Below are positions 1 to 64,000 of a stretch of 64,000 nucleotides of DNA, piece by piece. How positions within the stretch are numbered: the stretch's first letter is position 1; the number at the start of each line of letters is the position of its first letter. The stretch covers positions 2,855 through 66,854 of the forward strand of contig JAFAHS010000411.1 in NCBI GenBank assembly GCA_019237115.1, given 5' to 3'. A program made the position numbers and the translations under genes. The notes beneath the pieces are model-generated. The model was given only the letters and a program-made list of their open reading frames with translations, made no database searches and was not told the origin of the DNA. This stretch comes from Deltaproteobacteria bacterium. GTDB taxonomy: Bacteria > Desulfobacterota > Binatia > Binatales > Binataceae.

Positions 1-98
1 GAAAGAAGAGGGCCACGGTGGACGCTGCGCGCGCGATCGGGTCGCCTGGCTTTTGGACATTCGCGTTGGTGGGCTGCGGCGGGCCCACGCAAATGTCG

Positions 99-449
99 TC
101 AACACGTGACGTGGAGGACGGCGTTGGTGCCTTTTGACTTTGCCGCTAGAGTTTGGATCGCTTCCTCGGTCGGTACGATCAGGAGAGCGACCCCACGCCG
201 TCGTGCTTCGCGTCTCACCTCTTCCATTACTGGAAGCGATCCATATCGTCCCGTTCCGATCACCAGGTGCCGGCACTTCCACGGTATCGCTTCCTCGACT
301 GATAACGGGGTATGTCCGAACTGCTCGCGAAATTTCCTGGAGGGCTTCTTCTTGCGTTTGCGGATCTTACCGCGGTCGATGACCACGTCATGATCATAGA
401 CAATCCCATCGATCGTGAGCGAGCCGAAGCTAAATGACCTAAAATCCAT
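99..449 (-). CDS. Mth938-like (DUF498) domain protein
   Basis: 116-aa ORF. 'HLVIGTGRYGSLPV...GVALLIVPTEEAIQTL' fits the Mth938/NDUFAF3-like family pattern from memory. Confidence 0.55.
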   Translation of the reverse strand: MDFRSFSFGSLTIDGIVYDHDVVIDRGKIRKRKKKPSRKFREQFGHTPLSVEEAIPWKCRHLVIGTGRYGSLPVMEEVRREARRRGVALLIVPTEEAIQTLAAKSKGTNAVLHVTC

Positions 450-603
450 GGCTTTTCATTGACCAAGGTTCAAACGCTTTGCTCCGAAGGCGAACCTCCT
501 GGGTTTTTTTGGCCGCCAGGCCTGGCCTCACGCGCGATGGGTTTTCGGCATGGACGGGCGCCCCTTGGGGACCGGCCGCAATCACGCGAGGTTCGAAGCA
601 TTC

Positions 604-1140
604 CTACTCCGGCCCCACCTCCTTTACCACCAAAATCGGACTGGTCCGACCAAAGATGTACCCCTGGATTGCCAACGGCTTCCACTGATCGGCGGCCTGT
701 TCGATTTGATCGCGAAGCTCCTGCGAGCCGACGACCTCGATGCGTTTGGTCAGAATCGATTGATACAGGTCGCGTGCATAATTCTGGTTCAGATCGAATT
801 GCAGCTCGACGGCATCCAGTTGCGTGTCGAGTCGCATCGGGATCTCGCGTCCGTCAAGACCAAGCCGCACGATTGGACCACTGGAGATGGGTTTCTTTTC
901 CGAGATGCCTACCAGGCCGGTAACGTTTAGATGATCTCGAATGCGTTGCGGCCTGTCGAACAGCGGAGCCATAGATACCGGGTTGGCGGCCGAGGGCCTG
1001 CCCCCGATTCTCGGGGCAATTCTGATAGGCCCGCCTATGCTCCCCCCAGCAATTGCGCCGGCTGGAAAAGCTTTCGTGGGCGCGAGACTCGCAAGCACAC
1101 AAAGTGCGAGTCTGACAAGTCCAACGCTTGGTTTGGGCAT
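604..1140 (-). CDS. hypothetical secreted protein
   Basis: 178-aa ORF with a signal-like N-terminus 'LVRLALCVLASLAPTKAF'. No family recognised. Overlapping plus-strand ORFs look like shadows. Confidence 0.4.
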   Translation of the reverse strand: MPKPSVGLVRLALCVLASLAPTKAFPAGAIAGGSIGGPIRIAPRIGGRPSAANPVSMAPLFDRPQRIRDHLNVTGLVGISEKKPISSGPIVRLGLDGREIPMRLDTQLDAVELQFDLNQNYARDLYQSILTKRIEVVGSQELRDQIEQAADQWKPLAIQGYIFGRTSPILVVKEVGPE

Positions 1141-1383
1141 CGCCCCGACCTTCTCGGATCACCGGAGCATTTCAGTCGGCGCCGCGTTTTCCTGCGAGGT
1201 CGACTATTCGAACGGCGAAGGACTCGCGACATCGCCACGTCCGGGAGAGGGTTTCGGTTCCTGCTGGTATTCGCAACTCTACCGTAGCAGCGATCGACCG
1301 GCTCATTATCATTCGCGCGACGACCTTGGGGAAGGGTCTTTTTTCCGCCCAGCCACCGGATCTACGATGGAATCGTCGACAGT

Positions 1384-2283
1384 ATGGCACTTCGCCCAAA
1401 AGCTGCCGGCCCGGTTGCACTGGCGGTAGTCCTGGTTTCGCTTTCGATTTTCGCAGGCACTTCCGTCCACGCCCAGTTACCACCAACGATCATTCCGAAC
1501 TGCGGGTTCGTGATCGATACGCCCGGCTTTTACGCGCCCACAAATTCGCTCAGCACTACATCACAGACGCAGGACTGCATTACCGTCAACGCGTCCGGAG
1601 TCATAGTCGACATTGCCGGAGTAAATCTGACCGGGCCGGGCGGCGGCGGCAGCGCTGCAGGGATCCATGTGATGCCCCACGCTTCGGCGGTCGTGATAGC
1701 TGCCAGCAGCGCGACCATTTCAGGCTTCGGCACGGGAATTCTGGTTGCTGGAAACTCGACGACGCTCAGTGGAGGAACTGTTCAAAACAACGCCAGTGCC
1801 GGGGTGATGTTCACCAGCGCGCAAGTCGGGTACCTGTCCGGGCTGAGCAGTCTCAATAACGGCGGGGCCGGAATTGAGCTGTCGCAGTCGAATTCGATTA
1901 CGGTTTTAGACTGTCAGGTAACCGGCAATGGCGGTCATGGTTTGTGGCTGCGTGGCAGCCGGGTGAGCGCCCTGTATCAGATCGTTGCCACTGGCAACGG
2001 CGCGAGCGGGATCTATCTTGGATGTTCTCCAGAGGGACCGATCGGGTCGCATTGCGGGCAGGGCATCGGCCCCAGTAGTCGCAACACGATTGTCGCCTCA
2101 GCGGCGCAGGGTAACAAAAGCGCAGGCATCGCCATTGACTTTAGCGACTCGCGCAATCTGGTGACTGGTTCAGTCGCCGCTCAGAACGGATCCAGGGATG
2201 CGGTCGATGAAAATGCCAAGTGTGATAACAACTCGTGGACCGAAAACCAGTTCGCCACAACTTCTCAGAGCTGCATTCGCTAG
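1384..2283 (+). CDS. secreted right-handed parallel beta-helix repeat protein
   Basis: Signal peptide 'VALAVVLVSLSIFAGTSVHAQ'. Periodic G-x-G/N-rich beta-helix repeats ('GNGGHGLWLRGS', 'GNGASGIYLG', 'GNKSAGIAID'). Confidence 0.6.
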   Translation: MALRPKAAGPVALAVVLVSLSIFAGTSVHAQLPPTIIPNCGFVIDTPGFYAPTNSLSTTSQTQDCITVNASGVIVDIAGVNLTGPGGGGSAAGIHVMPHASAVVIAASSATISGFGTGILVAGNSTTLSGGTVQNNASAGVMFTSAQVGYLSGLSSLNNGGAGIELSQSNSITVLDCQVTGNGGHGLWLRGSRVSALYQIVATGNGASGIYLGCSPEGPIGSHCGQGIGPSSRNTIVASAAQGNKSAGIAIDFSDSRNLVTGSVAAQNGSRDAVDENAKCDNNSWTENQFATTSQSCIR

Positions 2284-2542
2284 TTAAATGACGTTGCCTG
2301 CCGCGTTTGTCAGGGTTTTTCTTCCGGCTGCCCGCACGCACACAGCGAGAATGACTTTGAGGAACCAACCGCAGGACCCGGGGTCCTCTGGCAGGGTCTA
2401 GAGCTTCACAATCGCCGCAACCATCGAATACGAGAGGATTGTCGCACTCAGGTGATCGATCGGAAAATAACTCGGTCCGAGGTTCGGAGGCCTCGGCTTC
2501 GTTAGGAAACCTGTCTCGGAGTTTGCGGGCGGTAGGAAAATC

Positions 2543-3832
2543 ATGGCCATCTCTGTTGCAGATTTACGCAGCACACCGGAAGGTTATTTCACTGTCCGCT
2601 GGGGACAGCCCGAGTACACCGACTGGATAGACGAGAGCATGTCGTGGAAGGAGACCTGCTACATCGGCGACTGGTCATTCTTGTGGGAACGCCGTTTTCG
2701 CGGCCCCGACGTGCTCAAGCTCTTTTCCGATGTGTCGGTGAACAGCTTCGCAAACTTTGCAGTCGGGCAGTCCAAGCACGTGATCCACTGCAACGACGTC
2801 GGCAAGATCATCCATGAAGGGATTCTAAGCCGCCTTGGCGACGAGGAATTCATGCTGTTCGGCCGGGGTGGCTTCTGGGTCGACTACCAGCTTCGTCAGG
2901 GCTGCCACCGCGCAACCTCGGAACCCGACGACTGGTTCAATTTCCAGGTGTCCGGACCGAATGCGCTTTACGTGGTGGAGAAGGCCGCCGGACAAAGTAT
3001 CCGCGATATCGCCTTCATGTACTCCGGAAAAATCCGTATCGCGGGCCACGAGGTTGTCGCGCTGCGGCAGGGAATGGCCGGCGAAGTCGGCTACGAGCTA
3101 CAGGGACCGACCGAGTACGCGCGTCCCGTGTATGAGGCTATTCTCGAGGCCGGGAAGGAATTCGGGATCCGGCGTCTGGGCGGTCGCGCGGCCTTCATCA
3201 ACCATCTTGAGGCATGCTTCCCCACGATCGTTACCGACTACCTGCCCGCGATCTTCGAGGACGACATGGCCGAATATCTGACGGAGTTCAAAGCCGCGAT
3301 GCCGGCTTACGCTACGACCTTCAACATCGCCGGCAGTTTCGAGGCGGATGACATCAGCGCGTGGTACCGTAGCCCGGTGGAATTGGGATGGAAGAACCGG
3401 GTCAAGCTTGACCACGATTTCATCGGTCGACAGGCGCTGGAGGAAGAGCTCGCTCGTCCCCGTCGAGTAATTCGGACGCTGGTGTGGAATCCCGATGACG
3501 GGATCGACGTGTACGCGTCTCTCTATCGCGCGGGGAAACCGTTTCACTACATGGAAATCCCCCGCGACCAACGAGGGTTCATGTACGCCGACAAGGTCAC
3601 GCGACGAGGACAACCAGTCGGAGTCTCGACCTCGCGCGGCTACAGCTACTACTTTCGCCAGATGCTGTCGCTTTGTGTTATCGACGTAGATTGTAGCGAG
3701 GTCGGAACCGAGGTTTCGGTAATCTGGGGGGAACCTGGCGAGCTCCAGAAGGAGATCCGGGCGCTGGTCGCGGCGGCTCCCTACAAGAAGGAACCGGCGA
3801 ACCGACGTTCGCAACCTGTAATTCTGAGTTGA
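2543..3832 (+). CDS. tetrahydrofolate-dependent aryl O-demethylase, GcvT/aminomethyltransferase fold (LigM/DesA-like)
   Basis: 429 aa. Blocks 'ILEAGKEFG', 'VKLDHDFIGRQALEE', 'VYASLY' and 'GYSYYFRQMLSLCVID...GTEVSVIWGE' line up with remembered Sphingobium LigM. It sits immediately upstream of pcaHG. Confidence 0.7.
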   Translation: MAISVADLRSTPEGYFTVRWGQPEYTDWIDESMSWKETCYIGDWSFLWERRFRGPDVLKLFSDVSVNSFANFAVGQSKHVIHCNDVGKIIHEGILSRLGDEEFMLFGRGGFWVDYQLRQGCHRATSEPDDWFNFQVSGPNALYVVEKAAGQSIRDIAFMYSGKIRIAGHEVVALRQGMAGEVGYELQGPTEYARPVYEAILEAGKEFGIRRLGGRAAFINHLEACFPTIVTDYLPAIFEDDMAEYLTEFKAAMPAYATTFNIAGSFEADDISAWYRSPVELGWKNRVKLDHDFIGRQALEEELARPRRVIRTLVWNPDDGIDVYASLYRAGKPFHYMEIPRDQRGFMYADKVTRRGQPVGVSTSRGYSYYFRQMLSLCVIDVDCSEVGTEVSVIWGEPGELQKEIRALVAAAPYKKEPANRRSQPVILS

Positions 3833-3871
3833 TTCTTATCCCGCAAGAAGGCGGGAGAAGGACTTGCACGG

Positions 3872-4597
3872 ATGGATAGGCAGCTGAGGACGATGGTTCC
3901 GGTTTCCGGCTACCGCCGACCGGTCCCAGGCACCCAACCCGACTACCTGCATCCGTCTTACGTCTCCAGCCGCAAACGGGCGCCGTCCAAATCGTTGATA
4001 GCGATGCCAGCCACCCTCACCGAGCTCACCGGCCCTCGCTTTGCACCCGAGCACCTAGCTGCGCACGAGAGCGATTTGACGCGCCAGCATGGCGGCGCGC
4101 CGCTCGGCGAGCGAATCATCGTGAGTGGCCGGGTGGTCGATGAAGAAGACCGCCCAGTCGACGGCACCCTCATCGAAATCTGGCAGGCAAATGCGGCCGG
4201 ACGTTACGCGCACGAGTCCGATCAGCATGATGCGCCGCTCGATCCAAACTTTAGCGGCGGCGGACGTCTGATAACCGATGGTGAGGGCGGGTACGCCTTC
4301 ACCACTATCAAGCCCGGCGCATACCCGTGGGGCAATCACGCCAATGCATGGCGGCCTGCTCACATCCATTTCTCGATCTTCGGTCCCGCTTTCGCAACTC
4401 GACTGGTCACGCAGATGTATTTTCCAGGCGATCCCCTGCTCGCAGCAGACCCCATATGGAATTCAATCGCGGATGAGAACGCGAGGAATCGACTGGTGAG
4501 TGCGTTCGACTGGAAAACAACTTCGCCGGGATATGCGCTCGGATACCGCTTCAACATCGTGCTGCGCGGCCGCGAGCAGACACCGATGGAGGGGTGA
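3872..4597 (+). CDS. pcaH: protocatechuate 3,4-dioxygenase beta subunit
   Basis: 'IEIWQANAAGRYAHESDQHDAPLDPNFSGGGR...KPGAYPWGNHANAWRPAHIHFSIFG' is the classic PcaH signature. Confidence 0.9.
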   Translation: MDRQLRTMVPVSGYRRPVPGTQPDYLHPSYVSSRKRAPSKSLIAMPATLTELTGPRFAPEHLAAHESDLTRQHGGAPLGERIIVSGRVVDEEDRPVDGTLIEIWQANAAGRYAHESDQHDAPLDPNFSGGGRLITDGEGGYAFTTIKPGAYPWGNHANAWRPAHIHFSIFGPAFATRLVTQMYFPGDPLLAADPIWNSIADENARNRLVSAFDWKTTSPGYALGYRFNIVLRGREQTPMEG

Positions 4598-4598
4598 T

Positions 4599-5120
4599 AT
4601 GCGACTTGCCGCGACGCCCTCGCAAACGGTTGGCCCGTTCTTCTCGATTGGCATGCACACCGTCGACGTCGCAATCGAACCCGGCGGTGAACAGTTGACT
4701 ATCCAAGGCCGGGTGCTCGACGGAGACGGTAATGGGGTCAATGACGCTGTCATCGAGACCTGGCAGGCGGATTCTGCAGGCCACTATGCGGACCGCTCGT
4801 CGCGCGGTTGGGGGCGCGCTGTGACCGACAGCTCAGGTAGTTTTCGCTTCTCGACCACCAAGCCCGGTCGGCTGGCAGGTGTCGGCGACGTGGTCCATGC
4901 GCCGCACATTGCGGTCACTATTTTCGCCCGTGGCCTTTTGCGGCATCTCGTCACGAGAATCTACTTCCCCGACGAACCATCAAACGCGAGTGACCATATA
5001 CTTGGTTCAGTGCCAGACGAGCGCCGAGCGACTTTAATTGCGCGAGCGGCCGGTCTAAACAGTTTCGAATGGAACATCATCCTCCAGGGGCAGGGTGAGA
5101 CCGTGTTCTTCGAGTGCTGA
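4599..5120 (+). CDS. pcaG: protocatechuate 3,4-dioxygenase alpha subunit
   Basis: ATG at 4599, 1 nt after the pcaH TGA. 'TPSQTVGPFFSIG...IETWQADSAGHY...HAPHIAVTIFARGLL..RIYFPDE'. Confidence 0.85.
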   Translation: MRLAATPSQTVGPFFSIGMHTVDVAIEPGGEQLTIQGRVLDGDGNGVNDAVIETWQADSAGHYADRSSRGWGRAVTDSSGSFRFSTTKPGRLAGVGDVVHAPHIAVTIFARGLLRHLVTRIYFPDEPSNASDHILGSVPDERRATLIARAAGLNSFEWNIILQGQGETVFFEC

Positions 5121-5124
5121 GGCA

Positions 5125-6477
5125 ATGGATGCTCACCCAAGACTGCTCGACCCGCTGTTCCGTGGGCCGATCGGGGTTTTGTTCAACGACGGCCATCGCC
5201 TCCAGCGGATGCTCGATTTCGAGGCGGCGCTCTCGCGGGCCGAGGCCAAGACCGGCGTAATTCCGGCAGCGGCCGTGCCCTCCGTCGAGGCGAAGTGCCG
5301 GGCCGAATTGTTCGACTTTCAAGCACTTGCGAGTGCTGCTGTGAGCGCGGGCAACCTCGCGATACCGATGGTCAAACACCTCACCTCTCTGGTGGCAAGT
5401 GAAGATCCGGAGGCCGCGCGGTACGTCCACTGGGGAGCAACCAGCCAGGACGTAATCGACACGGGGTTGATACTGCAACTGCGCGAGGCGTTCGATTGGA
5501 TGGAGCCTCAGCTTCACGCCCTCGGTGAAGCGATTGCGAACCTGGCGGACCACCACCGCGAGACGTTGATGGTGGCGCGGACCCTGCTACAACAGGCGCT
5601 GCCGACGACGTTTGGGCTTAAAGCCGCAGGATGGCTGGACGCCGTGGCAAGGCATCTCACGCGCATGCGCGAGATTCGGGGCAGGGACTTGACGCTGCAG
5701 TTTGGGGGCGCTGCCGGGACGCTCGCGGCACTGCGCGAAAAGGGAATTGCGGTGGCCGGCGCCTTGGCCGACGAGCTGAAGCTGCCGCGGCCGAACGCTC
5801 CCTGGCACTCGCACCACGATCGCTTCGCGGAGATCGCCGCGGTCTTGGGTCTATTGGCCGGCACCCTGGGCAAGATCGCGCGTGACATAGCCTTACTGAT
5901 GCAGACCGAGGTCGGCGAAGTGCGGGAGCCCTCCAGCAACGAGCGCGGCGGGTCATCGGCGATGCCCCATAAGCACAATCCGGTGGGCTCGGTGGTCGCC
6001 TTGGCCGCCGCGACCCGCCTCCCGGGCCTGGTCTCCACGATGCTCACTGCAATGACCCTGGATCATGAGCGCGGTGTTGGCGGATGGCACGCCGAGTGGG
6101 AAACGCTCGCCGACATCGTGACGCTGACTGGCGGCTCTCTCTTTCACATGAGCGGCGTGGTTTCTGAGCTGCACATCGACGGCGACGCAATGGCTAAAAA
6201 TCTGCAGCGTTCGCATGGGCAGATCATGGCGGAAGCGGTTGCGACGGGATTGGCGGAACGCCTGGGCCGCGCTGACGCTCAGATGATCGTCGAACAGGCG
6301 TGTGCCAAGGCAGCCGCCGATGGCACCGAGTTGCGTGCCGCCCTCGTAAGCGACCTGCGGGTGAGGCAGGCTTTGCCGGCTGGAGATCTCGAGTGGCTCC
6401 TGAGTCCGCACAACTATCTCGGATCGTCCGAGAAATTAATCGATCGGATACTTGCATCGTGGCACGAGGCCAAATGA
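5125..6477 (+). CDS. pcaB: 3-carboxy-cis,cis-muconate cycloisomerase
   Basis: Fumarate-lyase superfamily motif 'GSSAMPHKHNPVGS'. Sits between pcaG and pcaC. Start chosen at the internal ATG 5125 ('MDAHPRLLDPLF'). Confidence 0.85.
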   Translation: MDAHPRLLDPLFRGPIGVLFNDGHRLQRMLDFEAALSRAEAKTGVIPAAAVPSVEAKCRAELFDFQALASAAVSAGNLAIPMVKHLTSLVASEDPEAARYVHWGATSQDVIDTGLILQLREAFDWMEPQLHALGEAIANLADHHRETLMVARTLLQQALPTTFGLKAAGWLDAVARHLTRMREIRGRDLTLQFGGAAGTLAALREKGIAVAGALADELKLPRPNAPWHSHHDRFAEIAAVLGLLAGTLGKIARDIALLMQTEVGEVREPSSNERGGSSAMPHKHNPVGSVVALAAATRLPGLVSTMLTAMTLDHERGVGGWHAEWETLADIVTLTGGSLFHMSGVVSELHIDGDAMAKNLQRSHGQIMAEAVATGLAERLGRADAQMIVEQACAKAAADGTELRAALVSDLRVRQALPAGDLEWLLSPHNYLGSSEKLIDRILASWHEAK

Positions 6478-6914
6478 CTATTCGACGGACCAGGAGACCC
6501 GACAAGGGAGCCGGCGATCCGACCTTCGAGAAGGGACTTGCCATCCGGCGTAGGGTGCTCGGCGAAGAACACGTTCGCCGCGCCCTAGCGAGTTCGACCG
6601 AGTTCGATAGAGATTTCCAGGACTTCATCACGCGTCAGGCGTGGGGCTCGATCTGGACACGCCCGGGCCTCGACCATCGCACACGCAGTCTGATAACCAT
6701 CGCGATACTCGCCTCTCTGGGCCATGAGCACGAATTGGCCCTGCACGTTCGGGCTACCCGCAATACCGGCGCGACCGTGGAGGACATTCGTGAAGTTCTC
6801 ATGCAGGTGGCCGTGTATGCGGGGGTTCCCTGCGCCAACACGGCCTTCAGAATTGCCAAGGCGGAACTGGGTGGCCAAGGCTCCCGACCGGAGGGCCCGC
6901 GAGCCAGGCGCTAG
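6474..6914 (+). CDS. pcaC: 4-carboxymuconolactone decarboxylase
   Basis: ATGA overlap with the pcaB stop. Carboxymuconolactone decarboxylase/AhpD-like block 'WTRPGLDHRTRSLITIAILASLGHEHELALHVRATRNTGAT.EDIREVLMQVAVYAGVP'. Confidence 0.8.
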   Translation: MTIRRTRRPDKGAGDPTFEKGLAIRRRVLGEEHVRRALASSTEFDRDFQDFITRQAWGSIWTRPGLDHRTRSLITIAILASLGHEHELALHVRATRNTGATVEDIREVLMQVAVYAGVPCANTAFRIAKAELGGQGSRPEGPRARR

Positions 6915-7077
6915 TGACGCCCTCCGGGACTAAGAACCCGTTCACATCGGCGATTTCGCATCATGCGTGCGCGTGTGGCAGTGGGCCCCATTGGTTGCTA
7001 GACCTCACGACCGCGGCCTCGGAGGTCTGGATCCCGTAAGCTTGAAACACCGTGATCAAAGGAGATTCGGAAACGCG

Positions 7078-8010
7078 ATGAAGATCCTGGTAATGGGTGC
7101 GGGCGGTGTCGGCGCGTACTACGGCGCTAAGCTGAAGCTCGCCGGCGAGGATGTGCACTTCTGCGCGCGCGGTGAGCATCTTGCGGCCATCAAGGACCGC
7201 GGTCTCACGCTGCGCAGTGCCGACCGGGAAATCGCTGTCCCCGTACCCGCGAGCGACGAGCCCGCGGACTTCGCGCCCTATGAGCTCATATTGTTCTGCG
7301 TCAAATCCTACGACACCGTTTCGGCGGCGCAGCAACTGAAAGGAACCCTCGCTCCAGGCGGCATCATCATGACGCTGCAGAACGGAGTCGAGAACGAAGC
7401 TGCGCTATGCTCGATCTTTCCGCGCGATGCCGTGATGGGCGGCAATGCCCGGGTAGGCGCGGAAATTGCCGCTCCCGGAGTGCTGGTGCACAGCGGTTAC
7501 GGCTATATCGAGTTCGGCGAGCTCGATGGGGCCGAGACGCCGCGCGCGCTGAGCGTTGCGGAGGTTTTCCGCCACGCGGGAATCCTGGGGCAGCTCACGC
7601 ATGACCTGAAAACAATTCGATGGATCAAGTTGATGGGCAACAACGGCATCAACCCCGTGTGCGCCTTGAGCCGCAGCTCGCTGGGTGAAACGCTGAGCGA
7701 TCCAGGCGGCTATTGGCTCACGCAGCAGTTGATGCTCGAGACGGTCAAGGTCGGCCGAGCGGAGGGAGCAAAGATGTCGCCCGAGGACGCCGAAAGCGCC
7801 CTTGCACGGCTCACCAAGATTTCGGCGCTCGACAAAATTCGCCCCTCGACGTTGCAGGACGTGGAACGCGGCAAGCGGCTTGAGTACGATGCCATCACGG
7901 GCGCGATGATTCGCGCGGCGGAGCGCCACGGAATCCAGGTTCCGGTCACGCGCGCGATGCATGCGTTGCTGAAACTACTGGACCAGCGGGCGGGTGCATC
8001 TCGCGGCTGA
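7078..8010 (+). CDS. 2-dehydropantoate 2-reductase family (PanE/ApbA) oxidoreductase
   Basis: Rossmann start 'MKILVMGAGGVGAYYG' preceded by an AAAGGAG-like RBS. 'STLQDVERGKRLEYDAITG' is the typical C-terminal motif. Confidence 0.7.
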   Translation: MKILVMGAGGVGAYYGAKLKLAGEDVHFCARGEHLAAIKDRGLTLRSADREIAVPVPASDEPADFAPYELILFCVKSYDTVSAAQQLKGTLAPGGIIMTLQNGVENEAALCSIFPRDAVMGGNARVGAEIAAPGVLVHSGYGYIEFGELDGAETPRALSVAEVFRHAGILGQLTHDLKTIRWIKLMGNNGINPVCALSRSSLGETLSDPGGYWLTQQLMLETVKVGRAEGAKMSPEDAESALARLTKISALDKIRPSTLQDVERGKRLEYDAITGAMIRAAERHGIQVPVTRAMHALLKLLDQRAGASRG

Positions 8011-8257
8011 GGCATGGACTAGCCTCCCTCAGCCCCCGATGATCCGTTCCACCGCCCTTTGCGCGGGACGGGATCACGCATCAGAGCCAGCAAAAAGGAT
8101 TTCAACCCTGAGAACTACCTCGTTCCCTTTCGCAAGGAAGACACTTCTGTACCTTCGACCGGTTGATCCTGGTCCATCCTGGAAAACATCGGCATTCAGC
8201 AACGGAGCTTACCAGCGCATCCAGGAGGATTTTGCGGCGATTTGGACTCGGCTGAAA

Positions 8258-8689
8258 TCAGCGGCCGCCCGACCAAGCAGGAATCCCCTGGGCGTTACGA
8301 ATGACTAGAGTCTGATCGCCTCTTTTGACCTCACGCGCGACGATCACATCCTTGTCCTGAAGCTTGGAACCGGTCACCTCAATCTGATCACCTTTCGCGA
8401 ATTTGAAACCCTTGGATTCGAGAAACCAGGATGGCCCCAAAAACACGGCCAAGGTACCCGAGTCAGTCTTGAGGTTGACATACATTGGGCCGCTCGACTC
8501 TTCGCGTGCTTGCGCGCTTGCACCACCACCCGGAAGAAAGGCAGTTTTGACCTGTTCTATCGTACCCTTGACCGTGGTTTCCGTGCCTGAATTGTAGACG
8601 CCAGCACTTCCTTGCTCTTGGCACAGAGCGACCGAGCCCGTCACCACGATCACCACGAAGCACAGAGCGAAATTAAATGTCGCTTTCAT
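8258..8689 (-). CDS. small secreted OB-fold-like protein (BOF/MamS-MamX-like)
   Basis: Start taken at 'MKATFNFALCFVVIVVTGSVALC' (signal peptide). The 'GDQIEVTGSKL...DVIVAREVKRGDQTLVIRN' pattern is family-level only. Confidence 0.45.
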   Translation of the reverse strand: MKATFNFALCFVVIVVTGSVALCQEQGSAGVYNSGTETTVKGTIEQVKTAFLPGGGASAQAREESSGPMYVNLKTDSGTLAVFLGPSWFLESKGFKFAKGDQIEVTGSKLQDKDVIVAREVKRGDQTLVIRNAQGIPAWSGGR

Positions 8690-9530
8690 TGAGCTTAGAC
8701 CTTTCGGGTACCCTGACCCAAGCAATCGAGTGTTTCACTTCGTCACCTCCCCGAGCCCGTGCACCTGGCCGGCAGTGCATCAAGTTCAACCGCATTAAAA
8801 CTCCCTTCGGATGGCGAGTTGGCTGGTTGGGGGTCGAATCAGATTCGCACCGGCCCCGCTTTATCGCAAACGCAAAGTGCAAAAGTCTTTCTTGAGGTTC
8901 GCCGTGTCCAACCGGTTTTCGACGGAGACACATCACTTTTGCGGCTCTGTGAGCTTGCTGCCCGAGGTGTTGATTCGGCGTTTACCCACGGAGCAAGACG
9001 TTCCGGAAAAACACACATCGACACTTTCAGTTTGCATTAGGCAAGGCCGAGTGGAGCTCGCAGCCACTCGCGCGCTGGCGCACCAATTCTTGTCCGGGAT
9101 CTGGAGCAAGCGTGCGCAGTTCAGAATGCCGCCGCCAGAACCGCATGCCGAGGGACGAGCCGCGGCAGCTTATATCGCCGAGTTGCCACCGCATATCATA
9201 ATCGTGGCCTTCCAGACGGAGGGCGGCAGTGCTCTTTCGATTCCAACCCGTCACCGCGCTGCTTCGAGACGGGTACGCGGCCGGTCGGCATCTTCTGGTG
9301 AACCAGTCTGCGTATCGCGCGCGTGATCAATTCAGGCTCCGGGAGCAGACGCGAGCCCGCCGCTTTGGATGCGTCGACCCCGCAATTTGGCTATTTCGCG
9401 TACCCTTTCGTCGTAAACTCCAGCCGTACTTCAAGGATGGCGGCAGCAGAAACTTAGACTATGCTAAAAGAAAAATCCCCGATGAGTTGTACAAATATTC
9501 GGTTTCTGGCGTGGACCGGGAGGATAAGCG

Positions 9531-10703
9531 ATGCATCCGCTGAAGGATAAAGCCTGTATTGTGGGGGTCGGTGAGACCGCATACACACGCGGTACCGACC
9601 GCAGCGTGCTCAACCAGATGTTGCGCGCGGCCATGTCGGCGCTCGACGATGCGGGACTCAAGCCCCATGATATCGATGGTATCGTCACCGCGATGCCGAC
9701 GCCGACGGTCGAGCATCTTGCCGCCAATCTTGGGATTCCGGATCTCCGCTATAGCGCGTCGAGCAATATTGGCGGCGCAGCCGCAGTCGCTGCCGTGCAG
9801 ACGGGCGCGATGGCGGTCGCGCTCGGCCTAGCCAACACCGTGCTTATCCCCGTCGGGTGGAACGCATTTTCGGGCGGAGGCGTACGCGGAGCCGGGCGCC
9901 GCAGCGGAGGCGTGCAGTTGCCGCCCTCCTTTGGGTTGACGATGTCTGAGTACTACATGCCGTTCGGGCTGGCGGTGCCGGTGCAATGGCTTGCCTGGCT
10001 GGCCAGACGTTACCTCCACGAGTACCAGGTTCCGATAGAAGGACCGGCGGCAGTCGCGGTTGCCGCCCGCAAACATGCTCAGCTTAATGAAAAGGCCTAC
10101 ATGCGCGGCCGACCTTTAACGCTGGAGGAATACCGCAACGCCCGGATGATCGCTGAACCGTTTCGGCTCTTCGACTGTTGCCTCGAGACTGACGGCGCCT
10201 GTGCCGTGATCCTCAGTTCGGCCGAGCGGGCACCCGATTTGCACAAACGCCCGGTTTACATCGCCGGTGCTGCTGAGGGTCATCCGCTGCCAGCCGACGA
10301 CATTCCCGGGCGCCGGGAGTTTCTCAAGATTGGACTGAGGTTTGCGGCTCCAAGGGCACTGGCGATGGCTGAGGTGAAGATCGAAGACGCCGATTTTTTA
10401 CAGATCTACGACTGCTTCACCCATATCGTGCTGCTGGAATTGGAGGCGCTCGGGGTTTGCAAAGCCGGCGAAGCAGGCCAATTCGTTCAGAACGGTCGTA
10501 TAGAGCTGGGCGGAGACTTACCGCTGAACACTCATGGGGGCCTCCTGGCCGAAGCGCATGTCGCAGGACTCAATCATGTCGTGGAAGCGACCCGTCAATT
10601 GCGCCATGAATGCGGAGCGCGGCAGGTCGCCAACGCGGAACTTGGCGTAATAACCGGGTTCGGCGACCTTGGTGATGGCAGCCTACTGGTGCTGAGGAGA
10701 TAA
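9531..10703 (+). CDS. thiolase-like (SCP-x type) acetyl-CoA acyltransferase family protein
   Basis: 390 aa. 'CIVGVGETAYTRG', 'FDCCLETDGACAVIL', 'NTHGGLLAEAHVAGLNHVVEATRQLR'. RBS GGGAGGA upstream. Confidence 0.8.
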   Translation: MHPLKDKACIVGVGETAYTRGTDRSVLNQMLRAAMSALDDAGLKPHDIDGIVTAMPTPTVEHLAANLGIPDLRYSASSNIGGAAAVAAVQTGAMAVALGLANTVLIPVGWNAFSGGGVRGAGRRSGGVQLPPSFGLTMSEYYMPFGLAVPVQWLAWLARRYLHEYQVPIEGPAAVAVAARKHAQLNEKAYMRGRPLTLEEYRNARMIAEPFRLFDCCLETDGACAVILSSAERAPDLHKRPVYIAGAAEGHPLPADDIPGRREFLKIGLRFAAPRALAMAEVKIEDADFLQIYDCFTHIVLLELEALGVCKAGEAGQFVQNGRIELGGDLPLNTHGGLLAEAHVAGLNHVVEATRQLRHECGARQVANAELGVITGFGDLGDGSLLVLRR

Positions 10704-10707
10704 CCAA

Positions 10708-11130
10708 ATGGCACGGCCCGAGACTTACCAGCGTTTGCTACCTCCTATGCGGGGGCTAGCACACGATTTTTACGCCTTCTGCAAAACGCACGAGTTGCGT
10801 TTTCAAAAATGCTCTCGGTGCGGAGGATGGCGCCACGTGCCGCGTGAAATGTGCCCCGATTGCGGTTCCTTCGACTATGAGTGGGCCAAATCGTCGGGCA
10901 GAGGACAGGTCTTCAGTTGGGCCAGCACCGACCAGCCGATGCTGCCACAGTTCGCGGACGCAGTGCCGTATGCGATCGCGATCGTCGAGTTGGAAGAAGG
11001 AGTGCGGATGGCCACCTGGGTAGTTGACGTGCCTCCCGACGAATTGAGTATCGGCTTGCCCGTAGTAGTGGTATTCGACGACGTGACCAGCGAGGTAACC
11101 CTGGCGAAATTTCGTCGATTGCACGTATGA
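10708..11130 (+). CDS. Zn-ribbon/OB-fold protein (DUF35), thiolase partner
   Basis: 'LRFQKCSRCGGWRHVPREMCPDCGS' Cys4 ribbon followed by an OB fold. Located 4 nt after the thiolase gene. Confidence 0.8.
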   Translation: MARPETYQRLLPPMRGLAHDFYAFCKTHELRFQKCSRCGGWRHVPREMCPDCGSFDYEWAKSSGRGQVFSWASTDQPMLPQFADAVPYAIAIVELEEGVRMATWVVDVPPDELSIGLPVVVVFDDVTSEVTLAKFRRLHV

Positions 11131-11204
11131 CAGGCCGCTGAGACAACCCTGGTGCGCATCTGCAGATCCAGTACCCAGCACGATCTCGCTGCTCCGGACG
11201 GCAA

Positions 11205-11606
11205 GTTGACATCACTGCGAGCTTTCTGGACGGCAAGATCCTGAGGGCGGCCGAAGAAATACAGGGCCGAGACCGGGCCATAGCGATAAGGGCTGCCAAA
11301 CAGAGAAGAGTAGGCCGTACGCCAGGCAGAGTCCGGGGTGATCGCCGCGGTCACGTGCCACCCTTGGCGTGCGAGAGCCAGGGCGAGGATCGGCCCTTCG
11401 CCGACGAACACTACATTGAGAGGATCACCCGGAGTTTGGCTTTCCTGCATCAAGTACCAGCGAGCATCATCCACATCGGGATCGATCTTGTGAGTCGTAA
11501 TCGTCTTGGTCGTCAGGCGTACGCCAATGTCGCGGCTGGTCTGCCCAGCCCAGACCGGCGTCCCGTTGAGGTTCACGGGGGCCCGCCATAGACGCATGTG
11601 ATCGCG
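11205..11606 (-). pseudogene. LssY_C-like domain remnant with segments in permuted order
   Basis: ORF 10875..11597. 'RDHMRLWRAP..PVWAGQTSRDIGVRLTT..THKIDPDVDDAR' (normally the C-terminal half) precedes 'GDPLNVVFVG...YRYGPVSALYFFGRPQDLAVQKARSDVN' (normally the N-terminal half). There is an in-frame TGA just upstream, and the ORF tail runs antisense through the DUF35 gene. Confidence 0.4.
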
Positions 11607-12161
11607 CGGTCAGCTACCAGAAGGTGGAGAATGAGCGTTGGGAAACGGCGCCACGATAAGAGCCGAGAATCGGCTTCGAGCGTTTGTCCGATGGGTCGGA
11701 TCGGCTGAGCAATCTCGCCATCGAAGTCCACAAGAACACGATTGCCGCTCTAAAAGGTCACCAAAGGGACCGACACCTGCCCTCCGGGAAAATGGGTCAG
11801 ACCTGGGACGCGAGGTGCAGGCAGGGGAGGTCGAGGTCGAAATTGCTCGAGTAGCTTATGACGAGCGACCGCGATTTCCGGCGGTAGCAGAACCTGGGGC
11901 AGAAGAGGGTTTTCGAATCGTACGAGAGTTGATCAGACGAGGGCTTCGCACTTTCGACCAGCCGGTTGGTCAAACGAACCCCAATCCGCAGTGCGCATAT
12001 CGCAACGCCACTCCGATACCCTCATAGCGTGGAAGAATGATGCACCGAAATCGAGGTAGCATGGCGGATTTCGCCGTATCCCGCCGGGAGCGCAGATCGG
12101 CTCTGTTTTCCAGGAAATAATGATAATTTGATTGGAGTTTCCGGGGAGTTTTTAGGGAACA

Positions 12162-12196
12162 GTGATCGGTTTCGAACCGACGACCTCGTGCTTGGC
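12162..12196. repeat. distal att-like copy of the tRNA-Gly 3' half (35-bp perfect direct repeat)
   Basis: gtgatcggtttcgaaccgacgacctcgtgcttggc is identical to 44227..44261. Confidence 0.8.
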
Positions 12197-12332
12197 CATC
12201 GCAGAAGAGAAGAAACGATAGAGACCTCCCCAGATCGCTCGATAGAGCTTGAAAGCGTTGAGTCCCAAGGGCTTTCAGCATTCTGCCATTGCCTCTGAAC
12301 GGTAATGGCTTTCACCCAATGGTATCTAGTTC

Positions 12333-12378
12333 GGGCACAAAATGTGGCACCTCAGGCCACAAAATCGGGCACAATTTC
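12333..12378. repeat. cluster of short direct repeats GG(G/C)CACAA(A/T)(A/T)T, candidate arm-type recombinase sites
   Basis: gggcacaaaatg (12333), ggccacaaaatc (12355) and gggcacaatttc (12367) lie in the non-coding 360 bp between the distal att copy and the last eCIS gene. Confidence 0.3.
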
Positions 12379-12558
12379 GCCAAGCGACGTTATGATTTGC
12401 CGGGCAGCGTCCTCGCACTCCGAACCGCAGCGTTGGCCGTTGGCGGCGCTTGATTCGCTGGACCATCATCTTGACGGAGAGTGAGCCCCACCTTTGACCC
12501 GGTCAGCAGTACAAGCGAATTGACAACTTCACCGGCGCGGGAAATCGAGCTTCCTTAG

Positions 12559-14415
12559 CTACTCAGCGAATACAGAAGTCGTCGGGGCTGTCGTGTTGTA
12601 GTTAATAGCGATGGTCTCGCCGACGCCCAGCTTGAATGCGCCGGCGGTCAGCCCTGTGGCCGTTCCGTTGATCGCGATCTGGGAAACATCGCCTCCCGTC
12701 ACCACAATGCTCTTGGGACTATGCCGCACCGTATAGACGGTCGCGCTTTGAGGATTCTGGAGGCCCGCGGCAACCTGATTCGTCAAATCACTGCCGGCGC
12801 TTGGCCACGGATTCGCAATTACGCCCACCGGATTGTAGCCCGTGTTGTTGACCACCACCGAAGCGGTGCCGAGCAGGTTGATCAGATTGCCGCCGGCGTT
12901 GCTGAGCAAGTTCTGACCGAGGTTCCAACTCTCCGAAGTGCCGGAGCCGCCCGTCATGTCGATCGCCGGTGTCTGCCCCGTCCCTTCGATCCGATTGCCA
13001 GTCATGAGGACATGCGTCGCATCGGACAACTGGATTGCAGCTCCACCGGCTGATGAATTTGCGTTCTCGAATACATTGCCGACAATCACGAGATCATGCA
13101 CCGGGACGCTGTTGGCGATCGCCGGGCCGGCGCAGTTCTTAATCACATTGCCCGAAATCACGTGATGGGAGGTCTCCTTGGGTGAATCCGAGGACGTTGC
13201 CGTGAAAAAGATCCCGGTCCCCGGGAGGCCCGCGATCGGCGTTACATTCGCAATCATGTTGCCGACGATGGAGGCGCCGCTTGCACCCGGCCCAATCAGC
13301 GAGATGCCGCGGCCGGCCGGCTGCAGGATCGAACAGCCGACGATCGAGCAGTTGCGTGCGCGTAACTGAAAGCCGTACGCTTCGTTGGCGGACGATCCGG
13401 TGGCCACCCCGATCCCGCCGATCGCCACGCAACCCACAAAGGCCACATTCTCGGCCGGCTGGTGCGTGTCGAAATGCACCGTATCAGTAAGCATCGAGGT
13501 ACAGTGTGACACCACGATATTGCGCTGCACGCCGTTTTGAAAAGTGCCGCTGCTGCCGCCCGTCGTTACTGAATGGCGCGTGTGGGAAAAGCGGCAGCCG
13601 CTGATGCTCACGTTCTGGGAGGCCCCGCCGACAACGATTCCATAACGTTCGTTGGCGGGCGGCTGGACGTCGCTGATGTGATGGATATAGCAATCCGAAA
13701 TCTTGGCATCGCGCACGGATTGAAGCTCGATGCCGCTGTGGAAAGCGTCGTGCACCTCGAGCCGTTGGATCTGCAAATTCTCGATGAAGCGGAAGTGGGT
13801 AAAGCCCAGCTTCAGCGTCGACGAAGTGGCGTCGGTGGTGAGCGAGAAATCCGATAGCGTGATGTTCTCGAGCATTGTCGGCTGCACCAACTGCGCGGTA
13901 TCGGCCACGGTATACGTATCAAACACTTGGTCGTCGACCAGGACTACGCCTGAGGCGGCGGTATCCGGCCGGACCTGTTTCACCTCGCCGGCATGCTTGG
14001 TGGGAATTTCGGTATCCACCGACTTGTTCGAAAACAGCAGCACGTAGTCGTTGGGCTGGAACGAAGCCGCATCCCCCGCCGCGAGTTGCAGCGAAGTGTC
14101 GCCCCTCGCGGTATCCGCGGTTAGCGGACGCGCCGTGCCGAAGGTCAGTTGAGAGGCATCCAGGGCGGGCGACGCCGGGCTTCCGGTCATCATCTGGCTG
14201 CTCGCCACAAACACCGTGATACCCATCCCCTCGCCTTGAATCTGAACGTTGCTCGACGTGATCTGGATCGAGCTGGTGAGCGGATAGGTCCCCGCCTTCA
14301 CGAAGATCTTGCCGCCGGTTGCCGGCAACGCGTTGATCGCCGACTGCAAATCAGTGAAGTCGCCGTTGCCGGCAATATCCACTACAAAAGTAGCCTCAAA
14401 GCGGTCTATCGCCAT
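12559..14415 (-). CDS. tailspike-like right-handed beta-helix protein (pectate-lyase-3 type N-terminus)
   Basis: 618 aa. 'GNGDFTDLQSAINALPATGGKIFVKAGTYPL...VQIQGEG' resembles the N-terminus of phage tailspike/depolymerase proteins. Repeated beta-helix turns follow. It is the last gene of the eCIS operon. Confidence 0.65.
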   Translation of the reverse strand: MAIDRFEATFVVDIAGNGDFTDLQSAINALPATGGKIFVKAGTYPLTSSIQITSSNVQIQGEGMGITVFVASSQMMTGSPASPALDASQLTFGTARPLTADTARGDTSLQLAAGDAASFQPNDYVLLFSNKSVDTEIPTKHAGEVKQVRPDTAASGVVLVDDQVFDTYTVADTAQLVQPTMLENITLSDFSLTTDATSSTLKLGFTHFRFIENLQIQRLEVHDAFHSGIELQSVRDAKISDCYIHHISDVQPPANERYGIVVGGASQNVSISGCRFSHTRHSVTTGGSSGTFQNGVQRNIVVSHCTSMLTDTVHFDTHQPAENVAFVGCVAIGGIGVATGSSANEAYGFQLRARNCSIVGCSILQPAGRGISLIGPGASGASIVGNMIANVTPIAGLPGTGIFFTATSSDSPKETSHHVISGNVIKNCAGPAIANSVPVHDLVIVGNVFENANSSAGGAAIQLSDATHVLMTGNRIEGTGQTPAIDMTGGSGTSESWNLGQNLLSNAGGNLINLLGTASVVVNNTGYNPVGVIANPWPSAGSDLTNQVAAGLQNPQSATVYTVRHSPKSIVVTGGDVSQIAINGTATGLTAGAFKLGVGETIAINYNTTAPTTSVFAE

Positions 14416-14633
14416 CGGTCGCCCCTATCCCGCGTGTGACTTTGCTGCATTCAATTCTTCCTGAGGTTTACGCGAACCAGCAAGCAGCGGCGCGCGATGA
14501 AGCTTATTCCGCTTGGAACGCGATGACGAGTTTCGGCGTTAACTTCCTCGGATGGATCGGCGCCTCGCGGCAAGCGCCGGAGATGATGTACTTCCGGATC
14601 TGAATTCCTTCTAAGTGGCTCACTCTGGCCGAT

Positions 14634-17477
14634 TCATATGGCCTTGCCGAGTCCGGTGAGAATGCCTCCTTGCGGGCCTCCTCCTCTGGGCCGTCCGAAA
14701 CCTCTCCCGTTTAGCGTGATCACGAGCGGACTGCCGCTTGCATTGTGACTAATCGTAAGGTTGGCGCTCCGGACTCCAATCGCCGTCGGCGCGAATCCGA
14801 TAATCACGGTCAAACTCTGGCCCGGAGCGAGCGCGATCGCCGTCTGCGGGGCGTTAGTAGAGAAGTCGCGGCTCGCGGCTCCACTCAGGGTTATGGCGGA
14901 GATGTTCAAAAAGGAACTGCCGATGTTGGTCAGCGTCAAGGTGTCCGCAGTTTCTTCGCCCAGGGCGGCCGCGAAGTTCAGCGAAGTCGCGGAGGCTTGC
15001 AGCGTCGGCGCGAGCCCCGTTCCGCTGAGCGGGATCGTCAACGGACTGCCGGAGGCATTGTGCGTGACCGTGATGTTACCCGGCCGGGGTCCCGCGAGCG
15101 TTGGAGTGAAGGTCGCGCTGATCGTGCAGGATGCGCCCGCCGCCAAGGTTCCCGGCGAGAGCGGACACGTTGTCGTCGCGGCAAAGTCGCCGCCGGGCGC
15201 GATGCTCGAAATCGTCACCGCGCTCTTGGTGTTGTTAGTCAGTGTTATGGACGCAGCAGGGCTCGAAGTCGTTCCCACCGCCTGGGCGCCGAAATCGATT
15301 GCGGTCGGCGAGACCACCACCGATGGCAGCGAAATCAGCCAGAACCACATTTCGAAATCGCCGCCCCTGCGGCCGTCCCCGCTCGGCATAAAGAGCCCGG
15401 TGCGCTGATTGCCCGACGCGTCCGGCGCCACGGGTCCGCCAAAGGCGTCGCCGTCAAGAAACATCGATGGATTGCCGGCCGCCCAGATGAAATTGCCCTT
15501 GAGGGTCAGCCGCGCGAGCATCGGCCCGGGCGCCGGCGTCTGCGCCAGGATTTGCGCAAGCTGGTTTTGAATCCAGGTGGCGGCTGGCGTAGTCGGGGCC
15601 CAGTCGATAATCGTCCCGCCACCGGCGGCGTCCAGTGACAATGTGGCGGCCACAAGCGTCGATTGCGCCGCGAACGGCAGTTGGTTGGCCCCAGCAAATT
15701 GCGGCACGTCGATAGTCACATAGCAGGTGGGCTTGCTGAGCGACGGATTGAGCAGCAGCGACACCGGGTCGATCGGCGTGTCGCACTGGATGCTGATGCC
15801 GCCCGCCAAATCCTGCAACGCGACCATACTGTCGTTCAAGACGACGCCGGCGTTCGGCGACACTCCGCTCGGATTGGTCAGGAACACCGATTTGATGTGG
15901 ATTCCGGTTTCGGCCAGTGGCGCAAAGAGCTGGCGGCAATCTTCCTCCAGGATCCACGGGGTCGTGCCGAAATTCACGATGCCGAGCCGGCAATAATGGT
16001 GGCGGATACCTTGCGGAGGACGAAACTGCGGATTGCCGGCGCTGTCCCGCGGCCAATCCACGTCGCCGGTAACGGTGCGCGCCGGGACGAGCCAGTGATC
16101 GCCGGTCGCGTAATTGCCGCCCGCCGCGAAGAAGACCTGGACGCCGCTTTCCAGATCGATCCAGACGCCCTCCTGAATTGGAACATCGCCGCCCGGTGCG
16201 CCGGTCGAGACCTGCGCGCCGGACTCGTCCCAGCGGCGGACCTTGGGGTTGCGGACCGTATTATTTGTAAAGCCGTTGATAAAGCTCGCCAGCGCGACAG
16301 GGTCTGCCGCAGAAGTATCCGCCGTCAGCACCGGACCCTGCGGCCCCGTCGCGGTCGCCGTCAATTGCACGAGGATGCCCGGCTGCCCGGCCAGCTCCCG
16401 CCCATCTTCGGTGAGTTCGACCCACTGCCCCGTGGCTAATCCGAGCGTCTGGTCACGGCCGAGCGAACTCACATTGAAAGTAAGTGAAGTCCCGGTGAGG
16501 ACCGGCGCGGGCGACACGATCGCGGTTACGACGGAGCCGTTGTCGCGCGACCATTTGAACGTCGGCTTCCCGCCCGCGAGATTGCCTCCCGTCTGCACCT
16601 CGACCCGATAAAGCTGATTTTCCAGCCGGCGGAAGCCGGCCCGCGGCGGCAGGATGCAGGCCGACGTGCTCGCTGCCGTAGGCTCCGCGCGAGCGGCCAA
16701 TTGGCCGGTACTCTGCGGGGTGAAGGTCGGGAAATCGGGCGCCGTCGCGCACGTCGCGTTGGCCGCTACCGGCTGGAATTTCACCTGCCATACGGTCTTG
16801 CTGCGCGTGGTGGTATCGGCGCCGCTTGCGAGTCCGAGCGCAGGATCGCGAATCTCACCATCCTCCAGCGCCGTGATGGTGCGCTCCCAAACGTCCAGGT
16901 AGACCAGGGCCAGGCCGCTGGTCGGGAGCGCAGCGGGGGCGAGGTTGTCGGCCTGCGTAAGGTAGGTCGTGATCCGCCTCAATTGCGCCGACGTCCCAAA
17001 CCCGCTGACGTCGTCTTTCAGCGTGATTTGCCCCGACGCAGTTGGCGGCTGGACCTGCGTCTGAATGGGGGCGGGGCCCGTCGCGGCCGCGGAAATCTCC
17101 ACCCATTGACCCGCGGCGAGTTCGCGCCCGTCGAGCACCAGATTAGTGAGCTGGATCTGTTTGCCGCTTACGATCGCGATCGGCGCGAGGTTCGATTCCA
17201 GCTCGCACAGGATGCCGTCGACATACATTCGGCCGGGCGCCAAGCCCAGATCGCTGGAAGCGCCGGCAAGCGGCAGCGGAATTACCAGGAAGCCGGCGTT
17301 ATCGCGCGGTGCGCCGGTGCGGCTGAGCAGATCGGCGGCCGTGATCTCCGCGCGACGCGCGGTGATATCTGCCTGCTCGTTCCAATCCGCATCGAGGCTC
17401 GGGCGTCCCTGCTGCCACCGCACCGCGCTGTAGTGCTTCAGGGGATTGAAAGTGGTTCGAGTAATATCGCTTCCCAC
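14634..17477 (-). CDS. DUF6519-type tail-fibre candidate with two C-terminal choice-of-anchor-D/ASH-like Ig domains
   Basis: 'GSDITRTTFNPLKHYSAVRWQQGRPSLDADWNEQ' matches the remembered DUF6519 N-terminus. Start set at the GTG 6 nt after AAGGAG (the track ORF begins at 17516). The C-terminus holds 2 x 'F(G/A)..(A/L)G......LTLTN.G...(V/L).IS.I..(G/S)G....F' domains. Confidence 0.6.
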   Translation of the reverse strand: MGSDITRTTFNPLKHYSAVRWQQGRPSLDADWNEQADITARRAEITAADLLSRTGAPRDNAGFLVIPLPLAGASSDLGLAPGRMYVDGILCELESNLAPIAIVSGKQIQLTNLVLDGRELAAGQWVEISAAATGPAPIQTQVQPPTASGQITLKDDVSGFGTSAQLRRITTYLTQADNLAPAALPTSGLALVYLDVWERTITALEDGEIRDPALGLASGADTTTRSKTVWQVKFQPVAANATCATAPDFPTFTPQSTGQLAARAEPTAASTSACILPPRAGFRRLENQLYRVEVQTGGNLAGGKPTFKWSRDNGSVVTAIVSPAPVLTGTSLTFNVSSLGRDQTLGLATGQWVELTEDGRELAGQPGILVQLTATATGPQGPVLTADTSAADPVALASFINGFTNNTVRNPKVRRWDESGAQVSTGAPGGDVPIQEGVWIDLESGVQVFFAAGGNYATGDHWLVPARTVTGDVDWPRDSAGNPQFRPPQGIRHHYCRLGIVNFGTTPWILEEDCRQLFAPLAETGIHIKSVFLTNPSGVSPNAGVVLNDSMVALQDLAGGISIQCDTPIDPVSLLLNPSLSKPTCYVTIDVPQFAGANQLPFAAQSTLVAATLSLDAAGGGTIIDWAPTTPAATWIQNQLAQILAQTPAPGPMLARLTLKGNFIWAAGNPSMFLDGDAFGGPVAPDASGNQRTGLFMPSGDGRRGGDFEMWFWLISLPSVVVSPTAIDFGAQAVGTTSSPAASITLTNNTKSAVTISSIAPGGDFAATTTCPLSPGTLAAGASCTISATFTPTLAGPRPGNITVTHNASGSPLTIPLSGTGLAPTLQASATSLNFAAALGEETADTLTLTNIGSSFLNISAITLSGAASRDFSTNAPQTAIALAPGQSLTVIIGFAPTAIGVRSANLTISHNASGSPLVITLNGRGFGRPRGGGPQGGILTGLGKAI

Positions 17478-17487
17478 ACCACTCTCC

Positions 17488-20400
17488 TTAGGTAACGAAG
17501 AAGATTCCGGCCTCAAGTCCGAAGCGTAGAAATTCGCTCAAACTGCCGCGCAGATTGTCTTCGCGCTGCGGCTGTTTCAGGAAATCGAAGGAGCCCATCT
17601 CGGAGCCGTCCTCCGCGCCCGTGCGGATTTCCGCAGCGCAGCTCCGACTGAGCTGCGCATAGCCGGGCTGACCGTAGGTGAGCGCCGTAAAGGTCGGCGT
17701 CAGGCGCGCCTGAATGGCCGCCTCATCCGGAGTCGCCGCCTTCAGCGCGAGGTCGGGCTGCGAACGATAGCGGCGCGGGGTCCGCGACCCGGGCGCAACG
17801 TAGCTGAAGCGTACGCATCCGGTCTGCCGCCGTTCGACGAATACCGGCGCGGTGAAGATGCTGTTGCCGGCCGCGAGTGTCCGCACGCCGCTTGCCGCCG
17901 AGGATCCGATCGCGCCGATCACGGTGCTGGTCTGGATCGAGGCATCGGCCGCGGGTGCCGCGATCCCGATGGCTTTCCCGGCGGCGTCGACGATGCTGTC
18001 GACCAGCGTCAGTTGCGCGGCCTCATCGAGCGACAGCGGCCCGCAAATGCTGCGGATCAGCGTGACCTGCAGGGAAGGATTGTCGTCGATCACGATAACG
18101 GTGAACTGGCGGCTGCTCGCAACGCCCGCCGCATCGGTGACCGTCACGGTCGGATTGAAGGTCCCCGGAGCGGCCGGCTCGCCGGTGATTACGCCCTGGC
18201 CCGATAGCGTCACACCAGGTGGCAGAGCGCCCGTGCTCACCGCCCATCGAAACGGCGCCACGCCGCCGCTCACCGCGAGCGCCACGTTGTAGCTCGATCC
18301 GGCCACGCCTGTCGGCAATGCTGGAGGCGTGCTGATAACAGGGGTTGATGCGACGGTAAACTGAAACGCCTGCCTGACCGTAACCGAATTGTGGTCACTG
18401 CACTGGACTGTAACGGTAGCGGCGCCGGTCGCGGTGGGTGTGCCGCGAATCGATCCGTCCGGCGCCAACGTCAGTGGCGCCGGCAGGGTTCCCGCCGCCA
18501 ATGAAAAAGCATAGGGCGGCGTGCCGCCGGCAGCCGTGACCGCCACCGAGTAGGGCACGTTGATTTCAGCCGTCGGCAGCGCCGTGGTCGTAATCGCCAA
18601 CGCCGGCGTGATAATCAGCGAAAAGCTCGCGGTCGCAGAGGCTCCGGCGGCATCTTTCACCTGCACCGTAAATTGGCTGGAGGCGGCGTTTGACGGCGTA
18701 CCCGCGACAACCCCGGACGCGGACAAGCTCAGGCCCGGTGGCAGGCTGCCGCTTGTTAGCGACCAGACGAGCGGCAGCGTTCCTCCCGTGGCCGCGAGCG
18801 ATACTGAATACGGGACCTCGGCCGTGCCGCCGGGCAGTGCCTGCGCCGCAGTGATTGCCAGCGGCGGAGCGATCGTCAGGCTGAACTGTTGGGTCGCCGC
18901 AATCGACGAACTGTCCTTCACCTGCGCCGCAAAGCTGAAAGCGCCCGCAGCCGTCGGATTGCCGCTTACGCGCCCTGTGGCAGAATCGAGCGTCAAGCCG
19001 GGCGGCAGCGCACCGGAGGCCACGCTCCACGCAAAGGGAGCCGTGCCGCCCGCTACCACGGGGTTTTGCGAATAGGCCGCGCCTTGGGTTCCACCCGCGA
19101 GTGCGGTTGCAGCGATCACAGGGGTGGCTGCGACAACGATCGTGAACGCCTTGGTCGCCGTCGCAGACGCGCTGTCGGTAATCTGGGCCGTAAAGGCAAA
19201 CGAACCGGCGCTGGTCGGCGTACCCGCGACGTTGCCGGTTGCCGGATCGAGTTGCAGGCCCGCGGGCAAAGTGCCTCCGCTGACGGACCACGTAACCGGC
19301 GGCGCCGCGCCCGAGGCCGCAAGCGTCTCGGCGTAGGTCGCGCCGACCGTCACCGCCGGCATCGCGGCGGTCGTGATCGTGAGTCCCGAGACGATCGCGA
19401 TCGTGAACTGGCGGGTCGCGGGGGCGCTCGCCGCGCTGTCGGCCAATTGCACGGTAAAGGAAAACGATCCCACTGTCCGGGGGGCGCCGCTGATGGCCCC
19501 GGTCGCCGCGGCCAACGCCAATCCAGGGGGCAGCGCTCCCGCCACCAGGGACCACGTGAGCGGCGGCTGGCCGCCCGTCCCGCTCAGGGATTGACTGTAG
19601 GCAACGGTCGGAGCTCCACCGGCAAGCTGCGTCGCAGTGATAACCAGCGGAGGAGGAAGGACCGTCAATGCGAAGGTTCCTGAGCGGGTAGCGCCATTGC
19701 TCTCGGTCACCGTAATCGTAAAGCTCGCGCTGGCGGTGGCCGGCGGCGTCCCGGTGAGAACGCCGCTCGCGCTCAAGCTCAGCCAGGCCGGCAGCCCCAC
19801 CGCCGACCACGAATAGACGCCGCTTCCTCCTGTGGCGGCCAGCGTCTCCGAATAGGCCGAATGCAACGTGGCGGCGGGCAGCGGCGACCCCGTCGCGATT
19901 GCCAGCGCGGGGTTGACCGTAAGGGCGAACGAACCCGTCCGGCTGGCGCCCGCGTCGCCGTTTACCGTGACGTTGAGATTGAAATTGCCCGCCGTTTGCG
20001 GCGTCCCACTCAAGACCCCGGCCGCGCTCATGCTCAGGCCCGGCGGCAGAGCGGTCGCCGACCAGGCAAGGCCAGTGCCGCCCGTGGCCGCGAAGGTCGT
20101 GGAATAAGGCGCGTTCACCGTCGCGCCCGGAAGCGGTGAAGTGGTCGTGATTCGAAGAGTTGGCGGTGGAGGCGGAGGCGGCGGCGACCCGTTCCCGTTG
20201 ACAGGGTGAGGCGCGGGCGCGGGAGTCGCAAACGCGAATGGCGAGCTGGCCTGAGTCGCAAGCGCACCTTGCACTTGGCCGCTCACATGGATCCCGCCGG
20301 CCGACGGCTTCAAGGCGCAGTGAGCCACTTGCAGGCTGCCGAGGTTGCCGGGCTCCACGGTGACCGAGCCGTCGATCAGAAGCCCGTTGAGAATCAACCC

Positions 20401-21891
20401 GCCGGGATTCTGGCTGTTCGGCGCGGCTGTCCCGGTCACCTGCAGGTTGCCCAAGAGATGCGGGCGGATACCTACCGCTTCAAGCGCTTTTTCCGAAGGC
20501 TGGCCTTGGCGTAGGCCCGGCCAGTCCGCCGCCACGATCAGCAAGTCGCTGTTGTCGGGAATAGTGATGGACAGGTCGCCCGCGTAGGTCTGGCTGTCGA
20601 GTACCGCGATAACCCCGAACGTCCCCGGCGCCTGCGCATTCCAACCGGTCGCGGGGTTGGCGATAGCGTCGCTCAGGCTCGCGAAGATCAGGTTGTTGTC
20701 GGCCGCGATCTGCCCGGTTACCGCCACCTGGAAAAGTGGCTGATCTGTGGGAATCGGCGGCATCGAGTCGCCCCGGTCGTAAGGCCCGCCACCCAAATTG
20801 CCGCTGAAGGCGTAGGAGTAACTCACGAGCACCTGCGCCGGGTTCGACGGAATCGACCCCGTCGTGAAGAAGAGCCGCCCCAGCGCTGGATCGACCGAAA
20901 CGCTGATGGGCAAGGTGATCTTCGGCCCGCCCGCAGACGGAGTGTACTGCTCGCTCGCCGGCGGCTGCGGCCAGCTTCCCGGCGGTGACGGCTGATCGCT
21001 GAGGTCGCAGATAACGATCTTTTCGGGCGGCACCGGGGTCCCTGCAACCGTGATTTCGAGCACCGGATGCGCGCCGAAATAGGTGCTCGCGGGCAGCGTC
21101 TTATCGACCAGCGCCTGGCGCAACGCCTCCAGATCGTCGTATAGGGCGCGCCGTCGCAGCGCGCCTTTGACCTGTACTTCGTCCGCAACCCTCTCGTCTG
21201 CGGCCAACGCCTGCGGCTGATTGAAAAGCGGAACGTCGAGGCCCAGCGGGTTGAACCGATAACGGCCGTCGCTGCCGTCAGTAACCGGGCGCGCGGTCGC
21301 CTGCGTGATTGGAAAACTTTCGAGCCGCCAGACGTAGATACCCAAATTGGGCGCGTTGTATTTGCCGCCGGCCTGCTCGACCGGACGTACTTCCACGGTC
21401 CGGCACGTCCGCTCGAAGGGACCGCCCAAAAGCTCCAGGGCGTTGGTGTCGCGCAGATCGGGCGTGACTACACTCGCCGTGCGCTGATGATTCAGATACT
21501 GCGTAATCTCGAGCAGCTCAAAAAATTCGACTACGCGCGCCGACCAGTTCGTGACGTCGTGCGCGAGCCCTTCAAGCATCGCGGCCGTGCCCTTGCTGCG
21601 ACGATACTTCAGCGTATGGGCCACGAAAGGCCGCGCCGTAAAGGCGCCCCCCGCGATCGGCTTAAGCCCCCGCGCGCCCAGCAGGTCGCCGATATACGGC
21701 ACGACCCATTCCTGGCAGGTCTCGATAAACCAGTTTTCGTACAGGCCGGCTATGTCCTCGTCGATCGCGTCGAGCTCGCGCTGGATTATCGCGAGCAGCG
21801 CGCGCAGCGGTTCGCCCAGCGCGCTGTCACGAATCCGATAAACCGCGGGAAGCAGGCTGTAGAGATCCGGCCGGGTGGGCGTGGCGCTCAT
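17488..21891 (-). CDS. giant P2 gpI-like baseplate/tail protein with internal Ig-like repeat array
   Basis: 1467 aa from 'MSATPTRPDLYSLLPAVYRIRDS...WFIETCQEWVVPYIGDLLG' (Tail_P2_I-like). ATGA overlap with the upstream gene. Poly-Pro linker, then 8 repeats. Confidence 0.7.
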   Translation of the reverse strand: MSATPTRPDLYSLLPAVYRIRDSALGEPLRALLAIIQRELDAIDEDIAGLYENWFIETCQEWVVPYIGDLLGARGLKPIAGGAFTARPFVAHTLKYRRSKGTAAMLEGLAHDVTNWSARVVEFFELLEITQYLNHQRTASVVTPDLRDTNALELLGGPFERTCRTVEVRPVEQAGGKYNAPNLGIYVWRLESFPITQATARPVTDGSDGRYRFNPLGLDVPLFNQPQALAADERVADEVQVKGALRRRALYDDLEALRQALVDKTLPASTYFGAHPVLEITVAGTPVPPEKIVICDLSDQPSPPGSWPQPPASEQYTPSAGGPKITLPISVSVDPALGRLFFTTGSIPSNPAQVLVSYSYAFSGNLGGGPYDRGDSMPPIPTDQPLFQVAVTGQIAADNNLIFASLSDAIANPATGWNAQAPGTFGVIAVLDSQTYAGDLSITIPDNSDLLIVAADWPGLRQGQPSEKALEAVGIRPHLLGNLQVTGTAAPNSQNPGGLILNGLLIDGSVTVEPGNLGSLQVAHCALKPSAGGIHVSGQVQGALATQASSPFAFATPAPAPHPVNGNGSPPPPPPPPTLRITTTSPLPGATVNAPYSTTFAATGGTGLAWSATALPPGLSMSAAGVLSGTPQTAGNFNLNVTVNGDAGASRTGSFALTVNPALAIATGSPLPAATLHSAYSETLAATGGSGVYSWSAVGLPAWLSLSASGVLTGTPPATASASFTITVTESNGATRSGTFALTVLPPPLVITATQLAGGAPTVAYSQSLSGTGGQPPLTWSLVAGALPPGLALAAATGAISGAPRTVGSFSFTVQLADSAASAPATRQFTIAIVSGLTITTAAMPAVTVGATYAETLAASGAAPPVTWSVSGGTLPAGLQLDPATGNVAGTPTSAGSFAFTAQITDSASATATKAFTIVVAATPVIAATALAGGTQGAAYSQNPVVAGGTAPFAWSVASGALPPGLTLDSATGRVSGNPTAAGAFSFAAQVKDSSSIAATQQFSLTIAPPLAITAAQALPGGTAEVPYSVSLAATGGTLPLVWSLTSGSLPPGLSLSASGVVAGTPSNAASSQFTVQVKDAAGASATASFSLIITPALAITTTALPTAEINVPYSVAVTAAGGTPPYAFSLAAGTLPAPLTLAPDGSIRGTPTATGAATVTVQCSDHNSVTVRQAFQFTVASTPVISTPPALPTGVAGSSYNVALAVSGGVAPFRWAVSTGALPPGVTLSGQGVITGEPAAPGTFNPTVTVTDAAGVASSRQFTVIVIDDNPSLQVTLIRSICGPLSLDEAAQLTLVDSIVDAAGKAIGIAAPAADASIQTSTVIGAIGSSAASGVRTLAAGNSIFTAPVFVERRQTGCVRFSYVAPGSRTPRRYRSQPDLALKAATPDEAAIQARLTPTFTALTYGQPGYAQLSRSCAAEIRTGAEDGSEMGSFDFLKQPQREDNLRGSLSEFLRFGLEAGIFFVT
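18088..20157 (-). repeat. eight in-frame tandem repeats of about 86 aa, He_PIG / dystroglycan-type Ig-like
   Basis: Each unit carries '(L/V).I(T/A)...LP.......Y...(L/V).A.GG..P..W(S/A)......LP.GL.L...G...G.P...G...F...V.D..' I counted units from aa 611 to about aa 1300 of the track ORF. Confidence 0.75.
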
Positions 21892-24800
21892 GGCTGCATC
21901 TCCGACAGCGCGATCCCCGCCGGGTTCACCAGCAGAAGCTCGGCCGGCAGGATGGCGCCTCCGGCCAGGCGCGCGGGCGAGGCGCACAGCATGGGCGGCA
22001 CGCCGCCGAACCGCCTCACTCCGCCAAGGATTGGTAACAGCCCGCCCTCGAACCGCCCGACGCCGCCAATGATCGGAAACAGCGCGGTCAAGTCGGTTGC
22101 GATCACGCCCGCAACCGATTGAATGACGTTGATAACTTCGGCCGCAGTCACCGGCTGAGCGAAAGCGCGCGCGTCAAACGAGAAGGCGTTCTGCAACGCC
22201 GTCTGTGCCGCCTGGAGCACATCAGCGGCGACAAAGCGCGGCTGGTCGACCAGCACGCTGGCGCTGATATCGAAAAAACGCGCCTGGTAGTTGGCCGCCA
22301 GCACCTGCTGCACCGGATCTTTCGCCAGGCCGATGGCGCCGATCAGGCTGGCGTAGAGCGCCGATTCCGGGTCGACCGCTGCGCCGTTGACGCCCGCGAT
22401 CGTCAAGTGAACCAGGTATCGGCCGCCGCTCAAGAGCGCCGCGGCCTGAGCCTTGCCGATACCGGCGAAAGCGCGCGCGAAATTCTCATAGTCGTCGAGC
22501 GCTACGATTCGGTCGAGCGTCAGCACCTTGAGCGGCGCGTTCTGACGCGCGCGATCAAGGACTTCCGGCCCCGCCCCGCCACTCGCCGCCAGCGGATTGG
22601 TCACCGATCGGATGCCGGGCGGGCGCGTTTGCAGGATGGTGAGCGCACCCGCGTCGACGTTGCCGTCCACACCGATTCCCGTCCGATACGTCGCCGCCAC
22701 GTTCTGATTGCCGCTGGGCAGGCGCGCGCCGGTCACGCCGTCGCCGAACGTGACGGTCGTCGTACCATCATCTTCGAGCCGGACGATGTAGTCCTGATCG
22801 GTCGGGGCGGCACCGAAAAGCGCCGGCACTTCCTGCCACTCCAGGTCGTTGACGCGGACTTCCAGAGTGCTTGCGGCGCCGCTTGGAGTCGCGGCCGCCA
22901 CGTATGTGAGCGGCGGCCTCTTGAGCGTGAAAACCTGATTGCTCTGCGATGCGTCCCCGCTGCCGAGAACCTCCGTAAAGGTCTCGCCGTGCGTCGCCCG
23001 CGCCACGTTGGCGTTGATAATCAGCCCCACCTCCTTCGGGGCGCCCGCGGGGCTGCTCCGCACGTAGCTGTTGGCGAGTCCGCCGTCGAACCGAAGCGTC
23101 GTGAACCCCCCAACATGGGTAATTTGCTCAAGCGTCAGAACTTCACTCGCAGTCACCCCCGGCGCATCGCCCGCGGTCCGCGCGCCGGTCAGCGCGACCG
23201 CCTGCCCGACGCTCATTCCGAGGACGAGGCCGTTCAGCATCAGCTCCGTCGTGCCGGCCGCGATATCGTCCGTAATCGGCAGGTCGATCAAGTCCAGCGC
23301 CTCGCTCTGGGCGTAAGCAATTGTGGTTCGCACCAGAAAGGTGGACGCCTTGTCAGCCCCCGTAATTTCGCTGCTGCCATCGATCCGCGTCAGCCGCACG
23401 CCGGTGACGCGACCGCTCAGACCGAAGCCCGCCAGCGCTGCTTCGCTCACCGTGCCGACCCGGAAAACCGCCGGATCGCCGGACGGAAATTCGAGCACGA
23501 TCCAACTGTCGCGCAGGATGCCAGGGACAACCTGCTCCAGATAGAGATCGGCGTTCTGATAGAACTGGTTCGTGATGGAGTCGTTCCAGACCGGCCACCC
23601 GCTGCTGTCCCAGTCATTCGGGTAGAGAAAATTGCCCCCCGGGGCGCCCGCCGGCTTCGGAAAGCCCTCGCCAGCCGGCGCGAGCAGGCTGCTGTAAAAA
23701 GGGGCGTTATTGCCGAAAATGCCCGCGTGCGTGCGCATGGCGAAGATCCCTGGATCGGGCGCCGGTAGCACCGCCGAAGGATTGGGTGGCGGTGGGGTCG
23801 GCGGTGGAGTGGCCGTCGCGAAGGGCGCCAGCGCGACCAGCTTATCGCGGTCCCAGTCGTTCATCGTCACGAAGGCGTTGAGGTCGCTCTCGCTAATGCT
23901 TCCCGCCAGGATTGCGCTCGTGTTGGCCAGGTTGAACGCCGCCGGCTCCGGAAAAAGCACCGGCGTTGGAAACTTGACGGGCGTGAATGGCGGCGGCTCC
24001 GGGCTCTGCCCAAGATCCTCGCGCAGATCCACTCGGGTCCGATTCAAATTCGCCTGCGCCTCGACTCCGCGAACGATCATCAGCTTGGTCTGCACCGTCG
24101 GCGAATTGTTATCGTTCCGTCCCACCAGCAGCAGCCGGTCGCCCTTCTGCAGATTGGTCGCGATACCGGTGAAGTAGATCGAGCCATCAATGCGAATCGC
24201 CGGAACGGGGTCCGGAATGGTTTCGCTGGACAGCGGATAGACCTGTGCCTGCGCAGCCGATATCAGCACACCCGACCCGGCGGGGAAGCCTGCGCTGGTG
24301 CCGAGTAGATAGAGCCTGAGGCCGCTGGGCTCCGGATCGTCTTTGTCGAACAGATGTTGGGGATCGAAGACCAGCGCAAGGTCCTGCGGCCGGGTGAGAC
24401 GCGGGCGCAGGGCGTTGCGCGATGCGAACGCCTGAAGGTCCTCGATCGTCTCAAACGTCTGCGGCAGCTTGCCCTGCGCGGGAACGTTCTGAACCTTGAC
24501 CCCCCTGGAGACGGCGACCGTCGCCGGCGCACCCGGACTGTCATCCGCGGTGAATGCCAGGAAGGCGCTGGCCGCCACACCGGGGCTGAGTTCGTAGCCG
24601 ATCGTACGCGCCAGCTCCAAAACCGAGAGCCGTTCGGTTGCCGTCCGCAGGTAGCCTTCGTTGGCGATGCGCTCCTGGTAGAAGGTGAGGACATCGGCCA
24701 CTACCGCCCATGCATCCAACAGTGCGATGACGGGGTCGTCAGCCGCGCGCGTCGTGAGCGCCGCCAGCGGGCGCGAGCCCTGATTCGCACCGTCGGGAAT

Positions 24801-24965
24801 GGCGATTGCGTGAAGCTGCGCGATCATATCGCGCAGGAAGGTCGGGTAGGTCCCGATCCGATACGCCAGCGCGGCAAGCCCCGGACGGTTGAACGGCGCG
24901 CTCGGCAGCGGCGTGGAAACGCAACAGCCGCAAGCATTGAGCTTGGGTGTCGGCCCGTTGCTCAC
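21888..24965 (-). CDS. baseplate wedge protein, Baseplate_J-like paralogue 2 (Afp12/gp7-like position)
   Basis: 1025 aa. N-terminus 'NACGCC...FNRPGLAALAYRIGTYPTFLRDMIAQL'. 'TFGDGVTGARLPSG.QNVAATYRTGIG..GNV' and 'NPLAASGGAGPE' are J-like blocks. Confidence 0.65.
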   Translation of the reverse strand: MSNGPTPKLNACGCCVSTPLPSAPFNRPGLAALAYRIGTYPTFLRDMIAQLHAIAIPDGANQGSRPLAALTTRAADDPVIALLDAWAVVADVLTFYQERIANEGYLRTATERLSVLELARTIGYELSPGVAASAFLAFTADDSPGAPATVAVSRGVKVQNVPAQGKLPQTFETIEDLQAFASRNALRPRLTRPQDLALVFDPQHLFDKDDPEPSGLRLYLLGTSAGFPAGSGVLISAAQAQVYPLSSETIPDPVPAIRIDGSIYFTGIATNLQKGDRLLLVGRNDNNSPTVQTKLMIVRGVEAQANLNRTRVDLREDLGQSPEPPPFTPVKFPTPVLFPEPAAFNLANTSAILAGSISESDLNAFVTMNDWDRDKLVALAPFATATPPPTPPPPNPSAVLPAPDPGIFAMRTHAGIFGNNAPFYSSLLAPAGEGFPKPAGAPGGNFLYPNDWDSSGWPVWNDSITNQFYQNADLYLEQVVPGILRDSWIVLEFPSGDPAVFRVGTVSEAALAGFGLSGRVTGVRLTRIDGSSEITGADKASTFLVRTTIAYAQSEALDLIDLPITDDIAAGTTELMLNGLVLGMSVGQAVALTGARTAGDAPGVTASEVLTLEQITHVGGFTTLRFDGGLANSYVRSSPAGAPKEVGLIINANVARATHGETFTEVLGSGDASQSNQVFTLKRPPLTYVAAATPSGAASTLEVRVNDLEWQEVPALFGAAPTDQDYIVRLEDDGTTTVTFGDGVTGARLPSGNQNVAATYRTGIGVDGNVDAGALTILQTRPPGIRSVTNPLAASGGAGPEVLDRARQNAPLKVLTLDRIVALDDYENFARAFAGIGKAQAAALLSGGRYLVHLTIAGVNGAAVDPESALYASLIGAIGLAKDPVQQVLAANYQARFFDISASVLVDQPRFVAADVLQAAQTALQNAFSFDARAFAQPVTAAEVINVIQSVAGVIATDLTALFPIIGGVGRFEGGLLPILGGVRRFGGVPPMLCASPARLAGGAILPAELLLVNPAGIALSEMQP

Positions 24966-27430
24966 GCGCCACCCTCCATGAAGAACTCGAGCCGCCCGTT
25001 TTCGGCCTCGTTGGGATCATTGTCCAGGCGTGCGATCTCAAGCCGGGCCATCTCGATTCGCCCGGCCAGCAGCTCGCCGTGCGGTGTCTCGCCGAAGCGT
25101 TGAAAGCGATTGGGCGCGTAGGCGGTGGTATCCAACCAAAGCACGCCCGGCACTTGCATCGCCGCGGCCACGATCCGGCTCAAATAGACCGGCTGGCCGA
25201 AAGTGAAGTTGTCAGGATGGAAAAAGCCGCGGCGGCCGTCGGGCAGGTCGCGATTGCTGAAGGTTTCCAGCAACGCCTCTTCGACATCGCCCTGGAAGTA
25301 GGCCGGCGCGACGTACACGGTGAAGGCAATATCCAGCGGCGCGAAAATCGGCGCCTCCACTTCCAGGTCGAAGCCGGCCAGACGCAGCGGCTCCAGAAAG
25401 TCGCGGATTGTGGCGCGAAAAGCATCATTCACCGGCTGGCCCCCGCGGCGCTGCACCGTGACGAACATCGTGTGCCAAGTGCCGGTGAAGCGCAGCGTCG
25501 CTTCGGCCTTCTCCACTTCCGGATGGCGGCCGGCGGCATCCGCGTAGTCTTGCTCCGTTACCGCGCGTTGCTGCGTACGGAAGGCCTGTGGCGCATTGAG
25601 GCGCACCTCGTCGTCCGGCTCGGGATCGATGCCGCCCTGGCTCGGGAGCGGATTCCGGACATTCTTGATCCCGCTAACGTTGGTGACGACGTGCGCGATC
25701 GCTTCGGCGCCGACGTGCCCGGCGCTGCCGTTTCCGATGCGATAATTCGCAGTGAAACCGGCATTCGGTGCCGCGCCTAAAATTCCGTCACCAAACCGCA
25801 AGGTCGCCGTGCCGTCATCCTCGGTTTCCACCACGAAATTGAGGTCGAAAGGCCCGGCGCTGAGCAGATCGCGCAGTGGCGTCCACTTCACCTGGTTGGT
25901 GTCCGACAAAATCACCGCCGGCGCCGCCGCGCGCGGATCCTGCACGACCGCCGCTGACGCCGCCCGCGCGCTATCGAACGGAGTGGCGAACGTGATCCCG
26001 GTGTTTTGCAGGCGGGGGCGGAACCTTCCTGGCGTGAACTCCATTGTCTCGCCTGCGACAGTCGCGCCGTGATCCGCCAGCACCAGGTTGGCGCGCGCGA
26101 CGCTTACCGCCAACTTCAGCCCCGAACTCGTGGTCGTCGACAGACAGAGTGGAAACGGCAAGGCGTCCTCCGCGCCCCACCCGATCTCCACCACCGCAGT
26201 ATTGTTCAGAGGGTCGGTACTCGGCTTGGGCGGTGCGGTTAGACGCACGACCCAGCGATGCGCCGGGTCGGCATCCGCCGCGGCCCCGGTGGCCGGGCCG
26301 ATGACCTCCTCGAACAGCACCGCATCTCCAACCGCTAGTTGAATCGGCCCGCCGTCACCTTGGCTCAGCAAAGTAGCCTCGGTAGCGCCCTTGGGCAGAC
26401 AGCAGGAATCGTCGCCCCAGGTGTAAAACTGCATCTGGTTATTCGCCGCGTGCAGGGTAACATCGTGGAGGGTCTCAAAAACCACCGCCCCCTGCGTCGA
26501 AGCTGTCTGCACCTGGTCGAGGGGGAAAGCGCCGCGCGGCGCGTTCACCTGGGTTAGCATCTGGGTTTTCCTGCCGGCCGAGGGTCCCGGCAGGGTGAGT
26601 CCATCGGCGCTGCTGCCGGATGCGACCTCGATATGAACCCACGCCCGAGCGTTCACGCCGTCATGCATCGCGTAGTCCAGCAGGCGCACATGACGCCGCA
26701 CCGATGTGCGTCTGCGTGCAGTGCCGAGGTAAGCTTCCGTCGCGACCGCGTCCTGGTAATAACTCAGGTGGTCACCGGCGTAGGCAAGTAGTTCAACCAG
26801 CGCGACTCCGAGATCGGCCGGGTTCTGTTCCTGCCAAGCGGGCATCGTGACCGACATGCGGTCCAGCATCAGCGTGCGGAAGCTGGAATAGTCTTTGGCG
26901 AGATAATCGATCGGCGGCGCGGCGGGGATGCTCTCCGGCGGACAGACCGCCGTCGGCTGGCAATCGAAATCGCTAGGGCACTCAACCTTGAAAGAAAAAT
27001 CGAGCGCCGCAAACTGCACATCAAAGTTGGACGGCGGCTCGGCGTCCGTAGGGGAGCTAACCACACGCAGCGTGTAAGTGGAAAAATCCCCCGCCGAATC
27101 GGTGCGGACTACCAGTATATGATCCGCGTTCGGAAGGCTCGCAAAAAAAGCCCGCTCAGCCGCGTTCGCCGGCGGGGCGGGCACTGACGACGCCGGGAAG
27201 ATCCAAACGGCGTTGACGGGGCTCACGCGCGTGCCGCCCTCGATGCGCAGGTTTTGCACCGTCAGAGCCGACGCCGGTTGGAACAGATGGACCAGCAGCG
27301 TCTGTTGTGGCGGGCTGCCCGCGGGCGCCTGCTGATCCAGCACGTCCAGAAAATCGAGGCCATTTAGCGCCGGATTGGCCAGGACCGCCTGACGCCGCCT
27401 GCGATTCTCGCAGATATACTGCGCCGGCAT
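24962..27430 (-). CDS. baseplate wedge protein, Baseplate_J-like (Afp11/gp6-like)
   Basis: 822 aa. 'LRFGDGILGAAPNAGFTANYRIGNGSAGHVGAEAI' and 'NPLPSQGGIDPEPDDEVRLNAPQAFRTQQRAVTEQDY'. Confidence 0.75.
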   Translation of the reverse strand: MPAQYICENRRRRQAVLANPALNGLDFLDVLDQQAPAGSPPQQTLLVHLFQPASALTVQNLRIEGGTRVSPVNAVWIFPASSVPAPPANAAERAFFASLPNADHILVVRTDSAGDFSTYTLRVVSSPTDAEPPSNFDVQFAALDFSFKVECPSDFDCQPTAVCPPESIPAAPPIDYLAKDYSSFRTLMLDRMSVTMPAWQEQNPADLGVALVELLAYAGDHLSYYQDAVATEAYLGTARRRTSVRRHVRLLDYAMHDGVNARAWVHIEVASGSSADGLTLPGPSAGRKTQMLTQVNAPRGAFPLDQVQTASTQGAVVFETLHDVTLHAANNQMQFYTWGDDSCCLPKGATEATLLSQGDGGPIQLAVGDAVLFEEVIGPATGAAADADPAHRWVVRLTAPPKPSTDPLNNTAVVEIGWGAEDALPFPLCLSTTTSSGLKLAVSVARANLVLADHGATVAGETMEFTPGRFRPRLQNTGITFATPFDSARAASAAVVQDPRAAAPAVILSDTNQVKWTPLRDLLSAGPFDLNFVVETEDDGTATLRFGDGILGAAPNAGFTANYRIGNGSAGHVGAEAIAHVVTNVSGIKNVRNPLPSQGGIDPEPDDEVRLNAPQAFRTQQRAVTEQDYADAAGRHPEVEKAEATLRFTGTWHTMFVTVQRRGGQPVNDAFRATIRDFLEPLRLAGFDLEVEAPIFAPLDIAFTVYVAPAYFQGDVEEALLETFSNRDLPDGRRGFFHPDNFTFGQPVYLSRIVAAAMQVPGVLWLDTTAYAPNRFQRFGETPHGELLAGRIEMARLEIARLDNDPNEAENGRLEFFMEGGA

Positions 27431-27431
27431 C

Positions 27432-27785
27432 TTAAACCCCGCGCGCGAATTGCTCGACCTGGCGCACCTGGCTGGCGCGAATTACATATTGAACCGTCAC
27501 CAGCAGGGTTGAATCCTGAACTTCGGCGCGCACCGCCTCTGCCTGGATCAGATCGCCGAGCCACTGCTGCAAAGTCCCCTGCACCAGAAACTGCGTCGCG
27601 GCTGCCAGCTCGTCGCTCGACGGGGCGAACACCATCTGCAAAAGGCCGCTGCCCAGCGTCGGCCGGTTCACTCGTTCGCCGGGACTGGTGAACAACAATT
27701 GTTCAATCAGATCGTGCAGATGATCGTCGCCGACGATTGCGGTGCGACCGCGGCCGTCAATCTGAAACGGATAAGCGATATTCAT
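27432..27785 (-). CDS. GPW/gp25-like baseplate wedge protein
   Basis: 117 aa from 'MNIAYPFQIDGRGRTA...LIEQLLFTSPGERVNRPTLGSGL'. ATGA overlap with the PAAR-like gene. Confidence 0.8.
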   Translation of the reverse strand: MNIAYPFQIDGRGRTAIVGDDHLHDLIEQLLFTSPGERVNRPTLGSGLLQMVFAPSSDELAAATQFLVQGTLQQWLGDLIQAEAVRAEVQDSTLLVTVQYVIRASQVRQVEQFARGV

Positions 27786-28105
27786 GTTCCGAGAACCCGC
27801 GTTTGGGTTAGCGCGACCAGCAGCGGAGTGCCGGTGGGCGCGCACAGCGCCTTGCTGTCCTGCAGCAGCACGGGGAATCCATTGGCCAGAACCCTGGTCG
27901 CGGCGATCGAGAACACGCCCGTGACGCACGGCCCGTTACCCGCGGGCGGCGGCGGCAAGGCGCACGCCGCGACCTGGTAGGGAGCGGAGATCAACACCGC
28001 CGGCTGGCCGCCGACGAGGACCCGTGGGAAGGTTGCGGTGGGGGTCGCCATGCCGCCGTGCGCACACTTCACCATCGAGCTTACATTCAACAAGAACCCG
28101 GGCAT
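27782..28105 (-). CDS. PAAR-like spike-tip protein (DUF4280-type)
   Basis: 107 aa. 'VKCAHGG...VLVGGQP...TRVLANGFPVLL...ALCAPTG' is the PAAR-like pattern. It lies directly downstream of the spike gene. Confidence 0.65.
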   Translation of the reverse strand: MPGFLLNVSSMVKCAHGGMATPTATFPRVLVGGQPAVLISAPYQVAACALPPPPAGNGPCVTGVFSIAATRVLANGFPVLLQDSKALCAPTGTPLLVALTQTRVLGT

Positions 28106-28169
28106 CTGGTGCGGCCTCCTTTATGCTGGATGAGAGACGCGAGCGGCCCTCTCCGTGCCATGTGGCCAG

Positions 28170-28685
28170 CTACACGATCGTCAATGCGCCTTGGTTGATA
28201 TTCACGGCGGGACCGGTCATCACGATGCTCGCCCCTTTGCCGTTCTGGATGAAAATGCCGGTGTCGTTCACCAGGATGAAGGCGCCGGTTGCGCTCTTAA
28301 TCAGGATGCCGCCGGTCGGGCCGGGCACGTCGCTGATTACCAGGCCGTTCTGCAGCGGCGTCTGCATCACGATTCCCGGCACGCCGGGCGGAATCGTAAG
28401 CGAGAGCGCGGGAACTTCGACCGTCGAGCCCCAGAAGGTTCCGACCCAGATCGGGTAGTCGAGGTCGCCCTGCTCGAATTCGACCCAAACGCCGGCGCCG
28501 ATCATGGGAATGCTGAACACGCCGGTTTGCGGTCCGCCAACCGGCAGCGACGGCAGCGCCCAGGTCAGCAGCGGGGTGATTGCGGCATCAGGCACCAACA
28601 CCTGCAACCGGCCGCGCCGCTCCGGATCGACGTTATTGATTACCGAGCCGCGGAACTTGCCTAAAAATTTCTTGCATTCGATCAT
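28170..28685 (-). CDS. gpV/gp5-like OB-fold spike protein (Phage_base_V, VgrG C-module-like)
   Basis: 171 aa. 'FRGSVINNVDPERRGRLQVLVP...PSLPVGG...GVWVEFEQGDLDYPIWVGTFW'. Confidence 0.8.
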   Translation of the reverse strand: MIECKKFLGKFRGSVINNVDPERRGRLQVLVPDAAITPLLTWALPSLPVGGPQTGVFSIPMIGAGVWVEFEQGDLDYPIWVGTFWGSTVEVPALSLTIPPGVPGIVMQTPLQNGLVISDVPGPTGGILIKSATGAFILVNDTGIFIQNGKGASIVMTGPAVNINQGALTIV

Positions 28686-29812
28686 GCGGGCACCGTCGAT
28701 ACTGTTGAGATCAAACCGTTGCGCGTGAGCGTAAAATCCTGCGTGTACTCGCCGCGCTTCAGATGATGGGTGACGCTGTTGACGAAGTACAAACCATCGA
28801 AAGCGAGCCCCGCGCCGCGCACGCCGACCAGCCGGCGCGGCTTGAGCGTCTGCCCGTAGCGCAGCACGTCGAGACTGCCCTGCGCGCTGACCGCGTCAGC
28901 CTTCTGCGCGGCGATCGCAAGCCCTCGCAATGCGGCCTGCACCGGCGAAAGCTTCCCAGCGCCCTCCACGTGATCGACCTTCAGGGAGAGCGGAGGAATC
29001 AACCCCAGCGGCGGGTTGATCGGCGTAATTTCGGGGACCGGAATTGGAATCGGCAGCTTCGTGATCTCCTCCTGAATCACGAGAATCGGCAACGTCGCCT
29101 GTTGGCTGTTGAAACTGAAGCTCAGCGATTCGACGTTGGTGTGCGCGTCCATGTCGATATTCAGCGCCGGTTGCAGCGGACCGATTTTTACCGGCGGTCC
29201 CCAATAGGCGACGCTCGTGCCCGCAACCGGGCCCGGATAGACGTGGAAGACGTAGCCGGCTTCATCGGCAAGCTTCTTGAGGTAACAAAGATCAGTCCCC
29301 TGATGAATTGGCACGCGGTCCACCGGAATCGGCACGTCGATCAGCACGCTGGGAAACACGAGCGGAATCACTCCCAGGAACGCGTATTTGGCGAGGATCA
29401 ATAGAACCCGCGCCTCCGGCGGCATCGCCGGGTATTCGATTAGCCCCGTAAAGTCGATGTAATCCATCACGCGCGAGAGGTCTTCGCCTGTGATCGTGAG
29501 GACCGGGCCTTGCATGGCGCTGCCTCCGGTAACCTCGTGGTTCGTCATGACGCCGTCGATGAGAACGTCGGGCGTGCCGTTGAGCGTCACGACGATCAGC
29601 ACGCGCACGAGCGGAATCTGCGCGCCGCCCGCGACCAGAAAAAGCGTATGCAGCGGCGAGTTCTTGCTCAGGTTGAATTTCAACTGGAAGCCGCTCGCAT
29701 GCTCGGTGCGCGAAGTGACTTCGACGCTGATGAGCGCGTCCAGCACCTCCTTGGAGACCGGCAGCGGCTCAATCGGGCCGATCATCAGCGTAAGGTCGAT
29801 TCCCTTAAGCAT
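28682..29812 (-). CDS. gpD/gp27-like baseplate hub (late control D family)
   Basis: 376 aa from 'MLKGIDLTLMIGP'. C-terminal 'GLYFVNSVTHHLKRGEYTQDFTLTRNGL' is typical of gpD-like hubs. Confidence 0.7.
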   Translation of the reverse strand: MLKGIDLTLMIGPIEPLPVSKEVLDALISVEVTSRTEHASGFQLKFNLSKNSPLHTLFLVAGGAQIPLVRVLIVVTLNGTPDVLIDGVMTNHEVTGGSAMQGPVLTITGEDLSRVMDYIDFTGLIEYPAMPPEARVLLILAKYAFLGVIPLVFPSVLIDVPIPVDRVPIHQGTDLCYLKKLADEAGYVFHVYPGPVAGTSVAYWGPPVKIGPLQPALNIDMDAHTNVESLSFSFNSQQATLPILVIQEEITKLPIPIPVPEITPINPPLGLIPPLSLKVDHVEGAGKLSPVQAALRGLAIAAQKADAVSAQGSLDVLRYGQTLKPRRLVGVRGAGLAFDGLYFVNSVTHHLKRGEYTQDFTLTRNGLISTVSTVPA

Positions 29813-30167
29813 TCGGGGTTCCCGGCAGCCCTTGCGGCAGGGCAATCTTTAGCGTGAGCCCCGGCTGCTCCAGCTCCTCCGGCCGCATCGCGCCATTGGC
29901 GTCGCAGAGCCGCCAATAAAGCTCGGGGTCGCCGAGAAACTGCGCCGCCAGGTTGTCCAGCCGCTCGCCCTGCTTGACGCTATGCTCCTGGATTGGCGTG
30001 AGGCGGTCGGGCGCGGGGACAAAGCGCCGGCGCACGTAGACAATCGTCTGCCCGTCCGGCGCGAGAAAAGTCGCTGTATCGATGCCGTTGTACCGGCTGT
30101 TGGCGGGAAACAGGCTCGCCTTGAGCCCCGTAAATTGCAGCAGCGCCTGCAGGCTTGGCGTGCTCAT
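29805..30167 (-). CDS. LysM-like small protein (Afp7 C-module equivalent)
   Basis: 120 aa. 'HSVKQGERLDNLAAQFLGDPELYWRLCDANG...PG..LKIALP' is LysM/tail-X-like. Confidence 0.55.
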   Translation of the reverse strand: MSTPSLQALLQFTGLKASLFPANSRYNGIDTATFLAPDGQTIVYVRRRFVPAPDRLTPIQEHSVKQGERLDNLAAQFLGDPELYWRLCDANGAMRPEELEQPGLTLKIALPQGLPGTPNA

Positions 30168-30820
30168 CAGATGCTCTCCAAGCCCAGCGCGCCCAAGGTC
30201 CCCGCGCTGAGCCCGCTCAGGACTTCCTTCTGGATCATGTACGCCATGAAGATATTGCCGCCCTTATCGTTGAAGCCGAGATCGTTCACGTTCAGCACGC
30301 GCATCCCGAGGCTGACCCTGGCGCGAATCGGGTTGAGATTGGGGTCGAAGGCCTCCTCGGTGATGCTGAAGTCGCTGATCCGCACCGGAATTATCCGGCT
30401 TCGGCTCCAGACGAAGAGACTGAGCGGCGCCTCGACCGGCGCGATTTCGAGCACTCCGGACTGCGCGAGGCGGTTGGCGGCCAAGAGCTGACTGCTCGGC
30501 GGATAGACGACGGTCTCGAACGCGGCGAGCTGCGGATGAATTCCAAACTGGGTGACGAGCGGATTTTGATCGGGAAATTCAAGCTGATCGGCGGCGTCGA
30601 TCTCCGCCTCCAGTTTGAACGTTTCGATCGCCGGCCCGGTTAGCCGCAGCGCTTCGAGGCGGTTCTGCGTCTCGGCCCGGACCGTTTGGGCTTGCAGCGT
30701 GCGGGTCAGTGAATCGGGATTGTACTGGAGGATGATCACGCGCTGCACGACGCCGCTGTTGGCGTCGACCAGCACAAGCCCAGCTTTGAGGAGGCGGGGG
30801 GAATTAGGGAATGCGCTCAT
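30167..30820 (-). CDS. CIS tube-initiator-like protein (Afp7 N-module equivalent)
   Basis: 217 aa. 'LLKAGLVLVD...VIILQYNPDSLTRTL' and 'PLSLFVWSRSRIIPVRISDFSITEEAFDPNLNPIRARVSLGMRVL' are remembered from eCIS/T6SS-like tube-family proteins. Confidence 0.6.
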   Translation of the reverse strand: MSAFPNSPRLLKAGLVLVDANSGVVQRVIILQYNPDSLTRTLQAQTVRAETQNRLEALRLTGPAIETFKLEAEIDAADQLEFPDQNPLVTQFGIHPQLAAFETVVYPPSSQLLAANRLAQSGVLEIAPVEAPLSLFVWSRSRIIPVRISDFSITEEAFDPNLNPIRARVSLGMRVLNVNDLGFNDKGGNIFMAYMIQKEVLSGLSAGTLGALGLESI

Positions 30821-30892
30821 TTGATCGAACTACCTCCGAAGAAGATTCAGTTCGTGACCCTGCATGTTGTCTACCCGCTTCTCTGGAATCGC

Positions 30893-31417
30893 TTAGCGCT
30901 CTCTGGTGACCGACTGGAGCAAGGCCCAGTAATCAATAGCTCCCTTAATCCGGCTCGGTGGAGGATCTAGACCCTGGCTTTTCCAGTCGATCACCCGCCG
31001 CTCCTCCATAAGCTCCAGAAAGCATTTGATGGCATCCCGCTCCTCCGGACTGAATTGCGTTGCGCGAGCACGGAAAAAGTCAGCCCTCCATCCGGCTGAT
31101 CTTCGCGGCGGCGTCAGATTGAAGATAACGAAATCCCTGAGCACTTCGGCCTCTTCGCGGGAACCAAGGCACGCCATCATATAGGCGGGCAGGTAATGCC
31201 GGAACGCACTGGGAGTAAACAAGGGTAGCGCTTGCGAATGATCGCGCAACATCTCCCTGGACAAATCGGACCACCTCTGTGCTCTAAAAGCCCGCGCGAC
31301 TTCCGTGCACTCAGGATCGCCCTCGTGGCTACCAACGAGTTCGTCGTCGCTCGGCTTCGGGGTTTTCGCGAACGCATCTTTAATTTTCGCTGTGACCTCC
31401 TCTGCGCTCTGGGCCAT
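30893..31417 (-). CDS. putative immunity/cognate protein of the upstream effector
   Basis: 174 aa with no signal peptide. ATG is 1 nt after the effector TAA. GC is lower (34/60 and 33/60 in two lines I counted). 'F.PSAFRHYLPAYMMA' resembles small immunity-like DUF proteins. Confidence 0.45.
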   Translation of the reverse strand: MAQSAEEVTAKIKDAFAKTPKPSDDELVGSHEGDPECTEVARAFRAQRWSDLSREMLRDHSQALPLFTPSAFRHYLPAYMMACLGSREEAEVLRDFVIFNLTPPRRSAGWRADFFRARATQFSPEERDAIKCFLELMEERRVIDWKSQGLDPPPSRIKGAIDYWALLQSVTRER

Positions 31418-31418
31418 G

Positions 31419-33410
31419 TTAGGGCCCTCCGCACTTGGCCATCATTACCGCTTCGCACTCTCGCAGCCCGGCGTAAAGCTGAGCTATCTGCTGCATGTGC
31501 CCTTCGTATCCAGGATCGCCCTTTTGAAAACAGTTCTTCTGGAAGTTCACCCTGGCAGTGATGCAGGCGTTGTAGGCCGCCACTTTCGCCGTAGCGGTCG
31601 CACAAGTGTCGTTTTGTATCGAGCATCCGCGAACCCGATCGCACAGCTTCTTCATCGCGTCGTGGAGCCGGTCAACTTCCTCGTTAGTGCACCTGCGACT
31701 CTTCGGGGGCGCTGCTGGCTGCGGCGCTGGCGCCGGCTGGGGCGCAGGTTGCGGGGCGGGAGCCACTCTCTGACGACCGGCTACGGTTGATTCTTGGTCG
31801 AACCACCGGCGCAACGTTTCGAGATCCGTCTCGCCGAACGGAAACGTTGGTCGTAGGGTTTGCGGGGCGGAGGGTTCGTAGCCCGGCGCCGCGGGCTGAT
31901 GACAACTTCCGATACAAACGCCCAGCGGGTTCGGGAGAATGACGTAGCCTTGCTTGTGTAAGGCGATCTGGAAGTTGACATAGAAGAGAAGGTCGACAGT
32001 TGCCACCGTGATGTAGATTCCCAGCGCTACCGGAATGGCAATAGTAGCAGCGGGAGCAAGCGCTGGAGCCGCCTCGGCCGCGGGAGCGAGAGCCGGAGCG
32101 GCTTCAGCAGCGCCGCCCGCCTCGCCTAGCAACTCCGCGCTGCCCTCTATCCCTCGCTCGGCGAACCATCGGGTGCCGGCCCTCTCAAGTGCAGTCTTCG
32201 CTGCGCTTCCGGTAGCCGTTTGCGCTGTACTAGGCGCCAAAGCGCCCGCCAGCCCCACTGCCCCCACCCCTCCGAGCTGAAGCCGCGTGGTGTCGAGCCG
32301 CGATGAGCCGGATGGCGCCGCCTCGCTTGCCGGAGGTTCGCCCAGCCCGGCGTTCAACCGTCCCGTCCGGTAGGCGTTGTAGGCTTCCTGTTCCGTCAAG
32401 ACGTGGGAGCAGTCGCCCTCGCGGCATTTCCTCACTGCATTGGCAGCTTCTACCAGTCCCGCCCGACGGTACATCGATTCGACGCCGGGGGCAGACTTCT
32501 CATATGGGGCCGAGGGTGCCGGAGACACGTGTACGCCAGGCTCTCCACCGACAGCGGGGGGCGGTTGTTGGGCGGTCGACGCTGGCGGTGTGTTACGTTC
32601 CTGGTTGCGGCGCGTCACCTCCGCGTCCAGCGTATCCGAATTCTCTTGTAGTGCCGCGTAATCGGGCGAATCCGGCGTAAGCGATCCCAGCTTCTCTCGC
32701 ACCTTGTTGACCAGCGACGCAAGGTCTTGCTCGCTGAGGCCGCGCACTTCGTCCGGAGTCAGTTGAGCCGTAAATGGGTCCAGGTTCGTCTTTCGCTGAA
32801 TGACCGCGGAAGTTCTAAGGTGCGTCGCGCTGGAACCGGCTGAACCTAGCCCCTGTTCGGCTTTGTTCGCCTCTACCTCGAAGAGGTCACTAGGAGGTCC
32901 GATTACAAGGTCGCCTCGGCTAAACGCGCCTGACGTAACACCGCCGCTGGCGCCGGTTTGTTGAGTAACGTGCGAGAGTTCGTGTGCGAGCAGCTTCCGA
33001 CCTCCCATCGTCGCCGGCGCGTATTGCCCCGCTCCGAACACCACGTCCCGCCCGACCGTGTACGCGACCGCACTCACCGCGCGCGCCGATTCCGCGGCCT
33101 GATCGTCCGCGTGGATCCGAACTTTGCTGAAGTCGTGGCCGAAGCGCGGCTCGAAGAAGGCCCGCGTTGCCTTATCCAGGGGTCGTCCCGGCGACCGCAG
33201 CACGTTGTGTACGATCGGCGGCGCTAGCGACGGCGCGGCGCCGCCGCCGTTCCCCCGGCGCTGCAAGCCCATCGCGTTCTGCTTGCACTCGTCGCATTCG
33301 CCCTCGGCCTTCATCGATCCGCCGCAGGCGCATTTGCGCTGCAAGATTCCGAAGAGCGTTCCGGACTGGGTCGGGGCCGCTTTCGGGGCGGGCTGCCGTT
33401 CGGTGTTCAT
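31419..33410 (-). CDS. DUF4157-headed eCIS effector candidate 2 (hydrophobic segment plus Cys-rich C-terminal domain)
   Basis: 663 aa. 'LQRKCACGG..C.EC', 'VLRSPGRPLDKATRAFFEPRFGHDFSKVRIHAD...LLAHELSHVTQQ'. Hydrophobic 'IAIPVALGIYITVATVDLLFYVNFQIAL'. C-terminal 'CTNEEVDRLHDAMKKLCD..RGCS..DTC......YNAC...VNFQKNCF..GDPGYEGH'. Confidence 0.7.
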   Translation of the reverse strand: MNTERQPAPKAAPTQSGTLFGILQRKCACGGSMKAEGECDECKQNAMGLQRRGNGGGAAPSLAPPIVHNVLRSPGRPLDKATRAFFEPRFGHDFSKVRIHADDQAAESARAVSAVAYTVGRDVVFGAGQYAPATMGGRKLLAHELSHVTQQTGASGGVTSGAFSRGDLVIGPPSDLFEVEANKAEQGLGSAGSSATHLRTSAVIQRKTNLDPFTAQLTPDEVRGLSEQDLASLVNKVREKLGSLTPDSPDYAALQENSDTLDAEVTRRNQERNTPPASTAQQPPPAVGGEPGVHVSPAPSAPYEKSAPGVESMYRRAGLVEAANAVRKCREGDCSHVLTEQEAYNAYRTGRLNAGLGEPPASEAAPSGSSRLDTTRLQLGGVGAVGLAGALAPSTAQTATGSAAKTALERAGTRWFAERGIEGSAELLGEAGGAAEAAPALAPAAEAAPALAPAATIAIPVALGIYITVATVDLLFYVNFQIALHKQGYVILPNPLGVCIGSCHQPAAPGYEPSAPQTLRPTFPFGETDLETLRRWFDQESTVAGRQRVAPAPQPAPQPAPAPQPAAPPKSRRCTNEEVDRLHDAMKKLCDRVRGCSIQNDTCATATAKVAAYNACITARVNFQKNCFQKGDPGYEGHMQQIAQLYAGLRECEAVMMAKCGGP

Positions 33411-34780
33411 CAGGGGTTTCCCCGCGGAATAAACAGCGTCGCTCGTACCTGCCGATCGCGTTCGTCGATGGTTTTCGAGGCGGTGGTGTCGCCGCAGTTG
33501 TGGATGCCGTCTTCCAGCTTGGCGCAGGCTGCCGGTATCAGCAGAGGATCGGCCAGGCGGTCGGCGGAGATACCTGCTTCCGCCAGGGCGTGCGCGACCG
33601 ATCGCACTCGGTACTCGCCTAACTCGCGATTGTGCGCCGCCGGTCCCTCGATCGAAGCCTTGCCCGTGAGTTGCACCTTGAACTGAGGCCCGTTTTTCAG
33701 CCAGGTTACAACGCCGTCAAGAGTCACGCTGCCCGGCGCGGTGAGACTGTCGCGCAACGCCTTCTGATCGCTCACGACGGAGCCCGGCCGATCGAGCTTG
33801 AAGTAGATATCCATGCTGACCGTGAGCGGCGGCGTCGGCGCAAGGTTTCGCTCCGGAGGAGGAAGATCCGAACGACTCGGATTCCCGCCGTCCTTGGTCC
33901 CGGTCCCCGGCAAGCCGGGAAGCGTCGGAGTGAGGAGGTCGAATTTCACGCAGTCCGCGCCCTTGGCGTACCGGTCGGTCGGGCAACAGCGGCCGAGGAT
34001 CGTCAGGCGGTAGGGCGGGCAGCAGCGGTCGACCGACGAACCCTCGCAACACATCCCGTCCACCCGTTTGCGCCACCCGGGCGCGCAGTCCACGTTTCCG
34101 GCGCCGCCTTGTCCCGAGCCCTTTAAGGCTCCGAGACCCTTGTTGATATCTTCGAGTGATGGCGCATCGATCGGTCCCGGAATAATCGGCTTGATATCCA
34201 GACGGTCCAACGGAGACGGTAGCGGGATCAGGGGCGGTGGTTCCTTCTTGGTCTGATCATCGCTCTGAGGCTGGCGGCGCAGGCGCGGCGGTTCCTGGAT
34301 GGCCGGCGTTTGCGGCACGCCCCCGCGTCCCATCCGTGCCGCCTCGCGCTCGGCGGCATCGCCGGGCGCACCCAATTGGATCTGCTCAGGGATTCCTTGT
34401 GAGCCGCTCCCGGTTTGCTGCATCACGTGCGCAAGTTCGTGCGCCAGCGAATCCAGACCTGCCGCGCTTCGTGGCTCGTATTCGCCGCGATTAAAGACGA
34501 CCTCATTCCCCACCGCATAAGCCTTCGCGTTCACCGCCTGCGCCGATTCCGCCGCGCGCGCGTCGGTATGCACCCGCACGCGGCTGAAGTCGTAGCCAAA
34601 GCGCTTCTCCATCAAGGCGCGCGCCGCCATATCCAGCGGCCGGCCCGGCGAATGCAGGACTTCGCGCACGATCGGCGGAACTCCGCTCATGCCATTCCGC
34701 CTAGCGCCGAAACGCGCGGCGGCGGCATGATTCCGCATAGGCGCCGACGACTTCGCCGCGATCTGCCGCTCTCCCATCAT
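33410..34780 (-). CDS. DUF4157-headed eCIS effector candidate 1 (Cys-rich middle plus OmpA-like C-terminus)
   Basis: 456 aa. 'VLHSPGRPLDMAARALMEKRFGYDFSRVRVHTD...LAHELAHVMQQ'. Middle 'CAPGWRKRVDGMCCEGSSVDRCCPPYRLTILGRCCP'. C-terminal 'QLTGKASIEGPAAHNRELGEYRVRSVAHALAEAGISADRL'. Confidence 0.7.
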   Translation of the reverse strand: MMGERQIAAKSSAPMRNHAAAARFGARRNGMSGVPPIVREVLHSPGRPLDMAARALMEKRFGYDFSRVRVHTDARAAESAQAVNAKAYAVGNEVVFNRGEYEPRSAAGLDSLAHELAHVMQQTGSGSQGIPEQIQLGAPGDAAEREAARMGRGGVPQTPAIQEPPRLRRQPQSDDQTKKEPPPLIPLPSPLDRLDIKPIIPGPIDAPSLEDINKGLGALKGSGQGGAGNVDCAPGWRKRVDGMCCEGSSVDRCCPPYRLTILGRCCPTDRYAKGADCVKFDLLTPTLPGLPGTGTKDGGNPSRSDLPPPERNLAPTPPLTVSMDIYFKLDRPGSVVSDQKALRDSLTAPGSVTLDGVVTWLKNGPQFKVQLTGKASIEGPAAHNRELGEYRVRSVAHALAEAGISADRLADPLLIPAACAKLEDGIHNCGDTTASKTIDERDRQVRATLFIPRGNP

Positions 34781-35073
34781 CGCTTGCCGTGTCCTCCCGT
34801 CAGTCCGCGATGCACCGATTGGGCGACTTGAATGCCGATCGCCTGGGCATTCGCGCCCTGTGCGATCCGGAGCGATCCGCTGTCCACCGCGGGCTTGCCT
34901 CCCGGCGCCTGCCTCAGCCGGCCCAGGCCGCGCTCGGCGATCAGCCGCGTCAACTCACGTCTGATCCCTTCGGCGATCCGGAAACGATCGCCGGGAGGGA
35001 ATCCCTCGAGCGCCAGTTCGTCGATCCGGACCCTGACCTTCCCCGCCTGCGTTTTGTCGATGGTCGTGCGCAT
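34777..35073 (-). CDS. small conserved hypothetical protein (possible effector adaptor)
   Basis: 98 aa. ATGA-coupled to effector 1 and 8 nt downstream of the ATPase gene. No family recognised. Confidence 0.45.
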   Translation of the reverse strand: MRTTIDKTQAGKVRVRIDELALEGFPPGDRFRIAEGIRRELTRLIAERGLGRLRQAPGGKPAVDSGSLRIAQGANAQAIGIQVAQSVHRGLTGGHGKR

Positions 35074-35080
35074 GGCGGGT

Positions 35081-44218: not shown

Positions 44219-44294
44219 TGGAGCGGGTGATCGGTTTCGAACCGACGACCTCGTGCTTGGCAAGCACGCGCTCTACCAACTGAGCTACACCCGC
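44219..44294 (-). tRNA. tRNA-Gly (anticodon GCC), CCA encoded
   Basis: I folded it by hand: GCGGGTG-TA-GCTC-AGTTGGTA-GAGC-G-CGTGC-TTGCCAA-GCACG-AGGTC-GTCGG-TTCGAAA-CCGAT-CACCCGC-T-CCA, 76 nt. Confidence 0.9.
44227..44261. repeat. proximal att-like 35-bp repeat inside tRNA-Gly (tRNA nt 34-68)
   Basis: Identical to 12162..12196. Confidence 0.8.
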
Positions 44295-44343
44295 TCGCGA
44301 GGCCGGACTAAATCGTTTATCGGGCGTCTGGACGCAAGTCAAA

Positions 44344-44931
44344 TCAAACCGCCGCGCGCTTGCCGGCCGCGCGCAGGGCGGGCGGTCTCAGCGCGCGCAG
44401 AACTTTCAGGTAGTAATCGATCCCGGACCATACCGTGACCACCAGCGCGATCCACAGCACGAACATCCCGAATGCGAAGCAATCGACGTGAAAGTATGTG
44501 TAGTGAATGAGCAACCCGTGAATCGCGATGACCTGGATCGTCATCTTGTACTTGCCGAGCTCGTCGGCGCCCATCACCATTCCTTCGGCCGCCGCAACCG
44601 CGCGCAGACCGGTCACCATGATTTCCCGGATCACCAGCACCACCACCATCCAGGCGGGAACATGGGGCGAGCGCGCCATCCCGGCGAGCATGATGAGTGC
44701 GGTCGTAACCACCAGCTTGTCGGCCATCGGGTCGAGGAACTTCCCGATCGCGGTCACGGAATTGTAGCTGCGCGCTATGTACCCGTCGAAGAAGTCGGTG
44801 ATGGTCGCGAAGAAGAATACCGTCGCCGCGATCGCAGACGGCAGCGGTCCCGTGTGCATCAGCAGCCAGACCAGAAGCGGCACACAGGCGATCCGGAGGA
44901 GAGTCAGGACATTTGGCGTCGTCAGTTCCAC
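44344..44931 (-). CDS. pgsA: CDP-diacylglycerol--glycerol-3-phosphate 3-phosphatidyltransferase
   Basis: 195 aa. 'PNVLTLLRI...ITDFFDGYIARSYN.VTAIGKFLDPMADKL' is the CDP-alcohol transferase motif. Confidence 0.85.
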   Translation of the reverse strand: MELTTPNVLTLLRIACVPLLVWLLMHTGPLPSAIAATVFFFATITDFFDGYIARSYNSVTAIGKFLDPMADKLVVTTALIMLAGMARSPHVPAWMVVVLVIREIMVTGLRAVAAAEGMVMGADELGKYKMTIQVIAIHGLLIHYTYFHVDCFAFGMFVLWIALVVTVWSGIDYYLKVLRALRPPALRAAGKRAAV

Positions 44932-45118
44932 GCCTCACTCCGCAGCGGCACCTGTTTTCGACAATAAGGCAATCCGATAACTGGCGCAAATTGGCCGTTT
45001 GCGGGGCGGATCGAGATGAAACCCGACCACATTGTTGTTGACTGGTAACAGTTCTGCAACGTAGCGTCTCTCTAAGGGTCCCCATGTCAGCAGCGGACCA
45101 AAGAGTGGGCAGGGTTGG

Positions 45119-46720
45119 ATGAAGCATCGGTTCCAGAGTGATTTTCTCGTCATTGGTGGCGGTATTGCAGGGCTGATGTTCGCGATTCGTGCCTCGGAAT
45201 TCGGCACCGTCACGGTGCTGACCAAAGCCGAGAGCACCGAAGCCAATACCGCTTACGCGCAGGGCGGGATTGCCAGCGTCTGGAGCGTGCACGACTCGTT
45301 CGAATCGCACATCGAGGACACCCGGCGCGCGGGCGCCGGGCTCTGCGATCGCGCCGCCGTGGAAAGCATCGTTCGCGAAGGTCCGGACGTGGTCCGCGAG
45401 TTGATCCGGCTCGGCACTCAGTTCAGCAAGTTCGAACATGGCGACGAGGATGAATATGACCTCGGGCGCGAGGGCGGCCACAGCCATCGCAGGGTGCTGC
45501 ACGCGCAGGATTTGACCGGGCAGGAAATAATGCGTGCTCTGACCGACGCGGCCCGCGCCATCAAGAATATCCGCACCCTGGAAAATCACGTCGCGGTCAA
45601 CCTGCTGGTGGAAAGTTCCTTGGACGGTAGGCCGGGTGCGTGCTGGGGCGTTTACGCGTACGACCGCAAGTCGCAGACGGTTAACCGGATTCTGGCGCGC
45701 GCGACTCTGCTCGCCACCGGCGGCGCGGGCAAGGTCTATCTCTACACCACCAACCCGGACATCGCGTCGGGGGATGGGGTCGCGATGGCGTATCGCGCCG
45801 GCGCGACCATCGCGAACATGGAGTTCTACCAGTTCCATCCGACCTGCCTGTTCCATCCGGCGGCAAAATCTTTCCTGATCTCCGAAGCTCTGCGCGGGGA
45901 AGGTGCGATCCTGCGGCTGCCCGACGGAACTCCGTTCATGAAGAACTACCACCCGGACGCGGAGCTGGCGCCGCGCGACGTGGTCGCACGTGCCATCGAC
46001 TCCGAGATGAAGCGGCACGGCCTGGACAACGTCCTGCTTGACTTGAGTCATCGCGATGCCGACTTCATCCGCGGGCGCTTCCCGAATATCTACCGGCGAT
46101 GTCTCAACTTCGGCTTCGATCTCACCACCGGTCCGATTCCGGTGGTTCCGGCGGCGCACTACATGTGCGGCGGTGTACAGACCGATCTGAATGCCGCGAC
46201 GGGAATTCCCCGTCTCTACGCGGCCGGCGAAGTCGCCATGACCGGCTTGCATGGCGCAAATCGTCTGGCATCGAACTCTCTTCTGGAAGCGGCGGTCATG
46301 GGGCGGCGCGGAGCCAATGCCGCAGTCGAGATGATCAGATCGGCCAAGGGCGCGCCGCCAGAGTTCCCGGAGTGGGACCCGGGCCGCGCGATTCGAAGCG
46401 AGGAGCGGGTGCTGATCACGCAGAGCTGGGACGAGATCCGCCGCCTGATGTGGAACTACGTCGGAATAGTCCGCAGCGATCGCCGCCTGGAGCGGGCGTT
46501 GCGGAGGATCGAGTTAATCAAGGAAGAGATTCACACCTACTACTGGTACCACACGATCGATTCCGACCTGGTCGAACTGCGCAACCTGGCAACAGTGGCC
46601 GAACTCGTCATTCGCTCGGCAAGGGCGCGCAAGGAATCGCGCGGGCTACACTACAATATCGACCATCGCGACACCGGCGGAGACGAGTGGCTTCATCCGA
46701 CCGTGCTTCGCAGGGAATAA
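45119..46720 (+). CDS. nadB: L-aspartate oxidase
   Basis: 533 aa. 'DFLVIGGGIAGL', 'AQGGIA', 'MEFYQFHPT', 'HYMCGGV.TD', 'LYAAGEVAMTGLHGANRLASNSLLE'. Confidence 0.9.
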   Translation: MKHRFQSDFLVIGGGIAGLMFAIRASEFGTVTVLTKAESTEANTAYAQGGIASVWSVHDSFESHIEDTRRAGAGLCDRAAVESIVREGPDVVRELIRLGTQFSKFEHGDEDEYDLGREGGHSHRRVLHAQDLTGQEIMRALTDAARAIKNIRTLENHVAVNLLVESSLDGRPGACWGVYAYDRKSQTVNRILARATLLATGGAGKVYLYTTNPDIASGDGVAMAYRAGATIANMEFYQFHPTCLFHPAAKSFLISEALRGEGAILRLPDGTPFMKNYHPDAELAPRDVVARAIDSEMKRHGLDNVLLDLSHRDADFIRGRFPNIYRRCLNFGFDLTTGPIPVVPAAHYMCGGVQTDLNAATGIPRLYAAGEVAMTGLHGANRLASNSLLEAAVMGRRGANAAVEMIRSAKGAPPEFPEWDPGRAIRSEERVLITQSWDEIRRLMWNYVGIVRSDRRLERALRRIELIKEEIHTYYWYHTIDSDLVELRNLATVAELVIRSARARKESRGLHYNIDHRDTGGDEWLHPTVLRRE

Positions 46721-46801
46721 CACCGGGGCTCTGGAACCCCTTGCCCCCCAGCACGGTGGAATTGATCCAGGGATGAGGCGGCGCTGGCCGGGGAACGCGA
46801 C

Positions 46802-49138
46802 CTAGGACACCGGCACCGGCTGGCGGGTCGGGGCTTCGGCGTAGGAGAACGACAGCCCGTCGCCTTCCACATCCACGGTTACACGGCCACCCTTGGTGAG
46901 TCGGCCGAACAGGACTTCGTCGGCAAGGGTGCGGGCGATTTCGCTTTCAATCAGCCGTGCCAGCGGGCGCGCTCCGAAACGTGGTTCATAGCCGCGTTCT
47001 GCCAGCCACTTCTTTGCGGCAGCGGTTGTGGTCAGCACTACCTTCTGCTTGTCCAGGCGGTCCTGAAGCTCGCCCAGGAATTTGTCGACCACTTTCTCGA
47101 CCACCGGGGCACTCAGCGGAGCAAATTCGATCGTCGCCGACAGCCGGTTGCGGAATTCGGGGCTGAACATCCGCTCGATCACGGTTTTCGGCGTGCCGGC
47201 ACCTATCCCGCCGTGAAAGCCAATCATCGAACGTGCCAGCTCCTGCGCGCCGGCATTGGTCGTCATAACCAGCACGACGTTGCGGAAGTCCGCCTTGCGG
47301 CCGTTGTTGTCGGTCAGAGTCGCATGATCCATCACCTGCAGCAGGATATTGAACAGGTCCGGATGGGCCTTTTCGATTTCATCGAGCAACAGCACACAAT
47401 GCGGGGTCTTGTTGATCGCATCGGTGAGCAGCCCGCCCTGGTCGAAACCGACGTAGCCGGGAGGCGCGCCGATCAGACGCGACACCGTGTGGCGCTCCAT
47501 ATATTCCGACATATCGAAGCGCAGGAACTCGACCCCCATGGTCTTGGCAAGCTGACGCGCGACTTCGGTCTTTCCGACCCCGGTCGGACCTGCGAACAGG
47601 AACGATCCAACCGGCTTGTCCGGATGGCTGAGGCCCGAACGCGCCAGCTTGATCGCGCGTGCGACCGCCTCGATGGCGGTGTCCTGACCGAAGACCGCCT
47701 GCTTCAAGTCTTCCTCGAGGCTCTGCAAACGTGTCCGATCGGTTGAGGAAACCGTGCGCTCGGGAATCTTCGCCATCCGCGCGACGGTGCGCTCGATGTC
47801 GCGGACGCCGACCGTGATGGGGTCCAGTGAGCCTTTGGCACGCAGGTGCCCTGCGACTCCGGCCTCGTCCATCACGTCAATCGCTTTATCGGGGAGGAAG
47901 CGATCGTTGATATAGCGTCCGGACAACTCCACCGCCAGGCGCAGTGCCGGTGCGGTGTAGCGAACGTTGTGATGTTTCTCGTAGTACGACTTGAGTCCGT
48001 CGAGGATCTGTACGGCTTCCTCCTGGCTCGGCTCGAGCACATCGATGCGTTGAAACCGGCGCGCGAGGGCTTTATCGCGATCGAACGATCGCTTGTATTC
48101 CTGATAAGTCGTCGACCCGATGCACCGAAGGTCGCCGGAGGCGAGTGCGGGCTTGAGCAGATTGGAGGCATCCATGGTCGAGCCGGAGGCCGCCCCCGCC
48201 CCGACGATGGTGTGAATCTCGTCGATGAACAGGATGCGCTTGGGGTTTCCCACCACCGCCTTGATAACCGCCTTCAGGCGTTGCTCGAAGTCGCCGCGAA
48301 AGCGCGTGCCCGCCAGCAGAGCGCCCATGTCGACCGCATAGATCTCGACGCCCTTCAGCGCCGCAGGCACTTCGCCGTGATGTACCGCCAACGCCAGCCC
48401 TTCCGCGAGCGCGGTCTTGCCCACCCCTGCCTCACCCACGAACACGGGGTTGTTCTTGCGGCGGCGCAGCAGCACGTGAATCGCCCGCTCGAGCTCATTC
48501 TTGCGGCCAACCAGCGGATCGATTTTGCCCTGCGCGGCGCGTTCCGTCAGGTTGATGGTGTAGGTCTTGAGCGCCTTTGAGGGCGAGACCCTGCGCTCAC
48601 CTTCTTCATCGCCGCCGGCGCGCGCTTCGCGGCCCTCTTCGTCGTCGCCCTCTTCTTCGGTGCCGCCGACATCCTGGTCTTCGTCGGGGCCGGCCTTGGA
48701 GACGCCGTGCGAGATGAAATTGATCACGTCAAAGCGACTGACGCCATTCTCCTGGAGGAAAAGAATCGCGGGGGACTCGGTTTCGCGGAACATCGCGACC
48801 AGCACGCTCGGGCCGTTGATCTCGGTACGGCCCGCGGACTGCGAATGGAGGGCAGCCCCCTGCAGCGCGCGTTGCACGCCAATCGCGTAGCGCGGCGCGA
48901 CTTCCTCCCCTTTGGGCAGCCGCTCCATTTGCTCATCGAGATAACGCTCGAGCTTGCGCTTGAGGGCATCCAGGTTGGCGCCGCTGTGCTTGAGCACATT
49001 GCTGGTAGTGACGTCATGCAGCATCGCGTAGAGCAAATGCTCCAGGCAGACATATTCGTGGCGGCGATTGACCGCCTCGGTCATCGCAAGCTGCAGGGTT
49101 ATCTGAAGCTCCCGGCTGATGTTTATAGATGAAGGCAT
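46802..49138 (-). CDS. clpA: ATP-dependent Clp protease ATP-binding subunit ClpA
   Basis: 778 aa. Two AAA modules ('GEAGVGKTA', 'GPTGVGKTE'). Clp N-domain. Follows clpS. Confidence 0.9.
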   Translation of the reverse strand: MPSSINISRELQITLQLAMTEAVNRRHEYVCLEHLLYAMLHDVTTSNVLKHSGANLDALKRKLERYLDEQMERLPKGEEVAPRYAIGVQRALQGAALHSQSAGRTEINGPSVLVAMFRETESPAILFLQENGVSRFDVINFISHGVSKAGPDEDQDVGGTEEEGDDEEGREARAGGDEEGERRVSPSKALKTYTINLTERAAQGKIDPLVGRKNELERAIHVLLRRRKNNPVFVGEAGVGKTALAEGLALAVHHGEVPAALKGVEIYAVDMGALLAGTRFRGDFEQRLKAVIKAVVGNPKRILFIDEIHTIVGAGAASGSTMDASNLLKPALASGDLRCIGSTTYQEYKRSFDRDKALARRFQRIDVLEPSQEEAVQILDGLKSYYEKHHNVRYTAPALRLAVELSGRYINDRFLPDKAIDVMDEAGVAGHLRAKGSLDPITVGVRDIERTVARMAKIPERTVSSTDRTRLQSLEEDLKQAVFGQDTAIEAVARAIKLARSGLSHPDKPVGSFLFAGPTGVGKTEVARQLAKTMGVEFLRFDMSEYMERHTVSRLIGAPPGYVGFDQGGLLTDAINKTPHCVLLLDEIEKAHPDLFNILLQVMDHATLTDNNGRKADFRNVVLVMTTNAGAQELARSMIGFHGGIGAGTPKTVIERMFSPEFRNRLSATIEFAPLSAPVVEKVVDKFLGELQDRLDKQKVVLTTTAAAKKWLAERGYEPRFGARPLARLIESEIARTLADEVLFGRLTKGGRVTVDVEGDGLSFSYAEAPTRQPVPVS

Positions 49139-49154
49139 GATCGGCGCGATGCCT

Positions 49155-49535
49155 TTACTCCTTCTCCATCGTGCACTTCAAGGGATACTCCGCCTGGCGC
49201 GCAAGTTCCTCCACCGTTCGCACCTTGGTCTCTGCGATTTCGAACGGATAGACGCCGGCTACACCCATGCCGTTCTGGTGCACGTGGAGCATGATGCGGG
49301 TCGCTTCGGCGTGAGGCTTATGAAAGACCGCCTTCAGCACCTCGACCACAAATTCCATCGGGGTGTAGTCGTCGTTCAGCAGGATAACCTTGTAAAGCGG
49401 GGGCTTGGCGGTTTTGGCCCTGGTCTTGGTCCGGCGTTCAGTGACGGTACCACCCTGCCCGCCCTCGTCGTCATCGCCGTCGCCGCCCGCGGTCTTGGCG
49501 AGCGTGATCCAGCGATATTTGCCGTCGCGGTTCAT
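49155..49535 (-). CDS. clpS: ATP-dependent Clp protease adaptor ClpS
   Basis: '[25 protein letters not shown]....A..IMLHVH..G....GVY..EIAETK'. Confidence 0.85.
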
Positions 49536-49846
49536 AGACCTTGCTGACGTAATAAAGATAGCAGATCCTCGGCGATCAGGGAGCAGCCAGAAGCTTCTCG
49601 CAGATTGGCGACTTGACTTGCGTCAAGCGGCCCGCAGTGCTTTGACTCGGTTGACAATTCCGACCCAAAACTACGCCATTCTCGCAGTCACCGCTCTTTT
49701 GCCTGCGCATGGCAAAGTAAGCGCTGTCGCTGCTGCGTGCGCCCGGATGAGCGGAGCGCGAGCGATGGTTTGTTGGGTGCGCCAGGATTGTTAATCTTCA
49801 TCCGGCGCGAGGAGCGCCGCCGTGGACCAGAACCGGTCAGCCTGGG

Positions 49847-51085
49847 GTGTGCCGGGTTCTGGGAGGGGACCCCGCGTCCTCGCGTGAGACAAGATTGAAC
49901 GACGCCGGACAACAATACGAAGCGCAGATCATCGAAGGAATCGAGAAGGTGCCGCGCGACGATTGGGACGCGATGCTGGCGCCCGACGACTCGCCGTTCG
50001 TGGAATGGGATTGGTTGCGGGCGATGGAGAAATCGGGCTCGGCGGCGCGCGACACCGGATGGGCGCCCTTTCATATCGTCATCCGCTCACAGGGTGCGCG
50101 CAAAATCATCGCCGCGTGTCCGCTCTACCTGAAATCGCACAGCATGGGCGAGTTTGTCTTTGACCACGGATGGGCCGATGCGGCCGAGCGCGTGGGAATT
50201 CGCTACTACCCCAAGGTGGTGGTCGCAGTACCCTTCACGCCCCACACCGGACGGCGACTGCTGACCGCGCCGGGGACCGATCGCCTGACCCTCTGTGCGA
50301 TCCTCGCGAACGCTCTGGTTAAACTGTGCGACGACAATAAGCTGTCTTCGGTGCACGTAAACTTCTGCGCCGAGGATGAGGCCGGCCTGCTGGCGCGGGC
50401 CGGATTCCTGGAGCGGCACGGCTATCAATACCACTGGCAGAATGCCGGGTTCGCGACCTTCGACGACTACCTGGGGCGCCTGAAGCACAAGCGGCGGACC
50501 GCGGTGCGGCACGAGCGCAGCCAGGTCCGGGAGGCGGGCATCGAGGTCCGGGTATTGGCGGGGGAGGAAATCGCCGACGCCATGTTCCCGACCATGTTCA
50601 AGGTGTACCTGGCAACGATCGAAAAGTTGTACTGGGGCCGCCAATACCTGACGCAGGAATTTTTCACCCTGCTTCGGCGATACTTCAAGCGACACTTGAG
50701 ATTTGTCACGGCCCGGGATCGGCGCGAGATCATCGCGGGTGCGATCTGCCTGGAAAAGGCCGGCGTGCTGTACGGGCGGTACTGGGGCTGCTTCCGCGAG
50801 GTCAGGTTCCTGCACTTCGAGGTGTGCTACTACGCGGGAATCGAACATGCCATCGCCCACGGCCTGAAACGATTCGAGCCAGGGGCGGGGGGCGAATACA
50901 AGTGGCTGCGCGGGTTCGATCCAGCCCTGACCCGCAGCATGCACTACGTGTCGCATCCGGGTTTGCGCAAGCCGGTTGGAGATTTTCTGCGCCGCGAACG
51001 TCACGAAGTTGCGCGCTGGATCGCCGCGGGGGGCGAGCGCAGCCAGTTGAAACCGCCGCCGCCCAGTGACGAAGAGCAGCAGTAG
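49847..51085 (+). CDS. GNAT-fold acyltransferase of the DUF482 (FemAB-like) family
   Basis: 412 aa. 'WDAMLAPDDSPFVEWDWLRAMEKSG' and 'YGRYWGC...FLHFEVCYY..IE.AI..GL..FE.GA.GE.K..RGF'. The exact start is uncertain. Confidence 0.6.
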   Translation: MCRVLGGDPASSRETRLNDAGQQYEAQIIEGIEKVPRDDWDAMLAPDDSPFVEWDWLRAMEKSGSAARDTGWAPFHIVIRSQGARKIIAACPLYLKSHSMGEFVFDHGWADAAERVGIRYYPKVVVAVPFTPHTGRRLLTAPGTDRLTLCAILANALVKLCDDNKLSSVHVNFCAEDEAGLLARAGFLERHGYQYHWQNAGFATFDDYLGRLKHKRRTAVRHERSQVREAGIEVRVLAGEEIADAMFPTMFKVYLATIEKLYWGRQYLTQEFFTLLRRYFKRHLRFVTARDRREIIAGAICLEKAGVLYGRYWGCFREVRFLHFEVCYYAGIEHAIAHGLKRFEPGAGGEYKWLRGFDPALTRSMHYVSHPGLRKPVGDFLRRERHEVARWIAAGGERSQLKPPPPSDEEQQ

Positions 51086-51184
51086 AACGAACCCCGCGGA
51101 ATTCTTGCCCACCGAGATCGAGCAGACCCGGCAGCACCCTGGTTGCGACTCACAGCTTGGTCGTCCGGGTGCCCGGTGGTGGGT

Positions 51185-52447
51185 TTATTTGCCTTTACCG
51201 GCAACCATCGCGATCGGCGGAGCTTGCGGTTCCGGCACCGGCTCACCGGTGAGATTCACCACCTGATTTCGATACTTGGTCAAGTGCCCGCGCGCCACCT
51301 CGTAAGCCTGCTGTGCCCGACCGAGAGATTTGCCGATTTCCTCGAAGCGGTCCTCGAAATAGCCGAACGCGCTCTGCGCCTTGCGTAGTTCCTCGGTCGC
51401 GCGTTCGTAGCTCTTGGCGAACTCGTACATCTTGAAGACCATCTGGATGGACTGAAGAGTGATGATCAGCGTATTGGGAGACACCGCGAACACGCGCAGT
51501 TTGTTGAGGTACTCGCTCAAGTCGCCGTTCAGGACCGCTTCCATGTAGAGGGTCTCGCTCGGCAGATACATCAGCGCCATGTCGGTGGTGCCGCTTTCGG
51601 GCCGGATGTATCCGGCAATGCGGCGCGCCTGCTCCTTCATGACGCGAGCAAATTCCGCCCGCGCGGCGTCCAGTGCCGTCGGATCGGAGTCGCCGAACAG
51701 CGGGAGTACCTGCTCGCGCGGAAACTTCGCATCGATGGGCAGATTGCGCTCCGGAAATTTTATGATCGCGTCGGGACGTCCGGAAACGTCGGCTCCCAAC
51801 GACGTCTGCAATTCGTACATGTGTGCGGGCAGGAAATCCTCGAGCAGACGCTCGAGGCTGGCCTCGCCGAACTTGCCACGCAGATGCGGCATCTTGAGCA
51901 GATTGTTCAGATCATTGATCGAAGCTCCGATCGCCCCGACGTTGCGCAGCTGCTCCTCGGCGGCCATCAGGTGCTGCTGAACCTTCTCAAACTGCGCGAA
52001 GCCTTCTCTAATATTCTGATCGAGCTTGCTCTGCACCTGGTTGGTGATCGCCAGCAGTTTCTGATCGATCTCGAAGCGCACCGATTCCAGACCGTCGCGC
52101 AGCTGCGAAGTCAGCGCGGTGATCTCCAGTTTGAGAGCGCCGGCCTGTTCCTCGCGCCCGGCCTTGAGCTGCTGCTCCAGGTCATTTTTCAGCCCGAGAA
52201 AGCCCTGCGCGATTCGATCGGCGGTCTCCTGGCGCAGATCGCCCTTGGTATCGCTCAGGCGCCCGGCCATGTCGGCTGTCGCGCGGACGAACTTGGCGTC
52301 CAGGTCGCGCGCGACCACCTCGAGCTGCTTCACCAGTCTGTCGAAGGAATTTGCTCCCGCGTACGAGCGTACCAGGAGGATCGCGATTGCCGCGATCGCA
52401 ACCAGGCCCGTTACTGTCAGCGCCGCGACCAGCACCACCTCCACCAT
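51185..52447 (-). CDS. rmuC: DNA recombination protein RmuC
   Basis: 420 aa. N-terminal TM, coiled coil, and a C-terminal 'PDAIIKFPE...IDAKFP...MYLPSE' RmuC nuclease-like block. Confidence 0.8.
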   Translation of the reverse strand: MVEVVLVAALTVTGLVAIAAIAILLVRSYAGANSFDRLVKQLEVVARDLDAKFVRATADMAGRLSDTKGDLRQETADRIAQGFLGLKNDLEQQLKAGREEQAGALKLEITALTSQLRDGLESVRFEIDQKLLAITNQVQSKLDQNIREGFAQFEKVQQHLMAAEEQLRNVGAIGASINDLNNLLKMPHLRGKFGEASLERLLEDFLPAHMYELQTSLGADVSGRPDAIIKFPERNLPIDAKFPREQVLPLFGDSDPTALDAARAEFARVMKEQARRIAGYIRPESGTTDMALMYLPSETLYMEAVLNGDLSEYLNKLRVFAVSPNTLIITLQSIQMVFKMYEFAKSYERATEELRKAQSAFGYFEDRFEEIGKSLGRAQQAYEVARGHLTKYRNQVVNLTGEPVPEPQAPPIAMVAGKGK

Positions 52448-52546
52448 GTCAACCCCTCAGGCATTATCTTACCGCCCCTCGTTGCGGCGGTCTAATCGCG
52501 CCGATGCGGGTCTGCACAACCCCTGCTATGTTGCCCTGCACGGACC

Positions 52547-53788
52547 GTGAAAGACCTGCTTAAAAAGGGCTCCATCATCATCGTGCTTGGCACCGGGGGC
52601 GTGGGGAAAACCACGGTGACGGCGGCGCTTGGGATCGCCGGTGCGGAGCGGAATCTGGATACTGCATTGATCACGGTTGATCCCGCGCGCAGGTTGCGCG
52701 ACGCGCTGGGCTTGAAACGGCTCGGCGGCCGCCCCACCCGCCTCTCGCGCGGCCACCTCGCGGCCGCTGGACTTGATCCCGCGCTCAAGCTGTCCGCGAT
52801 GATGCTCGACGTGAAAGGGGCGTGGGACATGATGGCCGAGCGGTTTGCGCCCGATGCCGCCACCCGTCGGCGAATTCTGCAAAATCCGTTTTACGAGCGT
52901 CTCACCGCGGAATTCGCAGGGGCCGAGGCCTTCGCGGCTTTGCAGCAACTCTACGACCTGCACGAAACCGGAGGATTCGAGCTCAAAATCGTTGACACTC
53001 CGCCGGCGGCCCATGCTTTCGAATTCCTGGAAGCGCCGGCGCGTTTCACCCGCCTGCTCGACTCGCGCGCGGCACGGTGGATTTTTACCCCATCGCTTTC
53101 CGCGGGGCGGCTTGCGGTCAAGCTCGCCAGCCAGGCGGCGCGGTTCGTGGTACGCGAACTCGAGCGATTCGCGGGCGGGCGGGTACTTTCGAGTGTGTCG
53201 GATTTCTTTGCGGCAGCCTCGGAGAGCGTCGACGCGGTAGTCGATCAACTGCGCAAGACCGAGGTGCTGATGCGTTCGGACGCGGTGCGGTTCGTGATGG
53301 TAACCACACCGGAGGCGGACCGCCTGGTTCGAGCGCGGGAGTTGATCGACGAAATGAAGGCAGATGGGTTGTCGCTATCCGCGGTCGTGATCAATCGCTT
53401 CCTGGGCGAGCGATCATTGCGTGAGGCGGCACGTGGTTCGGCTGGGTCCGCGCTGGAATATCTCGACGAAATTCGCAGCCTGGAAGGTGAGCTCGCCGAT
53501 GATATCGCGAAGGGGAACGGTACCGGAGCAGTGATAAACCACCTGGTTCGCCATCGCGAACAGACCCGCAATGCGGTCGTTCGGGTTGCCGAATTCGCAA
53601 GGCAGATACCGCCGCAGGTAAAGTTGGCGGTCGCGCCTGAACTCGGGATGGACGCGATGCACGACCTCGGCGGGTTGCACCGAATCGCGGGATTTATGAC
53701 CAGCGGGATCGACATGGTCGAGGTCCTGGAAAACGCGGTTTCAGGCGGGAGCGTGGCGCGGCGATCCCGGCGCGCCGTGTTCCGATGA
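52547..53788 (+). CDS. ArsA/GET3-family P-loop ATPase
   Basis: 'IIIVLGTGGVGKTTVTAALG' deviant Walker A, 'DPA..L', 'IVDTPP..H'. Confidence 0.65.
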   Translation: MKDLLKKGSIIIVLGTGGVGKTTVTAALGIAGAERNLDTALITVDPARRLRDALGLKRLGGRPTRLSRGHLAAAGLDPALKLSAMMLDVKGAWDMMAERFAPDAATRRRILQNPFYERLTAEFAGAEAFAALQQLYDLHETGGFELKIVDTPPAAHAFEFLEAPARFTRLLDSRAARWIFTPSLSAGRLAVKLASQAARFVVRELERFAGGRVLSSVSDFFAAASESVDAVVDQLRKTEVLMRSDAVRFVMVTTPEADRLVRARELIDEMKADGLSLSAVVINRFLGERSLREAARGSAGSALEYLDEIRSLEGELADDIAKGNGTGAVINHLVRHREQTRNAVVRVAEFARQIPPQVKLAVAPELGMDAMHDLGGLHRIAGFMTSGIDMVEVLENAVSGGSVARRSRRAVFR

Positions 53789-54064
53789 ATGGTCGAGGCA
53801 AAGAGTGCCCGGACCGGGGCGGGATTAGATCAGCCGCGCGTGGCTTGAATCGCGGGGGGCGGCGCAGCTTCCCTTCCCGCTTCTCTTCCGAACTCGGACC
53901 CCGCAGTCTGCCGCGGCCAAACCGGCTTTCGCTGGCGCGGCTGCAGAAACACTGCACTTCACCGCAGGAGCTGCCGAAATAGCACCGGTGGCCCGTTGCA
54001 TCGGGCGGGCCGCGTGATCAACTTTACTTCTTTGTCGCCTGGCTTCGACCCGCGACTGACGACG

Positions 54065-54859
54065 ATGGCAAAGTTTCTCCGCATCGGGGTTCATCATTCG
54101 AATGTCTCCGGATATACCTCCAAAGCCTGGTCGGTCCGGCGGGTGGGCACGAACGTGCTGCTGAAATGGGGGGTGGTCGAGGTGCGAGGGCTGGGCCGTA
54201 ACCGGCGCGTCTACTGGGCGGTCCCGCCGCGGGAAAAGACCATCCGCTGCCGCACCGCTCAGCGCGCGAGCGCATACGTAAAAAAGGCTATCGGCCGGAG
54301 GGTCAGTCACCAGTACGAACGGTTACCGGACAATATGCCGATCCGGCCGCGACCCGCACGCGCGAGCGCCGAATCCGCCCGGGCCCTCGCCACCATCCTG
54401 CTTATCGACATTGTTGGCTCGACCGCGAAAGCCGCACAGCTCGGCGACCGCCGCTGGACCGAAGTGCTTAATCACTACTACGCGGCAGTTCGCGGGGCGC
54501 TTCGCGCCAACCGCGGCACCGAGATAAGCACCACCGGTGACGGGATGCTCGCCACGTTCAAGGTGGCGAGCGCGGCAATTCGATGCGCGTCCGCTATTCG
54601 CCATGGTGTTCGCACGCTCGGTCTGGAAATCCGAGCGGGGCTGCATACCGGCGAATACAAAATGATCGGAGGTGACGTGGTCGGCATCGCGGTTCATATT
54701 ACCGCACGGGTGGCGGCCAAGGCGGGCGCGAGCGAAGTACTGGTCTCGAGCGCGGTGCGGGACCTGGTGGACGGGTCGGCAATCAGATTCAAGGATCGCG
54801 GTGTTCACCGGCTCAAGGGTGTGCCCACCGGATGGCGCCTCTACCTGGCCGAGTCATGA
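54065..54859 (+). CDS. class III adenylate/guanylate cyclase with WGR-like N-terminal domain
   Basis: Cyclase block 'LLIDIVGST...TGDGMLATF...GLHTGE....G.DVVGIAVHITARV...EVLVSS.VRDLV.GS.IRF.DRG.HRLKGVP..W'. N-terminal 'WSVRRVGTNVLLKWGVVEVRG' is WGR-like. Start taken at 'MAKFLRIG'. Confidence 0.7.
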   Translation: MAKFLRIGVHHSNVSGYTSKAWSVRRVGTNVLLKWGVVEVRGLGRNRRVYWAVPPREKTIRCRTAQRASAYVKKAIGRRVSHQYERLPDNMPIRPRPARASAESARALATILLIDIVGSTAKAAQLGDRRWTEVLNHYYAAVRGALRANRGTEISTTGDGMLATFKVASAAIRCASAIRHGVRTLGLEIRAGLHTGEYKMIGGDVVGIAVHITARVAAKAGASEVLVSSAVRDLVDGSAIRFKDRGVHRLKGVPTGWRLYLAES

Positions 54860-55044
54860 CCGGGGATTTTCCAGTCATCGCCGCCGGTCAGCAACACACC
54901 CGGCCAGGATCGGCGCGTCGAGTTCCAGCTTTTATTCCGGGACCGTCGAAAATCCGCGTTGCCAGCCGACTTTCGGGTTCGCTTTTCTCGCGACTGGTCA
55001 GGGCCACGATGAGTGAGTAAATTTACTAGGGATCAAGGTCTTCC

Positions 55045-55581
55045 ATGGATTGGTTCAGCAAACGAGACGATCACGACCATCATCGCGCGACCCGCGGCGG
55101 ACAGCGTCCGTCGGTCAGCGAGATATCCGACGAGCTGTTAATCGGCGAGTATCCCGCCCTCGGCGACATCGAATGGCTCAAAGACACCTACAACGTCGCC
55201 GCGGTACATAACCTCCAGGACGATGACGACCTGCGTCACAACGGGCTGGACCTCAAGCAGCTCCGGGCCGAATATGATGCCCGGGGCATCCGTTTTCGGC
55301 GCACACCAATCCAGGATGGCAGCGCCGATGCGATGGCGGACCGGCTCGCGGTCGCCCTCGCCGACTTGCGCGAGCTGGTCGATGGGCATGGCCGGGTTTA
55401 TTTGCATTGCAACGGTGGATTGAATCGAGCCCCTACCCTTGCCATCGCCTTCCTGCGCGCCCATCGGTGGATGTCCCTCGAAGAGGCGCTCGCGCTGGTC
55501 AAAACGCGGCGCGCCTGCGGACCATTCATGACGGTGCTCGAAGACTATTTCGGGCCGCGGGATTTCAAACCGGATCGATAA
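55045..55581 (+). CDS. dual-specificity (Cys-based) phosphatase family protein
   Basis: Active-site P-loop 'HCNGGLNRAPT' (HCx5R). Confidence 0.7.
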   Translation: MDWFSKRDDHDHHRATRGGQRPSVSEISDELLIGEYPALGDIEWLKDTYNVAAVHNLQDDDDLRHNGLDLKQLRAEYDARGIRFRRTPIQDGSADAMADRLAVALADLRELVDGHGRVYLHCNGGLNRAPTLAIAFLRAHRWMSLEEALALVKTRRACGPFMTVLEDYFGPRDFKPDR

Positions 55582-55582
55582 A

Positions 55583-56350
55583 ATGAGCGCCGCGGCGGGA
55601 ACCTTGTCCGGACCGGTACCGAGGCAAAGACTTCTCACCGCCTTCGCCTGGGGTGTGCATTTGTACACCGCGCTCGGCGCCGCGGTCGGACTGCTGGCAA
55701 TCTACTACGCTTCCGAGGGCGATTTTCGTGCCTCGTTTCTCGCCATGGCGGCCGCGACCCTTATCGATTCCAGCGACGGACCACTGGCCCGCTGGGTGAA
55801 GGTCAAGCAGCGAATACCCTCCTTCGACGGCACCCTCCTCGACAACATCGTCGACTACCTGACCTACACGGTCGCGCCGGTCTTTCTGATGATCGAAGCC
55901 GCCATCATTCCCTCTACCCATCTCGGCCTGTTGCTCGCGTGTTTCGTCATGCTCGCGAGCGTTTATGGTTTCTGCCAGACCAATGCCAAGACCCCGGACC
56001 ACTATTTCCTGGGCTTTCCCAATTACTGGAACCTGGTGGCCCTGTATCTCTTCTGCCTGGATGCATCACCGATTTTTAACTGGGCAATCCTCGCGCTGCT
56101 CGCGGTGATGGTGTTCATTCCGATTCGCTACATATATCCCAACCGCACCATTCCGCTGCGTCCGGTGACCCTCACCTTCGGAATAATCTGGGCGGTAGTA
56201 ACCCTGGTGATGCTGTTCGACCTGCCTGCGGTCAATCCGATCCTGCTTGCGGTTTCGCTCAGCTTTATCGCGTACTACCTGGTCGCTTCTTTTGTCCTGC
56301 ACGCGCTCGCACTGCGAGTTCGCCCGACTGGAGTGCCGGTCGTCGAATGA
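55583..56350 (+). CDS. pcs: phosphatidylcholine synthase
   Basis: 'DSSDGPLARWVKVKQRIPSFDGTLLDNIVDYLTYTVAPVF', 'DHYFLGFPNYWNLVALYLF' and 'FIPIRYIYPNR' align with remembered rhizobial Pcs. Starts 1 nt after the phosphatase stop. Confidence 0.8.
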   Translation: MSAAAGTLSGPVPRQRLLTAFAWGVHLYTALGAAVGLLAIYYASEGDFRASFLAMAAATLIDSSDGPLARWVKVKQRIPSFDGTLLDNIVDYLTYTVAPVFLMIEAAIIPSTHLGLLLACFVMLASVYGFCQTNAKTPDHYFLGFPNYWNLVALYLFCLDASPIFNWAILALLAVMVFIPIRYIYPNRTIPLRPVTLTFGIIWAVVTLVMLFDLPAVNPILLAVSLSFIAYYLVASFVLHALALRVRPTGVPVVE

Positions 56351-58110
56351 GCGCGGTGGAGGCAGCCGTCGCCGTGCCCGAGCCGTGGCTGGAAATAATC
56401 GAGGGCGACTCCCCTATGCTTCTGATCGCGCCCCATGGCGGGCGTGCTGGAAAAGCTGCACAGGCAACCCTTCACCCCAAGGTCAACGACCTCCACACCG
56501 CTGAAATCACACGCGAACTTGCGGCACGCCTGCACGCATCCGCGCTGATTAATTCCGCGATGGACCGCAACCTCATCGACTGCAACCGCATCCCGCAGCT
56601 CGCGGAACGCGCTCCCTGGCTGTTGGAGATTCTCGCCCAGCGCCTGGCCGCGTTGGTTGAGCGCTTTGGTCGCGCCACCGTGTTGCTGGTTCACGGATGG
56701 AACATCATCGAGCCGCGTGTCGACTTTGGACTCGGCGTGCGCACCTATGGTCGGGAGCTTCGGCCAACGGGTTCGGCGCGGGTATCCGCCAGCGACAATT
56801 TCATAAATGGTCCACTGCTCTCCCTTGCAGCGAAATTGCGCGCCGCCGGGATTACCCCGACCTTCGGGTTGCGCTACCCAGCCGGCGGAATCCATAACCT
56901 GGTCCAGGCCTTCACCGAGCGGCATCGCGAAAGTCCGCCATCTCCGCTCAGCCGTATCTCCGCCATCGCAGCGCGGGGAGTGGTGGATGCGGCTCAGCTC
57001 GAGTTGTCGGTTTCAGTAAGATTGCCCGGCGCGCTTCGCCAGCGATGCGTGGAGGCCATCACAGAAACTTTCTCGGGCCCGCCGCAAGCCGCTGCCCCAT
57101 CCGATTCGCATCTCTCAATCGTTCGCACGCCGCTCGCCTCGCGCGGTGCTTCGGCGACCGCGCCGGTGCGGGTCGGGATGGAGTTCTATGACGCCGCGTC
57201 AGGAATCGGCGCGATGGCCAGCTTTGATCTCGGGACCCCCGGCTTCGGCGCGCGAATCATGATGCTGCTGGGGGAGCGCCGGGTAATTCTCTGTACTTGC
57301 GAAGGCACCACCAAACGCGAGCACGACCGGCTTTCGCTGGGACCCCTTTCGCTGGCAATTCGCGGGAGTTCGCTGGTCCTCGAGTTCGCGGGCGCCGCCG
57401 TCGTGGTCCCGGATGGCTCGACCTACTTGAGCATCGAGCGCGCGCTCGCCACCGGCATCCTGGATCCCCGCGCGCGGGTGACCGTGGAGGTACCGCTCTC
57501 CGGCGACGGCCCCGATCCCTCGGTCTTGTTCGGACCCGGAGCGATCGAAGGCGCGGCGCGAGATATCGCGCCCGTGTTTTCGATAGCCACCGGCGAGGCT
57601 ACCCTGGAAGGTCGGCACTATAGCCTGCAAGCGAGCACGCGCGCCGGGGTTTCCTTTACCGGCCTCGGCCCTCAGAAGTTCAACGAGCGCAGGATGATCT
57701 GGGCGCTGGTCCATGGAGAAGACCAGGCGCAAGATGCAATTGAGCTGCGCCGCATCGATGGCGATGGAGAGACCGAACAGCAGACCGCGCGATTGTTCTC
57801 CGACGGAAACTGGTCGACATTGACCCTGACCAGTCTTGCCATCGAGGCCGGCGCCCCAGAGTCGATGCCGCACCGCCTCGAAGCCTCGGTCGCCGCGAGC
57901 GCCGGAGATTCCTTCAATCTGCTCGGTACGCCGATTGCCTTTGTTCCACTCTCGCGTCCGGGATTGAATGGCAGCCGAATCTACACCTCGCTGGGGTTCG
58001 GGACTTTCCAATGGGGCACCCGCTCTGCGTCGGGCATGTTTGAGTATTCCCGCCGGGTGGATCCGGCCTCGGCGAACGATGGAGACGGCGGCGACTCGGA
58101 CAGCGATTAG
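56347..58110 (+). CDS. hypothetical protein with N-formylglutamate amidohydrolase-like N-terminal domain
   Basis: 587 aa. 'LLIAPHGGR....NDLHTAEITRELA......LINS.MDRNLIDCNR' is FGase-like. The C-terminal roughly 350 aa are unrecognised. ATGA overlap with pcs. Confidence 0.45.
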   Translation: MSAVEAAVAVPEPWLEIIEGDSPMLLIAPHGGRAGKAAQATLHPKVNDLHTAEITRELAARLHASALINSAMDRNLIDCNRIPQLAERAPWLLEILAQRLAALVERFGRATVLLVHGWNIIEPRVDFGLGVRTYGRELRPTGSARVSASDNFINGPLLSLAAKLRAAGITPTFGLRYPAGGIHNLVQAFTERHRESPPSPLSRISAIAARGVVDAAQLELSVSVRLPGALRQRCVEAITETFSGPPQAAAPSDSHLSIVRTPLASRGASATAPVRVGMEFYDAASGIGAMASFDLGTPGFGARIMMLLGERRVILCTCEGTTKREHDRLSLGPLSLAIRGSSLVLEFAGAAVVVPDGSTYLSIERALATGILDPRARVTVEVPLSGDGPDPSVLFGPGAIEGAARDIAPVFSIATGEATLEGRHYSLQASTRAGVSFTGLGPQKFNERRMIWALVHGEDQAQDAIELRRIDGDGETEQQTARLFSDGNWSTLTLTSLAIEAGAPESMPHRLEASVAASAGDSFNLLGTPIAFVPLSRPGLNGSRIYTSLGFGTFQWGTRSASGMFEYSRRVDPASANDGDGGDSDSD

Positions 58111-58165
58111 TTCGGTGCGCTGGGCGCCGCAAAATTCTGCCCGGCTCCAGGAAAGCACCACGGCA

Positions 58166-59071
58166 CTACGCTCGACGTTGTGCGGGGACTAGACGCTCGA
58201 TGGTTGTGGCAATCTCAACCAGGATCTTCGCCAACGGGCTGTCGGCGAATTCATGAATGAATAACCTGCCGCGATCGGACGCTTCGGCAAGACGCGGATC
58301 GAACGGGAGGCGTCCGATCACTGGCAGTTCCAGGTCACTCGCGGCGCCTGCCAGACTGCCCTCGGGCATGAGCGGGCGCACTGAACGGCATCCGTCGCAG
58401 TTGAACCCCGCCATATTCTCGATTAATCCGAGCACCGGAATCTCGATACGGCGCGCCACCCGCACCGCCTGCTGGGTCGCTTTGACCGATTGCGCCGAGG
58501 AATGGCTCACCATCACGATCCCGTGGGGCCGCACCATGCGCGCGACCGCGTACAGGTCCTCAATCCCGGGGGCAAGGTCGACCAGCGCGAAATCGAGCGC
58601 TCCCAACCGCGCCTGGGTCAGCATCTGAAACAGCGCATCCGACTCTTTGGTTGCGGTCGGCCGGGCTGGGGACGTCGGCAGAGGCTCATTTTCGGGCTCG
58701 ACAAACGCGACCGGCGGCGGCTCGACGCTGGCGAGCAGATCGCTTGAAATCACCCGCAACCCATGGGGGCCGGCCGCCGGTTCGATGCCTTCCACCAGGG
58801 GCAACCCGCGGGGCTGCTTCATGCCCAGCATCCCGATGATACTGGGGGAATTCAGGTCCGCGTCGACGATCGCGACCTTCCGGCCGCGGCGCGCGAGCGC
58901 CCCGCCAACGTTCGCGGTGATTATGCTCTTGCCCACGCCGCCCTTGGCGCTGGCAATGAGCAGAGTGGCTCCGATGTCGGCCAGGTTTGCCCGTATGCGA
59001 TCGGGACCGCTTTCGGCGCGGAACGTGTCGCCCGAATCCGCGCGCTCTGCGAACTCGCTGAAGATTCTCAT
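58166..59071 (-). CDS. Mrp/NBP35 (ApbC-like) P-loop ATPase
   Basis: 'IASAKGGVGKSIITANVG.ALA..G.KVAIVDADL..PS', 'ENM.GF.C..C'. Confidence 0.75.
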   Translation of the reverse strand: MRIFSEFAERADSGDTFRAESGPDRIRANLADIGATLLIASAKGGVGKSIITANVGGALARRGRKVAIVDADLNSPSIIGMLGMKQPRGLPLVEGIEPAAGPHGLRVISSDLLASVEPPPVAFVEPENEPLPTSPARPTATKESDALFQMLTQARLGALDFALVDLAPGIEDLYAVARMVRPHGIVMVSHSSAQSVKATQQAVRVARRIEIPVLGLIENMAGFNCDGCRSVRPLMPEGSLAGAASDLELPVIGRLPFDPRLAEASDRGRLFIHEFADSPLAKILVEIATTIERLVPAQRRA

Positions 59072-59223
59072 CTCGGCCGCCGGATCTCGGTGGGGTCAGA
59101 CTCAGCCACTGCTTCCCCGCAAACTGCTATGGGCAGCGTGGGCCCCCACCATCATATCCGCGAGCACCGGCAGGACGCACCCCGGGACAAGGGCTGCGCC
59201 CGCGGCGGTGCCTCGCCGCGGCC

Positions 59224-59676
59224 TCAAGCGTTCTCCTCGTCGGCGTCGGTCGAGCCGAGCTTGCGATAGGTGTTGCGCTCGTCATCGTAGCGCCGCTGGC
59301 TCTTCGCCTCGCGCTCCTGATCCTGCTGACAATCGCGGCACAGGCGGGTAAATGGCATAGCGTCGAGCCGTTCCTCGGCGATGTCGAGTCCGCAGGACTC
59401 GCATACCCCGTAGCTCCCGTCATCCAGCCGCTCGAGCGCGTCGTCGATCTGCTTGATCTTGATACGCTCGCGATCGGAGAGGATGAAATTGATCTCGCGG
59501 TCACGCTCTTCGGACGCGAGATCGTAGGTATCCATTCCCTCGTCCTTGTTGCCCTCGCGCTCGGCGCGGAGTTCCGAGTCGATTTCGCTGAGCAGCTTGG
59601 TCTTCACGTCCTGGAGGTGCTCACGCACCTTGGCCAGGAACTTCTTGCGGCTCGCGGCGGCTGCTTTCTTTGCCAT
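59224..59676 (-). CDS. dksA: DksA/TraR-family RNA polymerase-binding zinc-finger protein
   Basis: Coiled-coil tip 'DTYDLA' (DxxDxA). C4 finger 'CESCG..I...RL.A.P....C..CQ'. Confidence 0.7.
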   Translation of the reverse strand: MAKKAAAASRKKFLAKVREHLQDVKTKLLSEIDSELRAEREGNKDEGMDTYDLASEERDREINFILSDRERIKIKQIDDALERLDDGSYGVCESCGLDIAEERLDAMPFTRLCRDCQQDQEREAKSQRRYDDERNTYRKLGSTDADEENA

Positions 59677-59700
59677 GGCTTGCCACCTTTCTCCTGTCGT

Positions 59701-61041
59701 TCACGCGAATGCTTCGGTGACCCGCGCGTGGAGGTCATAGGTAAGGGCCTTCTCGATCCGTGCGCGCACGAACTCGCCTGGCGCGGCCTCTCCTTGCAGA
59801 AAGACCGCACCGTCGATTTCGGGCGCCTGCCCGGGCGTTCGCCCGCGCATCCGCGTGGCGCGTCCAGGCACCGGGCCCTCGACCAGCACTTCCATCTCGC
59901 GACCCACCAGCTCGCGATTCTTCTTCAGGGATATTTGCGCTTGTGTCTCCATCAGTTCGGCCCGACGCGCGCGCTTGACCCGCTCCGGGACCTGGCCGGA
60001 GTGCGAATACGCAGCGGTATCTTCCTCGCGCGAATAGGTAAAAACCCCCACCCGGTCGAACTCCACCTCGCGAACGAAATTCACCAGGCGGGCAAACGCC
60101 GCGTCGTCCTCGCCGGGGAACCCGACGATGAACGAGGTCCGCAGCGTCACCTGCGGAACCCCATCGCGGATGCGGTCCAGCAGTTTGCGCAACGAAGCAC
60201 CCGACCGCTCCCGTCGCATGGCTCGCAGCACATTGTCATCAGCATGTTGCAGGGGTATGTCGACGTACTTAACAACGTTAGGCAAGGTCGCAATCGCTTC
60301 CAGCAGATCTTCGGTAACGAAATTGGGATAGCAGTAGAGCAATCGCACCCAGCGAATCCCCTCGACCGCCGAGAGCTTGCGCAATAGTTGCGCAAGCGAT
60401 GACGGCGGATTCAGGTCACGCCCATAGGCAGTGAGGTCCTGCGCGATGAGATTCAGTTCGCGCACGCCCGAAGCGGCCAGCGTTTGCGCCTCGGCCAGCA
60501 GGTCCTCGACCGGCCGGCTTTCATGAAGGCCGCGAATCTTGGGAATGATGCAGAAGGCGCATCGATGGTTACAGCCTTCGGAAATCTTCAGGTACGAGGT
60601 AAAGAATTCTGGGGGACGTACTCGCGCCGAGTCCGCGCGCCCAAGCAGGTGTGCCGCGCCGCGATAGGGAACCGGGCGCGTTTCCGGCAGTTCGGTGCGG
60701 CGGAGCAGGTCCGCCAGTTCCAGGAAATTGCCCGTACCGACGAAAACATCGACCTCCGGCAGCATTTCCCGCAGCTCCGCACCGTAGCGCTGGGAAAGAC
60801 ATCCGGCGACCACCAGCCGGCGTCCGGCTGCGTGTTTTTTCACCTCAACCGCTTCCATGATAGCGTCGAGCGATTCCTTCTTGGCGGCTTCGATGAACGC
60901 ACAGGTGTTCACCACCAGAACCTGCGCCGCCTCCGGATCCAGGGTCACCTCAAAGCCGGCCTGCGTGAGCGCACCCAGCATCAATTCGCTATCTGCCAGA
61001 TTCTTTGGGCAACCCAGCGTGAGGAGGTGAACCTTTTCCAT
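59701..61041 (-). CDS. rimO: ribosomal protein S12 methylthiotransferase
   Basis: 'LGCPKN..DSE', radical-SAM 'CNHRCAFC', C-terminal TRAM domain. Confidence 0.85.
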   Translation of the reverse strand: MEKVHLLTLGCPKNLADSELMLGALTQAGFEVTLDPEAAQVLVVNTCAFIEAAKKESLDAIMEAVEVKKHAAGRRLVVAGCLSQRYGAELREMLPEVDVFVGTGNFLELADLLRRTELPETRPVPYRGAAHLLGRADSARVRPPEFFTSYLKISEGCNHRCAFCIIPKIRGLHESRPVEDLLAEAQTLAASGVRELNLIAQDLTAYGRDLNPPSSLAQLLRKLSAVEGIRWVRLLYCYPNFVTEDLLEAIATLPNVVKYVDIPLQHADDNVLRAMRRERSGASLRKLLDRIRDGVPQVTLRTSFIVGFPGEDDAAFARLVNFVREVEFDRVGVFTYSREEDTAAYSHSGQVPERVKRARRAELMETQAQISLKKNRELVGREMEVLVEGPVPGRATRMRGRTPGQAPEIDGAVFLQGEAAPGEFVRARIEKALTYDLHARVTEAFA

Positions 61042-61147
61042 CTAGCCCTTAATCCTTCAGGGGGCTTTATTTGTACTCGCCGTCTGCAAGCGAAGCAATC
61101 GGGAAAGCAAGCACGGTGCCAAACGCGCGATTTAGCTCCGGAACGCC

Positions 61148-61825
61148 TTATTTCAACGATTCTGGCCGCACTATGTCGGCTCCGGGAGGTACCACAAACT
61201 TAAACATCGAGTCTGAAACGGGAGTATTGTTCACGATGTCCGTGAACTTGAGGCTGGTCACATTACCCAGTTGATCGATCACCCGGATGGTCTCCACATC
61301 GTAGCTGTTTGGATCGAGCCCCAGCTCCACCGTGTTTCCTTCGCGCTTGGGCACCAGCTTGAGATTGGTAAGTCCGTTGCTCGCGCCGTCCAACAACGAG
61401 GCGTTGAAGTCTTTGGCAACATCGCCCACGCCCAGCAAAAATTCCGTGGCCCCGGGCGAACGCAGTTCCTGCGCCAGCGGCGCCTCCACTACCTGATTGA
61501 GCTCCGGGTCATAGTTGTAAAGCTGCATGCCGTCGCTGACGACCAGTTCCTTGGACGGCTCGTCGAACTCCCACCGCATCCGTCCGGGCTTGAGGAAATA
61601 CACCCTGCCCGTCCGTGTGCGTTTGGGTGCGCCGACCGCGGCAATTTCCTCGAAAAACTTGGCGCTGAAAGATCGGGTTTCGCGATAATGTCGCTGCAGG
61701 CCCTCAAGCGCTTTCGCGAGGGTGTCGCTTCGGGCGTACGCGACGCGAGGACCGGAAGCCCAAAGGCCTGCTGTCGAGAGCATCGCGAAGGCCAACCCGG
61801 CTAACCGGAGACGGTTGAGTTTCAT
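61148..61825 (-). CDS. lolA: outer-membrane lipoprotein carrier protein LolA-like
   Basis: Start at 'MKLNRLRLAGLAFAMLS' (signal peptide). 'F.A.F.........G..YF.KPGRMRWEF..P...LVVSDG..LY.YDP'. Confidence 0.7.
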   Translation of the reverse strand: MKLNRLRLAGLAFAMLSTAGLWASGPRVAYARSDTLAKALEGLQRHYRETRSFSAKFFEEIAAVGAPKRTRTGRVYFLKPGRMRWEFDEPSKELVVSDGMQLYNYDPELNQVVEAPLAQELRSPGATEFLLGVGDVAKDFNASLLDGASNGLTNLKLVPKREGNTVELGLDPNSYDVETIRVIDQLGNVTSLKFTDIVNNTPVSDSMFKFVVPPGADIVRPESLK

Positions 61826-61901
61826 GACGCCGCGCGCCTTAGCTCTCCAGCCCTCACAATCTAGGAAGACGAAATTCGAGCGCGTGCGCTTCACGCGCAC
61901 G

Positions 61902-64000
61902 CTAGGTGGCGCTGCGAAGCCGTACCTCGCGCGGCCGCGCGCCGTCGGCCGGCATTACGATGCCCTCGCGTTCCATCTGCTCCACCATCCGCGCCGCGCG
62001 ATTGTAACCGATTCTCAGGCGCCGCTGGATCATGGAGATCGAAGCCTGGTTGGTTTCCATCACAATGCGGACCGCGTCATCGTACATCTCATCGTGTTCC
62101 TGGTCGCCCTCCGGACCACCATCCTCGCCGGGCGCGGTAGTTTCCAGAATTTCCATTCTATACTCGGGCGACCCCTGCGCGCGCAGAAAATCTGTCAGCC
62201 GGCGGATTTCGTGCTCCGACACGAAGGGTCCGTGCAGGCGACGAAGCTTCGCGGTGCCCGGCGGCAAGAACAGCATGTCGCCCGCGCCGAGCAACCGCTC
62301 GGCTCCGATCGAATCGAGGATGGTGCGCGAGTCCACCCGCGAAGTCACCTGGAACGAGATTCGCGCGGGAAGATTCGCCTTTATCAGGCCGGTGATTACG
62401 TCGACCGAGGGCCGCTGAGTGGCGAGAATCAGGTGAATTCCGGCAGCCCGCGCCTTGGCCGCCAGCCGCGAGATATCGCGCTCGATGGTCTTGCCCTCGC
62501 TCAGCAGCAGATCGGCCAGCTCGTCAATCACAATAACGATTTTCGAAAGTTTCCTGTGTTCAAAGGGCTGCGCAGTCACTTCCTGCCCTTCGCTGGGAAC
62601 CGCGGGTTTCAACTCGACCGGCTTGGTTCCGGCCGCGAGTTCCTGGTTGTAGCTGTCGACATTACGCACCCCGAACTCCCGCATCATCAGGTAGCGGGTT
62701 TCCATTTCCTGGGTCGCCCACAACAACGCCGCAGCGGCCTTAGCCGGATCGACTACCACCGGCACCAGCATGTGCGGGATACCCTCGTATACCGAAAGCT
62801 CGAGCATCTTGGGATCGATCAGTATGAAGCGCACGTCGTCGGCGGTCGTATTGAACAGAATCGCCGCGATCATCGTGTGAATCGATACCGATTTACCGGT
62901 CCCGGTCGCGCCCGCGATCAGCAGATGCGGCATCCGCGCAAGGTCGGCAGCCACCGGCCGCCCGGCGATGTCCTTTCCCAGCGCGATGGTGAGCTGACTG
63001 TTCTCGGCGGAGAACTCCTCTGCCTCGAGAATTTCCCGCAGATAGACTCGCTCGCGCTTGCGGTTGGGAACCTCGATTCCAACCACCGCCTCGCCCGGCA
63101 CCGGCGCCTGGATTCGCACGGCGGCAGCTCGCAGAGCCATCGAGAGGTCGTCCGAGAGATTCACTATCTGGCTGACTTTGATTCCCGACCCTGGTTCGAA
63201 CTTGTACATCGTGACGACCGGCCCCGGTTGAACCTCTACCACCCTCCCCTCGACCCCAAAGTCGGCGAGCTTTTGCTCCAGCACGCGGGCGCTGCGCTCC
63301 AGGGTGGATTCATCGACCTGGGTGTGTTCAGCCGGCGGCATGTCGAGGAGCGACGGCGGCGGGATCTTGTACGCACCGCGGGTACGGGGTTTCGATGCCA
63401 GTGCATCCCTGCGCTTGTCGCGCGAGGGCAGTTCGCGCGTTTCGATCTTGCGGACCTTAAGCGGCGGCCGCTGACCGTCAGCCTCGACGACCCCGTCCAC
63501 GACCTCATCACCCAGTTCGAAGATCCGCGGCGACCCGGGAAATCCGTCATCGCCCCCGCTTCGAGGCCGGACCAGCCCCGCACGCATTTTCCCCCAAGCC
63601 GCGGCCGCAAGTTCGGTCGGAGCGCGCTTGAGCATGAGCGCGAGCCCGCACACCATCGCGAGCACCGCGACCAGATAACCTCCCGCGAGGTTCAGGGAAG
63701 CGGTCAACACCCCCGCCACCCAGGCACCCACAAGCCCCCCGGTTCGCGGGCCGCTTAAGTCGAAGAGTCCGCCGGCGGTCGCCAACGCCGCCAGCAGGAT
63801 CGCACCACCGAGCGCCTCGCGGGCCAGGGTCAGCGGTCGCGTGCGGGTCCACACGCGCGCCGCCAGTGCCCCCACCAGAGCCAACCCGGCATAGGCCTGA
63901 TAACCCAGAACCCCGCCCAGCACGGAACCGAGCGTCTCCCCAACCGGTCCGCCCAGATTGGGAACCCGTCCGAGGTCGAGGCAGGCAAGGCTGACCGCGG
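61902..64000 (-). CDS. ftsK: DNA translocase FtsK/SpoIIIE (5' end outside window)
   Basis: 'PHLLIAGATGTGKSV', 'IVIVIDELADL', 'GIHLILATQRPSVDVITG', C-terminal winged-helix 'ASISMIQRRLRIGYNRAARMVE'. The reading frame stays open upstream of the GTG at 63923 to the window edge. Confidence 0.85.
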   Translation of the reverse strand, partial: AVSLACLDLGRVPNLGGPVGETLGSVLGGVLGYQAYAGLALVGALAARVWTRTRPLTLAREALGGAILLAALATAGGLFDLSGPRTGGLVGAWVAGVLTASLNLAGGYLVAVLAMVCGLALMLKRAPTELAAAAWGKMRAGLVRPRSGGDDGFPGSPRIFELGDEVVDGVVEADGQRPPLKVRKIETRELPSRDKRRDALASKPRTRGAYKIPPPSLLDMPPAEHTQVDESTLERSARVLEQKLADFGVEGRVVEVQPGPVVTMYKFEPGSGIKVSQIVNLSDDLSMALRAAAVRIQAPVPGEAVVGIEVPNRKRERVYLREILEAEEFSAENSQLTIALGKDIAGRPVAADLARMPHLLIAGATGTGKSVSIHTMIAAILFNTTADDVRFILIDPKMLELSVYEGIPHMLVPVVVDPAKAAAALLWATQEMETRYLMMREFGVRNVDSYNQELAAGTKPVELKPAVPSEGQEVTAQPFEHRKLSKIVIVIDELADLLLSEGKTIERDISRLAAKARAAGIHLILATQRPSVDVITGLIKANLPARISFQVTSRVDSRTILDSIGAERLLGAGDMLFLPPGTAKLRRLHGPFVSEHEIRRLTDFLRAQGSPEYRMEILETTAPGEDGGPEGDQEHDEMYDDAVRIVMETNQASISMIQRRLRIGYNRAARMVEQMEREGIVMPADGARPREVRLRSAT

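What the first reader, a model, noticed from the sequence alone, without database searches (positions are those of the whole stretch)
30893..35073. Effector/immunity cassette embedded in the middle of the structural operon
Four non-structural genes sit between the ATPase gene and the tube-initiator gene:
- a 98-aa unknown protein
- two paralogous DUF4157-headed proteins (456 and 663 aa)
- a 174-aa cytoplasmic protein that starts 1 nt after the second effector's stop

Published eCIS surveys, as I recall them, report DUF4157 as an N-terminal domain enriched on eCIS-associated toxins. The two heads here are clearly homologous: 'VLHSPGRPLD.AARALMEKRFGYDFSRVRVHTD...LAHELAHVMQQTG' against 'VLRSPGRPLDKATRAFFEPRFGHDFSKVRIHAD...LAHELSHVTQQTG'. 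Their C-terminal regions are unrelated, which is the polymorphic-toxin logic of a constant loading or trafficking head with a variable warhead.

The mid-operon position differs from Afp/PVC, where payloads trail the operon. It suggests payload and machine are co-translated and assembled together.
Basis: partly seen in the sequence, partly recalled or inferred. Interest (0 to 1): 0.8.

Follow-up and report, generated by a model that had tools for sequence, protein, structure and literature searches.

The report
eCIS cargo slot with toxin-immunity pair
Between the loading ATPase and the baseplate genes of a phage-tail-like injection machine sit two cargo proteins with a shared head and different toxic tails, plus a likely antidote gene; the arrangement is real but is the normal, already described layout for this family of machines.

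Summary
Four tightly coupled minus-strand ORFs lie at 30893-35073. Both large proteins carry the DUF4157/eCIS_core head (Pfam E 1e-30 and 7e-32; heads 49% identical, E 6e-34) with intact HExxH and unrelated C-termini.

- The 663-aa protein ends in Ntox16. The 456-aa protein ends in an OmpA-like peptidoglycan-binding domain. Zhang et al. 2012 list both as PVC-metallopeptidase toxin types (Ntox16, Tox-OmpA).
- In 66 related islands from more than 10 phyla, the ATPase-to-tube-initiator slot holds 0-5 DUF4157 genes (60/66 have at least one). 129 C-termini fall into 81 clusters. So the mid-operon position is the rule for this lineage and a genuine swap hot-spot. The published S. davawensis Tme effector is reported just upstream of the baseplate genes, next to the tube initiator.
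- The 98-aa protein is not cassette. Its family follows the ATPase in 65/66 islands, including all six with no DUF4157 gene.
- The 174-aa DUF6714 protein follows Ntox16 in the window and 17 other loci, behind DUF4157, RHS or standalone Ntox16. It is probably the cognate immunity protein, which Zhang 2012 left blank.

Verdict: new member of a known kind, modest interest.

The parts
35081..37036 (-). AAA+ ATPase (Afp15/Pvc15-like), upstream border of the cargo slot
   Evidence: Pfam AAA E = 6.4e-28 plus WHD E = 1.4e-18. An orthologue lies upstream of the slot in 66 related loci.
34777..35073 (-). 98-aa small conserved protein (p98 family). Core accessory gene of this eCIS lineage, not cassette. 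Function unknown.
   Evidence: The family lies directly after the ATPase in 65/66 loci, including all 6 with an empty slot. 2,560 representative clusters at E <= 1e-3. No Pfam, NCBIfam or PHROG hit. AF2 model pLDDT 77, a beta-hairpin plus 2 helices, with no PDB fold match.
33410..34780 (-). 456-aa cargo protein: short N-terminal region, DUF4157 metallopeptidase head, Cys-rich linker, OmpA-like peptidoglycan-binding C-terminus (Tox-OmpA type)
   Evidence: Its C-terminal domain belongs to the largest cluster (9 members from several phyla). 9 slot C-termini (window excluded) hit Pfam OmpA, best E = 1.4e-15; at least L006 passes the cut-off (36.6 vs 27.2 bits).
34409..34639 (-). DUF4157/eCIS_core head of the 456-aa protein (residues 48-124), HELAH at 34427-34441
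   Evidence: PF13699 E = 1.1e-30; coordinates checked.
33950..34087 (-). Cys-rich linker (8 Cys in 46 residues) of the 456-aa protein
   Evidence: The suggestion that it folds outside the cytoplasm is an inference.
33554..33748 (-). OmpA-like domain of the 456-aa protein (residues 345-409), with an N-x2-L-x3-R-x3-V motif (NRELGEYRVRSV)
   Evidence: Pfam OmpA E = 2.7e-5, below the cut-off. Pal/OmpA chains in the PDB at E = 1.7e-4 to 2e-3. NCBIfam Pal/YiaD models at about 1e-5 to 1e-6.
31419..33410 (-). 663-aa cargo toxin: N-terminal region with a CxC...CxxC knuckle, DUF4157 head, long low-complexity linker, one TM-like helix, C-terminal Ntox16 toxin domain
33285..33332 (-). CACGGSMKAEGECDEC motif (CxC...CxxC) in the N-terminal region of the 663-aa protein
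   Evidence: The motif occurs in 78/131 N-terminal regions of slot DUF4157 proteins, against 0.08 expected in shuffles.
32949..33182 (-). DUF4157/eCIS_core head of the 663-aa protein (residues 77-154), HELSH at 32970-32984
   Evidence: PF13699 E = 6.6e-32.
31971..32048 (-). Hydrophobic TM-like helix (residues 455-480) preceding the toxin domain
   Evidence: Kyte-Doolittle value above 1.6. An equivalent segment is conserved in L001, L002, L058, L085 and L093.
31452..31694 (-). Ntox16 toxin domain (residues 573-653)
   Evidence: PF15523 E = 5.7e-11, 42.9 bits against a cut-off of 25. The 8 conserved Cys, the AR motif and the GD...H motif are all present.
30893..31417 (-). 174-aa DUF6714 protein, candidate cognate immunity protein for Ntox16
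   Evidence: PF20461 E = 2.2e-15. It lies directly downstream of Ntox16 in the window, L001, L002 and 15 metagenome loci, including RHS-Ntox16 and standalone Ntox16. AF2 model pLDDT 88, all-alpha, with no PDB fold match. GC3 of 0.646, the lowest among the operon genes measured, against 0.75-0.84 for most core genes.
30167..30820 (-). 217-aa CIS_tube-like protein (putative tube initiator), downstream border of the slot
   Evidence: PF19266 E = 6.3e-4, below the cut-off. 60-87% identical across 80 loci from more than 10 phyla.

Best explanation
The region is the cargo slot of an extracellular contractile injection system (eCIS) of the lineage whose gene order is: sheath, tube, (tape-measure-like), cap, AAA+ ATPase, small p98 protein, [cargo], tube initiator, spike, baseplate, fibres.

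What the slot holds here:
- Two cargo proteins of the PVC-metallopeptidase/DUF4157 polymorphic-toxin class.
- One immunity gene.

Proposed mechanism (inferred by analogy with AlgoCIS Cgo1/Cgo2, PVC payloads and Streptomyces Tme/Sle2):
1. Each cargo is made in the cytoplasm with a disordered N-terminal region.
2. The adjacent AAA+ ATPase recognises that region and threads the cargo into the tube lumen, or docks it on the spike/tube-initiator complex, during assembly.
3. Contraction expels the cargo into a target cell.
4. The HExxH head may then cleave off or help refold the C-terminal module.

The 663-aa protein delivers an Ntox16 toxin domain preceded by a membrane-inserting helix. The producer, and its kin if injected, is protected by the cytoplasmic 174-aa DUF6714 protein, which binds and neutralises Ntox16. 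Having an immunity gene implies a bacterial target.

The 456-aa protein delivers a Cys-rich, OmpA-like peptidoglycan-binding module that would act in a target periplasm.

The 98-aa protein is a conserved core accessory of the machine, possibly an ATPase or loading cofactor. It is not payload.

Shown here: domain content, homology of the heads, hot-spot behaviour of the slot, Ntox16-DUF6714 linkage, conservation of p98.
Inferred: loading, injection, processing, toxicity, neutralisation.
For: Domains:
- PF13699 in both large proteins, Ntox16 above its cut-off, a weak OmpA-like hit, and DUF6714. OmpA/Pal PDB hits support the OmpA-like fold.
- The heads are homologous and the tails unrelated.
- HExxH is intact in both heads. 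The conserved Ntox16 residues are intact.

Comparative data, from 66 related islands with both borders present:
- Slot length is 343-8942 nt.
- It holds 0, 1, 2, 3, 4 or 5 DUF4157 genes in 6, 23, 18, 15, 3 and 1 loci respectively.
- 129 C-terminal domains fall into 81 clusters, 60 of them singletons.
- The Pfam census includes Aspzincin_M35, OmpA, PG_binding_1, Peptidase_M15_4, lysozyme, CHAP, Tlde1, GH-E nuclease, Ntox1, Ntox44, glutamine deamidase and transglutaminases.
- The closest island, L002 (Acidobacteriota), has orthologues of both cargoes and the immunity gene, plus two extra DUF4157 genes.
- L001 has the Ntox16 + DUF6714 pair in a different position in the slot.

Immunity evidence:
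- DUF6714 of the p174 clade lies immediately downstream of an Ntox16 ORF in 15 of 20 metagenome loci that have enough upstream sequence.
- Pfam confirms Ntox16 in RHS-Ntox16 (L100) and in small standalone Ntox16 ORFs (L095, L105, L107).

Literature:
- Constant PVC-metallopeptidase head with variable toxins; Ntox16 and Tox-OmpA are listed under PVC export (PMC3482391).
- DUF4157 is an eCIS core domain at the N-terminus of toxins (PMC8213781).
- Cgo1/Cgo2, two DUF4157 paralogues with different C-termini, fill the tube lumen (PMC8894135).
- The N-terminal region and Alg15 are needed for loading, while DUF4157 is dispensable (bioRxiv 10.64898/2026.05.27.728243).
- Tme and Sle2 associate with the spike/tube-initiator complex (PMC11126660, PMC13277306).
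Against: - There is no experimental evidence for this locus: no particle proteomics and no toxicity or neutralisation assay.
- The OmpA-like hit in the window protein itself is below Pfam's cut-off (24.9 bits against 27.2). A peptidoglycan-binding module is also not an obvious toxin.
- Ntox16 has eight conserved cysteines. That would fit an oxidising compartment better than the cytoplasm, where the immunity protein sits.
- 5 of 20 close DUF6714 loci lack a detectable Ntox16 upstream. More distant DUF6714 members sit in unrelated contexts.
- In AlgoCIS, DUF4157 is dispensable for loading, and Cgo1 toxicity is independent of HExxH. The proposed releasing-peptidase step is therefore speculative.
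- The 456-aa protein lacks the CxC...CxxC element found in most slot cargoes.
Confidence: 0.75

Rival explanations
1. The DUF4157 proteins are assembly or structural factors rather than injected toxins. They might be tape-measure-like or baseplate-docking proteins, or adaptors that connect other effectors to the spike. The 456-aa OmpA-like protein would tether the particle, or the lysing producer's envelope, to peptidoglycan.
For: - DUF4157 is a near-core domain, present in 60/66 slots and named eCIS_core by Pfam.
- Small DUF4157 proteins such as Sle2 bind spike-complex proteins and bridge a separate effector (PMC13277306).
- Tme is tape-measure-like and sits at this same position (PMC11126660).
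- OmpA-like domains are anchors, not enzymes.
Against: - Six related islands have no DUF4157 gene within the fetched DNA (up to 10 kb each side, less on short contigs) yet keep every other gene, so the domain is not needed to encode the machine.
- Copy number varies from 0 to 5.
- C-termini are hypervariable and include bona fide toxin domains.
- A separate 304-aa ORF occupies the tape-measure-like position upstream of the cap gene, although it has no family hit.
- The 456-aa protein has no signal peptide, so it cannot reach the producer's own peptidoglycan unaided.
Confidence: 0.12
2. The 174-aa DUF6714 protein is not an immunity protein. It would instead be a chaperone or adaptor that stabilises the Ntox16 toxin or helps load it, like the T6SS adaptors DUF4123, DUF1795 and DUF2169.
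For: - Genetic linkage alone cannot separate a binding chaperone from a binding immunity protein.
- Danov et al. suggest chaperone-type functions around eCIS toxins (PMC11297309).
- Distant DUF6714 members are not next to toxins.
Against: - It is always encoded immediately downstream of the toxin domain.
- It travels with Ntox16 whatever the delivery head: DUF4157, RHS or none, including a 365-aa RHS_repeat+Ntox16 ORF downstream of a large RHS protein (L100). That is the classic behaviour of immunity genes in polymorphic toxin systems (PMC3482391), whereas adaptors track the delivery apparatus. That adaptors are usually encoded upstream of their effector is from my own knowledge.
- Its lower GC3 is shared with the toxin end of the 663-aa gene.
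Confidence: 0.1
3. The cassette is a decayed or silent remnant: pseudogenised or non-expressed cargo genes carried along in the operon.
For: GC3 is lower in the middle and 3' part of the 663-aa gene and in p174. The 663-aa protein contains long low-complexity Ala/Pro stretches.
Against: - All four ORFs are intact, and start and stop codons are coupled or overlapping.
- Catalytic and conserved motifs are intact.
- Near-identical copies (98-99%) of the 98- and 174-aa proteins, and a near-complete copy of the toxin's 3' end, exist in independent metagenome data.
- Orthologues are intact in L001 and L002.
Confidence: 0.03

Closest known systems
PVC-metallopeptidase (DUF4157/eCIS_core, PF13699) polymorphic toxins of 'PVC-type secretion' (Zhang, Aravind et al. 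2012, PMC3482391; Geller et al. 2021, PMC8213781)
   Same: Constant N-terminal HExxH head with a variable C-terminal toxin, encoded next to the eCIS AAA+ ATPase. Both C-terminal types found here, Ntox16 and Tox-OmpA, are listed there as PVC-metallopeptidase-associated.
   Different: Zhang et al. list no immunity protein for Ntox16. They note that many PVC toxins lack adjacent immunity genes. Here an adjacent DUF6714 gene is consistently linked to Ntox16.
AlgoCIS cargo proteins Cgo1/Cgo2 of Algoriphagus machipongonensis (Xu et al. 2022, PMC8894135; PROCIS preprint 10.64898/2026.05.27.728243)
   Same: Two adjacent paralogues inside the eCIS cluster. Each has a disordered N-terminal region, a DUF4157 domain and a different C-terminus. 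[quoted passage not shown]
   Different: AlgoCIS is clade Ib, in Bacteroidota. Its C-termini are unrelated to those here, and no immunity gene is described. No loading data exist for this window.
Tme (BN159_7576) of the Streptomyces davawensis CIS and tme-like clusters (Nagakubo et al. 2024, PMC11126660)
   Same: DUF4157-headed effector located upstream of the baseplate genes, close to the tube-initiator gene (BN159_7578). Synteny is conserved across distant phyla. It has transmembrane helices upstream of a C-terminal toxin (nuclease) domain and co-purifies with the spike/tube-initiator complex.
   Different: Tme is a single giant protein (over 2,200 aa) that is tape-measure-like. Here there are two mid-sized cargoes with Ntox16 and OmpA-like ends, plus an immunity gene.
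Afp/PVC payload regions (afp17-18; Pnf, Pdp1 and others; PMC11495950)
   Same: Variable payload genes encoded a short way downstream of the ATPase gene (after pvc15-pvc16 in PVC, after ATPase-p98 here). Loading depends on an N-terminal disordered signal and the AAA+ ATPase.
   Different: In Afp/PVC the payloads lie at the 3' end, after all the structural genes, and lack DUF4157. Here the baseplate/fibre module follows the payload, so the payload is mid-operon.
RHS/T6SS polymorphic toxin-immunity cassettes
   Same: The Ntox16 + DUF6714 pair also occurs behind RHS repeats and as a short ORF lacking a delivery head (L100, L095, L105, L107). This is typical toxin-immunity cassette mobility.
   Different: The delivery head here is DUF4157/eCIS, not RHS/PAAR/VgrG.

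Membership tests
DUF4157 / eCIS_core (PVC-metallopeptidase) headed eCIS cargo | PF13699 domain above the gathering score | tested here: met
   106.1 and 110 bits against a cut-off of 22.
DUF4157 / eCIS_core (PVC-metallopeptidase) headed eCIS cargo | HExxH zinc-binding motif in the head | tested here: met
   HELAH (residues 114-118) and HELSH (residues 143-147).
DUF4157 / eCIS_core (PVC-metallopeptidase) headed eCIS cargo | Head is N-terminal, followed by a variable C-terminal module | tested here: met
   Heads lie at residues 48-124 and 77-154. The tails are unrelated. 81 clusters among 129 tails in related slots.
DUF4157 / eCIS_core (PVC-metallopeptidase) headed eCIS cargo | Encoded within or next to an eCIS gene cluster | tested here: met
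   Sheath, gp19 tube, Pvc16_N cap, AAA ATPase, Phage_base_V spike, gp25 and Baseplate_J are all on the same strand around it.
DUF4157 / eCIS_core (PVC-metallopeptidase) headed eCIS cargo | Physically loaded into particles and released on contraction | not testable with these tools
   Needs proteomics or cryo-ET of purified particles.
Ntox16 polymorphic toxin domain (PF15523) | Pfam match above the gathering score, at the extreme C-terminus | tested here: met
   42.9 bits against 25, residues 573-653 of 663.
Ntox16 polymorphic toxin domain (PF15523) | Conserved R and [DNE]xxH residues (Zhang 2012) | tested here: met
   The conserved AR, GD...H and 8 Cys columns are all present in the window protein. 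I did not map the [DNE]xxH motif of Zhang 2012 rigorously onto these columns. A DRLH also occurs earlier in the domain but is not conserved.
Ntox16 polymorphic toxin domain (PF15523) | Toxicity on expression | not testable with these tools
   No assay was possible. I found no published activity for Ntox16 (one search returned one paper only).
Cognate immunity protein of a polymorphic toxin | Encoded immediately downstream of the toxin, same strand, tightly coupled | tested here: met
   1-nt gap. The same arrangement is seen in L001, L002 and 15 metagenome loci.
Cognate immunity protein of a polymorphic toxin | Linkage follows the toxin domain, not the delivery head | tested here: met
   DUF6714 follows Ntox16 fused to DUF4157 (L084, L085, L087, L090), fused to RHS (L100) and standalone (L095, L105, L107).
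Cognate immunity protein of a polymorphic toxin | Binds and neutralises the toxin | not testable with these tools
   Needs co-expression rescue or pull-down. No complex prediction was available.
OmpA_C-like peptidoglycan-binding domain (PF00691) / Tox-OmpA | Pfam OmpA match above the gathering score | tested here: inconclusive
   The window protein scores 24.9 bits against 27.2. In the related slots, 9 C-termini hit OmpA at E <= 1e-3 (best E = 1.4e-15), and at least one cluster-mate passes the cut-off (L006, 36.6 bits). PDB Pal/OmpA hits have E = 1.7e-4 to 2e-3.
Afp/PVC-type payload (lineage Ia) | [quoted passage not shown] | tested here: not met
   The payload lies between the ATPase and the baseplate module and carries DUF4157. 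PVC layout taken from PMC11495950.

The most novel reading that the evidence does not exclude
Two parts of this slot may be undescribed.

(a) The p174 clade of DUF6714 could be the first identified immunity family for Ntox16. That would mark this eCIS, and its relatives that carry the pair, as antibacterial weapons.

(b) The 98-aa protein belongs to a large unannotated family: about 2,560 clusters, no Pfam family and no solved fold. It is fixed between the AAA+ ATPase and the cargo slot in 65/66 islands. It could be a dedicated cofactor of the ATPase that recognises the conserved N-terminal 'LQRKCACG...CxxC' element of DUF4157 cargo and hands it to the tube. That would be a missing piece of the eCIS cargo-loading mechanism.
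Probability: 0.25. Interest if true: 0.5.

Novelty: new member of a known kind. Interest (0 to 1): 0.3.

Why it matters
The locus adds one more example to an already well-described class, DUF4157-headed eCIS cargo. It is useful in three ways.

1. It gives a clean comparative demonstration that the ATPase-to-tube-initiator interval is the cargo integration hot-spot of a very widely transferred eCIS lineage: 0-5 cargo genes, and 81 tail families in 66 islands.
2. It proposes an immunity partner (DUF6714) for Ntox16, a toxin domain with no known activity or immunity. This implies a bacterial target and gives a directly testable toxin-antitoxin pair.
3. It flags a universal small protein next to the loading ATPase. 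That protein is a candidate for the poorly understood cargo-loading step, which matters for engineering eCIS as protein-delivery tools.

Tried and rejected
- Word-indexed homology searches were nearly empty. The Ntox16 domain gave 2 hits, p98 gave 3 and DUF6714 gave 7. Context had to come from pattern-based locus retrieval instead.
- PDB sequence searches gave nothing meaningful for the 663-aa protein, p174 or the tube-initiator profile.
- Foldseek of confident AF2 models of p174 and p98 against the PDB gave no match: E > 1 and TM < 0.3. No fold-based function could be assigned.
- PHROGs and NCBIfam gave nothing for p98, p174 or the tube initiator.
- I tested whether the 'M-x-ERQ-x-A-x-K' start shared by the two window cargoes is a lineage-wide packaging motif. 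It is not: 10/131 N-terminal regions have it, with 3 expected from shuffles and a shuffle maximum of 10. I rejected it as a general signal. It appeared in only 8 of 67 loci, including the closest relatives L001 and L002.
- I checked whether distant DUF6714 members also sit behind toxins. Their upstream genes are unrelated (ABC-2 permease, hexapeptide transferase, unknowns). The immunity claim is therefore limited to the p174 clade.
- There is no excess of promoter-like or terminator-like sites inside the slot, so there is no evidence for an independent transcription unit.
- I considered that the slot genes are horizontally inserted foreign DNA. Only a modest GC3 dip is seen, in the 3' part of the 663-aa gene and in p174. 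The heads and the 456-aa gene match the operon.


Full report
**1. What is in the sequence**

The window carries a long minus-strand operon for an extracellular contractile injection system (eCIS). The genes, in order, are:

| Gene | Coordinates |
|---|---|
| sheath | 40361-42373 |
| gp19-type tube | 39814-40434 |
| T4_baseplate-like protein | 39074-39877 |
| 304-aa protein | 38229-39143 |
| Pvc16_N cap | 37033-38232 |
| AAA+ ATPase | 35081-37036 |
| the four ORFs of the finding | 30893-35073 |
| CIS_tube-like 217-aa protein | 30167-30820 |
| 120-aa protein with a weak LysM/baseplate-like signal | 29805-30167 |
| 387-aa VgrG-related protein | 28682-29845 |
| Phage_base_V spike | 28170-28685 |
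| PAAR-like protein | 27782-28105 |
| gp25 | 27432-27929 |
| two Baseplate_J proteins | 24962-27430, 21888-24965 |
| large Ig-repeat / DUF6519 fibre-like proteins | 17488-21987, 14634-17516 |

The gene junctions are tight:
- ATPase stop, then 7 nt, then the p98 start.
- p98/p456 overlap as ATGA.
- p456/p663 overlap as TGATG.
- p663 stop, then 1 nt, then the p174 start.
- p174 stop, then 72 nt, then the next gene.

The interval has no excess of promoter-like or terminator-like sites. The four genes are therefore co-transcribed with the structural genes.

**2. The two large proteins**

- Both match Pfam PF13699 (DUF4157, now called eCIS_core) at E = 1.1e-30 and 6.6e-32.
- Their heads are 49% identical over 142 residues (E = 6e-34), and nothing else aligns.
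- Both keep the HExxH motif: HELAH and HELSH.

The 663-aa protein has these parts:
- An N-terminal region with a CxC...CxxC knuckle. The same element occurs in 78 of 131 related cargo N-termini, against about 0.1 expected by chance.
- The DUF4157 head, then a long Ala/Pro-rich linker.
- One TM-like helix at residues 455-480, conserved in relatives.
- A C-terminal Ntox16 domain: 42.9 bits against a cut-off of 25. It has the family's eight conserved cysteines and its AR and GD...H motifs.

The 456-aa protein has these parts:
- A short N-terminal region and the DUF4157 head.
- A Cys-rich stretch.
- An OmpA-like C-terminus. This is sub-threshold in Pfam (24.9 bits against 27.2). Supporting evidence is that Pal/OmpA PDB chains hit at E = 1.7e-4 to 2e-3, and that cluster-mates clear the Pfam cut-off.

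Neither protein has a signal peptide.

**3. Comparison with related islands**

A scan of one genome per species with the 217-aa protein returned 80 loci. They come from Acidobacteriota, Chloroflexota, Verrucomicrobiota, Cyanobacteria, Proteobacteria, Planctomycetota, Nitrospirota, Bacteroidota and others, plus a Methanosaeta archaeon. The closest is an uncultured Acidobacteriota MAG.

66 loci contain both the ATPase and the 217-aa gene. In these:
- The interval between the two genes ranges from 343 to 8942 nt, with a median of 4579 nt.
- It holds 0, 1, 2, 3, 4 or 5 DUF4157 heads in 6, 23, 18, 15, 3 and 1 loci respectively.
- In one locus (L041) the cargo genes are inverted.
- The 129 C-terminal regions fall into 81 BLASTP clusters, 60 of them singletons.
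- A Pfam census finds many toxin or cell-wall-active domains, while most C-termini have no Pfam hit. Those found include Aspzincin_M35, OmpA, PG_binding_1, Peptidase_M15_4, lysozyme, CHAP, Tlde1, GH-E nuclease, Ntox1, Ntox44, glutamine deamidase and transglutaminases.

The window's OmpA-type tail belongs to the largest cluster, with nine members from several phyla.

The closest island (L002) has orthologues of both window cargoes and of the 174-aa gene, plus two more DUF4157 genes. L001 has the Ntox16/DUF6714 pair first in the slot, followed by two other cargoes.

The interval is therefore the lineage's standard cargo slot and a true swap hot-spot.

**4. The 98-aa protein is not cassette**

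- An iterative profile search of ORFs in the slots finds its family directly after the ATPase in 65 of 66 islands. In the six islands with no DUF4157 gene, it is the only gene in the interval.
- A profile search of 1.84 billion representatives finds 2,560 clusters at E <= 1e-3 and 541 at E <= 1e-10, nearly all proteins of 80-150 aa.
- It has no Pfam, NCBIfam or PHROG family.
- Its AF2 model (pLDDT 77, a beta-hairpin plus two helices) matches no PDB fold.

It is a conserved accessory of unknown role. Its fixed position beside the loading ATPase makes a loading or assembly cofactor the most natural guess, but that is inference only.

**5. The 174-aa protein**

It matches DUF6714 (E = 2e-15). It is soluble and all-alpha (AF2 pLDDT 88), and its model matches no PDB fold.

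Retrieving DUF6714 loci from metagenomes and analysing them showed the following:
- Among 20 loci of the close clade with at least 250 nt of upstream sequence, 15 have an Ntox16-like ORF ending at or just before the DUF6714 start.
- Four of those Ntox16 ORFs carry DUF4157 heads. One carries RHS repeats and lies downstream of a large, 5'-truncated RHS protein (852 aa held). Several are short standalone ORFs of 140-200 aa. Pfam confirms Ntox16 in these.

Linkage that follows the toxin domain whatever the delivery head is the hallmark of a cognate immunity gene in polymorphic toxin systems.

Zhang et al. 2012 list no immunity protein for Ntox16. No paper in the searched library mentions DUF6714. 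More distant DUF6714 members are not next to toxins, so the claim is limited to this clade.

The toxin end of the 663-aa gene and the 174-aa gene have lower GC3 (0.65-0.71) than most of the operon's core genes (0.75-0.84; gp25 is 0.66). This is compatible with a separately acquired module.

**6. What is already known**

- Zhang et al. 2012 (PMC3482391) described the PVC-metallopeptidase as a constant N-terminal head on hypervariable toxins encoded beside the eCIS AAA+ ATPase. They list both Ntox16 and Tox-OmpA under it.
- Geller et al. 2021 (PMC8213781) made DUF4157 an eCIS core domain at the N-terminus of toxins.
- Xu et al. 2022 (PMC8894135) showed that two adjacent DUF4157 paralogues with different C-termini (Cgo1/Cgo2) fill the AlgoCIS tube.
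- A 2026 preprint (10.64898/2026.05.27.728243) shows that the disordered N-terminal region and the ATPase mediate loading, while DUF4157 is dispensable.
- Nagakubo et al. 2024 (PMC11126660) describe the DUF4157-headed Tme (BN159_7576), encoded upstream of the baseplate genes and close to the tube-initiator gene BN159_7578. Its synteny is conserved across phyla.
- A 2026 paper (PMC13277306) shows a DUF4157 protein binding spike-complex proteins.
- In PVC the order is pvc14 (tape measure), pvc15 (ATPase), pvc16 (cap), then payload (PMC11495950).

The feature conserved between PVC and this lineage is the position of payload genes just downstream of the ATPase/cap genes. Here p98 lies between ATPase and payload. 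In PVC, pvc16 does. What differs here is only that the baseplate module lies after the payload rather than before the ATPase.

**7. Mechanism proposed**

The first two steps rest on experiments in AlgoCIS and PVC. All steps are inferred for this locus.

- The ATPase, perhaps with p98, recognises the cargo N-termini and loads both cargoes into the tube or onto the spike complex.
- Contraction injects them into a bacterial target.
- The TM helix and Ntox16 domain of the 663-aa protein act on the target.
- The OmpA-like module of the 456-aa protein binds peptidoglycan.
- The 174-aa protein protects the producer and its kin.

The role of the HExxH head (release, refolding or docking) remains open.

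**8. Verdict**

The locus is a new member of a known kind. Two leads are modestly new: DUF6714 as the Ntox16 immunity partner, and the universal p98 family next to the loading ATPase.

Noticed in passing
window 34777-35073 (-); homologues such as L004:9627-10004 and L010:5448-5765: The 98-aa protein belongs to a large, unannotated family of small proteins. It has about 2,560 clusters at 50% identity, no Pfam family and no PDB fold match. The family sits directly after the eCIS ATPase in 65/66 related islands, even where no cargo gene is present.
   Followed up: yes
window 33285-33332 (-); N-termini of slot cargo in L001-L081: A 'LQRKCACG...C..C' (CxC...CxxC) zinc-knuckle-like element precedes the DUF4157 head in 78/131 related cargo proteins, and 'LQR[K/Q/R]' in 96/131. 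The 663-aa protein has it; the 456-aa protein does not. Its function is unknown. It may be part of the loading signal.
   Followed up: partly
window 31971-32048 (-); L058:7869-9887: A TM-like helix (…GTVAIPVALG.Y…ATVDL…) upstream of the toxin domain is conserved in several relatives. The Hymenobacter bucti protein (L058) shares the helix and the linker that follows but has a different extreme C-terminus. This suggests a second recombination point just before the toxin domain.
   Followed up: partly
L041:4334-9851: In a Candidatus Cybelea MAG, the three DUF4157 genes in the slot lie on the strand opposite to the ATPase and tube-initiator genes. It is also the one island where no p98 homologue was detected.
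   Followed up: no
L004, L008, L010, L014, L047, L077 (slots of 343-418 nt): Six related islands, several from Acidobacteriota, have an empty cargo slot containing only the p98 gene, and no DUF4157 head anywhere in the fetched locus (up to 10 kb each side of the tube-initiator gene, less on short contigs). Either their cargo is encoded elsewhere or these machines act without DUF4157 cargo.
   Followed up: partly
window 30167-30820 (-); L002-L081: The 217-aa tube-initiator-like protein is 60-87% identical across more than 10 bacterial phyla and a Methanosaeta archaeon. It is more conserved than the ATPase (44-74%). This points to extensive horizontal transfer of the eCIS lineage.
   Followed up: partly
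window 30893-32930 (-): GC3 drops to 0.65-0.71 in the middle and Ntox16 parts of the 663-aa gene and in the 174-aa gene. Most neighbouring structural genes and both DUF4157 heads have 0.75-0.84 (gp25 is also low, 0.66). This is compatible with separate acquisition of the toxin-immunity module.
   Followed up: partly
L108-L161 (for example L114:1330-1986, L121:3890-4558): A more distant DUF6714 subfamily (proteins of about 215 aa, at most 32% identical) is common in soil metagenomes. It has no Ntox16 or other recognisable toxin upstream. Its neighbours are unrelated genes: an ABC-2 permease, a hexapeptide transferase and unknowns.
   Followed up: partly
L006:7473-10004, L020:6489-8903, L040:5316-9866: Some slot ORFs contain two complete DUF4157 heads in one reading frame. 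These may be fused cargo genes or ORF-calling read-through. Several other heads carry an insertion that splits the domain (for example L002:3983-5683, L061, L068).
   Followed up: no
window 14634-21987 (-): The operon ends with a 1499-aa protein carrying about 8 He_PIG Ig repeats and a 960-aa DUF6519 protein with ASH/Ig domains. These are presumably the fibre or receptor-binding module. I did not examine them further.
   Followed up: no

Follow-up and report, generated by a model that had tools for sequence, protein, structure and literature searches.

Ntox16 (PF15523) was catalogued as a toxin family by Zhang 2012 (Biol Direct 7:18; PMC3482391), where Table 2 enters it as 'T2SS, T6SS, PVC; PVC-Metallopeptidase; RHS' with no immunity protein given, and where it is also recorded within a 'polytoxin'. 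The sole published activity prediction, metal-independent RNase, dates from 2012, and a full-text literature search for Ntox16, PF15523, PF20461 and DUF6714 returned Zhang 2012 only, with no activity report for any Ntox16 member. Geller 2021 (Nat Commun 12:3743; PMC8213781) described EATs (eCIS-associated toxins), proteins with DUF4157 at the N-terminus, a linker, typically long, and the toxin at the C-terminus. Immunity genes adjoin some of them, which points to antibacterial use. Neither Ntox16 nor DUF6714 occurs in the paper's main text or in the supplementary files searched. [quoted passage not shown]

The DNA analysed here (the window, 64,000 nucleotides) encodes a 663-aa ORF, an effector carried as cargo by an Afp/PVC-type contractile injection system (eCIS) and built on the known plan of N-terminal DUF4157, long linker and terminal toxin. 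Like the Ntox16 toxins of Zhang 2012 it has a PVC-metallopeptidase head and an alpha-helical domain that keeps the Arg, the acidic residue and the His, though the last two stand at another spacing (see below), and its relatives share the alternative heads and export routes (RHS, T6SS, T2SS, PVC). Unlike the 2012 entry, which has no immunity protein, Cys pattern or membrane helix, Ntox16 is here consistently linked to DUF6714. The 2012 phyletic range was cyanobacteria, proteobacteria and verrucomicrobia; relatives found here are in Acidobacteriota and Actinobacteria.

The injection-system operon and its cargo

The effector gene lies within a contractile-injection-system operon (21888..42373; like every feature described here, on the minus strand) recognised by Pfam and NCBIfam. 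Its genes encode a sheath, a gp19 tube, Pvc16_N, an AAA+ protein, two effectors and the candidate immunity protein, CIS_tube, a gpV/VgrG-like spike, a PAAR-like protein, gp25 and two Baseplate_J proteins, so that the eCIS core set (sheath, tube, gp25/J baseplate, spike, PAAR, Pvc16/DUF4255, AAA+, DUF4157) is complete on one strand. Together with the Pfam matches, this context bears out an earlier reading, made from the sequence alone, of the ORF as a contractile-injection effector with a DUF4157 head. Large Ig-like, DUF6519 and beta-helix proteins in the operon are possible fibres and give an indirect hint of released particles that act extracellularly. No promoter- or terminator-like signals above chance were found within 30000-35300.

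The neighbouring 456-aa effector 1 (33410..34780; Pfam and NCBIfam) is a second cargo of the same system, with DUF4157, a Cys-rich region and an OmpA-like C-terminus, and belongs to the 'Tox-OmpA' plus PVC-metallopeptidase class of Zhang 2012. An AAA+ ATPase is encoded at 35081..37036 (PF00004, E 6.4e-28); after Alg15, it may be the ATPase that loads cargo. As in the available account of AlgoCIS, two operon cargo genes run from a disordered NTD through DUF4157 to a variable C-terminal domain, with an AAA+ gene nearby. Their C-terminal domains differ from those of Cgo1 and Cgo2 of AlgoCIS, and for these two that part of the account mentions neither an immunity gene nor a hydrophobic helix or Cys-rich domain. 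The NTDs of the window's two effectors do not align with each other. Like Geller's EATs, the 663-aa protein is a DUF4157-linker-toxin with an adjacent immunity-like gene; unlike them, the window effectors are encoded mid-operon, between AAA+ and baseplate genes, and not at the 3' end. By analogy with these systems, the effector would be loaded into the particle and then released or processed by the metallopeptidase.

The effector gene (31419..33410, ATG start; ORF list and Pfam matches) overlaps the upstream 456-aa gene in an ATGA junction, and the same arrangement is called in independent assemblies. NCBIfam and PADLOC scans gave no match for the effector or its 174-aa partner. From N- to C-terminus the protein comprises an NTD, DUF4157, a linker, a hydrophobic module, a Pro-rich spacer and Ntox16. 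The NTD (aa 1-63; 33222..33410) is polar and rich in Gly, Pro and Ala, and includes 'LQRKCACGG..CDEC' at aa 23-42; the corresponding motif [LIVM]QR..C..C is present in 24 of 30 DUF4157-Ntox16 homologues, and the region may, on the AlgoCIS model, be a cargo-loading signal. The DUF4157/eCIS_core (PVC-metallopeptidase) domain (aa 77-154; 32949..33182) scores above the cutoff (PF13699, E 6.6e-32) and is 53% identical to that of effector 1. Its HExxH is intact (H143-E-L-S-H147, aa 143-147, nt 32970-32984) and lies in the stretch from which the head had been recognised beforehand, 'LLAHELSHVTQQ' (aa 140-151, nt 32958-32993).

The remaining connecting segments also correspond to what had been described from the letters. 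The linker (aa 155-453; 32052..32948), delimited by composition and repeat positions, is of low complexity, rich in Ala, Gly, Glu, Ser and Pro, and ends in the tandem AAEAAPALAP x2 (aa 434-453, nt 32052-32111). The two peptide copies are identical and their DNA agrees at 23 of 30 positions, every difference being synonymous. The tandem is absent from the homologues in an alignment of 17, is not reported by TRF, and is a lineage-specific detail. The variable Pro-rich spacer with its PAPQ repeats (aa 507-571; 31698..31892; composition and alignment) contains a 12-nt period found by TRF (31714-31737) and is closed by a conserved basic 'PKSRR' directly before the first Cys.

The Ntox16 domain

The C-terminal domain, which the sequence-only reading could not assign to any family, is a member of Pfam Ntox16: it matches PF15523 with E 5.7e-11 and 42.9 bits (cutoff 25) over model positions 4-83 of 85 (aa 573-653). 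From this match, homologue conservation and an AF2 model we place the domain at aa 572-663 (31422..31697). The expected count of eight Cys was exact; the span of about 31422-31709 given with it was slightly wide, since the string quoted for it covers aa 574-660 (nt 31431-31691). An exhaustive HMMER scan found 96 homologous clusters; a word-index homology search was too weak for this family, returning one protein for the domain alone and seven for a 58-sequence profile. Pfam annotation of 97 homologous proteins gave 87 with Ntox16, 35 with DUF4157, five with RHS, one with PT-HINT and one with TssD (Hcp). Ntox16 is thus a mobile polymorphic-toxin module carried by DUF4157, Rhs (P0071, P0061, P0070, P0096, P0053), Hcp (P0073) and PT-HINT (P0043) proteins, and in the last three kinds it forms the extreme C-terminus. 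Fusion to other trafficking heads had been proposed as a check on the toxin assignment, and the outcome agrees with it: the domain matches no structural or chaperone family, and it occurs both with alternative heads and with an immunity-like partner. The accompanying suggestion of a novel warhead holds for the polymorphic-toxin behaviour but not for the novelty: PVC-metallopeptidase plus Ntox16 was already catalogued in Table 2 of Zhang 2012, and the effector is therefore not a novel warhead. In about 15 clusters Ntox16 directly follows DUF4157 with further sequence behind it; four proteins (P0032, P0042, P0054, P0055) have there a conserved domain some 400 aa long. The 'polytoxin' makeup noted by Zhang 2012 (PMC3482391) accounts for these internal positions.

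The AF2 model of the domain is confident (pLDDT 96.7) and has three helices (aa 576-590, 603-627 and 635-660), in keeping with the alpha-helical character given for Ntox16 in Zhang 2012. The eight Cys (574, 590, 596, 603, 616, 627, 652, 660) are all conserved across the family, at 75-99%, and go missing in a patterned way: C603 and C660 are lost jointly nine times, C603 never singly, and C590 and C616 jointly three times. Because Cys are lost in pairs across the family, their pattern suggests that they form disulfides, among which C603-C660 and C590-C616 would be expected. A zinc cluster of the eight Cys is less likely, as Cys vanish in pairs while others stay conserved. Three polar residues are near-invariant: R620 (89 of 90 members), H638 (90 of 90) and D632 (77 of 90). 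The residues of the [DNE]xxH motif of Zhang 2012 are present at a different spacing, D632 lying six residues before H638 and not three; this results from a three-residue 'GYE' insertion common to 61 of the 90 members, and short-form members read D-P-G-H.

A structure search of the C-terminal domain, which had been recommended, was run with Foldseek and gave no significant relative (best E 0.23 in PDB and 0.09 in BFVD). Sequence searches of PDB chains likewise gave no match for the toxin domain or the 174-aa partner. With no significant structural relative, the fold gives no support to RNase or any other chemistry. The best, non-significant match in the BFVD search was a giant-virus protein.

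DUF6714 as a candidate immunity protein

The tightly coupled small gene seen downstream on first reading encodes a 174-aa, all-alpha DUF6714 protein (30893..31417; PF20461, E 2.2e-15, 57.4 bits vs cutoff 27) with no signal peptide. It begins 1 nt past the toxin stop (TAA-C-ATG), with GGAGG 9-13 nt upstream of its ATG. Its AF2 model has pLDDT 88.9, and a Foldseek search of it against PDB gave no significant match (best E 1.6).

Besides the window, DUF6714 lies directly 3' of Ntox16 on the contig of P0001 and at loci L001, L002, L004, L005, L010-L016, L020-L022 and L024, and it is fused in frame to Ntox16 in the HINT-headed P0043. The independent contexts in which it directly follows Ntox16 number 17. 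The 14 retrieved loci with DUF6714 immediately downstream span Acidobacteriota and Actinobacteria, and all 12 aligned partner proteins match DUF6714. The delivery context varies widely. L005 is a non-eCIS orphan pair among housekeeping genes, with a toxin 31% identical to the window's; at L014 DUF6714 follows an Ntox16 protein of architecture (b); and on the Ralstonia pseudosolanacearum megaplasmid it sits directly behind an Rhs-Ntox16 protein. The exception is a Solirubrobacterales lineage (L003, L006-L009, L017-L019) in which Ntox16 stands without DUF6714; the ORFs downstream there (160 aa and 201 aa) show no similarity to the DUF6714 HMM. DUF6714 thus accompanies Ntox16 irrespective of the head that delivers it, one lineage excepted, in a sample biased to a close subfamily. 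The contig scan used 10 close sequences and the patterns GDPGYEGH and CATATAKV, and since the loci come mainly from that subfamily the linkage rate is biased.

Given its place behind Ntox16 in 17 independent contexts, DUF6714 is likely the cognate, previously unrecognised immunity protein of Ntox16. The partners are acidic (pI 4.3-6.3) and the Ntox16 domains mildly basic (median pI 8.5), and the invariant DUF6714 residues are hydrophobic or structural; this complementary charge and non-catalytic conservation would suit a protein that binds and neutralises the toxin. No DUF6714 has a signal peptide, and a relaxed Pfam scan of its members (E up to 1) gave no link to named Imm families. A role as an eCIS-specific chaperone is unlikely, as DUF6714 accompanies Rhs-, HINT- and orphan Ntox16, some of them without a hydrophobic helix.

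The hydrophobic module and the mode of action

The hydrophobic segment of about 28 residues that had been picked out from the sequence alone is the only one in the protein (aa 457-484, nt 31959-32042) and holds its top Kyte-Doolittle 19-mer (2.06). In an alignment of 17 homologues it forms the helix of a conserved hydrophobic module (aa 456-506; 31893..32045) that continues as 'FQIALHKQGYVILPNPLGVCIGSCHQP'. The module is kept in homologues with HMM E of 1e-24 to 1e-29; its HMM matches 19 proteins or ORFs, all with Ntox16, and none of seven other DUF4157 ORFs. The association extends beyond this one module: a hydrophobic helix adjoins Ntox16 in 50 of 73 proteins and in none of seven control DUF4157 ORFs, the density of such helices is 5.3 per 1000 residues near Ntox16 vs 0.54 elsewhere (about tenfold), and at least five unrelated hydrophobic modules flank Ntox16, on either side of the domain.

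In T6SS effectors of the prePAAR/Tse6 type, N-terminal transmembrane helices, which need Eag chaperones, help the toxin into the target cytoplasm. The window effector resembles them in combining a hydrophobic helix with a small soluble toxin and a candidate cytoplasmic immunity protein, a functional analogy only. It differs from them in that its helix stands between linker and toxin (elsewhere in the family after the toxin) and in that no Eag-like gene is present.

We consider it probable, taken as a whole, that the effector is an eCIS cargo with an Ntox16 toxin and DUF6714 immunity that works as follows. On the AlgoCIS model, the disordered N-terminus with its LQRKCxC motif would steer the protein into the tube lumen, in a step that depends on the AAA+ ATPase. 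Once the effector is injected, the conserved hydrophobic helix would insert in the target membrane and either tether Ntox16 or help it across. Ntox16 itself would fold as a bundle of three helices, held by as many as four disulfides, and its R620/D632/H638 patch may act on a cytoplasmic target, possibly RNA. Cytoplasmic DUF6714, translationally coupled to the toxin, would neutralise Ntox16 in producer and kin cells; immunity of this kind would imply that the eCIS is aimed at bacteria.

A disulfide-rich Ntox16 fits an oxidising compartment better than cytoplasmic action, and this counts against the explanation just given. The alternative that takes up this point has a disulfide-folded Ntox16, tethered by the adjacent hydrophobic helix, damage the envelope or membrane from the oxidising side (periplasm or outer face). 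DUF6714 would then be no classical immunity protein but a cytoplasmic holdase or antitoxin of the producer, thanks to which the reduced, helix-bearing cargo stays soluble and inactive until it is loaded. It can draw on the eight conserved Cys with their pairwise co-loss, on small family members with Sec-like signal peptides (P0074, P0079), on the tenfold enrichment of flanking helices from at least five unrelated modules, and on the peptidoglycan-binding OmpA-like domain of the neighbouring effector, which suggests an envelope-directed system. We nevertheless think it unlikely. DUF6714 also stands beside Ntox16 proteins that have no hydrophobic segment (P0087 at locus L005; HINT-headed P0043) and accompanies an Rhs toxin in Ralstonia, so its partner is the Ntox16 domain and not the helix or eCIS loading. 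Immunity proteins against periplasm-acting toxins usually bear a signal peptide or lipobox, and none is found in any DUF6714. Finally, Rhs-borne versions of Ntox16 miss three of the eight Cys, so the disulfides are not essential.

It is very improbable that the C-terminal domain is non-toxic, a structural or adaptor module (a packing plug, or a receptor- or metal-binding element) with DUF6714 as its assembly chaperone. The generic helical bundles that were the only structural matches, the lack of a recognisable enzymatic fold and the internal position of Ntox16 in about 15 clusters would suit such a module, but the last is explained by the polytoxin record, and the domain ends Rhs, Hcp and PT-HINT proteins, slots held by toxins in such systems. 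The invariant polar R, D and H and the stand-alone Ntox16-DUF6714 pair among housekeeping genes also speak against it. Least probable of all is an effector aimed at eukaryotes such as soil protists or fungi, with a downstream gene unrelated to self-protection: a good many eCIS toxins come with no immunity gene and are directed at eukaryotes, the best (non-significant) structural match is the giant-virus protein, and the operon holds large Ig-like or beta-helix fibre candidates, but interbacterial toxin-immunity pairs have as their hallmark a conserved, translationally coupled partner that stays behind the toxin from one delivery system to the next, and Rhs and Hcp heads indicate interbacterial use of the T6SS type.

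Returning to Ntox16 as an antibacterial toxin with DUF6714 immunity, a bolder version can be put forward tentatively, as one we would doubt sooner than accept. Ntox16 would then be a new toxin type, with a three-helix, four-disulfide fold absent from solved structures and an activity other than RNase, active only when membrane-tethered by an adjacent helix (supplied at least five independent times) and neutralised by a dedicated DUF6714.

As a gene, the window's effector is an unremarkable example of a class already on record in 2012, and Ntox16 is one of many uncharacterised 'Ntox' families. What the locus adds is a candidate immunity family, DUF6714, where the literature names none; this makes toxicity-and-rescue work easy and argues for an antibacterial eCIS. 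Testable handles are provided by the compact, confident model, by its three invariant polar residues as targets for mutation, and by a scaffold that probably has four disulfides. The strong statistical tie to membrane-inserting helices bears on how injected eCIS cargo finds its compartment, a matter of interest for eCIS engineering. If the reading of Ntox16 as a membrane-tethered new toxin is true, the helix and Ntox16 unit would show how injector cargo reaches or crosses the target inner membrane.

An Ntox16 effector in a contractile-injection-system operon

All strings quoted in the sequence-only reading were found in the 663-aa ORF with an ATG start at 31419-33410 (-): LLAHELSHVTQQ at aa 140-151, AAEAAPALAP twice at aa 434-453 (32052-32111 (-)), a hydrophobic stretch at aa 457-484 whose Kyte-Doolittle 19-mer peak of 2.06 is the only one above 1.6 in the protein, and a Cys-rich string with exactly eight cysteines at aa 574-660 (31431-31691 (-)). 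Pfam matched aa 77-154 to PF13699 (eCIS_core = DUF4157; E 6.6e-32) and aa 573-653 to PF15523, Ntox16 (E 5.7e-11, 42.9 bits against a cutoff of 25, 80/85 model positions), so the C-terminal domain, previously considered unassigned, is not. Zhang et al. (2012; Table 2, PMC3482391) describe Ntox16 as an alpha-helical domain with a conserved R and [DNE]xxH, placed among "Predicted metal-independent RNase toxins", with export by "T2SS, T6SS, PVC", the associates "PVC-Metallopeptidase" and "RHS", and no immunity protein ("-"). DUF4157, a long linker and a toxin form a general architecture in Geller et al. 2021 (PMC8213781). In our literature search, Ntox16, PF15523, DUF6714 and PF20461 were named in no paper beyond Zhang et al. 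2012. The earlier interpretation is partly supported. It stands as to a real effector and warhead with an immunity-like partner and falls as to novelty: the protein is a further member of an already catalogued toxin class.

At the peptide level the two AAEAAPALAP copies match exactly; their DNA differs at 7/30 positions, always synonymously, which suggests either an ancient duplication that selection has maintained or coincidence in a sequence rich in Ala and Pro. TRF did not report them as a repeat and the alignment showed no such duplication in homologues; it is a minor, lineage-specific feature.

The neighbouring genes all lie on the minus strand and, by Pfam and NCBIfam, form a contractile-injection-system operon. 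In order, these encode the sheath (40361-42373), a gp19-type tube, Pvc16_N/DUF4255, an AAA+ ATPase (35081-37036), a 98-aa ORF (34777-35073), the 456-aa effector 1 (DUF4157 + OmpA-like; 33410-34780), the Ntox16 effector, its 174-aa partner (30893-31417), CIS_tube, a gpV/VgrG-like spike, a PAAR-like protein, gp25, two Baseplate_J proteins and finally large Ig-like, DUF6519 and beta-helix proteins. The effector's ATG overlaps the stop of effector 1, a single base separates its own stop from the partner's start (TAA-C-ATG), and the GGAGG ahead of the partner's ATG falls within the effector's final codons. No promoter-like or terminator-like signals above chance were detected within 30000-35300. 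The nearest relative among genomes is L002, a MAG of the Acidobacteriota, with full-length identities of 59-70%.

Effector 1 carries DUF4157, a Cys-rich middle and, at its C-terminus, a peptidoglycan-binding OmpA-like domain (Pfam E 2.7e-5; NCBIfam also gave several OmpA/Pal matches), shares with the Ntox16 effector the DUF4157 domain alone (53% identity), and fits the "Tox-OmpA + PVC-metallopeptidase" class of Zhang 2012. The 98-aa ORF had no match in Pfam, NCBIfam or PADLOC; an 87-aa gene (1975-2238) occupies the equivalent position in L001, the locus of a relative, so the ORF may encode a small conserved part of the eCIS. Three large genes (12559-21987 (-)) downstream of the baseplate genes are candidates for tail-fibre or receptor-binding components of the eCIS; their products are a He_PIG/Ig-repeat protein of 1499 aa, a DUF6519 + Ig-like protein of 960 aa and a right-handed beta-helix protein of 618 aa.

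Ntox16 is a mobile domain with a conserved helix association

Searching 1.84 billion representatives exhaustively with HMMER yielded 96 clusters of Ntox16-domain homologues, 52 of them at E<1e-10. When these and the effector were scanned with Pfam (n=97), Ntox16 was matched in 87, DUF4157 in 35, RHS repeats in 5, and PT-HINT, Hcp/TssD and a fused DUF6714 in 1 each. Rhs-headed proteins are P0071 (2085 aa), P0061, P0070, P0096 and P0053; P0073 is an Hcp-Ntox16 fusion, P0043 has the order HINT-Ntox16-DUF6714, and small versions (e.g. P0074, P0079) have Sec-like N-termini. Occurrence on other heads was the check proposed in the sequence-only reading, and polymorphic-toxin behaviour is borne out by these Rhs, Hcp and PT-HINT heads: Ntox16 behaves like a mobile warhead, which supports the functional reading and not the novelty.

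In a 90-sequence alignment all eight cysteines are conserved (68-89/90), and R620 (89/90), H638 (90/90) and D632 (77/90) are near-invariant. Short-form members (DPGH) match the [DNE]xxH motif of Zhang 2012, whereas the effector, like 61/90 members, has a GYE insertion between D632 and H638. C603 and C660 were jointly lost nine times, C603 never alone, and C590 and C616 were jointly lost three times, with the other cysteines still conserved in these sequences. We infer that this pairwise loss indicates disulfides; a four-ligand metal site is disfavoured by it. Three of the eight cysteines are missing from the Rhs-borne P0070 and P0071.

AlphaFold2 modelled the domain with very high confidence (pLDDT 96.7, pTM 0.86, 58-row alignment) as three helices (aa 576-590, 603-627 and 635-660). 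Foldseek found no significant relative of the model (aa 572-663) in PDB, where the best E was 0.23 and the matches were generic bundles, among them MIT and cytochrome b562, or in BFVD (best E 0.09). The best BFVD match, the uncharacterised 193-aa Marseillevirus LCMAC101 protein A0A481YS82, aligned over 86 columns with an rmsd of 2.4 A, 17% identity and TMq 0.74; it may represent a giant-virus version of the fold.

The effector's hydrophobic segment belongs to a conserved module. Its aa 456-506, the helix plus "FQxAL..GYVILPxPLxVCIxxCHQP", could be aligned in 12/17 homologues that share the effector's architecture; a variable Pro-rich spacer and a conserved basic PKSR[KR] adjoining the first Cys follow. 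An HMM of the module matched 19 proteins or ORFs, all with Ntox16. In a second architecture Ntox16 directly follows DUF4157 and is itself followed by hydrophobic tails of at least five unrelated kinds, with Ala/Glu-rich or PVPVP linkers, some of which then carry a ~400-aa conserved domain with no Pfam match at all. P0032, P0042, P0054, P0055 and P0036 are "polytoxin"-like in this way, with two hydrophobic helices before the ~400-aa domain, which includes "...GKAEAKISLDGDSPLEALYKAMEQDG...". Overall, a hydrophobic 19-mer lies close to Ntox16 (<=170 aa upstream or <=150 aa downstream) in 50/73 proteins with enough flanking sequence, at a density of 5.3 per 1000 residues versus 0.54 elsewhere in the same proteins, and in 0/7 other DUF4157 effectors of the same loci. 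Some Rhs versions (P0053, P0096) and the Hcp version (P0073) share this association.

DUF6714 is a conserved partner of Ntox16

The 174-aa partner matched PF20461, DUF6714 (Pfam E 2.2e-15). It lacks a signal peptide, and the predicted model (pLDDT 88.9) is all-alpha; no structural relative of the model and no similarity to named Imm families were found, and the invariant positions of DUF6714 are mostly hydrophobic or structural. DUF6714 lies immediately behind Ntox16 in the contig that carries P0001, the closest homologue, in L001, L002 (Acidobacteriota) and L004 (Paractinoplanes tereljensis), and in ten of the metagenome loci, including L014 with the second architecture. It also follows a 140-aa stand-alone Ntox16 (31% identical to the effector's) among housekeeping genes in L005, and an IS-interrupted Rhs protein with terminal Ntox16 on a Ralstonia pseudosolanacearum megaplasmid (L024); in P0043 the two are fused. 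The only evaluable loci without DUF6714 belong to one Solirubrobacterales lineage (L003, L006-L009, L017-L019); L023 was left out of the tally as its end lies too near the toxin. Thus DUF6714 accompanies Ntox16 whether the context is eCIS, Rhs, HINT or orphan and whether or not a hydrophobic helix is present. The toxin domains have a mildly basic median pI of 8.5, and most partners are acidic (pI 4.3-6.3).

The main rival reading, in which a disulfide-bonded Ntox16 acts on the periplasmic side and DUF6714 is a producer-side holdase, is favoured by the cysteine pattern and by family members with Sec-like N-termini and opposed by this distribution of DUF6714. An eCIS-loading chaperone is disfavoured, as DUF6714 also follows Rhs, HINT and orphan Ntox16. 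Its linkage across heads, whether or not the helix is present, supports cognate immunity much better, and DUF6714 is therefore a candidate Ntox16 immunity family; no earlier assignment as such was found in the searched literature.

The Solirubrobacterales lineage also has no DUF4157 or nearby eCIS genes; its Ntox16 protein (L003 5278-6261) has an LQRAAGN/CKCGGAC N-terminus and a Gly-rich hydrophobic stretch, and the 3' end of its gene is overlapped by a convergent 201-aa ORF. On a Nostoc sp. NIES-3756 plasmid (pNOS3756_1, L025), a truncated or frameshifted DUF6714 (5049-5387) is surrounded by ankyrin-repeat genes and transposases, with Ntox16 absent from the vicinity, and is possibly a remnant or orphan immunity gene.

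Loading, delivery and site of action

A [LIVM]QR(K)C..C(GG) motif (LQRKCxC in the effector; aa 23-42, 33285-33344 (-)) occurs in 24/30 DUF4157-Ntox16 proteins. It could be part of a cargo-loading signal and a marker of orphan eCIS cargo genes; two non-eCIS Ntox16 proteins without DUF4157 (L005 6001-6423, L003 5278-6261) also carry it. In AlgoCIS, Cgo1 and Cgo2 require the NTD for loading while DUF4157 is dispensable (preprint 10.64898/2026.05.27.728243). By analogy, the N-terminal 63 residues may direct loading by the AAA+ ATPase. DUF4157 might, speculatively and after Zhang 2012, process or release the toxin, perhaps near PKSRR|C. The hydrophobic helix would enter the target membrane and tether Ntox16 or aid its crossing, and Ntox16 would work through an R620/D632/H638 patch. 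Because the putative immunity protein is signal-less, a cytoplasmic site of action can be argued and, with it, bacterial targets. RNase activity is a prediction of 2012, which we treat as a guess. For the Ntox16 family, the analysis adds a candidate immunity family and a recurrent association with membrane helices, together with a confidently modelled fold that has no relatives and is probably held by four disulfides.
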